Source of the DNA: Massalongia carnosa
Taxonomy: Eukaryota
Direction of reading: 5' to 3'
NCBI GenBank assembly: GCA_965645245.1
Contig: OZ287077.1
Span: 1,054,001-1,118,000, forward strand
DNA length: 64,000 bases
The notes below the pieces were generated by a model that saw nothing but the letters and a program-made list of their open reading frames with translations, was not told the origin of the DNA and did no database searches. Shown piece after piece: positions 1-64,000 of the stretch. The translations under genes and the position numbers were made by a program. Every line of letters starts with the position of its first letter. The first letter of the stretch is position 1.

Positions 1-396
1 GTCTACTCATGGAGATAAGGTCTGTTTATTTCCGAGAGGCGTCATTGTTTGCAGCCTCTGGATCACGTTACCTAAACGCCGCCTCGGTTAACTAGCTTCG
101 GTATTACTAAGCGAACGGACTATATCTGATTGGTCAGAGGCTAAGTTTCAGCAAAACGCTGCTCTGTGAAACACATACCCGTTATGCGTGTACGATTGCT
201 TCTTGGCACGTTAGGTAACTCCTAAATGCTCAAGCCATCCCAGTTGTTCTCAACCCGATTTCTCCGAGTCCCACGCATTTGACTCATCTCCACCAAAGCT
301 GTTGGGACATCATGGACTGGAGCCTGATGTCTCGGAGCATTTCCTTACTGTTCGGCTCTGCTTGAGCTCCCTTCGTTATTGAGAATTATTGTCAAA

Positions 397-2931
397 ATGT
401 CAGAAGGTGAGCTTTGCTTTCATTGAGCCTCTCAAAATACAAATGCCCATGATTATAAATAGCATTTTGTCGATTGTGTTCTGGAACTAAATAAGTACAA
501 GGTCTACTTGCTTCCATTTCTCGAGCCCATACTGTGGGCGAGCATGGTACAGGACGCCTTCAGTCTTCCCATACCATACAGTCTTTCCCACGTCTTGAGT
601 CACCACGATCCTCTCCGCGTAGTCGCAGCAGAGCCAGCACTTTGCAAAGTGGGATCATTCCCGAAAACATGAGTCCAGAAATCAAAGCTATTCGTCAGGG
701 AGATACCGGTGAGTTACATTCCAGGGATTGTCGAAGGAGGATAGGTCTTAACAATGGCTCTGCAGAATCGACCGGCATATCCAATCCGAGATCACCTCAA
801 AGCGTTCTCGAAGGCTTCGACGAGCTTCCTATCGAACTCGTTAGCTTGACAGATCGGTACGAACACCCGCCATGCTATTTTCAACATCTACTGACACAGG
901 ACAATGAGCATTAGGTTCATTGAATCTCTTACTACTGCAAAAATACATAATACGCCTCCCTCGGCTGATAAGCTCTCGGATATCTTCCAAGAATTCTACG
1001 TAAAAGCTGCATCCCACATCTCCACCCACATAAGCGCTCTCTCCAGCCGGCAGTATCATGGGGTATCCTTGAGTCCATCGATGTCCTCAAAAACGTCAAT
1101 CTCAGCCAAAGATGCTAGAAGGCTAAGATCGACGTCTTCCAAGGACTCCGTGGAATTTCTAGAAAAACCTGCCCCTGAACAGCAGATGCTCACACCTCAA
1201 GAGATTTCAGAGCGTCGAAAGGCTCGACGTTTGCTCGAACAGAAAGGGCTGGCTTTTGAAGAAGCTATTGAAAGGAGAGTATGCGAGCGCCTCTATGATC
1301 GAATTTGGCGTCATAGGAGTACATTGGATGAAGTTAGAGATGAGAAGCTACGTTCAAGAACAGCTGCGCTTGCTCTGGTTGGAATTGGATTGGAGGATCT
1401 TGGGATTACGTTCGACAAGTCGAAGTTAAGGCCAGAGCAGCCGCACACTACGATAGAGGCTCAGGTTGAGGAATGGATATCCAAAGCAAGAGAAGGTCTG
1501 CTAAAGATGAATGATGCAAAATGCCCTTTAGGAAAACTTCAACATTTAGCCGCTACGCATAAATGTATAGTGGAATTACTCACAACTCTTCATCAGTCTT
1601 CATCATCTGCGGATGAAATATTACCCACCCTGATCTATACGCTAATAACAACCCCGCCAGAAGGTATTAATGTCATCAGCAATCTAAATTTTACTCAGCG
1701 ATTCCGAGCCGCAAGCAAGATTGACGGTGAAATGGCTTACTGTTTGACCAATCTTGAGGCTGCCATAAGCTTCCTAGAAACGGTTGACCTAGCCAGCCTT
1801 CGGTCAGACGAGCTGCTTGAGGGACCGCCGAAGTCCTGCAGCCGACCATCAACACCACGAGATGATGATCACAGAGAGTGGCCTCTTGGAACACCAACTA
1901 GCGTGGGAGGTCCTTTCAACAATACCATTACGCCAGCTACGGTAAATTTGGCTCGGTCGGATCCAGTGACAGTCTCCCATCCCTTGCAGCCCCAGGAACC
2001 CACAAAGCTGTCGTACCCTATATCTCCACCTCATTCTCGGCGATTGAGTAATCTATTTCGTCCGCCTACAAGTGCTGTCGGAGCTGCCAGTGATGCTGTT
2101 CGAACATCCGCTGATCAAGGACTCAAAAACATCGGTAATACACTAGAAAACAGTTTCCAGTTTCTATTTGGCCGTCTAAAGGAACAGAACGTCAACGGAA
2201 TTCAAGCCGATGCCGAAGGAGGTGCCATTCTCCCACGGACTTTAGATGATGCTCTTAAACTCGTTAACCCAAAGCCTGCCATTGACGAGGAAGGATCCAT
2301 CTCAGGAGCGAGCTCGCTTGCAGACCATACCGAGATTCTGCCTGACTCTCAACCAAAACTGGAAGACAGGATCCTGGGCATATTTGCTGGCCATCGCGAT
2401 AGAAGTGCAGACAGCGCTCAAAGTTCCGGCAGCGGAAAAAGAGTGGCATTTGTAGCCGAAATGGCTAAGTCGAAGGAAAAAGCAGGATCACCCACCCAAA
2501 ATCTATTGGTGACAGGAGCTTCACAGCCGGCTGCGCCAGCAAGTCAGCACGAGCACCCTCATGCGGGAAATGTGGCCGTGGAATCTATGAGGAACCTTGG
2601 CAACACCCTCAACCCTTTGAATCGTTTTGCAGGGATGAACATGATGCGTGGATTTGGCCGAAGCTCCTCGACCACGACGATTCCCGCTGTCGTCACGCCT
2701 CCTCTTCCTCTTCCTGCTGCTGTTGTTGCGGAGAGGCCAGTGCTCAGGGCATTGGACACTACGCCTGGTAATGATAAGACGATCGTTGACCCTAAAACGC
2801 AAGTGGCGCCACCAATTCAACGTTTTTTAGACGTGGTCGATGCAAGTGATCTGAGAGTTGGGGAGGTGCAGGAGTTATTAAAGGATTATCAGCGCTTAGC
2901 GAGGGAATTGCGGGAGTCGAGCTCCGACTGA
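397..2931 (+). CDS. VPS9-domain Rab5-family guanine nucleotide exchange factor (Muk1-like), about 3 exons
   Basis: The 675-aa ORF carries the VPS9 core (PLGKLQHL...SSADEILPTLIYTLI...SNLNFTQRFR...GEMAYCLTNLEAAISFLE). Intron 857-914 (GTACGA..TTAG) joins LTDR|FIESL in frame. The first exon (ATG 397, GTGAGC donor at 407) is tentative but frame-compatible. Confidence 0.85.
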
Positions 2932-4641
2932 AGGGAGTTCTTCTAGCTGTTTTGCTAGGATTTCTGGTTTTTCTTCAATGGTGTGTTAACATGGGGGGCA
3001 AATCTGGGGTAGGGAAACCGCAGCCCAAAACTATAGTCAGGAGCACAGGTACTGGGGAATTTTAGGAGCGTTATCATACCTGAGATGCCGGCGGTATAAT
3101 TTAGTGCATCTTCTCAGCAGCACAGGAGGCACGGATAACCCGACTCTTCTCCTTTTCTATTTCTTTCTATTCTCTTTATTCTCAAGAACTGTTCACATTT
3201 GCGTCAACACGTGATCAACCCTATAACCCCCCCTCCCCCTTTCCCTTTCTTCCAAGGGGTTGTTAAGGGGCGTGGTGGTTTCGACAAGGGGGAGGGGAGG
3301 GGTTGGTGGAGAGGAATATAGGGAAGGTATGTGTGTAGATCTCTCAATTAGGAAACTTCATCGGACGGCTTATTTGTTTTCTTTCTCCATTTCTCCTTTA
3401 CAAATAAGAAGTTATTCTTGTTTGCTTTTGTCATTGATCTTCTCTTCAATTTTCTAGGGCCTTTTACTTCCACTGCAGCACCACCACCACCTTCAACCTT
3501 TTCATCCCGTCCATCCAAATATCTATCTTCTTCACTTCAGTTTCCCAAACGCCCTCTCGAGTCAATCTCTAAAAGAGTGAGGTTCGTATCGAAAAAGGAA
3601 AGGAAGAAGAAGAGAGCAGAGGAGGTTTGCCTTGGAAGTAGAGCTGAAATCCTGGCGTTGCTATGATAACGGCGCATTCTTTTTATTCGGCGGAGAAATA
3701 GGTACAGACCATCAAAAGTCTTAGAAAGGGCAAATTTGCGTTTGGAGTTAGTAATATTAGAGTGATTATCTCCAAACTTATCTTTGCTACCTTCTCCCGT
3801 ACGTACTTCGGAGAGAGATAGAGGTAAAGAGGCATAAGGATAGAAATAGAGGGAGAAGTTAGGGGGTTACGTAGATAGAGAGATGGAAGAGAACAGAGAG
3901 GGAGGCAGATATGGTAATGAATATACAAGAAAATGGGAAGGTATGATAAGGAAAGGCAATGGAGAGAAACGATAAATGCAAGGAAAAACTGGGGCAGGTA
4001 CGGAGAAGCAGCGATAACTCGAAAAACCGACAAATACGGTAACAGAGGAAAGGGGGGGGTTTAAGGACAGAGAAGTATATCGTGGTGCTGTGGACTGTTA
4101 TTTCGCTACTCTGCTCGATATGATCTTCTTCGTAAAACTTCCGATTTCTCTCTTCCTCCTGTGGTTCCTTCTTCAAGATATTATCATCTATTCTACTTAA
4201 TCTTCTTTGTATTCACCTGACCTTTTTTCATGAAAATAGTCCCGAACCTGATTGTCGTTGTTTCACGTCTTTATCTTGCTCCTGAAAACTTGAGCTTGAC
4301 CTTGTTGTTGTTGTTGTTGTTGGTTGGCTTCTTGATGAAGGGGAAAAAACACGAAAATAACCGAAGCCCGCTCGATGGGATTCTTCTGTTGTGGGAAAGT
4401 TTTGATCACCTAGACAAGCGGAGAAGACGGGATTGCCCAGCAGGATATGTTTGTTGAAATTAGGAATGCGAGAAATAAGCGAAATCTGTTCGATCTGCAT
4501 CATCTAAAACCCTCCGTCCAAGAATATAAAGCCCCTAACCGGCAAGTTTCTAGCAACGAGGAAGCTCGAATGGACTGATCACAAGTACATGATTTCAGCG
4601 ACACCACACGACAGGTCACGACACCGCAAAACATCACTAGC

Positions 4642-4661
4642 GACAGACAGACAGACAGACA
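4642..4661. repeat. (GACA)n microsatellite
   Basis: gacagacagacagacagaca read directly. Confidence 0.8.
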
Positions 4662-6400
4662 GTATCTTTACGTAACCATTCCCAGCTGAACTGTTTGCTT
4701 TCTAGGTAGAAAGCTTCGAACTTTAGTTATGTGAGGCTTTTCTAGCTAGCGGCTTACACAACGCAAAGCTGATCGATTGTCTGATGGGTCTTAGCCAGAC
4801 GGTCATTGCGGGATGTTAGACTCCGCCAACATTTTTCGCGCGCGAGAGAGATAGAAAGGGGAAAGGGGAAAGATGCTCTTCTCCAAACCCGCTACCTAAT
4901 TGAGCTCCAATGACCGGACCTAGCCAGCTCCGTAGACCGGGGCTTGCTCGTTTTTGTGAGTTGCGGACTGATGATGAACAACGTGGTAGAGTATTCTCTA
5001 ATATCGAAAACCGTCTGTCTACTAGCAAACCTCATTCCCCTTGATATATTCTGCAAGGCACCCCTTCTTCTTCTTTCGAAAAGTGAGAGATGAGGAAAAA
5101 ACTGAAGCCAGGAGATGGGTGGGGGTGGGTGCCAAAAAAGGGAAAGGGAAAAAGGAAAGGAAACATAATTGAATCATAAATCACTATACATCAAAGCAAT
5201 CAGACACGGAAAGACCATGACTAAATGAGCGGATCTTAGCCGTGTGAGAGATTTAGCTCGCCCTCTCAAGAAGAGCAACAAGGCTGCGATAGAATACCCA
5301 CCATACACACGTAGCTATCCAGCAGACCTAGCCTGCCTACCAGGACCCTTTTCCTCCTTCATAAACAGGGGAAGGTTAAAGGAATGAAATATAATTCGCA
5401 TCTATCCAAACATAGCTAGTTTAAATTTGGGGTTTTCTGGATGAACAGGCTAGGATGGGTGGTGGTGGTGATGACTCGCTGGTAAGTGAAGAGGCATCTT
5501 GTTTTATTTTATTTTACAGGTAATGAGAAAGGAGATGGGAATTGATTGGAGGGGGGGGGGCGTAAAGAGAAGAGAGAAGCGTTAGGAAAGGCCGGAGAGG
5601 AGACGATGGGAAAGGGGAAGGATAGCAGATGGAAGAAGAGACGGCTGAGGAGGGGGAAAAAGACAGGATATATAAATGAAGAAGAGGGAAAGGAAAGATA
5701 CGAACCAATCAGAGTACTTACTTATTGATCCTTCACCATACTACCTACACAAAGTACTCAACGCTTATAATGATAATCCGCAAGTAAGATGGGAGGAGCA
5801 AGGACAACCATAGGGGGAAATTATAAGAAAGCCCCGTCTTGAAGCGATGATGATGAAGGTAGTGGTTTTATAGAAGCTCGGTGCGTTATTTCTTTTGCGG
5901 TAAGGATGGGGGGAATGTATGTATGGATTTTACCCGGGGTAGCTGAGAATGGTGGGAAATAGGGTTTTGGCAGGGGAAGGAGGTTGGTGATAGTAGCTCT
6001 TCTTGGTTGGGCACGGCCTTGGTTGGATAGGGGGTGGGTGCTATGGACCTGGATGGGAGTTTGTTGGGGAGGGGGTTTGTGCTGAGGGTGTCCATATTGG
6101 CTGAAAAAGGGCGTTCCTTAGTGGAGAGGATTCTGGTCTGTAAGGTGGTTGTAAGGTGAGGAGTGCATGGGGTCGTTGATGTGGTTGTAACGGAAGGTAT
6201 GAGGTGGTGGGTTTATGATTGACGGAAAGGATGAACTGGCAATGAAGACGGTGTGTATGTTTTGTATAGAGAGATGAGCATGTAGAGATGGAAAATGACA
6301 AAAAGTGTCTTGGTATAAGTGTTAGCAAGCCAAGCTAGTGTGATGGGAATAACCTCATTTCTAACAAACCTATCATCATTTGAAAACCCACACCCGCCCA

Positions 6401-6993
6401 TCACCACCAAAAAAATAGACGTCGAAATGTGGCTTTTATTTTTGACCATTTTGCAAAAAAGGTGGAACCTTCTCCAATGTAATAAGGCACGAAGCCGTTC
6501 CGAAAGGAGAAGACCTTAGTAGTCGAAATCCCTCGCTGGATTCGATCACCTTGCAATAAGGTGAAAGCGCGTTTCGAACCGGGGACATCCAGTACAATGT
6601 CCGAAGACTTGAACAGGGAGAGGTAGCCCTGCTCTTCCACACTGCACCATTGAGGGGACGGCAAAATTTTGGATGCGGAACTAATATATAAACCTCCGAG
6701 GAAATTCTTAGCGGTCGGTAGTAGCCCTATGCGGTGGCTGGTGATATGATGTGATTGCCAACACTTTGGTTCTCTATAGACCGTTTCGTCCGAGTTAACA
6801 GCTTTAATAACTCGGTCTTTGATCATGCTGTGACTTCCTTGCATAGCAATTCGAAGGTTCTTGACAGCTACGCAATGCTCGGAAGAGTTTCTTCTCTTTC
6901 TAAAAGCGATACTTCTAAGGGAACCCTGAAGGTGGGCATGCCATAGCGAAGGCCTACTTCGAGTGGCTTCTATCTCCCAAGTCTCCTCGGCCT
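6401..6993 (-). CDS. Hypothetical protein exon, possibly part of a degraded gene extending to about 7730
   Basis: The frame of ORF 6401-6844 stays open upstream to a TAG/acceptor near 6994 (about 197 codons). No family recognised. Confidence 0.25.
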
Positions 6994-8921
6994 ATAAGTC
7001 CAATATCGTCCAAGATATACTCGAAGGCCTATTCATCCTTTTTCATATCTAACGCTTACAGTCTTCTTAAATTGGGCTTTGTCACTGTCTAATCGACATG
7101 CTAGTATACGTTGGAAGCTTTCAATGATGCCCCCAGAACTAAAGATTCTTCTTCCAGTCCGATCTCTTGCTCGGGAGAACGAGTTTCTAAGCGTCGATTG
7201 ATTATCCGGTATGTGGCTCTCATTCCATGAACTTCGTGAGAAGCCGCTTTGCTTAGGAACTGAATACTATATAGACAGGGAGAACGCTTCGCAAGAATGG
7301 TGCACCAATGTTTTTTAGAGAAACCAGTGGTACCCCAGAGTAGCAAGACATACAAACTCAGCAATGGCTTGAGGAAAAATAGCTTAGGCTCGGCTGAATC
7401 GACGGTTGGAGTTGCCGCACCTCTTCGGCGGAGACATCAAGCAAAAACTCCCTGAAGTTTCGAAATCAGAACTTCCAGACGCCTTAGGGGATGGTCTAGA
7501 TTTTTCAAAGCATTGGCATCAAAAGACGAAAAACCCGTCAAAGAAAACCCAAACAAAAGACGAAAACCAAACGCAACCAGCATGATATTTGCAGCGCCAA
7601 AGCGAAACTTCCGTGTTGCCGTCTCTCGCGCTGCAGGAAATGATCTCAAAACATGGATGAAGAGGAATAGAAAGATTCGTCGCTTCGAGTTACAAATGTT
7701 GAAATCGGAAACATAAATCCCCCTCTTCAGCAATATTCATATGCACATACCTTCCTCTCAAGCTTGAATTCATCCACACGTCGAATCTAATCATCGCGTT
7801 CGACATCATCTAAAGAAAGGAAAAGAGGACAGAAACCACACCTCAAACCTTTCTCAAGAACTATAAAAGCCCCACTTCAAGCTCATTGCAAAGCAAAAAT
7901 CCAAGCAAAGTCCTCTGTCTCCCCTACTCAGAGACAAAAAGCGTCAGGAGATCAGACGGAGAAAGACTAAGAAAATGATAGTCAGCAAGGAGGTTCGGAT
8001 AAACAATGATGCATAGCTATAAACGCTTGTCTCGTGACTCTGCACATCTGAGAACCCTTATAATCTAGGTATAACAGCCTCTACACCACCAAAAAATCAT
8101 TCAACTCCATTCGTCCCCACTCTCGATAACCATCTACCAGAACCATTCTCTCAATCCATCCATTATCCTCTCCCCCCCCTAACCTCATGTAGTCTGAACT
8201 AAGAATCAATCCTCTCGATAGCTTCATAGGCCAGGACTCTCACCACCGCCCCTTGCTGGAGCTCGAGTGAGTACATGGATATCTGCGAGTGACCGCTTTT
8301 ATGGATTTCGCTGATTTCGTACCCTTCACCCCTCACCCTTCACCACCATTCTACCCTTATTCCCCACCCCCCACCAACCTAAACATCTGAAGCTACAGAA
8401 GCCACAGCGGCCCCCACCGCTACCCTAGCTAGGTAGGTACCAGTACCGATCACTTCTGCCATTCCCGTGCTAGGCTCCGACGGGCGGTCCATACCTGCCA
8501 CGGCATTGAGCGATGTGGCCAAGCTAGTGCTGTTGATGTAACCTGCGTTGCTAGGTAGGGGCTTTGGGCCTGCATAGCTGTGGGGCCCATCTAGAGGGTG
8601 AGGGTGAATAATGGGTGGAGGAAGGATGAATTAAGGGAGACGAATGTAGTTGCTTTACTGTATTTATCTCCATTAGCTACCCATATTCGTAACCCTCAAT
8701 ACCTACGTCTTACCACAGCTACAGCGATAGAGCATTTTAATGTGATAGCAAATATGCTGAAATGATGAAATTGCGCCATGAGTAGAAAATAAGTGTATCT
8801 TTCACCACCAGAAACCATCAGTGTTCATTCAGCGTCCAAAGCCTTCAACTAAGCGTCTCAAGAAAGCTCCACCCATATTTCCCCTTCAGCCCCGGTATCC
8901 CGTTTCTTTTAGGCGCCCTAC

Positions 8922-9297
8922 TTAACACCCCAATGTCTCCGTCGCCACTACCGACGTCGTGAATATTTGAGCCTCGCAAGGAGAGTAGCACGGGAACTGG
9001 AACGTTTCGATTGGAATTTCCTTCGGGCAGCACACCCCGGGGCATCCGACTGTAGTCGTCACCGGTCGAGTGAAAAACGGTTGGGCGCAAGCCACAGTTT
9101 TGTGGCCGATGCAATATGGAAAATTAGTGATGGTTATGGTGGGGCAAGGCACAGGGGCCTGGGTCGTAAGGGTGGCGATGGTGGTGTACGTTGATGTGGC
9201 GACGGTGGTGTACGTTGATGTGGTGAAGGGGCAGATTATGATGGGGGGCTTGGTAACAATAGGAATAGGGAGTGGATCGGAGAGGGCGGGAATGATG
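8922..9297 (-). CDS. Small Cys/Thr/Pro-rich protein, terminal exon (5' exon not resolved)
   Basis: After a GCTGAC branch site and CACAG acceptor the frame reads IIPALSDPLPIPIVTKPPIIICPFTTSTYTTVATSTYTTIA...PCPT...GCPGVCCPKE...PCYSPC...TLGC*, with 10 Cys. Confidence 0.45.
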
Positions 9298-11966
9298 CTG
9301 TGCGTTGGATGGTCAGCTGGCTTGAGGGATGAAGTTAGACGTGTGGGAATGGGAAGTTATGGCGAGCGACGAGGCAAGATGCAGCATTGGAGGGGGAAAT
9401 TAGATCAGCTAAAAGAGCTACAGAGTTGGTGGCAAGGGCACAAAGACCAAGAGATGGACTCGAGCCGGGCAAGGAAATGATGTTTAATATTGAAATTCTC
9501 CATGAAGTTAAGACTTGCGAGTATAACAAGTGACATGTAGGTGTGCAAGAAAACACGAGACAGCTTACAACAGGCCCAAAAGTAGAGCCGAAAGAAGTTT
9601 GATAGCTGCCAACATAATGAACCGTTGATCGATGTAGCAGCTGTGACAGGTTTGTACAATAAGGGCTGGCAGAAAACTCTTTGATGGAAAGAAAAACAAG
9701 ATGAGGAACAGATACCAGCCAGGAAATAACTCCAGTTTATATAGGCCTGGCCATTGAGGGGTCTCAATCGAAGCTCGTTTTTTGTCAGATGCCTCCCCTG
9801 GCCGGAAAAAATACAAACATGCGCTACGAGAGTGATTCTAAGTGACTGGCGTGAAGCTAGATGCAAGACATAGAGCTATAGGCGAAGTATTTAAAAAATG
9901 AGCTTTCCCCATTGGTATCTGGGTGTCACCAAAATGGACAGAAGTGCAGGTAGGATGGATGGCTCTCATCGACGCCAATAGCTAGGGGGCAAAGAAAACC
10001 TCGGGTGCTAAGCAACAGGTGTGGTAACGGTAAACGGGCGATCAAGAACGGACCCCAAAGCTTGTCTGTGGAAATAAATCAGACTTTCCGATGGCTGGAG
10101 GTCTCTGGAGAGGTCTCAACAAGATGCTCGTGTATCGGACGAATAACTTAGAATGGTTGAGTTCATAGCCAACCCTCCTGTCCGCTTGGGCGACGGGCGG
10201 ATAGAACCATTACCTATTCGCCATTCTCCACTGTCTCTTCTTCAACGGGTATCCTTGATTCGTTAAATCGATGCCTTTCCAGTATAGTCATGATGTAGCC
10301 ACACCTTTGCTAGCAGATACAACACACTGATAATTTTGGTTACACAGTTCAAGCAAAATATGTTCGGAGAGGCAGTTAAGGTCTCTCCTGAAGAGATGCA
10401 TTGACGAAAAGCACAGACCACTTCAGCTCACACATCTTTCGTCCTTTTAAGTTAGTCTCCCTTGATTTTGTTTTCCTTTCTCCCTTCAGCCTACCATCTA
10501 GGTGGGATCATCATCCTACATCTGACTTGAGCAGTCTCGGATGAGAGTCCAAGGCATGATCCATAGCATGTATGCTGGGTGCAGAAGCTCTAACCTGCTC
10601 CGAGCGAAATGTTTCCAACTAGCTCATGAAGTGAGTCCGATTTCTGCTTGCTTAGAGAGTTGGTGGACACTCAGTGTTGAGGTGCTTGTTTAGAATGTTC
10701 ATCAGAATTCGTTTTAGTTTTCTGCAATCGATCATCTAAGTCTTTCAATTCAGCTCGTCAGTGCAGTCATAATACAGCATGGATTTCATACTTTCATTGA
10801 TCCCACATCATTGGCCTGCGATCCGGTGAACATGCTGGATGTTGAATAACTAGTACTTGACAGATATTGTTTTATGCAATTGGCTCAATCATCGGGTCCT
10901 ATTGAGTACCTTGCATACTCTCTAGTCAATCGTTCAGTGCAAGATGTCCCATCCTGGCGATAATTTTAGTAAAATATATGTATGCCCTATTCTCTTTGTC
11001 ATTGTCATTTGGATGTCTGCTTTTTTAAAGCTTATAGAAAGAAAATCTGAGGACAGAAGGGAGACGTACAGAATGGGTCATCCGTTGTAGACTTTATGAA
11101 GGTGTTAGCGTTGAAACCTGAATTTACAGGGTACTTTTCTTAGTGATGTCATCTGGCCATTCTAGTTTCTTGAGTTTGTTCAGAGTGGCTGGGGCGCTTT
11201 TGTTCTATGAGCCACGAAGAAAGGAAACTGCTTGTACCCTGTGTCTATGCCTGCAGGAGCTGTTCGTATGCGTTGGTGTTGGTGAAGGAGGTACCCCGCC
11301 ACTGACATTGTGAGATCCCAATGACACACACCATTCAATACTCACCTACGGGGGAAGGATAGTCGTCGAAGCTAAACCCCCCCCCCCCCAACAATCGATT
11401 CTTGGCAAAATCCAGAAAGATCGCTAGAAGCTTCGTGGAGATGACAGCCTCAAAAGCTATGCCTTCAATGAGGTACAGATTGAAGAGAGGCCATAGAGCG
11501 ACTACCAACCCGCAACTGACTGCTCAACATCGTCATGGGAAAGCTTTGAAAACTCAATCCGGTGATGTCCATAAACACCCATTTAGCATTTCTTCGGATA
11601 GCTGTTTTAGGCATCCATTATATTCTCACACCCAGCAAGTTGAGTCCAATCCATATAAGTTCGTGTCGCCTTATGGCCAGTAGATTTTTATGCTATATCA
11701 GGACTCTTATGCCATTGTTCAGTTCATCATCAAACTCATTTCCTCCTTGTCATCCCTTTTTTATGTTATCTGGTTGAGCCTAGTAAATTCATTTACGGTT
11801 CGAGCAAGCACGCGTTGCGTCTCCGATGATTAAACTGCATCTATAACATTTGTGTCGATTTCAAGCCAGTTTTTGCAACGCGCAATGAAGACTGTAAGAT
11901 GACCGCAAGACGTGTGGCACAAAGGTCTTCGCCCCATTTCCATCTTGAATTCCAAGATATCTAATC

Positions 11967-12225
11967 TGACGTCATTCTACTTTCATTCTTGGAGTCAGTA
12001 AAAGCACCCGGTTTATGAACCTGCTCAATTGCCTTTCGAGCTCAAACCGCTCGCACATGAACCCCTCACCGACAAAACATCCAGCAATTGGCGCACGTGT
12101 TTGCAGCAAAATCAAGGCTTATAGATCATGCGTATCATCATGATTGCGTACATGAGCAGATGATGCGGCTGTAGTCGATCAAATCCAGAGACCGGCCTGG
12201 TGGGGGGATTTTGCTGTTGACGTCA
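11967..12225. promoter_or_regulatory. Two perfect CRE/ATF sites (TGACGTCA at 11967-11974 and 12218-12225) upstream of the LEA-like gene
   Basis: Motifs read directly. TGACGTCA is the established Atf1/AtfA-type bZIP site; function here is inferred. Confidence 0.5.
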
Positions 12226-12451
12226 ATGTTGAGACCCCTCATTCCAATCACGACATAAAATTTTCGAGCTCCCTTTATCTTCTCATTCAACTTCAATCTG
12301 ATATTGTGGAATTTCAATAAATCTACTTTGCCTGTACAATACCTCTCTCGAACTCATTTTGCAAACGACTTTCCAAAAACCATGTTCGTGGTCCTTAAGA
12401 TCTGAGCTGTCGTATTGTTAACATTGCCATCAGCTCTCATACATAATCGCA

Positions 12452-13036
12452 ATGTCTGAAGCAGCAGGTGGTATGCTCCCATTTCGCCTTCACTCAATCC
12501 AGAAAACCTGTTTCAGGCTATTTTCTCTCCATGCTCACCGAAGCCATTTTCTTCTTAATATCATGCAACAATTTGCCATGCCTAAGCTTCCATTCCAGAT
12601 CCAACTTCAGACACAGCTGACACGTATCCAAAACTAACAAAGGCTTATTTGGAGGCGTCACTAAAACGGCTGGCGATGTTATTGGCGGCGTGGCTAACAC
12701 GGCCGGCAGCACTGGTTAGCCTGTCTCTTTCGCCATCCTTACCCTCGCCCCGCTCTTGCGATCTCTCACGGTTCCAAATCTGACAAATAGGGTCAGTTAC
12801 TGGACTTACGGACACGGCTGGAGGTGCTGGTATACGGCCTCTTCCTCTCTCTTGCCCCCTTGGTTTTTAGTAGCAAACTAAAATTTTTTACGAAAACACC
12901 CGCAGTCAAGAATGTAGGGCAGACTGTGGGAGACAGTACCAAAGGTGTCGGCAAGGCTGCCAACGACACCACTGATTCCGCGTCCGAATATATAGGCGGG
13001 AAGAAGCAAACAGGGGACAATCCATTGGGGCTCTGA
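12452..13036 (+). CDS. 84-aa Gly/Thr/Ala-rich LEA/hydrophilin-like protein with 11-mer repeats; exons 12452-12470, 12643-12714, 12797-12829, 12906-13036
   Basis: Three GT-AG phase-1 introns splice in frame to MSEAAGGLFGGVTKTAGDVIGGVANTAGSTVTGLTDTAGGAVKNVGQTVGDSTKGVGKAANDTTDSASEYIGGKKQTGDNPLGL*. Confidence 0.75.
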
Positions 13037-15169
13037 GACATCAGAGCAATTACGATGGATAAGAATTACGTAATGGATGAACAGGAAATTTACACAGACT
13101 TTGATGATGGAAAGTGATGAGGCACACATTCGCTTTTATTTGTTCTCAACCTGCCTTTTTTTCTTAAGAATGAATTAATATTCTTTATTTTATATATATT
13201 TTTGGCATTTGCCAACGTGTATTACTGAGTTATACCTTCTAAAGGTCTACAACAAACACATAGGCCTACTTCTCAAATCATATGTTTGCTTGATACACTA
13301 TATATATTCAAGCTCCCCGCTGCAGTTCGTCCAGGCAAAATCTCTAACCGAACTCACTCCGCCTGAGAAAAATAAACCTCCTGCTCATCTTACTTGAACC
13401 CAGCCGCCTCTCTTACTCATCCTACGATGCTTTGCTGTAGAGAATTCCAGTCCAGAGCCAGTTAGCTCGTTCAGTTCCAACAGATCTCGGATATACGTAC
13501 TTATGAAGCGCACCGGCTTGGTAGACACATAGCAACTTCGAAAATATACAAGAAAAGAACTAGACCGTGGCGGTATGATTACATAGGCCTTCCAGCAGAG
13601 ATTCGAGGGGGATATTTCTGCTATTTCAATGCCTGTTCGAGGGAAAGACATTTGCCGAAGTTCAGTATAGTGGAGGTGTGTGTGTGTGTGCTCTCAGCTA
13701 GGAACAGCGAGGGAAAAAAGAAAGAAGGAGAGAGAGAACGAGCGCACATCCAAGAAGAGAGAACTGGGTATATTAGTTGCATAAAAAAACCGAAGTAAAC
13801 TCTCTATCTATCTATCTACTTATCTACACGATGTCAAATATCAAGACGGATTGCCTACGACAGCTGGAGAGCAAGTAGATAGACCTATAAGGCTAACAGT
13901 AGAGAGGCTAGCGCAACATCAAGGCAGACCTAGAAATGTGCAAACCTAAAATTCCATACCCTATTCCAAAAAAAAAAGAAAAATAGAAACTCTGATTTCA
14001 AAATTCCTTGTTCAACTTTATGATATATATAATATTAACATACAGGTCATCGATACAGTGGCAGGAGTCTCAACTCGGGGAATTTCCCAGAACGACTCGA
14101 GTGCATCGCGGATTTAAAACGCGAAACACAGAACAATCGAACGAGATACATGCCTGAAATGGAGAGAAAGCGAGGCTGAGGCAATATACACATTAACACT
14201 AAGGAATGGAGCAACGCCATTGTCACTTCCCACAAATCTCATGTTACATAACTAGGCCCCTCCACCAGCGTACGAGAACCGGCCGTAAGCATCCTGAGCT
14301 CCGTACCACTCTTCTTGGTAGTTATTTGTTATCTACCGACACGTATGTAACTCAGCCCCATGGGGAAAACTGGAGACAAAGTTCGTTCGTTCGTTTGTGC
14401 GCTCGTTATTGAACCCGAAGACGAGTTCGCCCAGCTGCTGATAAGGTACTTCCAACGCAAGTGCCTAGGTACTCGTACTACCTATGGGGAAGGGAACGTT
14501 CCTTCTTCGCGTGTTGTGTTGTACTCGTACTGTATAGCTTTCGAGAAACGATCTGCAGAATGGTTTTATCTTGGTGGATATGGTCGATATTCGTTGGGTA
14601 TAGAGAGAGCAGTGTGCATGATTTGATTTGAGACTGTTCGGTTCATTTTTCATTTATGGTCAGGTATGGGCTGATGTTACTGCGTGGTCACGGAGTCTTC
14701 TTCATGCTGTTGTTCTCGTACTTCAAGCCTTCAGTATTCAAATTCGTACAACCGTCTATAGAAATTAGTATCTCATTTCTGTCAATGTCGAGAACATCTT
14801 TGCATGACTGCATCTCGAGAAGGAGCTACTCAAGGTTTGTTGTTTGCGGTGGATCGAGAGAGCGGGGCACGACGGCTATGAGCCATGGTTGGTCAAGCCT
14901 CGCCACACCGATTGCAAAGGAGAAGACTATGGAGATATTTGTTTGCGCGGTGGGTTGCGGGTGAGGATAATGGGGTCTAGGAGCGTTCCTGGGGACTGTT
15001 AGGAGGCGGCCGAACCGAGGAGAGTGATACAGAAGGGGTTAAAGGATGAAGTTATAGGAAGTTTGGTGTTGGCATTCCCAGTAGACAGAATAATAGGAAA
15101 GTCCACTAGCTTACAGTGTAATGCTTGCGAAAGAGTGCTGGGAGTAAATAGATAAAAAGTTAGGCTACA

Positions 15170-16236
15170 TCACTCATGCGACCACTCTGGCTTCTTCTTC
15201 TCAACGAACGCGTTCATACCTAGAAACCCTCATTAGCTTTGTCGAATCCACTCTCAAACAAAATCAAAACCTACCGATCTTCTGATCTCTACTCCCAAAC
15301 AAGCCATGAAATACCTTCCTCTCAAACTCCACCCCATCTCTCAATCCCACCTCTTCACTCTTGTTCACCACCTCCTTCGCAGCCATAACGGCCACCCTCG
15401 ACAGTCCCGCAATCCTCACCGCCGTCTCCACCGCCGCTTCCAGACACTCCTCCCCGCTCCCAAAAACCCTGGCCGCAACTCCCCACTCGCCCGCCTCCTT
15501 TCCGCTAAAATTCTTCCCCGTAAGGATCAGCTCCATGGCTCTGCTTTTCCCAACAGCGCGAGTGAGTCTTTGGCTGCCGCCGGCGCCGGGAATGATACCC
15601 AATCTGATCTCCGGCTGGCCAAAGGTGGCCGTGGCTGAGCAGTAGATGATATCGGCCATAAGGGCGAGTTCGCAGCCGCCGCCGAGGGCGACGCCGTTGA
15701 CGGCTGCGATGAGGGGTTTGCGGATGTAGGGGATTGTGGAGGACCAGGTGGAGATGAAGTTGATGGTATGGGCTTGGCTAAAGGTAAGGTCTTTCATTTC
15801 TTTAATGTCCGCTCCGGCTACGGAAAGTTTTCGAGTCAGCCAATACTTACATGTGGCTATTGCTAAGTTGAGGTCTGTTGAGAGCCGGTACCTGCAAAAG
15901 CCTTCTCGCTTCCGGTAAGGACAATAGCGCCCGTCTCTTTGTCATTATCGAGTTCCTGTAGGGCGTCGTTCAGTTCGCGGAAAAGGGCGGAAGAGAGGGC
16001 ATTCAGTGCTCTAGGTCGATTAAGAGTGACTGATGGATCACTAATACGTCAGCGTAGGAGTCTGTTTTTTGGATAGAAGGAAGCGGCATACTGAGGCCTA
16101 CTCCTGGTTTCGGCGATGAGACCAATATATTCTCATAGGAGGACCCTGATGCTGCGGAGTATGGTCGACTAAAGCGTGGTACTGATGAATATAAGCATCG
16201 TGAGACCAATGGCCTCAAAATCTGTATTGGCGCCAT
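15170..16236 (-). CDS. Mitochondrial enoyl-CoA hydratase (crotonase family), multi-exon
   Basis: Motifs [66 protein letters not shown]; last exon [16 protein letters not shown]; Arg/Ser-rich presequence-like N-terminus [18 protein letters not shown]. Confidence 0.92.
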
Positions 16237-16558
16237 TGAGCTTGACAAACAATGTACTCTGTACGGGGTATATGTTTAGTATGTACGCGGGGAAGAGGGA
16301 GTTGAAGGCGCGGAGCAATAGCCATGCACAGACCACGTGCATAGACCACTAACTCTAAAGCAGCCTGGCGCCGTACGTCTCAAGAATTGTGGGATTTCCA
16401 TTCGAACGTTGTGCCACCCACTCAGCCTTGAAGTAACGTTGTCCTTCATCTCACCTTTGAGTCTGTTCGAACTCCGAGCGTTCTCATTCTGAGTCTACCA
16501 TCTTCTGGAGTGAAGTCTTATACACACTCGGGCGTTCGACGCCCTCCAGGCCCCCATC

Positions 16559-17397
16559 ATGGACGACAAGGAACCCGATCAAACCCCTTTCGCAGCCGTG
16601 AGCGCGCAAACCTCTAAATTCTCAAGAGTACGCATTCTTCCGCTAAGTCGTTCTTCGCTTGTCGGCTCCTTTACTAACTCGATATCTTTGTCCAATAGCT
16701 CTACCAATCCTACCTTGACAAATGTACACCCTATACCACCTATCGCTGGGTCAGCACCGGCGCCCTTCTAATTCTATTCTTTATGCGAATTGTTCTTACG
16801 CAGGGCTGGTACATTGGTATTACTTCCTGCTTCCCTCCGAAAAAAAACTTACTAAAGGCATTGTTCAACCTAGTCTGCTACTCCCTAGGAATCTACCTCC
16901 TAAACCTTTTCCTCGCCTTCCTGCAGCCCAAATTCGACCCCTCACTCACGCAAGATGAAGGGCTAGAAGACGGCGAGGGAAGCCTGCCGACGAAGCAAGA
17001 TGAGGAATTTCGCCCATTTATCCGACGATTGCCTGAGTTTAAGTTTTGGCATTCGGCTACGAGGGCGATTGCGATTAGTTTTGTGTGCACGTGGTTTTCA
17101 GTATTCAACGTGCCGGTGTTTTGGCCGGTATTGGTGGTTTATTTTATTATATTGTTCTCACTGACGAGTAAGTGGCCCTTTCTCTTGTTTGCACGATTAT
17201 ATTTTGTTTTGCTCTGCAGTACTCGACTACTAGCTGTAATCAAGAGAGACTTCCCAATCGAGGCCCGTGAGCACTTCATACATTATCTAACAGCATGCTC
17301 CTCTCTAGTGCGGAGGCAGATCCAGCACATGATCAAATACCGCTACGTCCCTTTCACCTTTGGTAAAACGAAATACAACCAGCGAAGCGGACATTAA
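16559..17397 (+). CDS. RER1: Golgi-to-ER retrieval receptor Rer1, multi-exon
   Basis: YSLGIYLLNLFLAFLQPKFDP, DEEFRPFIRRLPEFKFW, PVFWPVLV and RRQIQHMIKYRYVPFTFGK are hallmark Rer1 segments. Confidence 0.93.
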
Positions 17398-18790
17398 TCG
17401 GCTGCCGTCCAACCAATAAACCTGGTGGAAAGTCGGCCTTTCCGCAGAAAACAGGCTATATAAGGGTATCACGGAAAAAACTGGGTTCTTTCTGCAATTG
17501 TTTTTCTCCTCTTCTGTACAACAAATCAGATAATGGAACCGGACGCATTTGCTAAAACCTCGTATCGAGGGGCCTTGGCGGAGCGGAGCGTTTTCCAATC
17601 TCGGCAGCTAGAAAGAAATATCCATACTTAGATAGACTGTTCAACAAATTTCACACTTTTCGTTTCCAGCTTCGTTGCTATTCCTGTTTCTTCTGCCCCG
17701 TGGACTTGTTCTGGAAGATTCTAGGTAGCGTGTTCTCCCCGAAATTCAAACTCGTCGATTAACGAGCAGGAGGAGAAAGGTTCCGAATCTCATTTCTGTC
17801 TCTATATCCACATATATCTATAGTGCAACCCCCTCCCGGTGCTCTGCAGGCAGGTATTCATCAATCAGCGATTTGGTGACGTTGTGGTTTAGGTTGAGAT
17901 TGGATCTGAAGACGTGGGATGGAGGATGGAATTGATAAAGGTTAAGGTTGGTGTTAGGTACCCAGTGGGGGGGGTGGGTGGATGAGTGAGCAGGTGAGTG
18001 AGTTAGTAGGGTCTGCTTCATATCCCCAATCCTTTATTTTGTTCTATTCTCTCTCACTTGAATATTCCTTCCTCTTCCACACATCCATACACCACAAATA
18101 ACTAAACCAACAAAATTCAAAAACTCGAGAAATGCAACGAAGATTGCGAAGCCTTTTCCACCTCTCCCCCCACCCTGCTTTCATCGACACGAGCACGAGC
18201 ATGGGAAGAGAATACAGTCTTCGTGAGGAGAAGAAAATGAAAGTAAGGGAAAGGAAAAAGGAGAGAGAAGAAAAAGAAAGAGGGAAAACAAGGAACCGGA
18301 AGAACTGAGTCTGTATATGTATGTAGGTTTTGCAGGTAGGTAAAAGGATAGAAAAGACTAGGAGAAATGATCCATACCCCAAAACTTGAAGCAGTTACCC
18401 AAATCGCCAGTCGAGCGCCTGCCTACCTTACCTATCTATTTATCAGCATGACCAGACGGGCGTAATCATGAAGAAGACGCACAGACATAACTTCACTTAG
18501 GTATTTATAAAGCGAAATCGAACGAACATGATCTCGAAGAGTTGGGTTCCACAATGAATACATTTCTTGGAATTTTTTATAGCGACGAGGATCGTATGGA
18601 TGTAAACAGACAAACCCAATGCCTAGAATGCCAAAATAATCCATAAATGGCAAAAAACCGTCAAAACATAACTCTAGCCGTATGCGTAAGATGGCATGGC
18701 ATGGCTCGTAACTCATATCCCGTTTGTTCCATATGCATCTGCACCCACGCACTTCCTTCCGTGCAATACCCAATCCCCCCCGCCCGGGGT

Positions 18791-20361
18791 CTACAACCTC
18801 GCCTGCGCATTCCCTGCAGCCAGGTTTTGCGGGTTTGGCGCTAACTTCTCCGTCTCTTGCTCAATCCTCGCTCCAAGGTCCTTGTTGATGCGGAAAAACA
18901 TCTCATACGTCCGCCGCCTGACTGGCTCTTTGGCCGCACAGAGATGGCCCGCCACGTTCCCAACAAAATTCTCCTGCTGTCCCGGCGTTCGCCCGAGAAC
19001 CTCCCACAGCAAGCCCGGCTGTACGAAATCCTCGTCCGTCACGGGCAACTGCTGCGCCACGGCCGCGCCCGCCCACTTCTCGTGCTCCTGTGAGGGTTTG
19101 ACAGGCTTATAGGTCATGTTGCGGTAGGTTGAGGGGTAGTTGGGATTGGCGCCATAGTTGCCGTTGACCGCCATGATGCCGTCACGCTGGTAGGGGTTGA
19201 AGGCGCGGAGGGGTTGGTTGACGGGAATTTGTTGGTAGTTGACGCCCAGACGGTGGCGGTGGGTGTCCGGATAGGAGAAGAGGCGAGATTGGAGCACCGG
19301 GTCGGCGGAAGGCTCGACCCCTGGAACCATGTGCGAAGGGGAGAACGCGACTTGCTCGATTTCGGCAAAGTAGTTTTCGGCGTTTCGGTTGAGAACGAAT
19401 TTGCCAAACGGCCGGAGGGGGACTTCTTTTTGCGGCCATACCTTTGTGAGGTCGAAAATGTTCCAGTGAAACTTTTCGGCTTGCTCGGGGCTTAACACTT
19501 GGAGATAACACGTCCAGGACGGGTATTCGCCGGCTTGGATTGAATTAAATAGATCTTGTGTATGCCAGTCTGGGTTTTCCGACGCCATTTTGCCGGCTTC
19601 CTCATTGGTAAAGGTCTTGCTGCCCTGATCTGTTTTACAGTGAATCTGGACGTAATTGAAGGTGCCATCGGGTTTGGTGAGTTTGTACGTATGGCCCGAG
19701 TAGCCGTTTATATGACGGTACGAGTATGGGGTGCCACGATCCGAGAAAAGGTGCATGACCTGATGGGCAGATTCTTGATGGGTTGAGAGGTAGTCCCAGA
19801 ACATGGTGGCATCTTTTAGGTTGGTTTGGGGGTTGCGCTTCTGGGTGTGGATGAAGATGGGGAATTTCGAGGGGTCTCGAAGGAAGAAGATCGGGGTATT
19901 GTTGAACACCCAGTCCCAGTTGCCCTCTTCTGTGTAGAATTTTATGGAAAAGCCCCGAGGATCTCGGGCTGAGTCTGGAGATCCTTTTTCACCCCCAACG
20001 GTGGAAAAGCGAGCCACGCACTTAGTCTTCTTGCCAACCTTGGAAAGCATGTCCAGAGAGGTCTAGATGGCGTCAGTATTGACGCAGCTCCATTACTGCC
20101 TCAACATACCAGATCACTAATGTCATGTGTTACTTCAAATTCTCCATACGCTCCGGCGCCCTTGGCATGCACTACCCGTTCCGGAATGCGTTCGCGGTCG
20201 AAGTGAGCGAGTAGGTCAATCAAATGAAAGTCTTGGAGAAGCAGAGGGCCATTCTGGCCGACTCTTTGCGATGACTCTGGGTCCATGACTGGGCAACCAT
20301 TTGAGGTGGTATAAATGGGTTTCTCCTCATACCTGAGGGTGCCAGGTCCATGGTCGACCAT
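18791..20361 (-). CDS. Small-subunit monofunctional heme catalase, peroxisomal (C-terminal ARL); intron 20063-20109
   Basis: [17 protein letters not shown] (active-site His), [27 protein letters not shown] (proximal Tyr); ends with the PTS1-type tripeptide ARL. Confidence 0.96.
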
Positions 20362-20688
20362 TTTGAAAAAGAGAGTATTCAAAGGCAGGAGACGGAGCGA
20401 TTGTACGCTGATATACTTGATAGATTGGGAGTTGAAGAAGAAGGATTGGAAGTGGTAGTACAAATTAAGTCTCAAGCAAGAGGGGAGCATACAAAGCTGT
20501 CATTCGGTGAAGAGGGGTTAAGGGCCCGAATGCCGAGATCGCGCCTGTGGACGATTAGATTAGGGTTAGGGCACGATTGTCATCTTTGATCTTCCGTCAT
20601 CTCTTAACCTCCTATATATACAATCAACATCTCCTCAACCTTCAACATAGACCTCACTTTGTCAAGAAACAACAGATTTGTATACTCA

Positions 20689-21755
20689 ATGGCACTGCAA
20701 AGTGATCAAATGACTCGTCTAGTTGTACTGATCTCCGGCAATGGCACTAACCTGCAAGCATTAATTGATGCCTGTTCCACGGAAAGATTACCCTTCACGA
20801 AAATCGTCCGTGTAATATGTATGAGTTATTCCGTTTCTCAGCATTCAAATTGACTGACGTTGGCGTAGGTAATCGTAAGGATGCGTTTGGACTCGAGCGG
20901 GCCAAAAATGCGCAAATCCCAACAACTTATCATAATATCGTTCGATTTCGAAAGAAAAATTCCGATGATCTGGACACGGCGAAGCGCGAGTTTGACGCTG
21001 AGTGCGTTGACGTTATTTTCTCCCTTTTTCCTTCCTTCGTGCAATTGTAATGCACCTGCTAGATTTTATTTCTTGTTGATGACCCCTACCTTGTTTCATT
21101 CACGTTCCTGTTGGTCAATTGAACAAATCTCAGAAGACTCCCAACAAAAGCTATCACTAACGCCAACGCCTTCTAGACTAGCAGCTCTCATCCTTGCCGA
21201 ACAACCCCACCTCGTAGTCTGCGCGGGCTGGATGATTATTCTCTCCGGCTTGTTCGTCTCTAAAATGGACGCCGCCCAAGTTCCCGTAATAGTCAGTAGC
21301 TCCCTTTCCCCCTCCTTCTGTCTTCTCTCCACCCCCTCTTCGCCCAAAATCACTCCTCTCTAGAAAGAACTCAACTTGAACCCCAACCAAATAAATAGAA
21401 TCTCCACCCCTCCCTTCCCGGCCCATCAGCCATCAAAGGCGCCAATGCAATCCAAAGAGCCTACGAAGCATTTCAGCGTGGAGAAATTACAAAAACGGTA
21501 CGTTCTTCCCCCGAGCCATCCTCTATCTCCCAGATACCCCATGGGACTGACCCTGCCCCCTTTACGAAAAAGGGGGTCACAATCCACTACCTAATCGAAG
21601 AAGTCGACGCCGGCGACCCTATTATCTCCGCCGAAATCCCCATCCTAAAAACCGACTCTCTCGCGGACCTCGAACAGCGAATCCATTCCGTGGAATGGGG
21701 CCTAATAGTTGAGGGCACGCACTTGGCGATTGAGCGCTTGCGGTCGCCATCGTAG
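20689..21755 (+). CDS. ADE8: Phosphoribosylglycinamide formyltransferase, multi-exon
   Basis: RLVVLISGNGTNLQALID, NRKDAFGLERA, LVVCAGWM, NLHP, GVTIHYLIEEVDAGDPI and EQRIHSVEW across GT-AG introns. Confidence 0.88.
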
Positions 21756-23344
21756 CCCGTTTTGTTTTTCTAGCCAACGGACTGCGCTACTCTTCCACCC
21801 TTTACGGGGAAAAGATGTGAAGAGGTTCGCGTAAGATTTCTTCCACATGGAAGCAATTTCTCCAACGCCGAGGGAATGAAGGAAGAGGAGCCCACCATAA
21901 ACCACCTCCGTTGATCTCCCCTGAATCACCCCCCCCCAAAATAAACTCTTTCGCATCAGCAAGATCCATCCCAGCTCGCACAACGGCCCCTCTCCTCATC
22001 AGCAAGAAAACCGGAAAGTCGTCAAATAACCCTAGCTCATAAGCACAGCCATAACCTTATGCCATCCTTTTAATAACTACCACTCACCCTGTCTGTCCTG
22101 TGAGAGTAACAATAAAGAAGGGAACAGGTGATAGTTTGATTTGGCTCGGGAGGGGTTTTGGTCCTTAGTCCTCGGTTCTATCACCTTCCAAGAATAGGGG
22201 TGGCAAGGGGTAAGGTAAAGAGTAAGTAACCCATGAGTGGATGAGATTTATGGTTTTCCTTACGGTTTTCGCTGCTTCGTAATTACATATGCATAGATCG
22301 TTGACTCTACGGGTCTGTATGTGGTGATTAAACGGATGGGCTGGTGGAACGGTTGTACGAGTCACCGAAATCCCGGAATTAAATATAACAAGGAAGAACC
22401 TCTTGCGCGGCACCAGGTGCGAAAATGGGAAGGTGGGAAGATGGGGAAATGGGGGTGGTGTCGTACCTATGATTAATACTGTGATATAAGAGATCAACTC
22501 ACATAAACCTAACGCTGTATGTCAACCTATGCCTAGGATTTAGGCAAGTATGTAACCAACTCCACCTACTTCTTCTCTCCTCTCGTTCACCTCGCATCCT
22601 ATATAAAATCTCCACACCATCGCATTCCCATCCCCATCCCCATCCCGGAAGATCTTCATGCTCAACTACCTGCTTGATAAGAAGCCGAGAGAAAAGGTAA
22701 TGGTGATGGCAATGGTTACTCGGTGAACTAAGTCTCGGATGGAGAGACCAATAGAGTTGGTATAGGTATAGGTAGCTGTCCCTGGCTCCTCGGGCCCACA
22801 CCGGTTCTTTCTCGCGCCTCTCGATCGCTAAAATGGCTGGTGCGATTTTTATGCGTTGCATATTTGTTTTCGAAGCGAGTATAAATAACCCTTGTTCGTC
22901 TTCACAACCAAACCCCTCCACATTTCGTGCGCGGACTTCGTTCATAGAATTCCTGGCTACGGGCCTTAGAAAAAAGTTGAAAGATATATCGGACCTTATG
23001 TCGGCTCATCGAGGGGGAGACGAGCTAAAATATACTCTTTGACAGAAAGGTAGTTTGACCACTGCTTTCATTGACCAAATTTAGCGAGTGACTGACTGTG
23101 CAGTGCGTGTCTTCCCGCTGTTGACCTTTCGTCAGGACGTAGGGATGCATGGAGCTTAGATTTTTTTCTTAAGTCTGTCTTTGGGTGAACCGTAGAACCT
23201 GCACAGGGTAATGGCTTGGAGTTTTAGGATTTCAACCACTGGCTAAAACATACCAAGCGCCTGTCTCGAAGACCCCGTGTATCGCTACTTCGACTTAGAA
23301 TGTGAGGAGGAGAACGAGAATCGTGCTCATGCAAGGCTGGAGTC

Positions 23345-25039
23345 TCAAGTAGCAAGACTCTGGGCCGTGATGTCAACGCTCCGTATTCGTCCACACATAA
23401 CGGCATCCTCTCCCAACGCATGCCAATTCACATCATGAAATCTCACCGCCGGCTGCGACTGGCCGGACTCGTCCTGCGTCCGAGCAGGATTAACCTTAAC
23501 GGCGTCTCCGTCTCCGAAATACACCGGAGCAACGGTGACGATGATGGAGCTGACAAGAGGCGCGTGATCCGGCTGCAGCAAATCATTTATTACCATGCCG
23601 CCGCCCTCAATCATGACGCTCTTGATGCCCTCCGCAGCTAGCGCCTTCAAGATCGCTTCCCATCGGAGACGCCACCGCTTGTCAAAATCGGTGAGCCCAA
23701 GGTACTTACCGCCGTAGTATTTGAGCATTTCTAGACGGGTGGGATCGATGGCGAATCCTGGAGCGATAATCACCCATGGACCTTTTCCTTTGCCCTCCTG
23801 CACCGTTCGTAGCACCTTCGATTCAGGCGTTAGGAGCCATCTTGCGCCGGGATCTATGATGATTGGTCGAGGTTGACCCTCCCATCCTACCCCGCCAAAG
23901 CCACCCACCCCTTCTAGCCGACAGTTGAGAGCGGGATCGTCGGCAGTGGCAGTGCCGACTCCGATCAAGATGGCATCGTGCCTCGAACGTAGATAGTGAG
24001 TCATGGCTTTCGATTGAGGTCCTGATATGGCTGTTTGCCTGCCCTGTGCGATACTGAGACATGCATCCATTGATGTAGCGTAGGTGAGGGTGACATGCGG
24101 ATACCCATTTTCATCTGCCGTCATGTTTCTTGGAGGCAGGTATGGTTCAAGGAAGCCCCGAGACTCTTCTGAGTATCTAAGGCTGTTTGGAGGCGGTAGT
24201 GGTGGATTGACGACGTGTTCAAACATAAAATCATCACTACTCGGAAGATATCCGGCGGCTGTATCATCATGCCTCACGATTCCATTGCCGTGATCATATT
24301 TGTATCCTTCATGTACTCGCAGCGGTTCACGGTGGACTAGCCGCCATGCTTGCGAGGTATTTCGGATGTCGTTCCTGCTCAGATAGCGTCCCCCAGCATC
24401 ATCAAGCCTGGCTGTATTTTCGCTCATGAAGGTGAACACTGAGGCTGGCATGTAGCCCTTCATCACCTCGGATCGTGCAATATCCATTAGTACGGTGGTC
24501 CGTTTGATCCTGTCGATATGCTCGAGATCATGAGAATGCTGAGTTTGGTCCCCAACCTGCGTAATGGTGTATCCCGAATAGCCCCCGTTATACCGAATGG
24601 TCTTCACCCTCATCTGGCATGTGCCCCCTTCTCGAATATGCTTTTTCCGCGTTGGCTTGCCTTCTGGCCGTGGCTTATCCACACCTTTGGGAGTATAGGT
24701 TGGCCGCTGCAGCCGGCATGCATAGTAGTCTGTTGTGTATTTGCCCGTCTTATCAGTACCAGCTTTATGCTGCCTGACCCAGACGTTATCAACGTACGGC
24801 CAATACAGCTCGAACTCATCGACGTGAAGCTCAATTTTCTCCCTCACTTCAAAGAGGCGTCGTCGCATGAGAGCAAGATCTTTTGGGGGGTGGAGCAGTT
24901 CATTAATACTCCGCGTTGGTTGTGGAAATTGATTGCTACCCTCTTGTATTTGATCCTGTGCCTCTGCTAGTTCCGAGTTCCCGTTTGCCGGTGCATCAAT
25001 GAAATGGTCTCCAGGAATGCCCGACTGTGCATCACCCAT
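23345..25039 (-). CDS. Fusion protein: N-terminal FAR1/WRKY-GCM1-like C2H2 domain plus C-terminal RibD-C/Rib7-type pyrimidine reductase domain
   Basis: C-terminal half: PHVTLTYATSMDACLS, ISGPQSKAMTHYLRSRHDAILIGVGT..ADDPALNCR, SVMIEGGG. N-terminal half: YYAC-x32-C-x26-HSH. Single uninterrupted ORF, first ATG at 25039. Confidence 0.8.
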   Translation of the reverse strand: MGDAQSGIPGDHFIDAPANGNSELAEAQDQIQEGSNQFPQPTRSINELLHPPKDLALMRRRLFEVREKIELHVDEFELYWPYVDNVWVRQHKAGTDKTGKYTTDYYACRLQRPTYTPKGVDKPRPEGKPTRKKHIREGGTCQMRVKTIRYNGGYSGYTITQVGDQTQHSHDLEHIDRIKRTTVLMDIARSEVMKGYMPASVFTFMSENTARLDDAGGRYLSRNDIRNTSQAWRLVHREPLRVHEGYKYDHGNGIVRHDDTAAGYLPSSDDFMFEHVVNPPLPPPNSLRYSEESRGFLEPYLPPRNMTADENGYPHVTLTYATSMDACLSIAQGRQTAISGPQSKAMTHYLRSRHDAILIGVGTATADDPALNCRLEGVGGFGGVGWEGQPRPIIIDPGARWLLTPESKVLRTVQEGKGKGPWVIIAPGFAIDPTRLEMLKYYGGKYLGLTDFDKRWRLRWEAILKALAAEGIKSVMIEGGGMVINDLLQPDHAPLVSSIIVTVAPVYFGDGDAVKVNPARTQDESGQSQPAVRFHDVNWHALGEDAVMCGRIRSVDITAQSLAT

Positions 25040-25686
25040 AGTAACGATCAAGCTCTGTCTCTAGTCTAAAGGCGTATGGTATGCCGACATTTGTTGGATG
25101 AATGCCTTTCTGTTTAAAGACCACTTCCCGGAGAGGGTGGACTTTGGTATCAGAATCTCGGAGGGTGCCTGTTACCCAATCCATAATTTTGTTAGACACG
25201 GCAGCTTCATAACACAAGCTGTTGCTTATATCTACTCACAAAAAATCGAGAGAAATGACTCATGGGGTGAATATCTGTAATAGGTGAACTTAGACAGTGC
25301 ATTCTACAGTGCTTTGCTATATATAGGCCTCAAGGATCAAAAGATGAACCTTAGAGAAGGTTAGATGTATCAAAGAATGATTGGAGCATGCTAGCAATTG
25401 TGCAAATATGCCGTTTAATGACTATGATTGCTATGAACCACAATTGATTGAGGCTTCATTGTTTTTGATACCACCATTAATAAAGCTTTCCTACAAGCTA
25501 TTTCAACTTTTCCCTTGCCTATCATCGCTGAAGTGGGTATCACAAGGAACTGGAAATGTGTGCGCCCACAACGCCAAGTCTCCCCTTTTGTTCCCAAAAT
25601 AGAAAAATCCCAGTTTGACATCCAGGTTAAGGAAGTAACCGGAACGAAGAAGTTCGAAATCTCTATGTTTTGACATTCTAGAGACC

Positions 25687-27158
25687 TCAAGCTTCCTCAG
25701 GAACGTTCTCTAATTCTGCGCGGTATCCAGAACGTTTGCCTTCCTCAGTCTCGTCAGGGTCACGAATCTGCAGGTCGATCACATCAACCTGGTTCTCGTC
25801 ATCCTCGGTAGGCCTGATGGCAAGACCAAGCTGGGCTAGGTTCTTGTTCCGGCGAGGTTTGAGCTGCATCTTCTGAACGATGGGATAGTAGTAAGCTCCT
25901 TTGTCCAATCGATCCGAAGCAGAACTACTCTCCCCAAGGCCTGTCTGGCTTGTCTTTTCCTCTAGGGTAGGGTTGTGAATGGCAAGCGCGACCTCCCTAT
26001 ATTGATTCTCCGACATGATGGACTGACGTCCAGTATCGTAGGTGCGGACGTGGTTGAGTCGGAAAGAGCCTTGCCCATCCTGGCCCTTCTTTGTGGCTAA
26101 AGCAGGATCCTCCTTGTCGAGGTTGTCGATATCCAACTTCTTTTTCATGTTGGCAGCTGTCTTTTCATCGACAGGAAGGAAGAAATCGTAGCTGTACAAG
26201 GGCCCACCAGGATGAGGGATATGCGCAGGATCGGCTTCATGGGCGGCAAGCTTAGCCTTGAAATCCAGTTCTGCGTCTTTACTCAAGTCGATAGGTTGTA
26301 GCACTCCAACGTCCATGCGAGTGTCTCGGGTATCAGTAGACTGTGTAGGATTGGACGCAAATTTAATGGTCATGTAGCTGGATGAATCCGTAACTGCATC
26401 GAGATCTGGTTTGATTGCGTAGGTATCTTGCACCTTGAGCTCTGATTTCGAAGGGTGCTTGGGATTTTTCCATGCTTCGAGCTCAGCTGGGCTAGGCACG
26501 GCTCCACGGATATTCTCTTTGGTATCAGGACCAGCGTAGGCGTCTTTGGGATTAGCGATGTCAAAGCCTTTTACCGTGGCACGGAGAACATTAACAGGTT
26601 CATCTTTTGTAGTGTCTGCCTGTTTGCGTATTTTGACGGGGGCTTTAGCCGTAGCCTTAGAAGCGCTAGCGTCAATACGAGCGCGTGATTGTTCAGAGGA
26701 AATGTACTCCGTGCGGCGCAAGAAACTATAGCCGCCAGGAGCGTATTTTGGCTTCCCAAGCTCGGAAAGTGGACGCAGAAGATTCTTGTCTTTGGGATGA
26801 ACAGGCGGGATGGCAAGCGGCGCTGTGATTGCTGATTTTGGTGCGCGTTAGAATTTTCCAGGAAAAGTGTTGGTCTTGGACATGATAACTTACATCTCTC
26901 ATCACCATCAAAAATCCCCGGCATACCCACAAGATCAATCGGCATCCCCAATTCGGCATCTGCCTCAATGTTCAAAGGTTGCTCCCTAGCCAGACGGGAT
27001 GCAAAGGCGGCCGAGGTGTAGTATGATAATCCATCAATTGGGATCTCCAAAAGTTTCGGCGCTCCAGGAGGAGGGGGCATATCATTTTCATAACGAATTC
27101 GGGCGATATAGTCTTGATGATAGACACGCTCAGGACGTGTAGGTTGTGGTGCTGCCAT
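25687..27158 (-). CDS. PAF1: RNA polymerase II-associated factor Paf1; intron 26832-26893
   Basis: HQDYIARIRYENDMPPPP..PKLL, IEADAELGMPIDL, SFLRRTEYISS, KHPSK and AYYYPI motifs. Confidence 0.9.
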
Positions 27159-27698
27159 TTTCGTATTGTTTGACCAGTCCAATATGTCGCTATCACTGAT
27201 GTAGCGTATGGGAGGGTGAAGGTTGGGATGTTCGTCCTCGTCCGGGTAAGTGATCCTTACCTTGACAGGTGCATCTAAGCAAAGTTAGAGGCTTGAATTT
27301 ACATGTGCTGGCGGAACGGAAGAACCTACGGCGTTGAACGCTTTGACCATCATCGGCGAACTTATCTCCGGTACCCGCGCGTAAATTTGAAGAATCAGCC
27401 ATGATTGGTGTTGCAAGCGGTAATCAGATTATCACGTGTGTTGTGGAGTAAGACGTAGACAATAAAAATAAGAAACTTGAGGTAGTTGGATGATTTTGCT
27501 CGTGGTGATAATGAAGTTGTGTTCAGCCGTTATGATTCATACTTCAGTCACATGCGCCCTAGCTATCTATTCATCGAACAGGTTACGACATGGACAAATA
27601 AACTACACTGTCCCAAAAGGTCATCAATGCATGAGTATTTGGAGTTTAGATCTGGACAAGATGCGTCCTTGAGCCATCATGACCAGATAGAGATCTGA

Positions 27699-30160
27699 TT
27701 ACCATGCCCACATACATTTATAGACCAAGACCCTAGCTCCAAGGCGATCATACTCCATCCTCCCAATCCAGCTATCGTTGGTCCCTCGTAACTTTCCAAA
27801 CACGCTGCCTCCCTTCCACACCACCCCCTGAGGATCAAGCTCCCTCGGCGGCGTTCCGATCATGATGTCTTTTGCAAAGCTTGGACGCAGCTGCTTTAAC
27901 CTCTCCTCTAAGAAAGAATAGAACCCCGGAATCTGCGATCCTCCTCCAATAACCATCACACCACCAAGGAAGTCCCTGGTTTTCCGCTCATCGTTTCGTG
28001 CTCCATGAATGATAGAGGTCAGAATGGCAGCATCAAGCGGAACCACCGGAAGCACATCATCCCTCAGTAAAGGTCCGAAAGTACTAACGGCATTGGCAGA
28101 ATTGGCATCTGCCATGGGCGCCGGAGTATTATCATCATCGTCAGGAACCGGTGAGCCGACAGCCGAGGATGAAAATCGGTCTCCATCATTGATTCTTTGT
28201 GCAAGGGTTGGTGGTAGTCGTGTTGGAGTCGAAACAGTGGGTCCATTAAGGTCACTATTCCCAAACGGTAGGGAGGTAGGAGGAGGTGCGAATGGGCTTA
28301 TTAGGGAAATTATAGATGTTTGAGCGGTCGAGTGAGGGTCATTCGGAGAGCCGTCGTAAAGATCTTGCGACGGGTATATTAGTTTCCTTCGGCCTCTCAA
28401 CTTCTTACTATTATCGAAGATGGAAGGTTGGAAAAATCCTTGGGCAGCTAAGAGAACCTCATCATATGTCTTGAAAGTATACTTTCGAGTGTCTTGCCCA
28501 GAAGCCCTTAGATGAAAGTCGAAAAGCTGAACACTAACATCTGCCTCATTCATTGTACAGAACTTGGATTTGAGTTCTTCTGCAAGTAGAAAATCGTATC
28601 TACGATTCAGGTTGATGTCCGAGTATGGAAAATGGTCGAACAACATCATCTTAATAAAAGTCTCTGTGACATCCGCTCCACCGTACTTGAGATTAATCCG
28701 AGAACTATCAATGCACATCCCTTCTTCGACACAGCATATTGAAGTCTTCTGAGCTCCTATGTCGACAACGCACGCGCTTGTATAACCTGCTCCAAATGTT
28801 GCCGCGAGACTCTCCTGAATAAAGCAGACTTTCCCAAAGCCAAAGTCTCGCATGAGCATTTCAAGGCTTTGAGTTACGTATTGTCTCTCATATAGATCTG
28901 GTACAATAAACACACAGCCGTATTGAGTCCAATCCTTTTTCCGGGGAAGATTTAGTTGTTGTTTGATGGCCTCTTCAATGATGATAGCCACATCGTCATA
29001 TAACGTCTTTTTCTCATTGTAGTCGTGTTCATTGTACCATCCTTGTTGCAGCGGCCAGAAGAGTTTGTACCTTGGATTGGAAGTATCGGGTATCCTCAAG
29101 GCTGATTTTCCTGTGAAATATCCTGGAGCATCTTCTTGATTAGAAGGGAGCTCCGTCCAATCAACTCGAAGAGGATCGTTGTGTTCTGAGATGGTTTCGG
29201 GCGGTGTTCGTCGATTGTAATTAACAACAAGTTCTTTGGAGTTTGGCAGTACTCTACGTTTATTATTGCGCATATGAATTTTCAGATCAGCACACATGGT
29301 TGTATATTGCTTTGCAAACTAGCGTTTCCGTTAGAAGTACCAGAGAGTAACTGCAGACGTCTACCTACGTCGTCGCCGAATATCTTTTCTGGCTCGAGCT
29401 CTGAGCCATCGTCTAATTTAAGCCTTTTAGGTCTTGGCTCTCCTCGTCCTTCTTCAGACTCGCTCAATCTCCATTTCCGTGCAATCACCATGGGAACTGT
29501 TTTAGGGAGCGCATCGCTTGCAAGGCCTATCCGTAAGTTCTGACTTCCTGGATGGATCACTATAACTTTCGAGCCTAAGGCATCTTGGCCCGTGAGGAGT
29601 CCACCACCATCTTCGAGCCCAACTTCATCATCAATATCCATGTACGGCTCGCCGGACGCAAGATCCTCCAATCTAGCCTGAGCAAGGGCACGATCTCTGT
29701 CTTTTGCATTTGTTGTCATCTGGTTCCGACGCTCATCCTGCTGCAGTCGAAGCGGGAGGATCTGATCATCACGCTTGAGATACTCTCTAAGCAAGCGATT
29801 AGTAGTATAAACCAAAAACTTATAAAAACAACATATGTTCGGCTAAAACAAATAGCTACCCAATGCGGTTAATTTCTCTGCTGCCTTTGATTGTTTTGAA
29901 ATGCAGAAAGCCTCATTGTCGATAGTAGGAAAGACGTACGTATAGTAATTCTTCTGATTTATCATATTCACCTGGGGCCAGGTCGTGAGCTCCATATTAT
30001 TGTCTGTGCGCTCAAGGCCTAAAAATTTGAACAATTGCCATTAGTAAACTGCCTTGTTCAAGCTTCACTCCAAAAGGGGAACAAAAGGCTCGAAATGTTC
30101 GAATGGATATCACGTGCCTTCCTCCCGTAGTAGGGCTTTTCCTGATTTCTTTCCAACCAT
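27699..30160 (-). CDS. ARP8: Actin-related protein 8 (INO80 complex); exons 30160-30118, 30018-29940, 29786-29369, 29318-27699
   Basis: MVGKKSGKALLREEGLERTDNN, INQKNYYTEYLKRDDQ, VIVIHPGSQNLRIG, ACVVDIGAQKTSICCVEEG, PPRELDPQGVVWKGG; all splice junctions keep frame. Confidence 0.92.
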
Positions 30161-30569
30161 CTTCGTAGTGCTAGCACGACCGCGAGTGAACTTTTTAAGA
30201 TCAGTCTCCCAGCTCTGTGGAAGTATGTCCTTGGTGGGAATGCAGGGAGGTAGGCGAAATGCATATAAGTTTTCAGGCGATAGTAACGCGCATGCGGCGC
30301 TTTCGGACGCGCATCGCCGGGAAGGTTCAGGGCCCGCAATGAGGCTAGATCGTGCAGAGCTGCATGCAGCTCATGACCCGGTAGTTAGATCAGACGTTGA
30401 CGGACATGCAAAATATATTAGAAATCATCAGCAGTTTCGTCATGATGCATTTTGCTCATTGGCCACAGAAGTCCCTTTGGGTACCAAGAAACCACAACTG
30501 AAGATATTTCTACCCCGTGTTCTAATTGACTCTACTTTTTTTTGGCGTTATTAAAAGACCTAAGCCGGC

Positions 30570-31381
30570 ATGGGGGGATCAGTATCTCGCATTCTGTCCG
30601 GCCTTCTTTGGACCAAGAAGGAAATAAGGATATTGATTCTAGGGCTTGTACGAGATGAATTCAATCTATATAAGGTCCATGTACTGGCTGGCTGACAGAT
30701 TTTGCCTCAGGATAATGCGGGGAAAACTACACTACTATATAGACTTAAGGTCAGCTTCCCCAAGGACATACGATCTTATGCAGATGGCTTACTGCTGCGC
30801 ATAGATCGGAGAGGTTGTCACAACGATACCAACAATCGGCTTCAATGTCGAATCTGTAACCTATAAAAACCTTAACTTCAACGTCTGGGTAAGCCCCCCT
30901 CCACTTTCCTTTATTTTGCATCCCATATCCACCTCTCCATCTAAACCTCAAAACAGGATCTCGGCGGACAAACCTCTATACGTCCCTACTGGCGTTGCTA
31001 CTACGCCAACACTGCCGCCGTTATCTTCGTCGTCGACTCTACCGATATTGAACGGCTCAGCACTGCCTCGGACGAGCTAGCCGCTATGCTTAACGAAGAA
31101 GAACTGCGCGATGCTGCGCTGCTAGTGTTTGCGAACAAGCAGGACCAGCCCGGGTCGAAGGGCGCGGGGGAGATCTCCGAGGCGCTGAATCTGGGGGAGT
31201 TGCGGGATCGGAACTGGAGCATTGTGGTGTGCTCAGCAGTGGATGGGAGGGGAGTTAACGAGGGGATGGACTGGTTGGTGGTGAGTCGCTCCGTTGCTTT
31301 TGGGGATGGTGCTGCTTGTTGTTTGTGGTCTGGTTCACTAATAGATCGATGTGATAGCAAACAGTGCAGTCGGAGTCGTGA
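30570..31381 (+). CDS. ARL1: ADP-ribosylation factor-like GTPase Arl1, multi-exon
   Basis: MGGS myristoylation start, [46 protein letters not shown] (Arl1 signature), FANKQDQPG; last exon QTVQSES*. Confidence 0.93.
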
Positions 31382-33854
31382 TATGGGCTGTCTGATTGGG
31401 CAATTCGGCATTTTCGAGCGGGTTAGGTTCCTTTTTGAAGACTGTTTGACAATATCGGAGGCTCATGAATTCTATGATGGCCAATATCACGACAGGAATG
31501 ATACCCATATTACTACGTCCCTCGTTTTTCACCCTTGATGAGAAGATGTTTATAGAAATATTATAGGATTTCTAAGAGCCTTCAATTTTCACCCCGTTAC
31601 CCTTGATAGTACCAGTCTTATTCACTCTATTTGATATCAGTTACAAGTATTTGGATCCATCAGCCACCCTTACTCCCCCACCCATCCATGCATCGGCTAC
31701 AGAAAGTCCCGGGCAAACCAAGCCAGACACAAAAGAATCCTTCCTTTAGAACAAACCTTCCAGTAAAGGAATTCCCATCTACCTATACCGTCCTGTTTCA
31801 TCTCCGTGTCAAACCTAAGCTCTTAACCACCGATCAATCTTCCGTATCTAATTACATGAAGTCTGCACGGACATGTTTCCAGTCTTACAACCATGTTGTT
31901 TGAAAGGATGCCTCCCTGCCAGTCTTCATCATACCCGTTACGTGCATACACCATGCCTTCAACACCCTCAACGAGGCTGGCAGCATGCTTTTATAAGACT
32001 TCATCGTGAAAACCTGGAAGGATGGATATGTCCATTTATGATCACGGTTTTGCCATGAGTGGCTTCTCTAGTGTGCTATGTATACGAAGAAAGCTATTAG
32101 TCAGCATTGTGATGTGCAAATCGAGTTCAAGCTTACTTGCATGCTTCCATTTTGAACCTGCTTGAGTCTAGCAAGCGTCTCCCCCGAAAGGCAGACCACT
32201 GCATTCCAGTATCTTTCTGTTTTGTGTTATCAGGTCTATAGTCATCCTAGATCCCATCTACACCTATTCGGCCAGCGTTACCATTCTGCATTCTCCGCAG
32301 TAACGCCCAACGTCTCGATTAACCATATCCTGCGACGTTGACCTTTATATAACATTGACATCAATAGTAACAGTAGCACCATAGCTTCCGTCACAAATCT
32401 TGGATTACATCCAACAGACTATACTAGTGCTATATTTCCCGACTTTCCTGGTCTGCCCAAGTTTTTCTGATTCTGCTAATTCTAGTTTCAGTGAAAGCAA
32501 ACAAATGGTGGCGTAGACGTGATTAGGTATGAGTGTCAATGGCTTTAGACCTCAAGGGGTTGTTTGAAGGGTTTCATTTCTGACGACCCTCCATTAGGAT
32601 TCTTGGGAAAGGGGTGGATGTAGGTAAAAGAGGTAGAAGTTATTTTGTGTACTGCTCCGCTGCTGATTCTCATTGAGGATGCTGGGTTAGGGACTTATGT
32701 AAGTAGTTGGTGAAAAAAGGAGGTAGAAGGAGAGCGTATGTGGCATACAAGATGGATGTTGCCTGGTAACTGAAAAAGCGAATGGAATATAGTGTATAGC
32801 TAAGTGAAAGTTGCTAACCTGAATTTTGCTAACCTGAATTTTGCCGGAAAAATCTCTTCGATGTGCTTTGGACATGCGTGTACGATTTCGATGTGAGAAC
32901 CATGCTTCGTAAGATACACTGTAGACAGGTCAAAAGAAGTGCTGGACTGATTCTTCTATGAATGCACTATAAAGTTCAAAACTAGAGTTGATACATGGAG
33001 AAGAATAGAGCTCTTTCTCCAGCTTTGACTTTGCAGCTTCAGATACTTATGAAAGCTGGTAGTGAAATTCACCTACGGAGGAAATGATCAGTCTCAGGGG
33101 TAAAAAAAAATCGATTTAAACGTTGCTATCCATATTTGAACTAGAATTCAGCTGGTCAGAGCCAATAAATATCGAAGCATCAGAAGCTTATTGAAGTCCA
33201 GTTCGGGTAGAGACCCAGGAATTCAGATGAACGTTTGTACTCCTAATATCACTCAATTTTTCTGTGTCTTGTCTTCCATCTAGCCATTGCTCTGAAGCAG
33301 TAGTTACGTTTTTGCAATCCATAGCAGAAGTCTTCCTGGCTCCACTTTTATGAAGCTTATGCTCAAGACTTTGATGAGACATTCAAATCAGGTCTAACAG
33401 CGAAGATCTTGCCTGATGAAGTCCCCAATAAACTGCATAGAGACTCAATAGCATTCATTACCTCTCTTAAATAAACCGTGATTCTCCATTGACCAAGCCG
33501 TTCTTTCTGTTGTAGAGACTCTAAAATGCCCAACTGTAAGGACACCCAAACAAAATGTTCTAGCAACGCTACCGCAAAGTGTTGGCCTAGTCCTTGTTTT
33601 CCTAGAAACGGTGAATTGTTTACTTGTTGACTCGGCGTTGAAAGTTTGTTATTAAATCCTCAATAGTTTCCTTTCTTCTTCTCTTCTCTTCTCTTTCATT
33701 TCTTCTTGCAAACATTCAAGCTTTATCGATTTCATCATCAAAGAACCATCCAAGACCACCCAAGCTCAATCTTGTAAATTCTGTCATCCATTGAAGCATC
33801 TTGTAGAGTACTTGCTCATCCATATCCACATTAGTGATCCGACCTTACGTCAGC

Positions 33855-36800
33855 ATGTCTGACGTCAACGTGCCTGTAATGGGCGATCGGTCGGTAAGTT
33901 CAGTCACCAATTCCATCTAACTTCTTCTGTGCATCCAATCCTGGCTCTTGCCGTTTGTTTTGACAAGGATTCTCGGCGCGAAATTTACCTTTTTTAAAAC
34001 CACTGTTTCCTTATTCTCTACTGCACGCTCTTCTTATCCTTCATGGACGATACACTAAAAGATCCTCGATTTTTAGTCTGATCAAGAGGCTGGCCATCCC
34101 CCGGCTTCTAATACCAGACATCGCCCAAACCCTGAGCGTAGCATTGAAGCAGACGCACAGCTTCTGCTGGATTTGGCTGCCGCTGCAAGCCCGTTGTCTA
34201 CCATCAACGAAGAGAGCACAATTCAAGACTTGTGGACTGCCGAGTATACCCCAAGCAACCTAAGCCAGAGCGCAGGAGAGCTAGGCAATCCACCAAGCAC
34301 TGTAGCTTCTGCAGCTTCTCGTACAGCTCCTGTGAATCTTGTTCCCCCAAGCCCTCTTCTTCGTGCTTCTTTACTCGGTAGAGCTCGTCCAGATCATCAG
34401 CCATCTCTTCCTGCTTTCCCCTCGTTTACTCCTGTGAACACCAGAGCGTCTGTGGCAAACATCTTGCATCAAGCCACACCTGCAACCTTGGACGCATCCT
34501 CACTTGTCGCTGCACCAAAATCTCGAGCTCGTCGTGTCGTTGAAGGTACGGCTCCACTGTTCGATAGTGCATATTCAAGTACAGCTACAAGCTCCAGCTC
34601 AAATTCAAGAACTCGAGAACAGAGTGTCTACAAAACCACCGATCCAAACTTGCATAGCGCATACCCATATCTTTTCTCGTCAGGAGCTCCAGCTGAGAGT
34701 CTTCACGAACCCGCATATTCATCTTTCTCTTCATCAAAAGCTACAGTTCAGAGTGCTTACCAATCCACCGGTTCCGGCTTGCACACCGCATACTCATCTT
34801 CTCCATCGTCAAGAGCTCCAGGCGAGAGCATTGACAAGCTTACCAGTCCAAGCTCACATAGCGAACATCCATCCTTATCTTCAAACACTTCAACTCGGGG
34901 TGTTTACAGACTCACCCATTCAGGTCTTCAGAACGCGCATCAAACCACGTCTACAGGCTCTATCACATTTCCACCTTTTTCCGCATCGGATGCTCAAGCT
35001 CAGAGTGCTTATGAATCTCCCGCTTCAAGCTTGCAAAGCACGCATCTAGTCACATTTTCAGCCTCGAGCACACATCCATCTATCTCCGCTTCTAAAACTG
35101 AGGTTCAGGGTGTCTATAACCCAGCATATTCAGTGCCGAATACTACAGACCTAGCCACAGTCGCAGCTTCTAGCACACAGGTGGCTATTCCTGCTTCGAA
35201 AGCTCGATCTTCTCGTGTTGTCGAACCCAGCGATCGAGTATTACGAAAGAAGCAAGTACCATATCACCGACTTGCCGATATGGCTCCAGCAAGTAAAGCT
35301 TCAAACAAGCGAAAAGCTATCATCACTAAGGATCAGCCTGCGAAGAAAGCTCGCACTGAGGTCTTAGCTACATCTTCCACTGCTATTACTACAGCAGGTC
35401 CATCTACAACACGAGCTCAGTTGAAGAATCAGCCTGCATCTGGCAAATTTAAGAAAGCTACGGCACCAGCTGCAAAGAGAACTCAACTTACTACCGAAGC
35501 TAGCCCATCTAAAGCTGATACCGATAACACTCCTACGTCTTCAGTTGATCCTACCACCACCTCTACAAACCCCACTTCTTCAACATCCATTGTCGCCACC
35601 ACGGAAGTTAAGAAACCTAACAATCCCAGTAGCGAAGCTGAAGCATCGTCGAGTCGACCAAACAAACGTAAAGCTAAATCCACCGAAGTTATAGCTAGTA
35701 AGAAAGCTCGCGTTACTGCTGAAGCTGCATCAAGTGCGAGGAGAGGCGCAACTCCTAATGCAACTATGAAAGGCAGGACTTCGGTTGCGACCACTGCTAA
35801 AGGCAGAAGTGCAGCTACAAGTAGAGCTACTAAGCCTAGAGGCAGGACTGTAGCTACACGTGGAACTACTACTACCGCCACTACGGCAACGCACCCTACG
35901 CCTAAGAATGAAGATGAAGATCAGGAAGAAAGTCCGACTCCCCCACCGCCCCCTTCAAAGAAACCTCGCGTTGCGAAGCAACCCAAGGAGCCTAAGCGAA
36001 AAACTGTCATTAATCAAGTTCCAACACAGAAGCTAGATGTGTTTGTTTGGGGTGAAGGTGCATTAGGTGAGCTAGGACTCGGAAACTTAAATAACGCGAT
36101 CAACGTCAAGCGCCCACGACTTCACCCGCACCTTTCAGCGAGCGAGGTTGGTGTAGTTCAAATCGCTACCGGGGGGATGCACTCAGCTGCTTTGACACAT
36201 GACAACTTGATCCTTACCTGGGGAGTTAACGACCAAGGAGCTTTAGGAAGAGATACAACCTGGACCCCGCCTCCGAGAACTGCACAAGATAATGATACTG
36301 ACGATGACGACGACGATAATCTTGGCTTTAACCCGCTTGAATGCATTCCGGTTGCAATTCCGCGTGAGAGCTTTCCGGAGGGCGTCGTATTTACGCAGGT
36401 TGCTTGCGGAGACAGCATGACTTTCGCCGTTACAGATGATGGAGATGTATATGGATGGGGTACTTTCCGAGTAAGATCTTGTCATTTCGAGTTCTTGTCC
36501 AAGATGCAATGCTGATCATTTGTGTCCAGTCCAACGAAGGCATCATGGGATTTACAGAAGAAGTGCTAATTCAAGAAACTCCCATCAAAATGTCTAATCT
36601 TAGCAAGATCACCCAAGTCACCTGCGGCGCAAATCACGTTTGTGCTTTGAGGCAAAACGGCGAAGTCTACATTTGGGGTTCAGGCGAGCAAAACCAACTC
36701 GGCCATCGTATGCTTGAACGAAAGCGCTATGATGCGTTGATCCCGTCAAGGCTTCGTATCAAAAAGCCTATTAGACTTATCGGCTGCGGGCATGATCACT

Positions 36801-37366
36801 CCTTCGCAGTCGACCGTGACAACAACACTTGGACCTGGGGCCTCAACAACTTCGGTGAAACCTCTATTAGAGAGGGCGCCGGCGGCGACCGAGCCGTCGT
36901 CTTTAACCCGGTCAAAGTTCCTTCGCTCAACCTCCTCAACGACAGCATTACCACCATCACCGGTGGTGCCCATCACTCTGTCGCCACTACTGCCAACGGG
37001 GTGTGCTTGGTTTGGGGCCGATTGGACGGCAAGCAAATGGGTTTGGACATCGCCTCCCTTCCAAAAGATAATATCATCAAGGACGCTAAGGACCATCCAC
37101 GGATCCTCATCAAGCCAACTGCCTTACCAGCGGACTCGATAGGGGCCGCAACCATGGCAGCAGTTGGCACAGACCATACGATCTGTATCAATGCCGCCGG
37201 CGAGGCCTTTAGTTGGGGCTTCAATGTCAACTATCAGTGCGGGCAAGGCACTGATACAGACATTGAGGCCCCAATTCGGATCAACAATACTGCGGTTCGC
37301 AACCGCGCGTTGATCTGGGCCGGAGCCGGCAGCCAATTCTCGGTGGCGACGGCATTGGCGGCTTGA
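33855..37366 (+). CDS. RCC1-family (Ran GEF, Pim1/Srm1-like) beta-propeller protein with a very long Ser/Thr-rich N-terminal extension; intron 36471-36529; 5' exon tentative
   Basis: RCC1 repeats VFVWGEGALGELGLG, GGMHSAALT..TWGVNDQGALGR, VYGWGTFR|SNEG, WGSGEQNQLG, WGLNNFGET, WGFNVNYQCGQG, WAGAGSQFS. Start 33855 is inferred from an ATG followed by a GTAAGT donor; an alternative start is ATG 35280. Confidence 0.82.
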
Positions 37367-37464
37367 TGAGGGGGCGAGGTGATGAGGCGGAAGGAGGTGG
37401 CAATAATTGTGTTTCGTGGCTGATTGGTTTGGTTTGTTTCTTATTTTTGTGGGCGTAGGAGGGG

Positions 37465-37670
37465 GGACGGAGGACTTGATTTCCTTGTGTGACTGACTTC
37501 GGTGTATGTCCGCGAGTTGAGATCGAGCCTGTCAAACTCTTCCTATTAGCTTGGGTGGATGGAGGACTTGGTTTCCTCGTGTGACTGACTTCGGTGTATG
37601 TCCGCGAGTTGAGATCTGGTCTGATCCTTTCTTGCTCTCAAACTCTTTCTTCCAGCTTGGGTGGATGGAT
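37465..37670. repeat. Imperfect tandem duplication (about 90-105 bp unit, 2 copies) downstream of the RCC1 gene
   Basis: GTGTGACTGACTTCGGTGTATGTCCGCGAGTTGAGATC occurs twice, as does CAAACTCTT...AGCTTGGGTGGATGGA. Confidence 0.85.
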
Positions 37671-38289
37671 TTCATGTGTGCATTTCCCTTTGTTGTTCTC
37701 TTTTGTCGGGCTGGATTGGGTTGCGGGGTGCGTTTTGATTCAATTTCCCGAGTTTCTCTTTTTCTGTGAGTCTTCTTCTCGGCTGTGAAGGAGGCGGGCC
37801 CCTACTGGACATCTACTGGGCAAAGCCTGTAAATAGCATTTTTCTTGCCTGCTCATCTCTCTGTCCACCTCGTCTTATGGGGGATGTGCTCTTCTCCTCG
37901 TTCTGCGGAAATCTGGTAGTTTGAGCCTTTTTAATTGAATACACAGGACTAGCCTCTTCTCCGAGGATATCGTGACTTTGCTACGCAGATTTAAGCCATC
38001 TACTTAAGGTGTATGAAAGATTGCTGAAGATCATTGTAGACAAGATGTTTTGTTTCTTTGTGTGGATACAATGTGCTCTCGTTTCGTTTCTCCACGAAGG
38101 CCCGTTTATTATAGAATGAATGTAGGATGAGAGGCATAGCATGAGTAGGAAAAGCTACAGGTTTAGTAAGAATATTCCCTTGAGCATTGAAAAGTGTTCT
38201 GAAAATTGGGTTTCTCTCTTTTTGTTTCTGTTGTAGATCTGTTTTCTAGGAGTTGTGGTTTTTCTAACATGGTATAGCAATCGTGGTGT

Positions 38290-38448
38290 TTGTTGTGTTG
38301 AGGTTGGAATCCAAATTGTTGTGTTGAGGTTGGAATCCAAATTGTTGTGTTGAGGTTGGAATCCAAATTGTTGTGTTGAGGTTGGAATCCAAATTGTTGT
38401 GTTGAGGTTGGAATCCAAATTGTTGTGTTGAGGTTGGAATCCAAATTG
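38290..38448. repeat. Perfect minisatellite, 6 x 26 bp TTGTTGTGTTGAGGTTGGAATCCAAA
   Basis: Units start at 38290, 38316, 38342, 38368, 38394 and 38420; identical, with no spacers. Confidence 0.97.
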
Positions 38449-39796
38449 AGGGTCGACGGGTCGTGACTGGACTGAGGGTGCATGGTATGGGCATAGCTTA
38501 ATAGGGTTAAAAGGGTTTAAAAAGGGAACGTGAGAAGTGAAAAGAGAAAAGAAGGCGAATAATTAGTTGATTAATCTACTTGACGATCGATTTTCTGCCG
38601 GGAAAGAGCGGGTGGGGTTGAAGTATACAAAAAAGGGGATGAGGCAGGAAAAAAAAAACCGATGTGATGTGTAGATTAGAGAGCCAAGTTATCTAAAGAA
38701 ACCAAATAAGAGAAAAATATGATGAGTGAGATGTTGTAATGATCGAGATAGATTGATGTGAAGAGCAAGAGAGGTTAAGAAATATTGGAGAAGAGGGGAG
38801 GGGAGGAATGCGAACGAGAAGGGGGGAAGGGAGGGGAGAGAAACGAAGAAAATGGGGGGCTGAGCTGAAGGTAGCTTGATTTAGTCAGGTAAGGGAAAAG
38901 GTACGTATAGATATGTGAATGGATTGAAAGAGAGTATTCAATAAATGAATCGATTAATAGTCAAAGGATATGAAGGAGAGAATGATAGACAAGGAATAGC
39001 TCACGAAAGATGACATGATTCGTTTCTGCTTTGTTTGGGGGAGGGAGAGAAGGGATTGTTTTAAAAATGAGAGGAGAAATATGCAATCAATTCTTGAACT
39101 CCTCGCTGACCATCGTATCGAGTATGCAACAGCACCATATCAACAGAATCCGAACCGGGAACGGGAACGAATGGAAACGAAACGGATTCCTCAAGATCGC
39201 AAAAAAAAAGTGGGGGTTGCTACTCTTATTTCCTTACTTCAGCAGGGAAATAGAATAGTGATAACGATGATAAAGGCCGGGGGAAAAAACAGATTATCGA
39301 GACGAGAATGAGTTGATATGTTCAGTAAACCTCGGTGAGAATGTGAGGCATACAGAAATTGATGAAAATACTGGAAATGGGACTTTGAAGAGGGAGCGAG
39401 GCGAAAAAAGTGGAGAGAGACTGGAAGGATAGAGGCGTGGAATATAGGTATGTAGAAAGATGAATGGAATGATGAAAGCTCAAGGTGGCATAGCAAGGGA
39501 GATGAAGTAGATGAAGTAAGTAGGTAGCACGACGAAAAATTATAAAACGAAATCAAGGAGATGGAAGATGTTAATGGTTATTTATATTGTTGGATATAGG
39601 CAAGTTGAATCTCTTTCAAACCTCTACACAACTCAAGGGCTCTGCCACTCGACGCGTTTTGCAACGTTTCGTTCCTACCCACGCCATGCTGCCCGAAAGG
39701 AAAACCTCAAAACTCCCTTCTAGCCATATCCAATCCTCCAACATAGCCACCCAGCCAACCATCCGGTACCATGGACCCCTCACCAAAGCGCCCCTA

Positions 39797-41444
39797 TTAC
39801 CGGTATCCCAACCTCCTCTCCGGCGACCGCTGATTCAGCAATATTTTATCTCCGCCTCTTCCATCATCATAACTCGGACGGCTAGTATCCCTCTGGTTCT
39901 GGTAGGGTGTGTAGAATTGGTCTGCATACATCAGTGGCTCCTGCTGCAGCTGGGGTTGAGGGGCAACATGGTGTTGGGGAGGCGGGGGTGGGTGCATGTA
40001 CTGTGAAGGGTGGGGTGGGGGAACTCGGTTACGGAAGACTGAGAATGTGAGGTTGGAGATGGCGAAGCAGCCAAATATTAGGATAAAGGAGGTTATCTAT
40101 CAATACGCCGTTAGCCTGTAAGGTCTGCCGGAGGGGAAGGTAGAAATTAGTATCTGGGTGTAGGAGAAGCTTAGGGTGACAGAAGAACATGTAGAGAAGG
40201 GGGTTTCAGCGGTGATCATAATGCGACAACTACACAGCATTGAAAATAGCCGTCACGAGAAAGGGGCAGAGGATTAAGGTTGACTTACCATCGTTTTGGC
40301 AGAAATCGGCTCAATGAAACTGTTCAAAATCTCGGCGAAGGTGTGCGCGCTGACCCTAGCCCTACCCACTTTACTCGGATCCTGCTGCATGCACTTCTCC
40401 CAGTTATTACACACCGTCTCCATAGCCGGCACACGTGTCTCCCTGTCGCACCGGTTCTCCCTGTACTCCCTGGTGCAGACCGCCATTTCAGCTAGAGTCT
40501 CCGAAGCCACTTCTCGTGATTTTAAATCAACATCGGAGCGGATAGTGGACCAGAAGCTGTAGACCATGTACATCAAGCAGCCAACGAGGAAGACATTGAG
40601 CAGGAATTGGGCGTAGTAGGAAAGGACAGACGGGAGGTTGGGGTGTGTTTCCATGAAGTGGAAGATGGATGGGATGGCGCCCATCTCTTTGACCGTTTCT
40701 TTGGGCTGACTAAACGTATGATTCTCCTTTTTTGAAGATTCTCCTTCCCGGCTACTGGGACGAGATTTCGAATCTGAGTCTGAGTCGTAACTCATGCCTC
40801 GGCGGTGAATCAGGCGAACACCCTTCTCCACACCGCGGCGGCGGTTTTTTTGTACGCGGTGGACCAAGGCGTCGGTATAAAACTTTCGGGGAATTTCTCC
40901 TCGCCCAGAAACATTGTAGGAACCGAGCAAAGGAGCCTTCTTGTCCGTTTTGTTGGATGCAAAGAGGATGAGCGAGCCCTCGGCTTTGGTAAGGCCACTT
41001 CTTTTTGGAAGCTCGGGGGTATCTTCGTTATCAGCATTCCCGGGCGAGGATTCAATCTCGGGACCAGACGAGAAATTCATCTCGATTGGCCTCTGGGGCG
41101 TTGTGAAGGAATGCTTGGCTGGCGGCTTCATGGATGGCGTTGAAGGGAAGAGGAAAGTTTGAGAGGCTGGTTCGCGCAAAGCGGGTAGAGATGGCTTGGT
41201 AGGAGACTGAAGTTCATTGAAAGGACCTAAGGGTCAGCTCGCATGTCAGCTGCTGATGCATGAGCTCATTGATATGATTTCACACTTCTGCGGGGAGCAG
41301 ACACTTACGTTTATGACCGGCAAAACCGTTTAGATGCTGATGGTGTTGGGCTGATGCTTGGATAAAGGGGGAGTCTGATGCTGCAGGACCGTGACCTTGT
41401 TGCCATTGGAAGTCCATGGGACTTTCATTTGTGCGTATATCCAT
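39797..41444 (-). CDS. BRL1: Nuclear envelope protein Brl1/Brr6 family, multi-exon
   Basis: N-terminal ESPMDFQW motif; HPNLPSVLSYYAQFLLNVFLV..TM..IRSDVD; four-Cys luminal loop C..EY.ENRC....RVPAMETVC..WEKCM..DP..VGRARVSA.TFAEILNSFIEPIS; second TM exon, ending SPERRLGYR*. Confidence 0.85.
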
Positions 41445-42142
41445 ATTTGAAGCCGGAGAAACCGGACGATTAATGAATGTCGTTTAAAGAGATATTATTG
41501 CCTCAGTACCTCAGACGTGCTGTGGCTCAGCTTTCGCCTTTATTAACCCTTTCCGGTTAACTCGGCGCTAACTTATTTAGCCTAAAAGTCTAACTTTTAT
41601 AGTTAGACTTTACTTACTAAGTTCCAGGCAGGTTTGCCTTATAAATGAGAAAATGTTAAAATACCAAGCCGCCTTACCCGATTAAGCGTAAAATATCAAC
41701 TCGATTGTGTTAAACCATCCCATCGTTTTCTATGTGTGTTATTTATGTGTTTTCCAACTACACGACAGACTATGCGCGCTGTAGAACGCCATCAAGGAAC
41801 AATGAGCGCGCTTTTTAACCTCGATGCAAGTTAGACAAAAGGCCTGGATCTCAGTCTACAATGGACATCTAGTTGAGTCATGAAAATAGTAAGAGAATGA
41901 CAGCTGCAAGCGGTCATTGATTCATAATTAACTTGTCATCTCTATAGCTAGACTATGTACGGCAAAGCTAGGATCGAGCGGCAATCATCCTTCATGAACA
42001 GGGTTGGACCTGGGTCGCGGAGGCCCTTCGAGCGGAGCTCAATGCACTGGTTGCAACGGCCGCATTTGGGGTTTTCCACCTACCGTCGGAGACTGACGAG
42101 CTGGGCACCTTAAATAGCTTCAAGGGTGCCGCATCGGTCATC

Positions 42143-42959
42143 ATGAGTAAGGCGCCACGATGGCTAGATCCTATTCAGCGCGTCTGTTGTGATGCCCACC
42201 GAGACGAGTCCACTCATCCTCAGCGCGCTATTCCGGTCGGGCGGCAGTTAACTATATTGTCCCTCTTTGGTCACATGTTGCCCCTGAATACGTCAACAAA
42301 TTTTCAGAGCGTCATGGGCCTTTATATCTATCAGGGTGGCGCCAGGCGCAGAGTTCTGGATACTTTATGTCAACTTGGCTTGACAATGTCGTATTCCACT
42401 CTTCAACGGCGCATGTCAAGCTTAAGTGACGAAGCGAGGCGAAAAATAAGGACGATAGGACGAGCTTCAACTACTGTTGTAACCTATGATAATTTTGTTT
42501 TTGCAGAAGGCCGAAGAGGCGAGAGAATCGGTGACGTAAGAGAGTTTCGATCAATTACGACCGCTTTGATATTTGAAGGACAGGGCCTTGGGGTAACGGT
42601 CTTGAGACAAAATATGTGGCAACCTGAGAATTATCCTTTGTCTGCCATATGACTCGCACTAAGATTGAAACCAGATGACATAGACGCACAGGTAAGCATC
42701 GACCACTTTTCCAAGCGGCTTACTTGAAACTGATGAAATGTGGACGAAGATTCAAATTCATCATGTCGAGTCGGCAATCCAAGCCCTTTACAATGCTAAA
42801 TTCAGCGACTTCAACTTTCCTCGGGTTACATCCATGCCTGTGTTGAAAAGACTGAATCGCCTTCGAACGAAGTATCATCCGTTGAAACCGGTTATGAAAG
42901 ACGAAAGCACAACTGTTGAAGATCAAGCATTTCAGCTTGTGATTTCAACAAAGAACTGA
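42143..42959 (+). pseudogene. Academ-type (DUF6589-like) transposase fragment, 3'-truncated
   Basis: FQSVMGLYIYQGGARRRVLDTLCQLGLTMSYSTL and VVTYDNF (candidate first catalytic Asp); premature TGA ending at 42652, GTAAGC donor about 42692, continuation ...PLKPVMKDEST. Confidence 0.62.
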
Positions 42960-43049
42960 CTTGAATGTAAATCTCTGGTCAATCAAGAGGTGTTTTGATA
43001 AGTCGAGTTTCATTATGAAACCCACATTGACTTCTGACGCAGTTCAAGG

Positions 43050-43680
43050 TTTCTTCATCCAACGTTGCAGAAACTCCCAAAAAGGGTATTCCATCTGGCA
43101 ATCATGTTCGAAGCACCCCAAGATTGAAGTATTCAGGTCGGAAATCACGCCATTCCGATACCAGATGCAGCCCGTCGATAGCCAACAGACAAAGATTTGA
43201 GAAATAAGATGAATGACTGAGAACCATTTCGTTAAACAATTCGACGTTGCTATTTCTGGACTCGTGAATACTGTAAGTAACAATTAGAGCGCTGACTTGT
43301 ATACAAACAGATTTATTCGACTTATCATGAGTGTAACGACTATGACGAATAGCAGTCAAGGTAGACGAGTTGTTATTATCTCCGTTCAACACTATGGGTC
43401 GACAGTTGTCGATGAGAGTAAGTTTTTCACATTGCTCTTCTTCCAGTGCAATCAAAGGCATGATTATCAACACTGACTTGCAAGGCGAAAACATCAAAGG
43501 AGCACCTTGAAATAGTATGCTTTTTCCGAAGCCTGTTTTCGCTATCAAAATCAAATCCATCTTATCGCACAACAGATGATGAAGAGCATCCACCTGCGCC
43601 CTCTTTAGACGAAACCCGAAATAACGATCAACAACGCTCTCGATCTTCTCAAGAGTCAACGCCTGTATCGCGTCGTTCAT
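43050..43680 (-). pseudogene. RecQ-like superfamily-2 helicase fragment, N-terminal RecA domain only, inactivated
   Basis: Q-motif FRLKRAQVDAL, Walker A LIAKTGFGKS, motif Ia IMPLIALEEEQ, FTSPE, degenerate Walker B AIDGLHLVSEWRDFRPEY. The intron donor reads ATAAGT instead of GTAAGT and a frameshift follows FTSPE. Confidence 0.75.
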
Positions 43681-43799
43681 ATTGATGTAATAGCGCTACA
43701 ATCTTGATCGAGTTTCGAACTGTCAAAAAGCACGCTAGCAAGGACGACGACTAGATTTTCGAGTTCGGAGCCCTGAAGGACTACAATAACTTGATCCGT

Positions 43800-44885
43800 C
43801 AGCCACACACCGAAAGAAATAGGGAAAAGCAAAGCCGCGACGAGCAAGCTGGCGGTCATGCAAAACAAGTGCTTGCGAACAATAACGGGTGCATTTCGGG
43901 CCACCCCGATTCTAGTATTGGAAACCGAAACGCACGTGACGTCTATAGAATCGCATTTGGAAGAATTACAAGTCAAAGCGAGATATCGCCAACGAACCGC
44001 CGGGCAAACGAGACTCATCTCGTCTTTCTGCAAGGAGATAGAACGCAAGTTGCGCGGAAAAGCGGGCAAGAAAAGATCGCCGAAACCGACCCCAGGAATG
44101 CTCAAGCACGAATGGGCCAAAACCACAGTGATCAGCGCATACCCACCGCAGCCCCAACGCCGCACCCACCCTGGATCACGCCTACGGAGCAACACATGCT
44201 CACAGCCAATGCAGTAAGGATGAGTCGCAGCGCTCACACGAAAGCCACAAAAGCGCATTACAAAACGAAATGGCAGACAACCTGGAAAGCATATCAAGAT
44301 CGCGTACCCTTTCCCACCGAAGCACAGCGCGCTTCCTTAACCAAAGGAAGAATCAAAATACACGACAATCTGGCAAAAGCGGAAAGCGCGTTAGCTACCC
44401 AAATTCGCACGGAAAAAATAGGTCTGGCAAGTTTTCTATTTAAACGACGAGTTCCCAACGTGACGACGGCGGCCTGCAGCTGTGGTTGGCCCCAGCAAAC
44501 GGCCAAACACGTAATCATGCACTGCCCATTAATGACGGGAAGACAAGAGCTGTTTCGGCGTATAAATATCAACGAATATCGTACGATACTCGAAACATCC
44601 AAAACATTGAAACAGGTAACGAGATGGATTATCGAAGCTGGCGTTTTGGCGCAATTTTCTTTATCGGCAAGCTTGCTATACAAGCAATAATTTTCTTTTC
44701 ATTCAAGGGACTCATCGAAAAAGCACACGAGCAGCACAGCTGGAGGTCGTTGGGACCTCGTACGCGCAGCGTTGGCAATGGGTTTTTATTCCTCTTAAAG
44801 GTTTTCCTGTAGCATAGTAGTCCATCCCGCATGGGCCGGCCTTCGGCCGGTGACATATCGGCGTAAGAATATCTATATCTATCTA
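43800..44885 (+). mobile_element. 5'-truncated LINE (Tad1-like non-LTR retrotransposon), ORF2 3' end plus 3' UTR, nested in the Academ-like element
   Basis: Post-RT segment QNKCLRTITGAFRATPILVLETE, ESALATQIRTEKIGLASFL, CCHC knuckle CSCG..QTAKHVIMHC; one frameshift about 44130-44150; tail of ATCT-type repeats at 44871-44885. Confidence 0.8.
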
Positions 44886-46860
44886 AAGCATATCTGAAAG
44901 TAGCGGCGACAATGAAGTATTATATAACAATTATCATGTGTTGTTGTTGTTGATCCTGTCCTGAACGTGAAAAACGATGATTTTTTATCTTAAGCACGAA
45001 ATTTACATGTGTTGTCACCAAAATAACGCGAACCTGGCAAAATTACAGAGTTTTGAACTCAGACCTGCCGCCCGAAGCATACGTAGTAAGCTAAACAGAG
45101 TCTTAACCCAAAACAATTAAACTATTCACTAAACTAGCTTAGCTTTAGACTAATAATATACTAATCTGAATAGGTTTAGCTGTGGCGAGGGCAAGGCAGG
45201 TCTGAGGTAAAGATATTAGACGTAAACAAACATAGCTGACTAAGCGGAGATTAGGAGTTGTTTCTTTCTCCCTCTTCAATACATGAGGTATTGAACTTGC
45301 TTTAATCGATGTTATTTCCTTCATTTCATCTCTCTATTTCGCTCTCTCGTCACGATAATATCATTGCCTCGGAAATGCCTTTTCGGCCTCAAAAAATTTC
45401 AAAACCAATCTTGTGATATCTAAAGGTTGACATTATTTGCATTCACACCCTCCGAGCCATTTCTCATTCTATGTTCCCAGCTCCTATTCTCAAGTCTAGA
45501 TTCATTTTTCGTAATGAACCTATCCTTAGATAGCAGTAGTTATCTCGATAGATAGATAGATCATGTAAAGCCTTTTAATAATTTATCTGACCATGTGAAC
45601 CATAGTCAACCCTATTTCTCTATCCCGGATGAACAACGTTCCTCATTCATGCCGTATCGTATACCTATCTACCTTTTCTATCAAAACTTCCCTTGTATTC
45701 ATCATTTCCCTCTGACGTATTCGAATACCCTCCCTCGACATCTCGTCCATCGACACCGAATATGGGAGTTAAATATGGTCACTAACTGAAAAGCGGGTAG
45801 AGAAACTTAAGTCGTGAGTTGAAAACTCATCATTCTATATACAATCCAACCCTATTTCCCAAGCCTAGACCTAAAAACTCATCTCTATCGCCATTTTCAT
45901 ATCCAAATGCAAAACCCTCTCAACTTCCAAATCTCCCATCTTTACCGGTTCCAAACACCACACAGAAAAACGAGAAAGATCCAGCTCGAATGCAAAAAGT
46001 CCCCTCATCTCTGCCAAGCCAAACACTCCATCCTCCATTTACCAATAAGCTCCGCAAATAAATTCGCTCAAAAGATCCTATCTATCTATACAAACAGTCA
46101 AACTTGCAAACCATCGACCACACTCTCATCCATCCCTCATTATTTATATCCAACACCCCATATCGCCGGTTCAGGTTGGAAAAAAAGCTGATGTCGTCGT
46201 TAGCAGAAGCCAGCAATGCAAGAAGAAATGCAGCCAGCTTACACAAAAAATGGCAAAAGCCCCACGAAAAACACCCTCCTCCGTTCAATAAGCCTGTACC
46301 GCTGACATCGACCAAGCTGCCACAGGATTCCAAGTGTTAGTTAGGGGAAAAGTAAGTACTAGAAGGAAAGGTAGATTTACCCGCAAGCTATTCATTTCTA
46401 GCCACCAGTCTGTCGAGTCTAAATGTCAGCGGTACCCTAAAGCTGCGGGGTCAGAGTCAGCAGATTAGCCCGGTTGCTGCGGAAGCCGTGTGTCAGTAAC
46501 AAAAATCCTCATTATAAGGGGGATACTCTAGGATGGTTTTCTGTTTTCAAGTTTTTTTAGGTTTTCGGAGTCGTCCTGTGCCGCGGCGGCTGCTAAAAAT
46601 ATTAATAATACTAAAGATATGTTAATCGTCGTCCCATTTAATCCAAACCTGCGCTCCGGTCAGTGTACCGCACCCACGACAGTTGACCAGACTGAAGTCG
46701 CGGTGAGTGAGTTGTCGAGCGAGGGGTGGGAAGAAGGAAAGGCGGCGATGCTGCAGAAGCTGTGTGCGATTAACAGAAGTCCTCATTACAAGGGAGATAC
46801 TCTAGGATGATTTTTTGTTTTTTTTTGGCTTTTGTGATTTTTTCTGGCGCGACCAAGCAA

Positions 46861-47426
46861 CTCTATCTGGGTATCCCGTCAGCTTTAGGGGCCAAACCTT
46901 TTACTTACGATATATCCTAGTTGCTATAGGAAGCTCCGGCTCTATCTAAAAACGTTAGCGTCTCGAGGGGCCCAAACCTCTGAACCGCTAAAGCTTTCTA
47001 GCAGAAGCTGGAAGATCCTATGACTCTATCTGGACAACTTGTTAGTGCGAGGGCCCAAACTCTAACCTTCAAGTTGTCCTAGTCGTAGGAAAGAACCCCG
47101 ATGACCAGGAGTGAAGGCCGCTATTCTTCGTTAGGTATTTACTTCCCTAACGTTAGCGACTGAGGGCGAAGGAACTCCGGTGGCCAGGAGTTGAAGGTCA
47201 CTACTCTTCGTTAGGTATTTACTTCCCTAACGTTAGTAACTGAGAGGTGAGAAAACTCCGGTGACTAGGAGTGAAGGCCACTACACGTTAGTGACTGAGG
47301 TTAGAAATCCAGGCTCCAGATCCAGGCTCCGCTCAAGTTGATCCAGGCTCCGCTCAAGATGGTCCAGGCTCCACTCAAAGGCACCGAGATGGCAAGAAGA
47401 AACCCCTATGACCAGGGGTGAAGGTC
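46861..47426. repeat. Degenerate array of about 80-bp period, plus an embedded 21-bp repeat (GATCCAGGCTCCGCTCAAG)
   Basis: TCTTCGTTAGGTATTTACTTCCCTAACGTTAG is identical at 47125 and 47205; CTCTATCT...GG(G)CC(C)AAAC recurs at 46861, 46940 and 47024; ACCAGGAGTGAAGG-like motif 4 times. Confidence 0.8.
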
Positions 47427-47480
47427 CTAAATCGCCAGATAATTTCTTCTCCGACGACGCAGACGGAGACGGCGACCAAT

Positions 47481-48503
47481 TTAGTTGATCCGGGTGGGCA
47501 TCCACCTCGAAAAAACTCTGACACCCGTTACCGGGTGCCCACCAAACTGCTAGATAGAACAAACTAGTCAGCCTTCTTACTAAGATATGACTTGCCGAAG
47601 GATGATGGAAGGGTGAAGGTGGAGTGAGTAGACTTACCACGACGCTTTGTCGTGCATTCGTCGCCAGGGCCAAACGCCTCTGGCGAACACCGACCGATAG
47701 AAACCGGTCCGATCTTTCGATCGGAAGTGTTTCCGTTGCCCATTCCTGGGCAGGACCCATCCTCCATGGAGCTGCATAGACTTCTTTCGAAGCCTTACAC
47801 AGCCCCCTCCCAACCAGGTTGGGAGGACCAGCACAGGGGGCAGGATCCCGGACGGCAAAGGAAGCGGTAGGTGTGGTCGAGGGCTTTAGGATCGACCGTC
47901 CTACAAAGACCGGTCTGGGCGACCGCTCCCCTGACATGTTGTCAGTAAAGATCTTATAAAGGCAGGCAGGTATAAGAAAGGTAATTAGTTCGGAAGAAAG
48001 GTAGGTGAGTATGGGTGAAGCTAGGTATGAATGGAGGTAGGTATGAAGGAAGGCAGGTGGATATAGGTGAAGGTAGGTATGAAGGGAAGTAAGCATGAAG
48101 GGAGGTAGGCATGAATGGAGGTAGGTATGAAGGACAAGCACTTACGCTTCTTCTCAGCAGGTGCCTTAATAGGCGCCTCGCTGAAGGTAAAACGAGGTTT
48201 TACCTGTTGAGCCAGTGAGGACGGACGGCTCGGGGGAGGGAGGTGATTAGTTAGCGTGAGGCAAGGCTCACGCTTTAGAATAGCAGGGGCCTTGGTAGGC
48301 GCCCTGCCTAAGGTAAAACGGGGTTTTACCTTTGGAGCCGTTTGGGACAGACGGCTCCGAGAGACTTGCTGCTGCTTCGAGCAGGGATTCTGCTCGAGAG
48401 TTAGCTTTGCTGTCGCAACAGCAATGCGTGCCTTGCGAACGTCAAATCGCAAGAGCACGGCGGCGGGAGAGGTGTCAGCACGAGTCGCGATGGTGGGCGC
48501 CAT
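47481..48503 (-). CDS. Lineage-specific (orphan) basic protein; exons 48503-48146, 47930-47638, 47549-47481
   Basis: Both introns have GTAAGT donors, CTGAC branch sites and YAG acceptors, and both splice in frame (EKK R|ERSPR; QSVV|QFGGHPVTGVRVFSRWMPTRIN*). Internal duplicated motif KVKPRFTLGRAPTKAPA / QVKPRFTFSEAPIKAPA. Confidence 0.6.
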
Positions 48504-50574
48504 CTTGACTCGTGATCTGGCAGCAAAGAGAAGAAGAAGGTGTAATCGATGCCAAAGGCACCGATGAGGGAGGGGAGCAAAGAAACTGCTATGCAGCGAT
48601 GTAGTGGTCAGAAGAGTTGGAAGTGGCGAGATAACTCGCGTTGGGATGAAGTGAAAAGAAGAACAGAAGAGAAGTTTCGAGGGAACTTATACTCTCAATA
48701 TGCGCTATCTTAGTCTATTCTTGTTCTTACCTGAACTCTACTGTATCGGGAAGGCACGCCTTTGAGAAGAACGCGACTCTGTTCCCCAGACAGAAGGAGC
48801 ACGATGGAATGACGCCATTATATGAGAGAAACAGGATAAGCGTGAGGTAAAAGGTAGAGAGCTTCCAGGGCGATAGCTTGAAGTCGGACGCAATAGTACG
48901 TCGCTGTGTTGACTGAGCATAATATGATGTATATCTCCTTCCCAACAGACTAGTAGGCCTCGCTCCTGCATCAGAAGGCTGCACACCTTTATAGCAGAAC
49001 AAGCACGAGCTGTATTATAATACAGTTTTGCCCTATATAGCTTTATCAACTCAACGTGCATGCAGGCATCTAGAGAACACGAGTTCATAGCTGTCCTTAG
49101 AGAGAAGTAATGACTTCAGGGTATAAACGGCCTCATATCCAACGATATTGACATAGGAGTGGTCCAATAAGTGAAGGCACGCGAACCTGCCAGGCATTCA
49201 TCAATACAAGTTGGGGAGCACCAACAATGAACGGTACAAATCAATGGGGTAGGGTTTGGGTATCCGTATCCATCAGAACCTAGTAGCTCAGCATGTCTCT
49301 TTGCTAACTGAGATGAAGCTACGATCCTAGACCCACCTTTCCCTCCGCTACGAGAAGCCAGAGGCCACGTACGTGTCAAGGCCAGACGAGGTGAAGGCTA
49401 ACACAAGAAGCCACGGACGAGACTATAGAGAATTGTAAAATGATACAACTCTAGGAGAAATATGAGGAGGGAAGTGCGAAAGAGTTCCGATTCATATATT
49501 CGAAACCCCTTTCGACATGTTAAGAATGTCAGTAAGTGCAAGTTTAACATAAACTATTGAATTTCGGTAAGGTAAAAACTACACTCGAGAACAATGCAAG
49601 ATGAGAAGCCCTTGTATCTCCGCCCCATTGGCCCGCAACAAACCGTACGGCGAATCCACTCCTAAGTGACCTTTCAGCATTGATATGAGACAAAGTGTGC
49701 TCATGCGGTAAAGGTAGGAGTGCTGTGATAGAAAGATAAAGTACGAAAGAAGGAGAACAGCATCAACGAAAAAAACCAAACTAATACTGCTGTGCCAGGA
49801 TCTTCGGTCAAGCGACACAGGGTAGAGAACTTCATGGCTTGCCGAGGATATGTGCGGCATAAAGGAGAGAGAGAAGACACAAGCAATAACAAGATAAGAA
49901 GTACCTCCCGAACAACTATAGAGTTGATTTTAGGGTTTCATTAACAGCAAAGATAGATGTATCCAACGGCACTATAAGCTTTGTCGTTAGTCGTTAACGT
50001 CACATTATCGCTATTGTTGACTTTTAATGTGACATCGTCGTTGGCATCAACATTAGCCGCCATTAAGCGCGGCACGGCCCAATCCCCAGGAATTCTTGGC
50101 ATTTGTGGGTCGTTACAACAGTTTTACTAACTTAACTGAGTTATCTTGTTGCATCCGAACAAGCCCTCCGGGTCGTCCTCCTTCTTGCCCTAGATTTTCA
50201 CCCAAATCTCTTTAGCATACTTGATCTAATCAATGAATAAGATAATTGGTGCTGTTCAACAGCTATGGCTATGGCTATGCCAGGCAGGAGACGACTGTTG
50301 CTGATGGATGATTTTTCGTTAAGTCGATTCTCGATTTCTATGCGAAGTGCAATCAGATTGCCCCACATGAACTTTACAACGAACAGGAATTTCAGGAAAC
50401 TTTCTATACAAAATCTACTTGACTTCTTTCGAAGAAATAGCCAGTGTCAAACGAAAAAGCAAGACGTCAAAATGTCTAAAAATCGCAATAATACACGATT
50501 TATTAGGAATATCTGACCGTAATATTGAGTTTTGCGTGGTATCGCAGCCACGTTAGTTAGCTGAGACGCTAATC

Positions 50575-50656
50575 TGAAGGAGCTTAGCGAAATAGGCTAA
50601 CCCGGAGGGGCTTAGACGGCTCCTAGAGCCCACGCACGCCTGAGGTACTGAGGCTA
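50575..50656 (-). mobile_element. Additional Academ-like terminal inverted repeat
   Basis: Reverse complement TAGCCTCAGTACCTCAGGCGTGCGTGGGCTC matches the left end at 41498 (TTGCCTCAGTACCTCAGACGTGCTGTGGCTC); patchy similarity continues for about 80 bp. Confidence 0.65.
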
Positions 50657-50975
50657 GTTAACCATCAGATTTGCTGTTCTATGACAAAAGCAACAACCCT
50701 AAATTAGTTTAGCGGGCAACGGGCAACGGGCAGCAGGTAGTTTCCCTTTTCGTCGAGTGACTCAACACTAAAATTCCATTCATGCCATTTTTGACTCGCC
50801 GGTCAATGAAGAAAGCAACATCCCTATAATGATCTAGTGGTAAGTAACTCGGCACGTGTTCATCCAATGGTTTCGTGGTGCTATTATGTGATCCAATTCA
50901 CCTGAGCAAAACGGCCATCGTTGCCATTTTTACAAGCCATGGGAGATTGAGTCCACTCGAACACATCGGATCACC

Positions 50976-52795
50976 ATGTCGGGAAGCTCCACACCTGCAA
51001 TCGCCCCAAAACGTCCATTCGGCTTCGAAGACGAGCCACACGTACCAGCAGTTTCATCGCCCCTCAATCCCGATTTCGCCAACACACGTACCCGGAAAGC
51101 CCCAGTGCGGGAACAACGCGAGAAGAAGGAATCTTTGAAGAAACGGGAAGCCAAGGGCGGTGAAGGAACCCGCAATGGAACTCCAGACACCCAGAGCCAT
51201 GGCAAGAAGTCCAAGAGACCAACTCATAGGTCGACAGTCCTGTCGCCCATCAGATACAAACTTGCTCCCCCGAAACCAACGGATTTTGATCCGCCACGAG
51301 CGCCTGTTTTCACACCAATGCATGTCAGGGCTGAACGGCAATTCTACGAGAGTTCAGAGCAGTATATCCTCATGGCTACCGCTGCTCTGTTTGGTAACTC
51401 ACAAGATCTAGCGTCTACAACCGCAAGGGCTTCCGGTACATACATTGCATAGCCGATCCTGCTTTTCCATCCTCTCAGTACCACCGTTCCTCCGAAACCG
51501 AGCCATACGGGCCCCGGCTGAACTTTGAAGACGCATCCTCCCACATCCTCTTTGACCTTGCTGGCAGGAGCATCACCACAGAAAAGGGCTTCAGAATGGC
51601 AAGAGCAAATGTAGGGGCCCGGGAAGGTCGATGGTACTGGGAATGCAAGATACTCAGCGGTGTTGGACCTCCCAACAAAGACCTCAACAACCCCGGTCAA
51701 GGCGACGGTGGCCACGTCCGCGTAGGTTGGGCCCGCCGCGAAGCAAGCCTCGATACCCCTGTTGGCTTCGACGCTTACAGCTACGGACTTCGTGACGTCT
51801 CGGGGCAAAAGATTCACATGTCGCGACCAAAGGACTTCATGCCAGCCAACGCCTCTTTCTGCGAAGGCGACGTCATTGGTCTGGAAATCACCCTCCCATC
51901 CCTCTCTTTACATCGGAAGGTCGTTGAAGGTGTCTACAACAAAGCAGTCGACATATCCGATGATCTGGACCCCTCTGCTCTCAATGAAACTGCAGACATA
52001 ATACGCGATCGCGTCCCGATTCGTTACAAATCCCATCTCTACTTTGAGCAATTCGAATACCATTCTCTCAAAGATCTCGAAGAACTCATGAACCCCTCTC
52101 CCGTGGTATCCAATATCACCGCTTCTTCGAGCTCGACTCTTACCCCTCATCCCCCATCTCCAAACCACCCCGTCTCCGCTCTCCGTACCCTCCCCTTTTC
52201 AAGTATTAAAATCTACAGAAACGGCCAGGCGGTTGGCACCCCCTTCACTGATCTCCTCGCCTTTCTTCCCCCTGCCTCCAAGCCCCTCAATCAGGTCGGC
52301 GCCCGCGAAGGGCTTGATGACGGCATGCTCGGCTACTTCCCCGCTGTCAGCGTCTTCCGCGGCGGTTGCGTCGAAGTCAACTTTGGCCCTGACTTCTGGT
52401 GCCCCCCTTCCGAACTCTCTGCGCCCAACACGGCTGCCTCCGAGGACGAAGACGTTGACATGCTCAGCGCAGAGCCGCCGGTCAATCCGTTGACAGGCGT
52501 CAAGAACCCCGTTGAGGGCTTTCACAGCCGGCTGCGGGCGCTCGGCGAACGGTTTAACGAGCAGATCGCCGAGGATATCGTGTATGATATTGTGGACGAG
52601 GTGGACTTTTGGGTGCAGGATGGAGGGGACACGATGAAGAAGGGAGGATTGGGCGACAAGGGACCGATAGCCCTGGGCCCTGTGGATCCGGAGGCGGACG
52701 GCGTGCGTGCGGCTGTAAGGGAGGCGGTTGTGCGCCTAGGCAGGGGTGGAGGAGTGACGGGCGAGATTAAAGAACTGGTACAGGAGGAGGAATAG
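50976..52795 (+). CDS. BRE2: COMPASS/Set1C SPRY-domain subunit Bre2/Ash2; intron 51362-51411
   Basis: EH|VYNRKGFRY..CIADP, TTEKGFRMARANVGAREGRWYWE, HVRVGWARREASLDTPVGFDAYSYGLRD, DDGMLGYFPAVSVF..G.VEVNFGP, LGERFNEQIAEDIVYDIVDE. Confidence 0.92.
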
Positions 52796-53357
52796 CTCTT
52801 CATCGGGCTTGAGCTCGGTAAGTCTTGGTTCCGTGGGAGCTGAACGTATTCGGTCTATGGGAGGACGCAAGCGAGATAGATACCCCGGGGTGCGACACTG
52901 AAATGAAAGGACCGTAAACTTTTCACCCTTAAGGGGCTCTTCTTTTCCTCTCTCTCTTTCTCTCTTTCCCATTTCGTTTCCGAACCCCCGTGCTTCTGGG
53001 GCTATTAATTAAGTGACCCAAATCCCCTGAAAGTCCTCCTGCTGCTGCATCTTCTCTTGCGTTTCCTCCTCTTCCTGTACGTACCCCTTCTTCTACGCCA
53101 CGAAACTGGCTCGCTTTCGATGGTGGCGATGATGCATGGGCATCTGTTGAAAAAAAAAAAAAATGAAAAAACCCACGATATGGTTCTCCCTAAGCGCGTC
53201 GCGTCGTGCCGTTGCGTAGTACAATATATACATACATATATAAGAGATACAGTACATGGCTCTTCACGCTGGAGCTAGAGCCGGAGCTAGAGCCAACATC
53301 CATCCTCCAGCTCGTTGTATTCATTCGTTCACCACTCCTATCTTACCCTAAAAAGGA

Positions 53358-53362
<5 letters not shown>

Positions 53363-53392
<30 letters not shown>
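53363..53392. repeat. (GA)15 microsatellite
   Basis: Read directly. Confidence 0.9.
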
Positions 53393-53396
<4 letters not shown>

Positions 53397-53669
53397 AAGG
53401 GGAAGGATGAAAAGAATGGAGAAATGATAGATTGATAGGCAGGTGAGGTCCCATGCTGCTTGCTCGCTTGCTCGCTTGCTTGTCCACCTGCTCGGCCGCT
53501 TCATTCAGATAAAACCATTCAGATAAGAAATGAACTGATAGATTAGATAAATAGACAGATTTCTCCTCATGTCCACCCCTCCTTCCCGACTTTGTACTCC
53601 ATCATCAAGACTTCCTACAAAACAAGCAAAGAAAAGAGAAAACAGAAAACAGAAAACAGAAAGGGAAAA

Positions 53670-53718
53670 ATGTCTAGAGGCACCTGCCTCTGCAGCGCCA
53701 TCGCGTTCCAATACTCGG
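53670..53718 (+). pseudogene. Possible isolated first exon of a GFA/Mss4-like zinc protein
   Basis: MSRGTCLCSAIAFQYSG followed by a GTAACC donor resembles the GxCxCGxxxY start of GFA proteins. No downstream CHC..CRK exon was found. Confidence 0.3.
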
Positions 53719-55321
53719 GTAACCAGGTCTTTTCCACCCACCACCACCCAAAAACCCCCCTTTTGCATCCCCAAACGGCCCCACACCGAACCTGACCCTA
53801 AATGCTTACCATCTCCCTCCATCTTTCCAAAAGTGACTACCTACCTATATCTCCCGCCCCCCCCCCCCCGCCAACACACATACATATATATACCGGAATA
53901 TAGGGGGGGGGAACCAGCCAGGCTAGATGAAAACAAGGGAAATCCTTTCCCGCCCCCCTTCCTGGACGGGGTTAGAATACGCTGGGCTAAGGAGGGTCTT
54001 GCATGAGAACTTATGATACCCACCCCATTTAACGAAGAAACGAGGATTATGTTTAACCGAAGCAGCAAATCTTCCACCGGAAATCTTCGCTCAGGGGAGG
54101 ATCTAAAGCGATGGTGGAAGGAAACGCGCAACACCAAACAGCGCTATGTCTTCTAGTTGGTTAATCCCGCACCCATCTCTTAATTTGTAGCTTTCCCCAA
54201 CCCTTTCCGTGATCGCTTCTAGGAAAAATTATCCGCTCCGCCAGCGTTGGGTGGACTGGATGCCTTGCCGAGGCGTTTTTGACGTCTTCGTGAAGTGAGG
54301 CTGAATGCTTGCTTGGAAGTCAGGCAGTCCTTTTTGGGAGAAGATCTTGCGTGAAAAGCGATAGATCGTTTTGCTCGCAATGGACATGGTGCTGGGAGCT
54401 TTACTGGAAACGTTGAATGTGCATCGATCGGCCTGCTGGGTAATTTTCTGTTTCATGTGTATATATTTTAAGAAATTGGAAGGTGGGTGGCTAGGTATGG
54501 GGGTATATATTTAGGAACGGGAAGAGATGGTGGTTATGGCGGTGGTATGGTGATATCGGAAAGATTTGTGTTAAGGTGGAACAAAGGACGTATATTGTTA
54601 ATGTCCAAAGCTAGATCCCTAGAAATGGAGGCATTATATGACGGATTGCAACAAAGACACTGAACAAACCTCCCCCCCCCTTTCATCCCAAAAATAAAGA
54701 AGACTCCAAAAGGCCAAAAGCAACCGTCAAGATCATCTTAAGTTGTAATAACCTGCTTGACGTGATTCTTGGACTTGCCCTTTTATGTCGTAAAATGAGT
54801 TTGAAATGCTAGCGAACAGATAGCAAGCTCTCCCTTAGCTTTTGAAACTATAATTCGTAGAAATTGCATCCAGTGTAGAACACAGGAGAGATTCTCCATA
54901 AAAGAGACCATGGTATACTTGAATTTATACCGCTATCGCGCGGAAGGGTTTCAACCATAGTGTAAATTTTTAAAAGGACTTGGAGCAGAGGGTTTCGTTA
55001 CTCGGTTAATGGGCTATACCTCAAGTCGGATTGAGAGGTGGTCGTAGGTTTCAACGATTGTGAATCCTAACGCCAAGTCCCAACGCCAGTACGCGATTTC
55101 CCCTTTGGTATGCGAGTTCCAGTGATCGGAGCGATTGGGTAGGCTCACCGTAGCCCTCGAGTTGGCTGTATTTCCATTTTTTTAAGTGTAACTTAGAGCT
55201 GCCGCAAGTCGAGCTGGGAATTTTTTCTACCCATGTGTTGTTTAATTTAATAACGGGGTTCAACGCGGATTCCAACGTTCATCAATCGCGAACACAGCTG
55301 CTTGGCCCTAAAATATAAATA

Positions 55322-57981
55322 GAGTACGGATACGTGGACACCCCTTTGGTTACCTGGACACCCCCTGAGGTTACCTGGACACCCCCCAGTGATACACGGA
55401 CACCCCCTTCCTAGAATAGGTAAGAATCAAGGGTTCAGCCCCCTCACTTACCCACTTCGGGGTAAGCTCCCGGGCGCATATCGGGGAAATTTTTTCCTTC
55501 ACCTTTTGAAAGTGGTCGGGAATTTCTGAAACGAAGTCGATTGGCACTGGCTTTGCAAATCAGACTCTGATTCTAGAAACTAAGCCTCATTTGGTCTAAG
55601 TAATGATGATAACCTCTTCATCTCCGCTTGCTGTCGCTGTCCCCCCCCCTGTCGCCGTCCCCGCCTCCGAGTCATTTGTAGTCAGCCTATCTGCCAATCC
55701 CCTTGTTATAACCCCTCCTCTAGCCCTACCTCCCCGTCCCCGTCCCCATCCCGATCCCCGTCCCCGTCTGCCTCGTCCACGACCAGGTGCCGGGTCCGCT
55801 CGATGAACGGCTGATTGATCTGCATCCGGGTCCACCCGCTCGAAAAGGGAAGGATCACGATTAGTAGATGCCTCGAATGCTTGCTGTCTTCTATTCAAAT
55901 TCTCCGCACCTGGAGGTCTGCCCCTTGGTCTAGCAACTTCGGGTGCCTGAACCCGAAGATAAGGATTATCAATAGCCACACGGGCTGTCCTATCAAACCT
56001 CCAATGAGGATGAATATCTTCCAATAGCAACTTTCCCCCCCCATCCCCATACAATCGTTCCTGAATCTTATGACTGCACGGAAGACCCATGGTTAAACTG
56101 AACGTTCCAGTACAGGCCGGAATAGCTGTTGGTTGACCAACCAAACGTTCGTATTGAGGCATTATCTTTCTCAAAGCATAGGAAGTGACGTATGGACTGA
56201 TTTCCTGAAAGATAGGTTTGCGAATATCCATAGGTAGTCGCACCTTCGCTTCATCAAGACGAATCAGATGATTGTGAAGTTCATTGATCAATAGAAGATT
56301 GATTCCGTCCACCACCGTCTTAAGATCTCTAGATGATGACCCTAGCTGTCGCTTAAGTACTGCATGCCCACCTTCACCTCGAGAGGTAGTGGTGGTTTCG
56401 AAATGAGTAATCATACTGGTATAGCACTTGACAAAACGATGTCGGAAGGGTATGTAGATGTCGTTTAGATATTCCACACATTGATCCTGACCCTGATACT
56501 GAATCCTGAATCGCTCCCATGACTCCAAAAACTCTGGTTCTGACGAGGCATAAACGACCGTTTTCCAGTCAGCGAAGAAGGAGTCCCACGCCTCTTTGGT
56601 ATCGAAGCTCTTCTTGCAATTGGTCAGGACGTTATTATTGATGTGCCATAAGCAAAGCAGATGATTGGTTGCGGGGAAAACATCCTCAATTCCAGCTATC
56701 AGACTCTTTTCCATGTCCGTGACTATGACGATCGGGTTAGGAAGCATCATCCCATCATACATACCTCGCAATTGCTGCAACATCCAGGTATAATCAGACG
56801 TGGCTTCCTTGGCCATGAAGCAAAATGCCACATAGAAGTTGGTATGTAGGGCGGTTTGACCACTGATGATCAATAAGGGCATCTTATATCTGTTGGTTTT
56901 GTAAGTGGCGTCCATCACCAACACCTCGTAATTCGTCTTCAATAGTCGTTGAGAACAGCCCTTAATAAAGAATAAATGAGTTATTCTATCTAGATCATCC
57001 TTTTGCATCTGATACGTCCAATCTCCTTGATCCAGCTCTCGGATTAATGCCTGAACCGGAGTCAATGGGCCGAGTGTCTCGCGACGAAGCTGTGCTTTGA
57101 CGTTGTAGATATCCCGAGGTTTGAATAAGGGATTGATGATGTAGGGATTTTCTGGATCGTCAAAATTGATTCCCGTCGTCGGATCAGCAACACGAAGACT
57201 AGATAAAATCTTGAAAGGGGCTGTTTGCACGATCAGAGCTCGGGAAATCTCACTTTTAACCTCTTTCGTCATCGCCAATTTCCTCAACGCTGGATGAGCA
57301 CCAGCGAGGGTAGAAGCATGATTATGAGTCGATTTGACCACCTCCAAAAACCAGATACCACTGTCGTTTTCTCGTGTGGCCACACAAGAGAAAGGGCATT
57401 CAATTCGTCGGCTACCCGTATGTCGCCGATCCTGACCTCTTGGTCCGTCGGTTTTTCTTCCTCGATCACATATCAGCCATGCCTTTCTTGTTACCTTAAG
57501 TTTCGACTTCTTGGTTCGACCCAAAACGACTGCGTATCCTTGACGACCAGCATGCTCATTGACTCGTAGAACCAGGTCTTCCAGACTTTCAAAACTTTGT
57601 CCATCCTCGGGGGGTGCAAGTCCGCCAGGGGGTAGAGGGCCAGGTGGTCGGGGTGGAGTAGCTGGTTCATCTTCGAGGGGTGCAAATCCGTCAGGAGGTG
57701 GGGCAGGAGGTGGGGGGTCAGGAGATGGTGCAGACATGATAAAGTGTCAAAATGTTGGTGATGATGATGTTTACGAAGTGCCAAAATGTTGGTGTTTACG
57801 GTTGAAAAAAAAATTCCCGAGGTGCACCCTCGGGAGCTTACCCCGAAGTGGGTAAGTGAGGGGGCTGAACCCTTGATTCTTACCTATTCTAGGAAGGGGG
57901 TGTCCGTGTATCACTGGGGGGTGTCCAGGTAACCTCAGGGGGTGTCCAGGTAGCCAAAGGGGTGTCCACGTATCCGTACTC
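55322..57981 (-). mobile_element. Intact Mutator-like element (MULE), 2660 bp, 151-bp TIRs, 8-bp TSD TATAAATA
   Basis: TIRs 55322-55472 and 57831-57981 begin GAGTACGGATACGTGGACACC and differ at one base; TATAAATA at 55314-55321 and 57982-57989. Confidence 0.95.
55596..57737 (-). CDS. MULE DDE transposase, 713 aa
   Basis: FAR1-like C-x23-C-x23-HNH domain; VLVMDATYKTNRYKMPL (D1), IVTDMEKSL (D2), LLCLWHI (CxxH), TTSRGEGGH (E); C..MGLPCSH; AT-hook PRGRP; RG-rich tail. Confidence 0.93.
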   Translation of the reverse strand: MSAPSPDPPPPAPPPDGFAPLEDEPATPPRPPGPLPPGGLAPPEDGQSFESLEDLVLRVNEHAGRQGYAVVLGRTKKSKLKVTRKAWLICDRGRKTDGPRGQDRRHTGSRRIECPFSCVATRENDSGIWFLEVVKSTHNHASTLAGAHPALRKLAMTKEVKSEISRALIVQTAPFKILSSLRVADPTTGINFDDPENPYIINPLFKPRDIYNVKAQLRRETLGPLTPVQALIRELDQGDWTYQMQKDDLDRITHLFFIKGCSQRLLKTNYEVLVMDATYKTNRYKMPLLIISGQTALHTNFYVAFCFMAKEATSDYTWMLQQLRGMYDGMMLPNPIVIVTDMEKSLIAGIEDVFPATNHLLCLWHINNNVLTNCKKSFDTKEAWDSFFADWKTVVYASSEPEFLESWERFRIQYQGQDQCVEYLNDIYIPFRHRFVKCYTSMITHFETTTTSRGEGGHAVLKRQLGSSSRDLKTVVDGINLLLINELHNHLIRLDEAKVRLPMDIRKPIFQEISPYVTSYALRKIMPQYERLVGQPTAIPACTGTFSLTMGLPCSHKIQERLYGDGGGKLLLEDIHPHWRFDRTARVAIDNPYLRVQAPEVARPRGRPPGAENLNRRQQAFEASTNRDPSLFERVDPDADQSAVHRADPAPGRGRGRRGRGSGWGRGRGGRARGGVITRGLADRLTTNDSEAGTATGGGTATASGDEEVIIIT

Positions 57982-60900
57982 TATAAATATTGAGTAGCTT
58001 GAGTTGACTAATTGGGAGACTTGAAAGCCGAGAGCTTGAGTGGTCGCCATAGTTACGCCTCGCAGTATTTGGCATCTGCCTAGTTCAGTTATATCTCAAC
58101 CCCATATTCTCAAAAGCTGCAATTTCGGCTTTAGAATGAATGAAACTCCTTTATGACAACTCTCAAGCTATCTGCATCCATCTCGCTGTCGTTGGTCGGG
58201 CTTATGGAATCCTTGATTCTATGACTGGCGTCCTGACAAAAAATTTTGCACCTGCGCTTCTGCTTAAGATAGATGTTATTGATATATAGATGATGAAAAC
58301 AAAAATAAATCCCCTTTAAATTTACGCAGGCTTGGCGGGATTATTGCCTCCCATTTTTCAAATCTTTCAATAGATAAAGTCGCAAAATTTCCGGAATTGT
58401 ACTCTACTATTCAAAACGATGTAGCGACCCTTAGATTCTACGAGATGTCAGGATTCGTTTTGGAATGACGACAGTTAAATTCGAAGCGATTTTGTCCGTC
58501 CGAGAACTTCGATATTTAAATTCCTTCTAGACCGCTTCATTCTTTTTGACCTGCTTGTTGGTATTTCGTGAATGTAGATTGCACTATGCTTGATGAAGAT
58601 GTGGTAGCTTGGGATACAACGAGAATGTACCTTCAATTTGCAGTGACACTTCTTCGTAATTGACGGGGTGCAGGATGATATCTAGGTGATTCCTAGTCAC
58701 GTGAATGAAACTTGTTAATTGTAGAACTGATGCTGAATGCTCACGCTCTGTGCTGAAAAATGAGATTCACCAAATAGTGAAAAACCTTTTGCCAGCGCAC
58801 TTTTCCTAAGCTGATATGAATATCTGCATTCCTAATTTCGGGGTAGTTCTTGGAGTCCTGAAGATAGATATCCACCTCCGAGACAAAAACATTTGCTACG
58901 ATGAAAGTAGTAATACTGGCTATTGTTGGCCTCAATAATATATGTAAGGTACTAAGTGCATGACTAAGAAATTTCTAAAATTGGGGTAAGTAAAATTATC
59001 GTGAGTGAAGCAATCATTTGGAATGGGGAATGAGTAGATTGAGTAAAATTCCGGTAGGAAGTAAGGAGTTTTTTATATATATTCAGAAAATCAAAAAACG
59101 AGAAACATTCAACCACCTATGACCATAATCTGGGGTGCTCGGTTGATTTTTTGGGCAAGAGCTCCATTCAGGAGACGGGAGGTAGAAATGAGAGCGTCTG
59201 GCGGCTTTATCGTCTCTTTCTTTCTACTTTTTGTCATCTTATCACCTTGTGGGCTTGGGCCTCGTTTTTCTCCTGTTCGATTGATTTCTCGCTATATTTC
59301 AGATAGCCGTCGTTCTTTGTAATTCAATAAGGTGGAATGTGCGCCGACAAAACCCTTGGGTGTGTAAGACTGATCTGATTCTCGGAGCTTCTTGGATGCG
59401 TAGTATATGCAGATACGGTCAATAGAGTTATGACACGTATAAAGAGGATGTCGACTGGAAGACTGATCGCTTGGGTTTCATATTCAATTTGCTACCGCTC
59501 TTCTTGGGTCCCGTGAAGCATCGGAGGGGTAGCAGCACCCCAGTTCCCCTTAAGTACAGATCTTCAGCCAAATGTACATTCGAAGGAGAAACAGATCTCT
59601 CTCTCTGGTCTTACTTCTCCAATCGTGCCATTGTTCCAAACTTCTTAGACATCCTCCCAGTTGATCGATAGTCATTCTGTCAAAAGGCAACCCTGATTCT
59701 CGTTATTGAAAGCTGCTTAATCGCTGGCCTTTACTCTCTGTTATTCTCTGTCCGATAGTCGTCATAGATGAAACAGCTAGAAGCTAGTTTTATTTATAAA
59801 GTATTTTCGCATTGCAGCTGAAAGACAAGGGGGAAGAATATGGTGGGATCTGATAGCAAAGTAACTTTTAGTAAGTGCGGCATAACACCTTCACAGAAAA
59901 AGCCGGAAGGACACGTTCTTCTGATGCTAGCGTTGCTCCTAACCATCTGCCATCCTCTCAAGTATAGCTGAGGAACCATTGAAAAGTCGCCAAGGTTAGT
60001 TACATGTAGAAGATTGGCCTTTAAGGACGATTTCAAGATGACTCGGTAGAATCGGGCTGGTAAGACATGTTATAGTTGTGTATAATACCTTTCTCGGCTT
60101 CATAACCTGATCGCGAATAACTAGCACCAACCCGGGAGGGTTTTCGTGCGACATGTATATGTGAACTTGGAAAGAATTTTCTAATTTAGAGGAGTGCTTG
60201 AAGAAATTTGGTTCTCATCGTCAGAAAATTAGGCCCGGAAAGAATCGTCTGTCGCCCTTATAATGGTTCGATTGTAGGGAAGTAGTCCGACAGCAGACAT
60301 GGTCTGTTGTCGTTGACTTATAGTTGGTGGCAAAGGCTTCTTTCTCCCTTTGTTACCACGTGCCCACATAACTACAATGCGGCTAACTACATAACTAGCA
60401 GGCACTCCGTTACACTGCATGGACAATCTTTGACATATAACAGTCCAATATTCTATCAGTCATATAGTACGACAGTAAAATTCTGCTGACGGTGGCTTTA
60501 TTACAATCTTGTATACCTATAACATGTTACTAGCGGCAAGACTTACGGTATTGTAACAAAGATTCAACACAGGCAGTTCTCGGCTAGGGACCGATGTCCA
60601 GAATACATAAGCAACCCTCTCATTTGAAACTCATGGGGCATGATTCCAACACATGCCGCTTTATCAAAATCCATCACCGAGTTATGTACCTTGTAGTGAG
60701 CATTTAACAAGTATGCCATTAATTTAAAGTTAATCCGCTATCGAGGGCCGCCTGCAGGGAGAAAATAAGGCGGAGGAGAAAACATCGTTGCAGACAACGC
60801 TCCGTTCTGTATTTAACGAAAGAAAGATCTAAGAAGGTGCAAGACACTTCAGGGGTTCAGCGTTTATATATTACCGAAGGATGGGTGGAGAAGGCCGAAA

Positions 60901-62614
60901 AGCACTCTCTCCGCATTGTTGAAGGCGAGGAGTTGGGGAGTTTGACATTCGACTCGTCTCGACTTGTGCAGCAGCACTCCGGTTGTAGGTGAAATGTGTC
61001 ATATGTATACGAGGCAAAGGAAAATGAGCTGCATAATCTCCGATACGGTTGAGCCGTCATGATCGGGGGAGTAGAGTTAGGTAAGGAATGCATGGCTAGG
61101 TAGAGTGGAAGGGGGACTTGTGTAGAAAAGTGTTAAGAAGTAAAGACCAGACAAAATTAACGGAGAGGGGAACACTCCCCAAGAAACCAGGATATATAAC
61201 TTACCTGCACAATGTCGCTCGCTAATTTGTCTCCCTTATCGTTCTCCCATCCTTGACAGCAAGCCATGCTGAAAAGAACAAAGTTACGTCTATGATAAAT
61301 GTAGGCTCACCACTAATAGCTTAGGCATTGCAGAAGCTACTATCGGCTGGTATTTTCTGATGCGCGTCGCATAGACACGGCTATAAATTAAGAAGGTAAG
61401 ATGTTGCACAATACATAGAGCGATTGCCCCCTGTCAGCATAAAGTCCGAAGCTGGGCGCAAACTACTTCTTTCGCCATTAGGTGTGAGCCTCTGGATTTC
61501 CGCATCTTATTGCCAAATTTCCTAAACTGAACATTCCAAAAAAAAAGTAACAAAAGCTTCGCAGCTTTTTCTGCTCTTTACGCTCGTCACGTTTCATTCA
61601 AGTTTGATAAGAGAGGAGCCGGAAATGGCGCCCCTAAGGCTGAAACGTAATATATCTGTAGTCTTACCGTTCGGAGAATATTTGCTCTTCGGACTTTCTG
61701 ATGGAGAAGGGAAGCCATCACTGCTGCTGCCCGCTCTTTTCCAGTCAGGACCTTCTTTCTGGAAATCATGAGGTCGTTCATCTACCTTGAAGCAGCTCCC
61801 TCATCCTGCGAAGCCCTTCATAGCACATCTTGACTGAATGTGCGGATCTGCAGCCCATATATCAAAAGGACAATCACGTAAAACGATGTATCCAAGACCA
61901 GATTCTCTCCTGATATTTTCCGTTGCAATCTTGAAGGATCAGACCTTTCGCTGTTCCTAAGCCAAGAGCTTAAGTTGGCCAATACTAGCACGCCTGATAT
62001 TTTACCATTGTCCATTTTGATATTCGCACATGAAAAGAAAACTGCTTCGGCAGTAAATAAAATAAGTAGCGGGGGATAAATCTTGAGATGACTATTGGAC
62101 AGGATCTAAACTTTTTAGACCGAATAGAGATGAGACGCAAGAAGGGCTTATTGAACAAAATGACTAAAGCAGGGCCTTACGTTGGTGTTTTAAGAAAGCG
62201 CAAGGTACGTAAGGGCTGTTATCAAGGTGACTAAAGTAATTAATTTCTGATAAGGTTGTTCTATATCGTATAATCTATCTTGGATCCGGGGCGTTCCAAA
62301 CCGATGCTGTCCCACGAGGAAAAGGAGATTGAGTTTGAAGACCAGTCCACAACGCGGTTGGGGATGAAAGTCGTGGAAGTTATCAATACAATGCCTGATC
62401 TAGTACACACTCGAATAGTGATTTTGAGAGGGAAAGGGAATCTCTGTTCCAAACGAGTTCCAGACCTTGAAGGCGTCCAATGCGGAATAGTACTATACCC
62501 GCCGAAAGGGTCGTCATTTGGATTCGGCCGTGATAAGCAACGCTGGATTTTGTGAAAGATACTCGTACATGGCGCTGGAAATAATCTTTATGTCGTTAAA
62601 CAAGCCGGGTTCCA

Positions 62615-64000
62615 TCATCTCAGGAGGTTGCCGTCCCAGATCCTCCAACCAAGTCTAATGCCAAGGCTTTCCATCCTTTTGCACATCCAAATTCGGGCAC
62701 CTTCGACTTCGTCCCACTCCTCAATGTATAGATTTATCAAAATATTTCCCAAGCGTGGAACTGCGGATCGCTGGTCCTTGGCCGTACTCACAAGTGCCTT
62801 CATGGAGGATTCAAAAGGCACATCCCGCTCACTCGACCATAGGACAAGGGTTCTTATGCTACTAGGGAGAGAGTCAAATCCTGGGAAATGGGCGTGGAAA
62901 GTCTCCAAGTAAACCAAGGATGAGGTTTTAAAGGTGGCTAGCTTCTTCTGTACTCGACTTTCGAACGAAGAGTCAACATGAACGAACAATCGTAAGCGCT
63001 GTAGAGAAGACCTGTTGCCGTCTAGGGCGCCCATGAAAAACCTGGTTGCTTCCGGGATTTCTGCTACTTGATCCTCGTCTTCGTCGTCTTCCTCCTCGTC
63101 TTCCTCCTCGTCCTCTTCTTCCCTATCATCTCCACAAGACTCTCCATAAAAAGCTATGGATTTAAGTCTTGGAAGCCCCCGGGTCAATGCTGCATAATCA
63201 CATGGTTGGCTTGTGACGACCCTAGAGTACAGCTCCGCCTGCCTCGTGCTCGTATCTGCATCAAGGCGATTAATTTCTAGCTCAACGAGATTCGAAAGTC
63301 CACGGACTAATGCTGTTACTTCAGCAGACGGGCTTGTAGACATGCCTGAGAAACAAAGTCGCTTGAGATTAGGCAAATTTGAAAGAAACCTAGCTGGCAG
63401 AAATTCTTCGTGGTTGGTGAGCGTGCATAGGTGAGGAAATCGATGGGCTATAATATTCGAGAATGAAACCAGCATGTGATACGAGGGGCGTGGATCTGCG
63501 TCCGTGCTTGGGAGAACAGTGAAGTGCTTCACGTTCGGAAGATAAGAGAAAGCACTTCCCAAGCGTTCCATTTCAATATCACAGGCTTGGTCATATGGAT
63601 TCCCAACCGGTGCTTGAGCACTATTGGCTGCGGTGATATTAGCTTGTCGAAGACGTTTTCCTAGCGCCCCAACAATCTTTTCCGGATCAATGTCATGAAG
63701 TTTGAACTGTATATCTACGACGTAGCGGAGATATCTTCGATCCACTTGGGAGAGCCAAGCGTATAATTCCAATTGTCCATCAAAAGCGAGGGACTGTCTG
63801 AAAAGAAATGGCTTGGCTTCTCGATAAATCTGGTGATTGACCAACAGCAAGGAAAACAGCGAGGAGGCATCATCCGGTACAAGCTCCGCATAAACATGCT
63901 CACGAAGCTCTAGAGGAATGGTGAGTAGATGAGGTGGTGGTCGTTGTGGCGCCTTGGCCCTGCTGACGTTGGGTGGTGCAGAAATCTTTCTTGGTTTGTG
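62615..64000 (-). CDS. F-box-like/LRR-like hypothetical protein, 5' end beyond the window
   Basis: Frame open to position 64000; HLLTIPLELREHVYAEL...LLLVNHQIYREAKPFLF is typical of fungal F-box-like N-termini; LxxL repeats (LPNLKRL, LSNLVELEI, LPRLKSI) and an acidic tract follow. Confidence 0.7.
   Translation of the reverse strand, partial: HKPRKISAPPNVSRAKAPQRPPPHLLTIPLELREHVYAELVPDDASSLFSLLLVNHQIYREAKPFLFRQSLAFDGQLELYAWLSQVDRRYLRYVVDIQFKLHDIDPEKIVGALGKRLRQANITAANSAQAPVGNPYDQACDIEMERLGSAFSYLPNVKHFTVLPSTDADPRPSYHMLVSFSNIIAHRFPHLCTLTNHEEFLPARFLSNLPNLKRLCFSGMSTSPSAEVTALVRGLSNLVELEINRLDADTSTRQAELYSRVVTSQPCDYAALTRGLPRLKSIAFYGESCGDDREEEDEEEDEEEDDEDEDQVAEIPEATRFFMGALDGNRSSLQRLRLFVHVDSSFESRVQKKLATFKTSSLVYLETFHAHFPGFDSLPSSIRTLVLWSSERDVPFESSMKALVSTAKDQRSAVPRLGNILINLYIEEWDEVEGARIWMCKRMESLGIRLGWRIWDGNLLR

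Follow-up and report, generated by a model that had tools for sequence, protein, structure and literature searches.

The gene described here lies in a 64,000-nucleotide stretch of the Massalongia carnosa genome (hereafter the window), and its product, from a lichen-forming fungus, is by its homologies the Rib7 reductase, extended at the N terminus by a zinc-finger module. The view that this module was domesticated from a MULE transposase and joined to a Rib7-type reductase is supported by profile homology to MULE N-termini, a WRKY-like structural model, conservation of the ligands, and purifying selection on a gene that carries neither terminal inverted repeats (TIRs) nor a transposase. The explanation of the whole protein to which we lean, at a little better than even confidence, is that of a Rib7 enzyme whose MULE-derived module would still bind DNA, and which would act as a trigger enzyme.

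Gene and domain organization

The preliminary description of a single intronless ORF with a RibD-C/Rib7-type C-terminal part holds: the ORF runs from ATG to stop over 564 residues (Table 1), and Pfam RibD_C matches residues 314-547 (E 9.9e-28; 97.7 bits, with a gathering cutoff of 24.1). Its orthologues share its length and start, more than 180 of them have the same architecture, and uninterrupted ORFs of 533-700 residues were found at 32/32 related metagenome loci examined. The motifs, too, lie where they had been reported, as Cys108-x32-Cys141-x26-His168-Ser-His170, GYMPASVF at residues 195-202 and LSRNDIRN at 220-227. Residues 44-255 form a conserved domain of about 210 residues with a pI of 9.5. 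Its zinc-finger part comprises a helix in front, four strands, and a basic 32-residue insert between the two Cys (pI 11.0), and is followed by a helical sub-domain that contains GYMPASVF and RNDIRN. A beta-hairpin closes the domain; in the profile searches, RibD_C-fused representatives extend to positions 202-217, whereas most others end near 185-199.

The N-domain and the enzyme are under equally strong purifying selection. The median omega is 0.072 for the N-domain (22 usable pairs of 300; for instance dN 0.027, dS 0.44 and omega 0.061 in the pair L012/L013) and 0.056 for the Rib7 half (14 usable pairs of 300), with the tail and linker near 0.7; usable pairs are few, the others being saturated at synonymous sites. 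The orthologue search and dN/dS comparison that had been proposed as a check on domestication have accordingly returned a conserved architecture and an N-domain omega of roughly 0.06-0.07, like that of the enzyme.

A k-mer screen of upstream regions detected an element conserved at 7/9 lichen-type loci. It is absent upstream of the window gene, and is therefore uninformative on autoregulation there. As to gene order, Paf1 lies next to the gene on its upstream side at 22/42 loci retrieved.

Table 1 Coordinates of the Rib7-fusion gene, its parts and the MULE transposase in the window
Feature	Window position	Strand	Remarks
Whole ORF: N-tail, WRKY-GCM1 + helical module, linker, Rib7 reductase	23345..25039	-	564 aa + stop; stop codon 23345-23347
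N-terminal tail, residues 1-43	24911..25039	-	Poorly conserved; mean identity 0.22 to 20 orthologues; median dN/dS 0.70
WRKY-GCM1-type zinc finger (predicted), residues 65-177	24509..24847	-	Model, structural matches, ligand conservation
Codons of putative ligands	Cys108 24716-24718; Cys141 24617-24619; His168 24536-24538; His170 24530-24532	-	
Helical sub-domain (predicted), residues 178-238	24326..24508	-	Five helices, helix-turn-helix-like; model secondary structure
Beta-hairpin RVHEGYKYDHGNG, residues 239-255	24275..24325	-	Seen in Rib7-fused members; invariant in 21 orthologues
Variable linker, residues 256-283	24191..24274	-	Mean identity 0.19; median dN/dS 0.68
Rib7 (RibD_C fold), residues 284-553	23381..24190	-	Pfam RibD_C, stand-alone fungal Rib7 HMM, PDB matches
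MULE transposase	55596-57737	-	713 aa; Pfam MULE 93.6 bits

A predicted WRKY-GCM1 fold in the N-terminal module

Structure prediction shows the N-module as a Cys-Cys-His-x-His finger of WRKY-GCM1 fold followed by a helix-turn-helix-like sub-domain. The AlphaFold2 model of the N-domain built from a 121-sequence alignment is confident (pLDDT 94.3, pTM 0.85); a run on 14 close orthologues only gave a poor model (pLDDT 49.7). Strands are predicted at residues 87-89, 101-108, 144-150 and 156-162, the first of them preceded by a helix at 73-82, and together they would form the four-stranded antiparallel sheet that is the core of the superfamily. Among 48,161 PDB representatives, two chains alone reached Z >=5, and both are WRKY domains (6j4e_B, Z 5.7, rmsd 2.6, 60/61 residues; 8k31, Z 5.5, 75/79). 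VIA-align listed nine entries with Z >=5.0, every one a WRKY domain, and the best of these were covered end to end (5w3x_D, Z 7.1, rmsd 2.4, 73/73; 2ayd, Z 6.7, 76/76), all structural Z scores thus being at most 7.1, where the tool's own safe level is 8. AFT2-DNA (4lmg, Z 4.4-4.7 over 69 residues) and GCM (Z 4.4) follow lower down. Foldseek against the PDB returned no row at E <=0.001, its best WRKY row having E 0.074, with probabilities of 0.85-0.97. The WRKY/GCM1 fold that had been proposed from the Cys/His motif is consistent with this confident model and with the order of its structural matches. For the helical sub-domain, weak matches were obtained with DNA-binding parts of transposases, namely TnsB (Z 4.8), the SETMAR DNA-binding domain on TIR DNA (Z 4.5) and Mos1 (Z 4.3).

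The metal ligands expected in the superfamily (a Cys on strand 2, a Cys on strand 3 and His-x-His/Cys past strand 4) have their putative counterparts in Cys108, Cys141, His168 and His170, which are invariant in 21/21 aligned orthologues. Over 150 distant family representatives, aligned together with the query, retention is about 95% (139/145 non-gap rows for Cys108, 142/146 for Cys141, 141/143 for His168 and 136/143 for His170), and Asn227 in the helical part is kept in 121/125. Conservation of the C/C/H/H residues, which the preliminary description had made a point of verification, is therefore found both among orthologues and far beyond them; since these positions are kept at both distances, the Cys/His pattern is not a chance one. 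The 32-residue insert between the Cys and the helix before the first strand are also as described for fungal WRKY-GCM1 domains in the main text of Babu et al. 2006, according to which a conserved strand-4 Trp is typical of the insert-containing family (PMC1702500). This Trp is absent from the window protein, where the strand reads GYTITQV and the family consensus is Val, and we therefore claim the superfamily alone, without a sub-family assignment.

Relationship to MULE transposases

No Pfam family was assigned to the N-domain, FAR1 (PF03101) giving no match even at E <=10, and the N-domain profile returned chance-level rows only against PDB chain sequences and against Pfam. Among 121 family members, three touch FAR1 (best E 0.02) and four touch AFT (best 0.043), all below threshold. 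Since none of them attains the Pfam FAR1 threshold, 'FAR1' is a name for the superfamily and not for the family: of the 'FAR1/WRKY-GCM1' domain originally announced, the WRKY-GCM1 part stands on structural grounds and FAR1 family membership by Pfam does not. The ESM Atlas yielded leads only, in the form of fungal clusters without a name, in one of which 12% of the members carry GCM, and of ZSWIM3_N/FAR1 at 0.85.

The N-domain profile collected 556 representatives at E <=1e-3. Among the best 150 of these, an RNaseH-like catalytic domain of MULE or ZSWIM type is present in 15 and RibD_C in 13; the other partners are GFA (3), GST (2), isochorismatase (1), HD (1) and DAO (1), two members have C2H2 matches below cutoff, and 112 are without a Pfam family. 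The profile links to MULE proteins have E values of 1e-13 to 1e-28, and the isochorismatase fusion (P0207) was matched at E 2.7e-17. In the N-domain tree the MULE-linked members are scattered (14 changes for 15 rows).

The fusion gene itself lacks the hallmarks of an autonomous MULE transposon, an RNaseH-like DDE domain and TIRs. Pfam detected no MULE, ZSWIM RNaseH or DDE domain in the protein, and the longest inverted matches around the gene, within 21500-27000, are of 14-16 nt, which confirms the earlier remark that neither TIRs nor DDE residues accompany it. The reading of the N-terminal part as a domesticated transposon DNA-binding module thus draws support from homology, model, ligands and selection, with DNA binding itself being deduced from the relationship.

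The window also contains a MULE transposase of its own, flanked by 184-nt TIRs, to which the same layout had been ascribed. Its spacing, Cys90-x23-Cys114-x23-His138-Asn-His, agrees in motif and register, and Pfam FAR1 touches it at E 1.1e-4 (23.2 bits, under the 28.1 cutoff), but no significant similarity emerged. BLASTP of the N-terminal 314 residues against it gave a best E of 0.78; hhalign of the family profile against the transposase as a single sequence recovered the proposed register at E 0.0075 and a probability of 5%; and an HMM of the diverse family, run against six-frame segments of the window, placed it second and in the right register at a non-significant E of 0.15. Unlike the Rib7-fused protein, this transposase has the strand-4 Trp (IWFLEVV). 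At the sequence level, the resemblance between the N-module and the window MULE is one of motif only, and the MULEs to which the module is linked significantly belong to another subfamily.

The Rib7 reductase half

Rib7 is 2,5-diamino-6-ribosylamino-4(3H)-pyrimidinone 5'-phosphate reductase. It reduces DARPP with NADPH, which is the second reaction on the fungal path to riboflavin. In the window protein, residues 284-553 are covered by an HMM built from fungal Rib7 of the stand-alone type, and comparison with the PDB matched fungal Rib7 9l1f (E 1.1e-38) and yeast Rib7 4ha7 (E 2.4e-30). The C-terminal 270 residues align across the whole fold of the Saccharomyces cerevisiae enzyme (4ha7/4ha9) and of 9l1f and retain the residues for NADPH and catalysis as well as the Thr specific for DARPP, whereas those enzymes have 243-251 residues and no N-terminal module. 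Thr319, Gly360, Gly362, Thr363, Asp367, Glu478, Gly479 and Gly480 are all in place. Thr319, Thr363, Asp367, Glu478 and Gly480 align with ScRIB7 Thr35, Thr79, Asp83, Glu180 and Gly182, residues required for activity or substrate choice, Thr35 being the DARPP-specific one (PMC3631187), and Gly360-Val-Gly362 is in register with the Gly76-x-Gly78 motif of ScRIB7. Thr363, Asp367, Glu478, Gly479 and Gly480 are kept in 21/21 orthologues; Gly362 is replaced by Arg, Lys, Asn, Ser or Thr in some of them, and is Lys in the solved 9l1f enzyme. Because every residue needed in yeast Rib7 is present, we infer that the Rib7 half is catalytically active. Public annotations name the fused protein Rib7, and it is probably, to judge from the searches of fungal proteins described below, the sole Rib7 of the cell.

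An 11-residue Gly-rich loop, which lies at the interface in the complex model described below, was considered as a possible peculiarity of the fused proteins. It is missing in the yeast enzymes, but stand-alone Rib7 of Pezizomycotina also have it, and this idea was rejected.

Distribution and history of the fusion

RibD_C is present on 120/120 of the N-domain matches listed for the window protein. Those with organism names all come from lichen-forming fungi, and the two lineages checked both belong to the Lecanoromycetes. With a Lithohypha protein as the query, 60/60 matches carry RibD_C, including proteins of Exophiala, Fonsecaea, Cladophialophora, Capronia and Knufia. Among the named rows in the best 120 of 1003 hits to a search for short relatives, none is from Lecanoromycetes or Chaetothyriales, and many belong to Eurotiales, Dothideomycetes, Leotiomycetes and Sordariomycetes. 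The fused form is Rib7, as annotated, in Lecanoromycetes and Chaetothyriales, and in other Pezizomycotina the annotated Rib7 is a stand-alone protein. The preliminary description had looked to Pezizomycotina as a whole for orthologues, but such a range is not borne out, the named carriers being Lecanoromycetes and Chaetothyriales.

A single origin of the Rib7 fusion is shown by phylogenies of both halves of the predicted proteins. In the N-domain tree, 30 Rib7-fused members and one fragment form one clade (support 99), and in the Rib7 tree a branch with a support of 95 has the fused domains on one side and 110/112 stand-alone Rib7 on the other. Stand-alone Rib7 of Eurotiales are placed far from the fused proteins of Chaetothyriales, against the species tree. 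Because of this departure several histories are possible: the distribution could reflect an ancient paralogue lost from some lineages, gene transfer, or an artefact of evolutionary rates.

Possible functions of the fusion

As the same region binds DNA in transposases, we infer that the N-module does so too. Sequence-specific binding would be retained through the first finger strands, with the conserved Trp87-Val-Arg-Gln-His, and through the helical part. Yeast Rib7 is a homodimer, and a fused protein of this kind would therefore offer two DNA-binding modules. In the most likely mode of action, that of a trigger enzyme, the N-module would dock on the reductase, and substrate or NADPH bound there would alter its presentation to DNA; flavin-precursor or redox status would thereby be coupled to transcription. 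A complex test of the N-module with Rib7 gave a score of 0.65 against 0.00 for the best control, a mark that is reached by 51/78 solved complexes and 2/108 mismatched pairs (39/65 solved and 2/126 unrelated pairs on eukaryotes). Contact agreement between runs was >=92%, partner pLDDT was >=75, and the predicted contact joins residues 53-75 and 152-154 of the N-module to residues 382-387, 410-420 and 441-443 of Rib7.

This predicted interface and its score could equally mean that the enzyme is what is regulated. Under such a reading, which we consider possible but rather unlikely, the transposon-derived module of WRKY-GCM1 fold has lost DNA binding, and regulates, oligomerises or localises the enzyme by docking on the reductase. 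The hairpin at 239-255, specific to Rib7-fused members, would suit this role, and the module is fused to many unrelated enzymes and could therefore be a general enzyme-control module. However, a contact between module and enzyme is expected in the sensor model as well, and the predicted interface spares the Trp87-Arg89 strand. In this basic domain (pI 9.5), hardly any variation is seen in the exposed first strands or in the insert, itself basic, and 15/150 members stand at the N-terminus of a MULE transposase, where this is the DNA-binding part according to the main text of Babu et al. (PMC1702500).

It is less probable still, and on the whole improbable, that the protein is purely a transcription factor, the Rib7-like half serving as a ligand sensor while a separate stand-alone Rib7 makes riboflavin. 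The same idea was proposed for the isochorismatase fusion in the main text of Babu et al. (PMC1702500), and the branch that parts the fused from 110/112 stand-alone Rib7 is what an old paralogue would look like. Yet the residues for ScRIB7 activity are present, the core ones invariantly so, and the Rib7 half evolves at an omega of 0.056; the lack of any named Lecanoromycetes or Chaetothyriales row among the best 120 of 1003 short matches and the public annotation of the fused protein as Rib7 also speak against a second enzyme. Finally, the notion that the N-terminal likeness is due to chance spacing of Cys and His, to an error in the gene model or to recent insertion of a transposon, which could appeal to the empty BLASTP comparison with the window MULE and to the lack of any Pfam or PDB sequence match, can be dismissed, being contradicted by the intact ORFs here and at all 32 loci, the orthologues of the same architecture, an omega of about 0.06, the confident model, the profile links to MULE proteins and the absence of TIRs.

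Relation to known systems and significance

In 2006, Babu, Iyer, Balaji and Aravind described fungal WRKY-GCM1 domains of MULE origin, including a fusion to isochorismatase, and in their main text the isochorismatase half was proposed to be a sensor (PMC1702500). The proteins of that main text and the one presented here share the kind of module and its MULE origin, the insert between the Cys, the helix ahead of the first strand, the occurrence as single-copy genes without a transposase, and the idea of an enzyme half that senses a small molecule. They differ in that the partner is here Rib7, an essential biosynthetic enzyme with its catalytic residues intact, that the Rib7 fusion seems to replace the stand-alone gene, and that the strand-4 Trp is missing. 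The words 'riboflavin', 'reductase' and 'RibD' do not occur in that main text (PMC1702500), and a fusion of WRKY-GCM1 to an essential, apparently active vitamin-pathway enzyme was not found in the searchable literature.

As with Aft1/Aft2 (Rcs1) of yeasts and FHY3/FAR1 of plants, the window protein has a transposase-derived WRKY-GCM1 finger, which in those proteins is the DNA-binding domain; they have no enzyme half, however, and the sequence similarity here is under every Pfam threshold. Transposase-derived WRKY-GCM1 domains are a known source of transcription factors, and FHY3/FAR1 retain a dead transposase core. In the bacterial trigger enzymes PutA, BirA and NadR, a metabolic enzyme is combined with a DNA-binding domain and substrate occupancy controls transcription. 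The logic proposed here is the same, but it concerns another domain of life and other folds without homology, and the parallel is a functional analogy only.

A broader reading, which we put forward tentatively and with more doubt than conviction, is that these proteins are unrecognised fungal one-component regulators, the MULE-derived module having been captured repeatedly by enzymes (Rib7, GFA, GST, isochorismatase, a D-amino-acid-oxidase-like enzyme and HD) and the Rib7 version having replaced the ordinary enzyme in lichen-forming fungi and rock-inhabiting black yeasts, so that flux or NADPH would be read out on DNA. With at least 556 representatives and at least six enzyme partners, the family suggests a general and testable principle. 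The Rib7 fusion extends over an entire class of lichen-forming fungi and one order of black yeasts, and since genetically tractable species are among its carriers in the Chaetothyriales, direct experiments are possible. Should DNA binding be borne out, the protein would be a rare example among eukaryotes of an enzyme serving as its own transcriptional sensor, and it would offer a way into how filamentous ascomycetes regulate their riboflavin synthesis. The fusion suggests that in these fungi a vitamin-making enzyme may also be a gene regulator.

Enzyme half and conservation of the fusion

The preliminary description was right to see in the fusion gene a single ORF with a C-terminal reductase of the RibD-C/Rib7 type: in a Pfam scan of the 564-aa protein, RibD_C covers residues 314-547 (E 9.9e-28, 97.7 bits; cutoff 24.1), with no match in residues 1-313. 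The N-terminal motifs it had reported are all exact, with the spacing Cys108-x32-Cys141-x26-His168-Ser-His170 and then GYMPASVF (residues 195-202) and LSRNDIRN (residues 220-227). The HMM of stand-alone fungal Rib7 spans residues 284-553, and the matched PDB chains 9l1f (E 1.1e-38) and yeast 4ha7 (E 2.4e-30) are both titled 2,5-diamino-6-ribosylamino-4(3H)-pyrimidinone 5'-phosphate reductase. According to the alignment and the chain numbering, ScRIB7 Thr35, which determines DARPP preference (PMC3631187), corresponds to Thr319, Gly76-x-Gly78 to Gly360-Val-Gly362, Thr79 to Thr363, Asp83 to Asp367 and Glu180-Gly181-Gly182 to Glu478-Gly479-Gly480. PMC3631187 reports that the yeast enzyme depends on Thr79, Asp83, Glu180 and Gly182 for activity or substrate choice. 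Thr363, Asp367, Glu478, Gly479 and Gly480 are invariant across 21 orthologues. With the ScRIB7-equivalent residues present, and these five invariant in orthologues, the enzyme half looks active.

A search with residues 1-313 (1076 candidates) returned 214 proteins at E <= 0.001, the top one 99% identical, which assigns the window to a lichen mycobiont. The best 120 of these 214 (437-653 aa) carry RibD_C in 120/120 cases, and the named organisms among them are all lichen-forming fungi; two lineages were verified, both Lecanoromycetes (Mycoblastus in the Lecanoromycetidae, Circinaria in the Ostropomycetidae). Public records call the fused proteins reductase or hypothetical. When 21 of the matched proteins are aligned, the N-domain shows long invariant stretches and no variation at the four Cys/His positions. 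Identity to the window protein averages 0.22 in the N-tail (residues 1-43), 0.75 in the N-domain (44-255), 0.19 in the linker (256-283) and 0.71 in Rib7 (284-553). A metagenome scan added 42 related loci; the 32 inspected (L029, L032-L034 and L037-L042, on short contigs or with weak matches, were omitted) all contain a single ORF of 533-700 aa, without interruption and arranged in the same way. The dN/dS check proposed earlier, made by the Nei-Gojobori method on 25 distinct coding sequences (300 pairs, with synonymous sites saturated in most), indicates strong constraint on the N-domain, with a median omega of 0.072 (22 usable pairs); the medians are 0.056 for Rib7 (14 pairs), 0.70 for the tail (103) and 0.68 for the linker (77). 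The cleanest pair, the metagenome loci L012 and L013, gives dN 0.027, dS 0.44 and omega 0.061 for the N-domain, with a Rib7 omega of 0.079. The N-domain omega is low and near the Rib7 value, and the constraint on this domain is therefore as tight as that on the enzyme.

Features of the window discussed in the text
Feature	Position	Strand	Remarks
Catalase gene	18791-20050	-	downstream of fusion gene
Fusion gene	23345-25039	-	one ORF, ATG to stop, 564 residues
Paf1 gene	25687-27158	-	adjoins fusion gene upstream, same orientation
RCC1-repeat gene	35280-37366	+	two overlapping ORFs in different frames, 35280-36515 and 36455-37366
MULE element	55312-57991		TIRs around transposase ORF
MULE TIR	55312-55495		184 nt, 93% complementary to the other TIR
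MULE transposase	55596-57737	-	713 aa, uninterrupted ORF; Pfam MULE 93.6 bits
MULE TIR	57808-57991		184 nt

The Paf1 gene is split into two ORFs in the window, so it presumably contains an intron. Paf1 is the upstream neighbour at 22/42 fetched loci and not at the Chaetothyriales-like ones, and a catalase lies near the fusion gene at 5 of 42 related loci. A conserved upstream element (core TAGACCGCACA, with CTTG often before it and C.CTA after it) lies about 275-317 bases 5' of the start codon. It is found on the same strand in 7/9 distinct lichen-type upstream regions (L001, L010, L012, L014, L015, L017, L022), with its 10-mers in 5/9 regions (shuffles give at most 3). Neither L018 nor the sequence 5' of the window's fusion gene contains the element. 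Elsewhere in the window, the RCC1-repeat ORF pair is most likely one intron-bearing gene, and 2-kb windows show strong local GC skews of opposite sign, -0.22 at 34001-36000 and +0.32 at 38001-40000.

A family of transposase- and enzyme-linked modules

A first profile built from 14 N-domain fragments found no credible match among PDB sequences or in Pfam. Searched against 1.84 billion cluster representatives, it retrieved 556 proteins at E <= 1e-3, with 226 at E <= 1e-10 and 21 at E <= 1e-30. Among the best 150 of the 556 (Pfam scan, E <= 0.001), 15 carry a MULE transposase and/or ZSWIM1-3 RNaseH-like catalytic domain downstream of the module, 13 RibD_C, three GFA, two glutathione S-transferase, and one each isochorismatase, HD and an FAD-dependent oxidoreductase (DAO); two match C2H2-finger models under cutoff, and 112, many of 170-400 aa, have no Pfam family. 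The module proteins fused to the enzymes other than Rib7 are P0143, P0160, P0195, P0204, P0256, P0207, P0219 and P0267. Since transposase-linked, enzyme-linked and Pfam-less members fall in one profile, the module constitutes a family of its own, which, as judged from these sequences, sits N-terminally in one MULE transposase branch and has several small-molecule enzymes as fusion partners. In the HMM alignment of representatives the ligands are retained in 139/145, 142/146, 141/143 and 136/143 non-gap rows; Trp80, Trp87 (Trp/Tyr/Phe), Arg109, Arg136, Asp176, Lys179 and Asn227 are further conserved columns. A Pfam scan at E <= 1 gave weak, sub-threshold matches to AFT in 4/121 members (best E 0.043) and to FAR1 in 3/121 (best E 0.02), both of them WRKY-GCM1 families.

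AlphaFold2 failed with a shallow alignment (pLDDT 49.7) and reached pLDDT 94.3 and pTM 0.85 with 121 diverse sequences. The model starts with two helices and a short strand, followed by a helix at 73-82, strands at 87-89, 101-108, 144-150 and 156-162, five helices within 172-235 and a hairpin at 246-256. The structure comparison suggested for this region returned WRKY domains as best matches. Foldseek against the PDB gave no row at E <= 0.001; its high-probability rows are WRKY domains (6j4e_B 0.97, 5w3x_D 0.96, 7z0r_B 0.91, 2ayd 0.85), with AFT2-DNA at 0.47. In an independent search of 48,161 representatives only two chains reached Z >= 5, both WRKY domains: 6j4e_B (Z 5.7, rmsd 2.6, 60/61 residues) and 8k31 (Z 5.5, rmsd 3.5, 75/79 residues). 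Lower ranks include 1wj2 (Z 4.5), AFT2 4lmg (Z 4.4) and GCM 1odh (Z 4.4), and the helical part (model residues 131-195) matches transposase DNA-binding parts at low Z (TnsB 4.8, SETMAR DBD/TIR DNA 4.5, Mos1 4.3). Realignment of Foldseek's 999 best chains lists nine entries at Z >= 5.0, all WRKY domains, led by 5w3x_D (Z 7.1, rmsd 2.4, 73/73 residues) and including 2ayd (Z 6.7, rmsd 3.1, 76/76 residues). All these Z values lie under the structure-search caution level of 8; the matches to the predicted model nevertheless appear credible, being top-ranked, covering tiny targets end to end, and agreeing with the ligand pattern and the transposase homology. The WRKY-GCM1 fold and its MULE-associated branches were defined by Babu et al. 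2006, whose main text describes four strands, a Cys/Cys/His-x-His(Cys) site, an inter-Cys insert and a helix before strand 1 (PMC1702500); all four features of the MULE-associated domains are found in the N-domain. The strand-4 Trp called 'typical' of the insert family in the same text is absent, and the assignment is therefore to the WRKY-GCM1 superfamily and its MULE-associated branch, with no named sub-family.

The preliminary description had drawn a shared layout between the N-domain and the window MULE. The layout of the latter, Cys90-x23-Cys114-x23-His138-Asn-His, is as it was written, and the register holds as drawn, hhalign and HMM alignments both pairing Cys with Cys twice, HSH with HNH, and RNDIRN with PRDIYN. 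The sequence relation itself is weak: BLASTP of the N-terminal part of the fusion protein against the window MULE found no match, hhalign of the family profile against it as a single sequence gave E 0.0075 at a probability of 5%, and it ranked second, at E 0.15, when a diverse family HMM was run against all six-frame segments of the window. FAR1 is matched in the window MULE under cutoff (E 1.1e-4, 23.2 bits). The window MULE and the MULE-carrying family members have a SWIM-like motif and a catalytic core in common, the core aligning colinearly (E 0.003-0.008); by these alignments they belong to distant branches of a single transposase superfamily and are alike in layout. The MULE element, with TIRs around an uninterrupted transposase ORF, resembles an intact transposon and may have been recently active; its TIRs contain GGGGGTGTCC-type sub-repeats. 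No TIRs surround the Rib7 gene, as had been claimed, inverted matches there being only 14-16 nt.

Distribution and origin of the fusion

A search for short relatives with residues 305-564 gave 1003 hits. Among the best 120 of these, the three closest (67-70% identity) lie on contigs of 2-4 kb, two starting within the Rib7 fold and the third grouping among fused proteins in the tree; on these grounds we take all three to be pieces of fused genes. The others are stand-alone Rib7 proteins of 265-302 aa (50-58% identity) from Aspergillus, Penicillium and other Eurotiales, and from Dothideomycetes, Leotiomycetes and Sordariomycetes. One fused representative comes from Lithohypha guttulata (Chaetothyriales), and a search with its N-domain returned 60 proteins, all with RibD_C (60/60), from genera including Exophiala, Fonsecaea, Cladophialophora, Capronia, Rhinocladiella, Cyphellophora, Phialophora and Knufia.

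In an unrooted maximum-likelihood tree of the Rib7 part (156 rows, every fourth lichen protein kept), a branch with SH-aLRT 95 separates 110/112 short proteins from 44/44 fused proteins, which are accompanied by two short-contig proteins (301 and 308 aa). In the N-domain tree (FastTree, 143 rows, unrooted), 30/30 Rib7-fused members and one 364-aa fragment form one clade (support 99), divided into a lichen and a Chaetothyriales sub-clade, while the 15 MULE-linked rows require 14 changes and are therefore scattered throughout. The agreement of these two unrooted trees points to one fusion event, and linkage to a transposase appears to be the earlier condition. The fused Rib7 of Chaetothyriales groups with that of lichen fungi, apart from stand-alone Eurotiales Rib7. 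In separating Eurotiales from Chaetothyriales, the Rib7 tree departs from the species tree, a hint that an old paralogue was lost differentially or that the gene passed between lichen fungi and rock-inhabiting black yeasts; a rate artefact is the third candidate explanation.

Probable mode of action

The gene permanently joins an apparently active Rib7 to a transposase-derived WRKY-GCM1 and helical module under strong constraint. We infer that this module still binds DNA, because its relatives occupy the part of transposases that binds the element ends, WRKY-GCM1 is a DNA-binding fold, the first strand retains an aromatic and basic signature (Trp87-Val-Arg89), and the N-domain is basic (pI 9.5; Lys/Arg-rich insert pI 11.0). 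The insert could also serve as a nuclear signal. As yeast Rib7 is a homodimer (PMC3631187), the fusion dimer would be a two-headed DNA binder. A complex test of the N-module against the enzyme, run without alignments built in this analysis, gave 0.65 against 0.00 for the best control, with runs agreeing on at least 92% of contacts and partner pLDDT of at least 75; the mark of this test is reached by 51/78 solved complexes and 2/108 mismatched pairs in the benchmark, and by 39/65 solved and 2/126 unrelated pairs on eukaryotes. The predicted contact sets module residues 53-75 and 152-154 against enzyme residues 382-387, 410-420 and 441-443. This supports, but does not show, that the N-module contacts the enzyme half, which would be a prerequisite for ligand-sensing coupling.

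We consider a trigger enzyme, in which occupancy of the reductase by substrate or NADPH would alter the presentation of the module to DNA, the likeliest of three readings, with chances slightly better than even. A module that controls the enzyme without binding DNA fits the predicted contact equally, and we hold it to be rather unlikely given what suggests DNA binding. The third reading, in which the protein is purely a transcription factor and Rib7 is encoded separately in the genome, is decidedly improbable; no Lecanoromycetes or Chaetothyriales occur among the named rows of the best 120 of 1003 short relatives.

Enzyme fusions of transposon-derived DNA-binding domains are a known kind of protein, and Aft1/2 and FHY3/FAR1 are known transcription factors with a WRKY-GCM1 domain that stems from MULEs. 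Fungal stand-alone and isochorismatase-fused WRKY-GCM1 versions, and the sensor idea, were described in 2006 in the main text of PMC1702500, and such an isochorismatase fusion falls within our profile family; 'riboflavin', 'reductase' and 'RibD' are absent from that main text. We found no report in the searchable literature linking the module to Rib7 or riboflavin. New to that literature are Rib7 as the partner, a fusion that appears to have taken the place of an essential stand-alone enzyme in two fungal lineages, and the wide range of enzymes joined to the module. Pfam currently has no model for the module, which merits a family model of its own.
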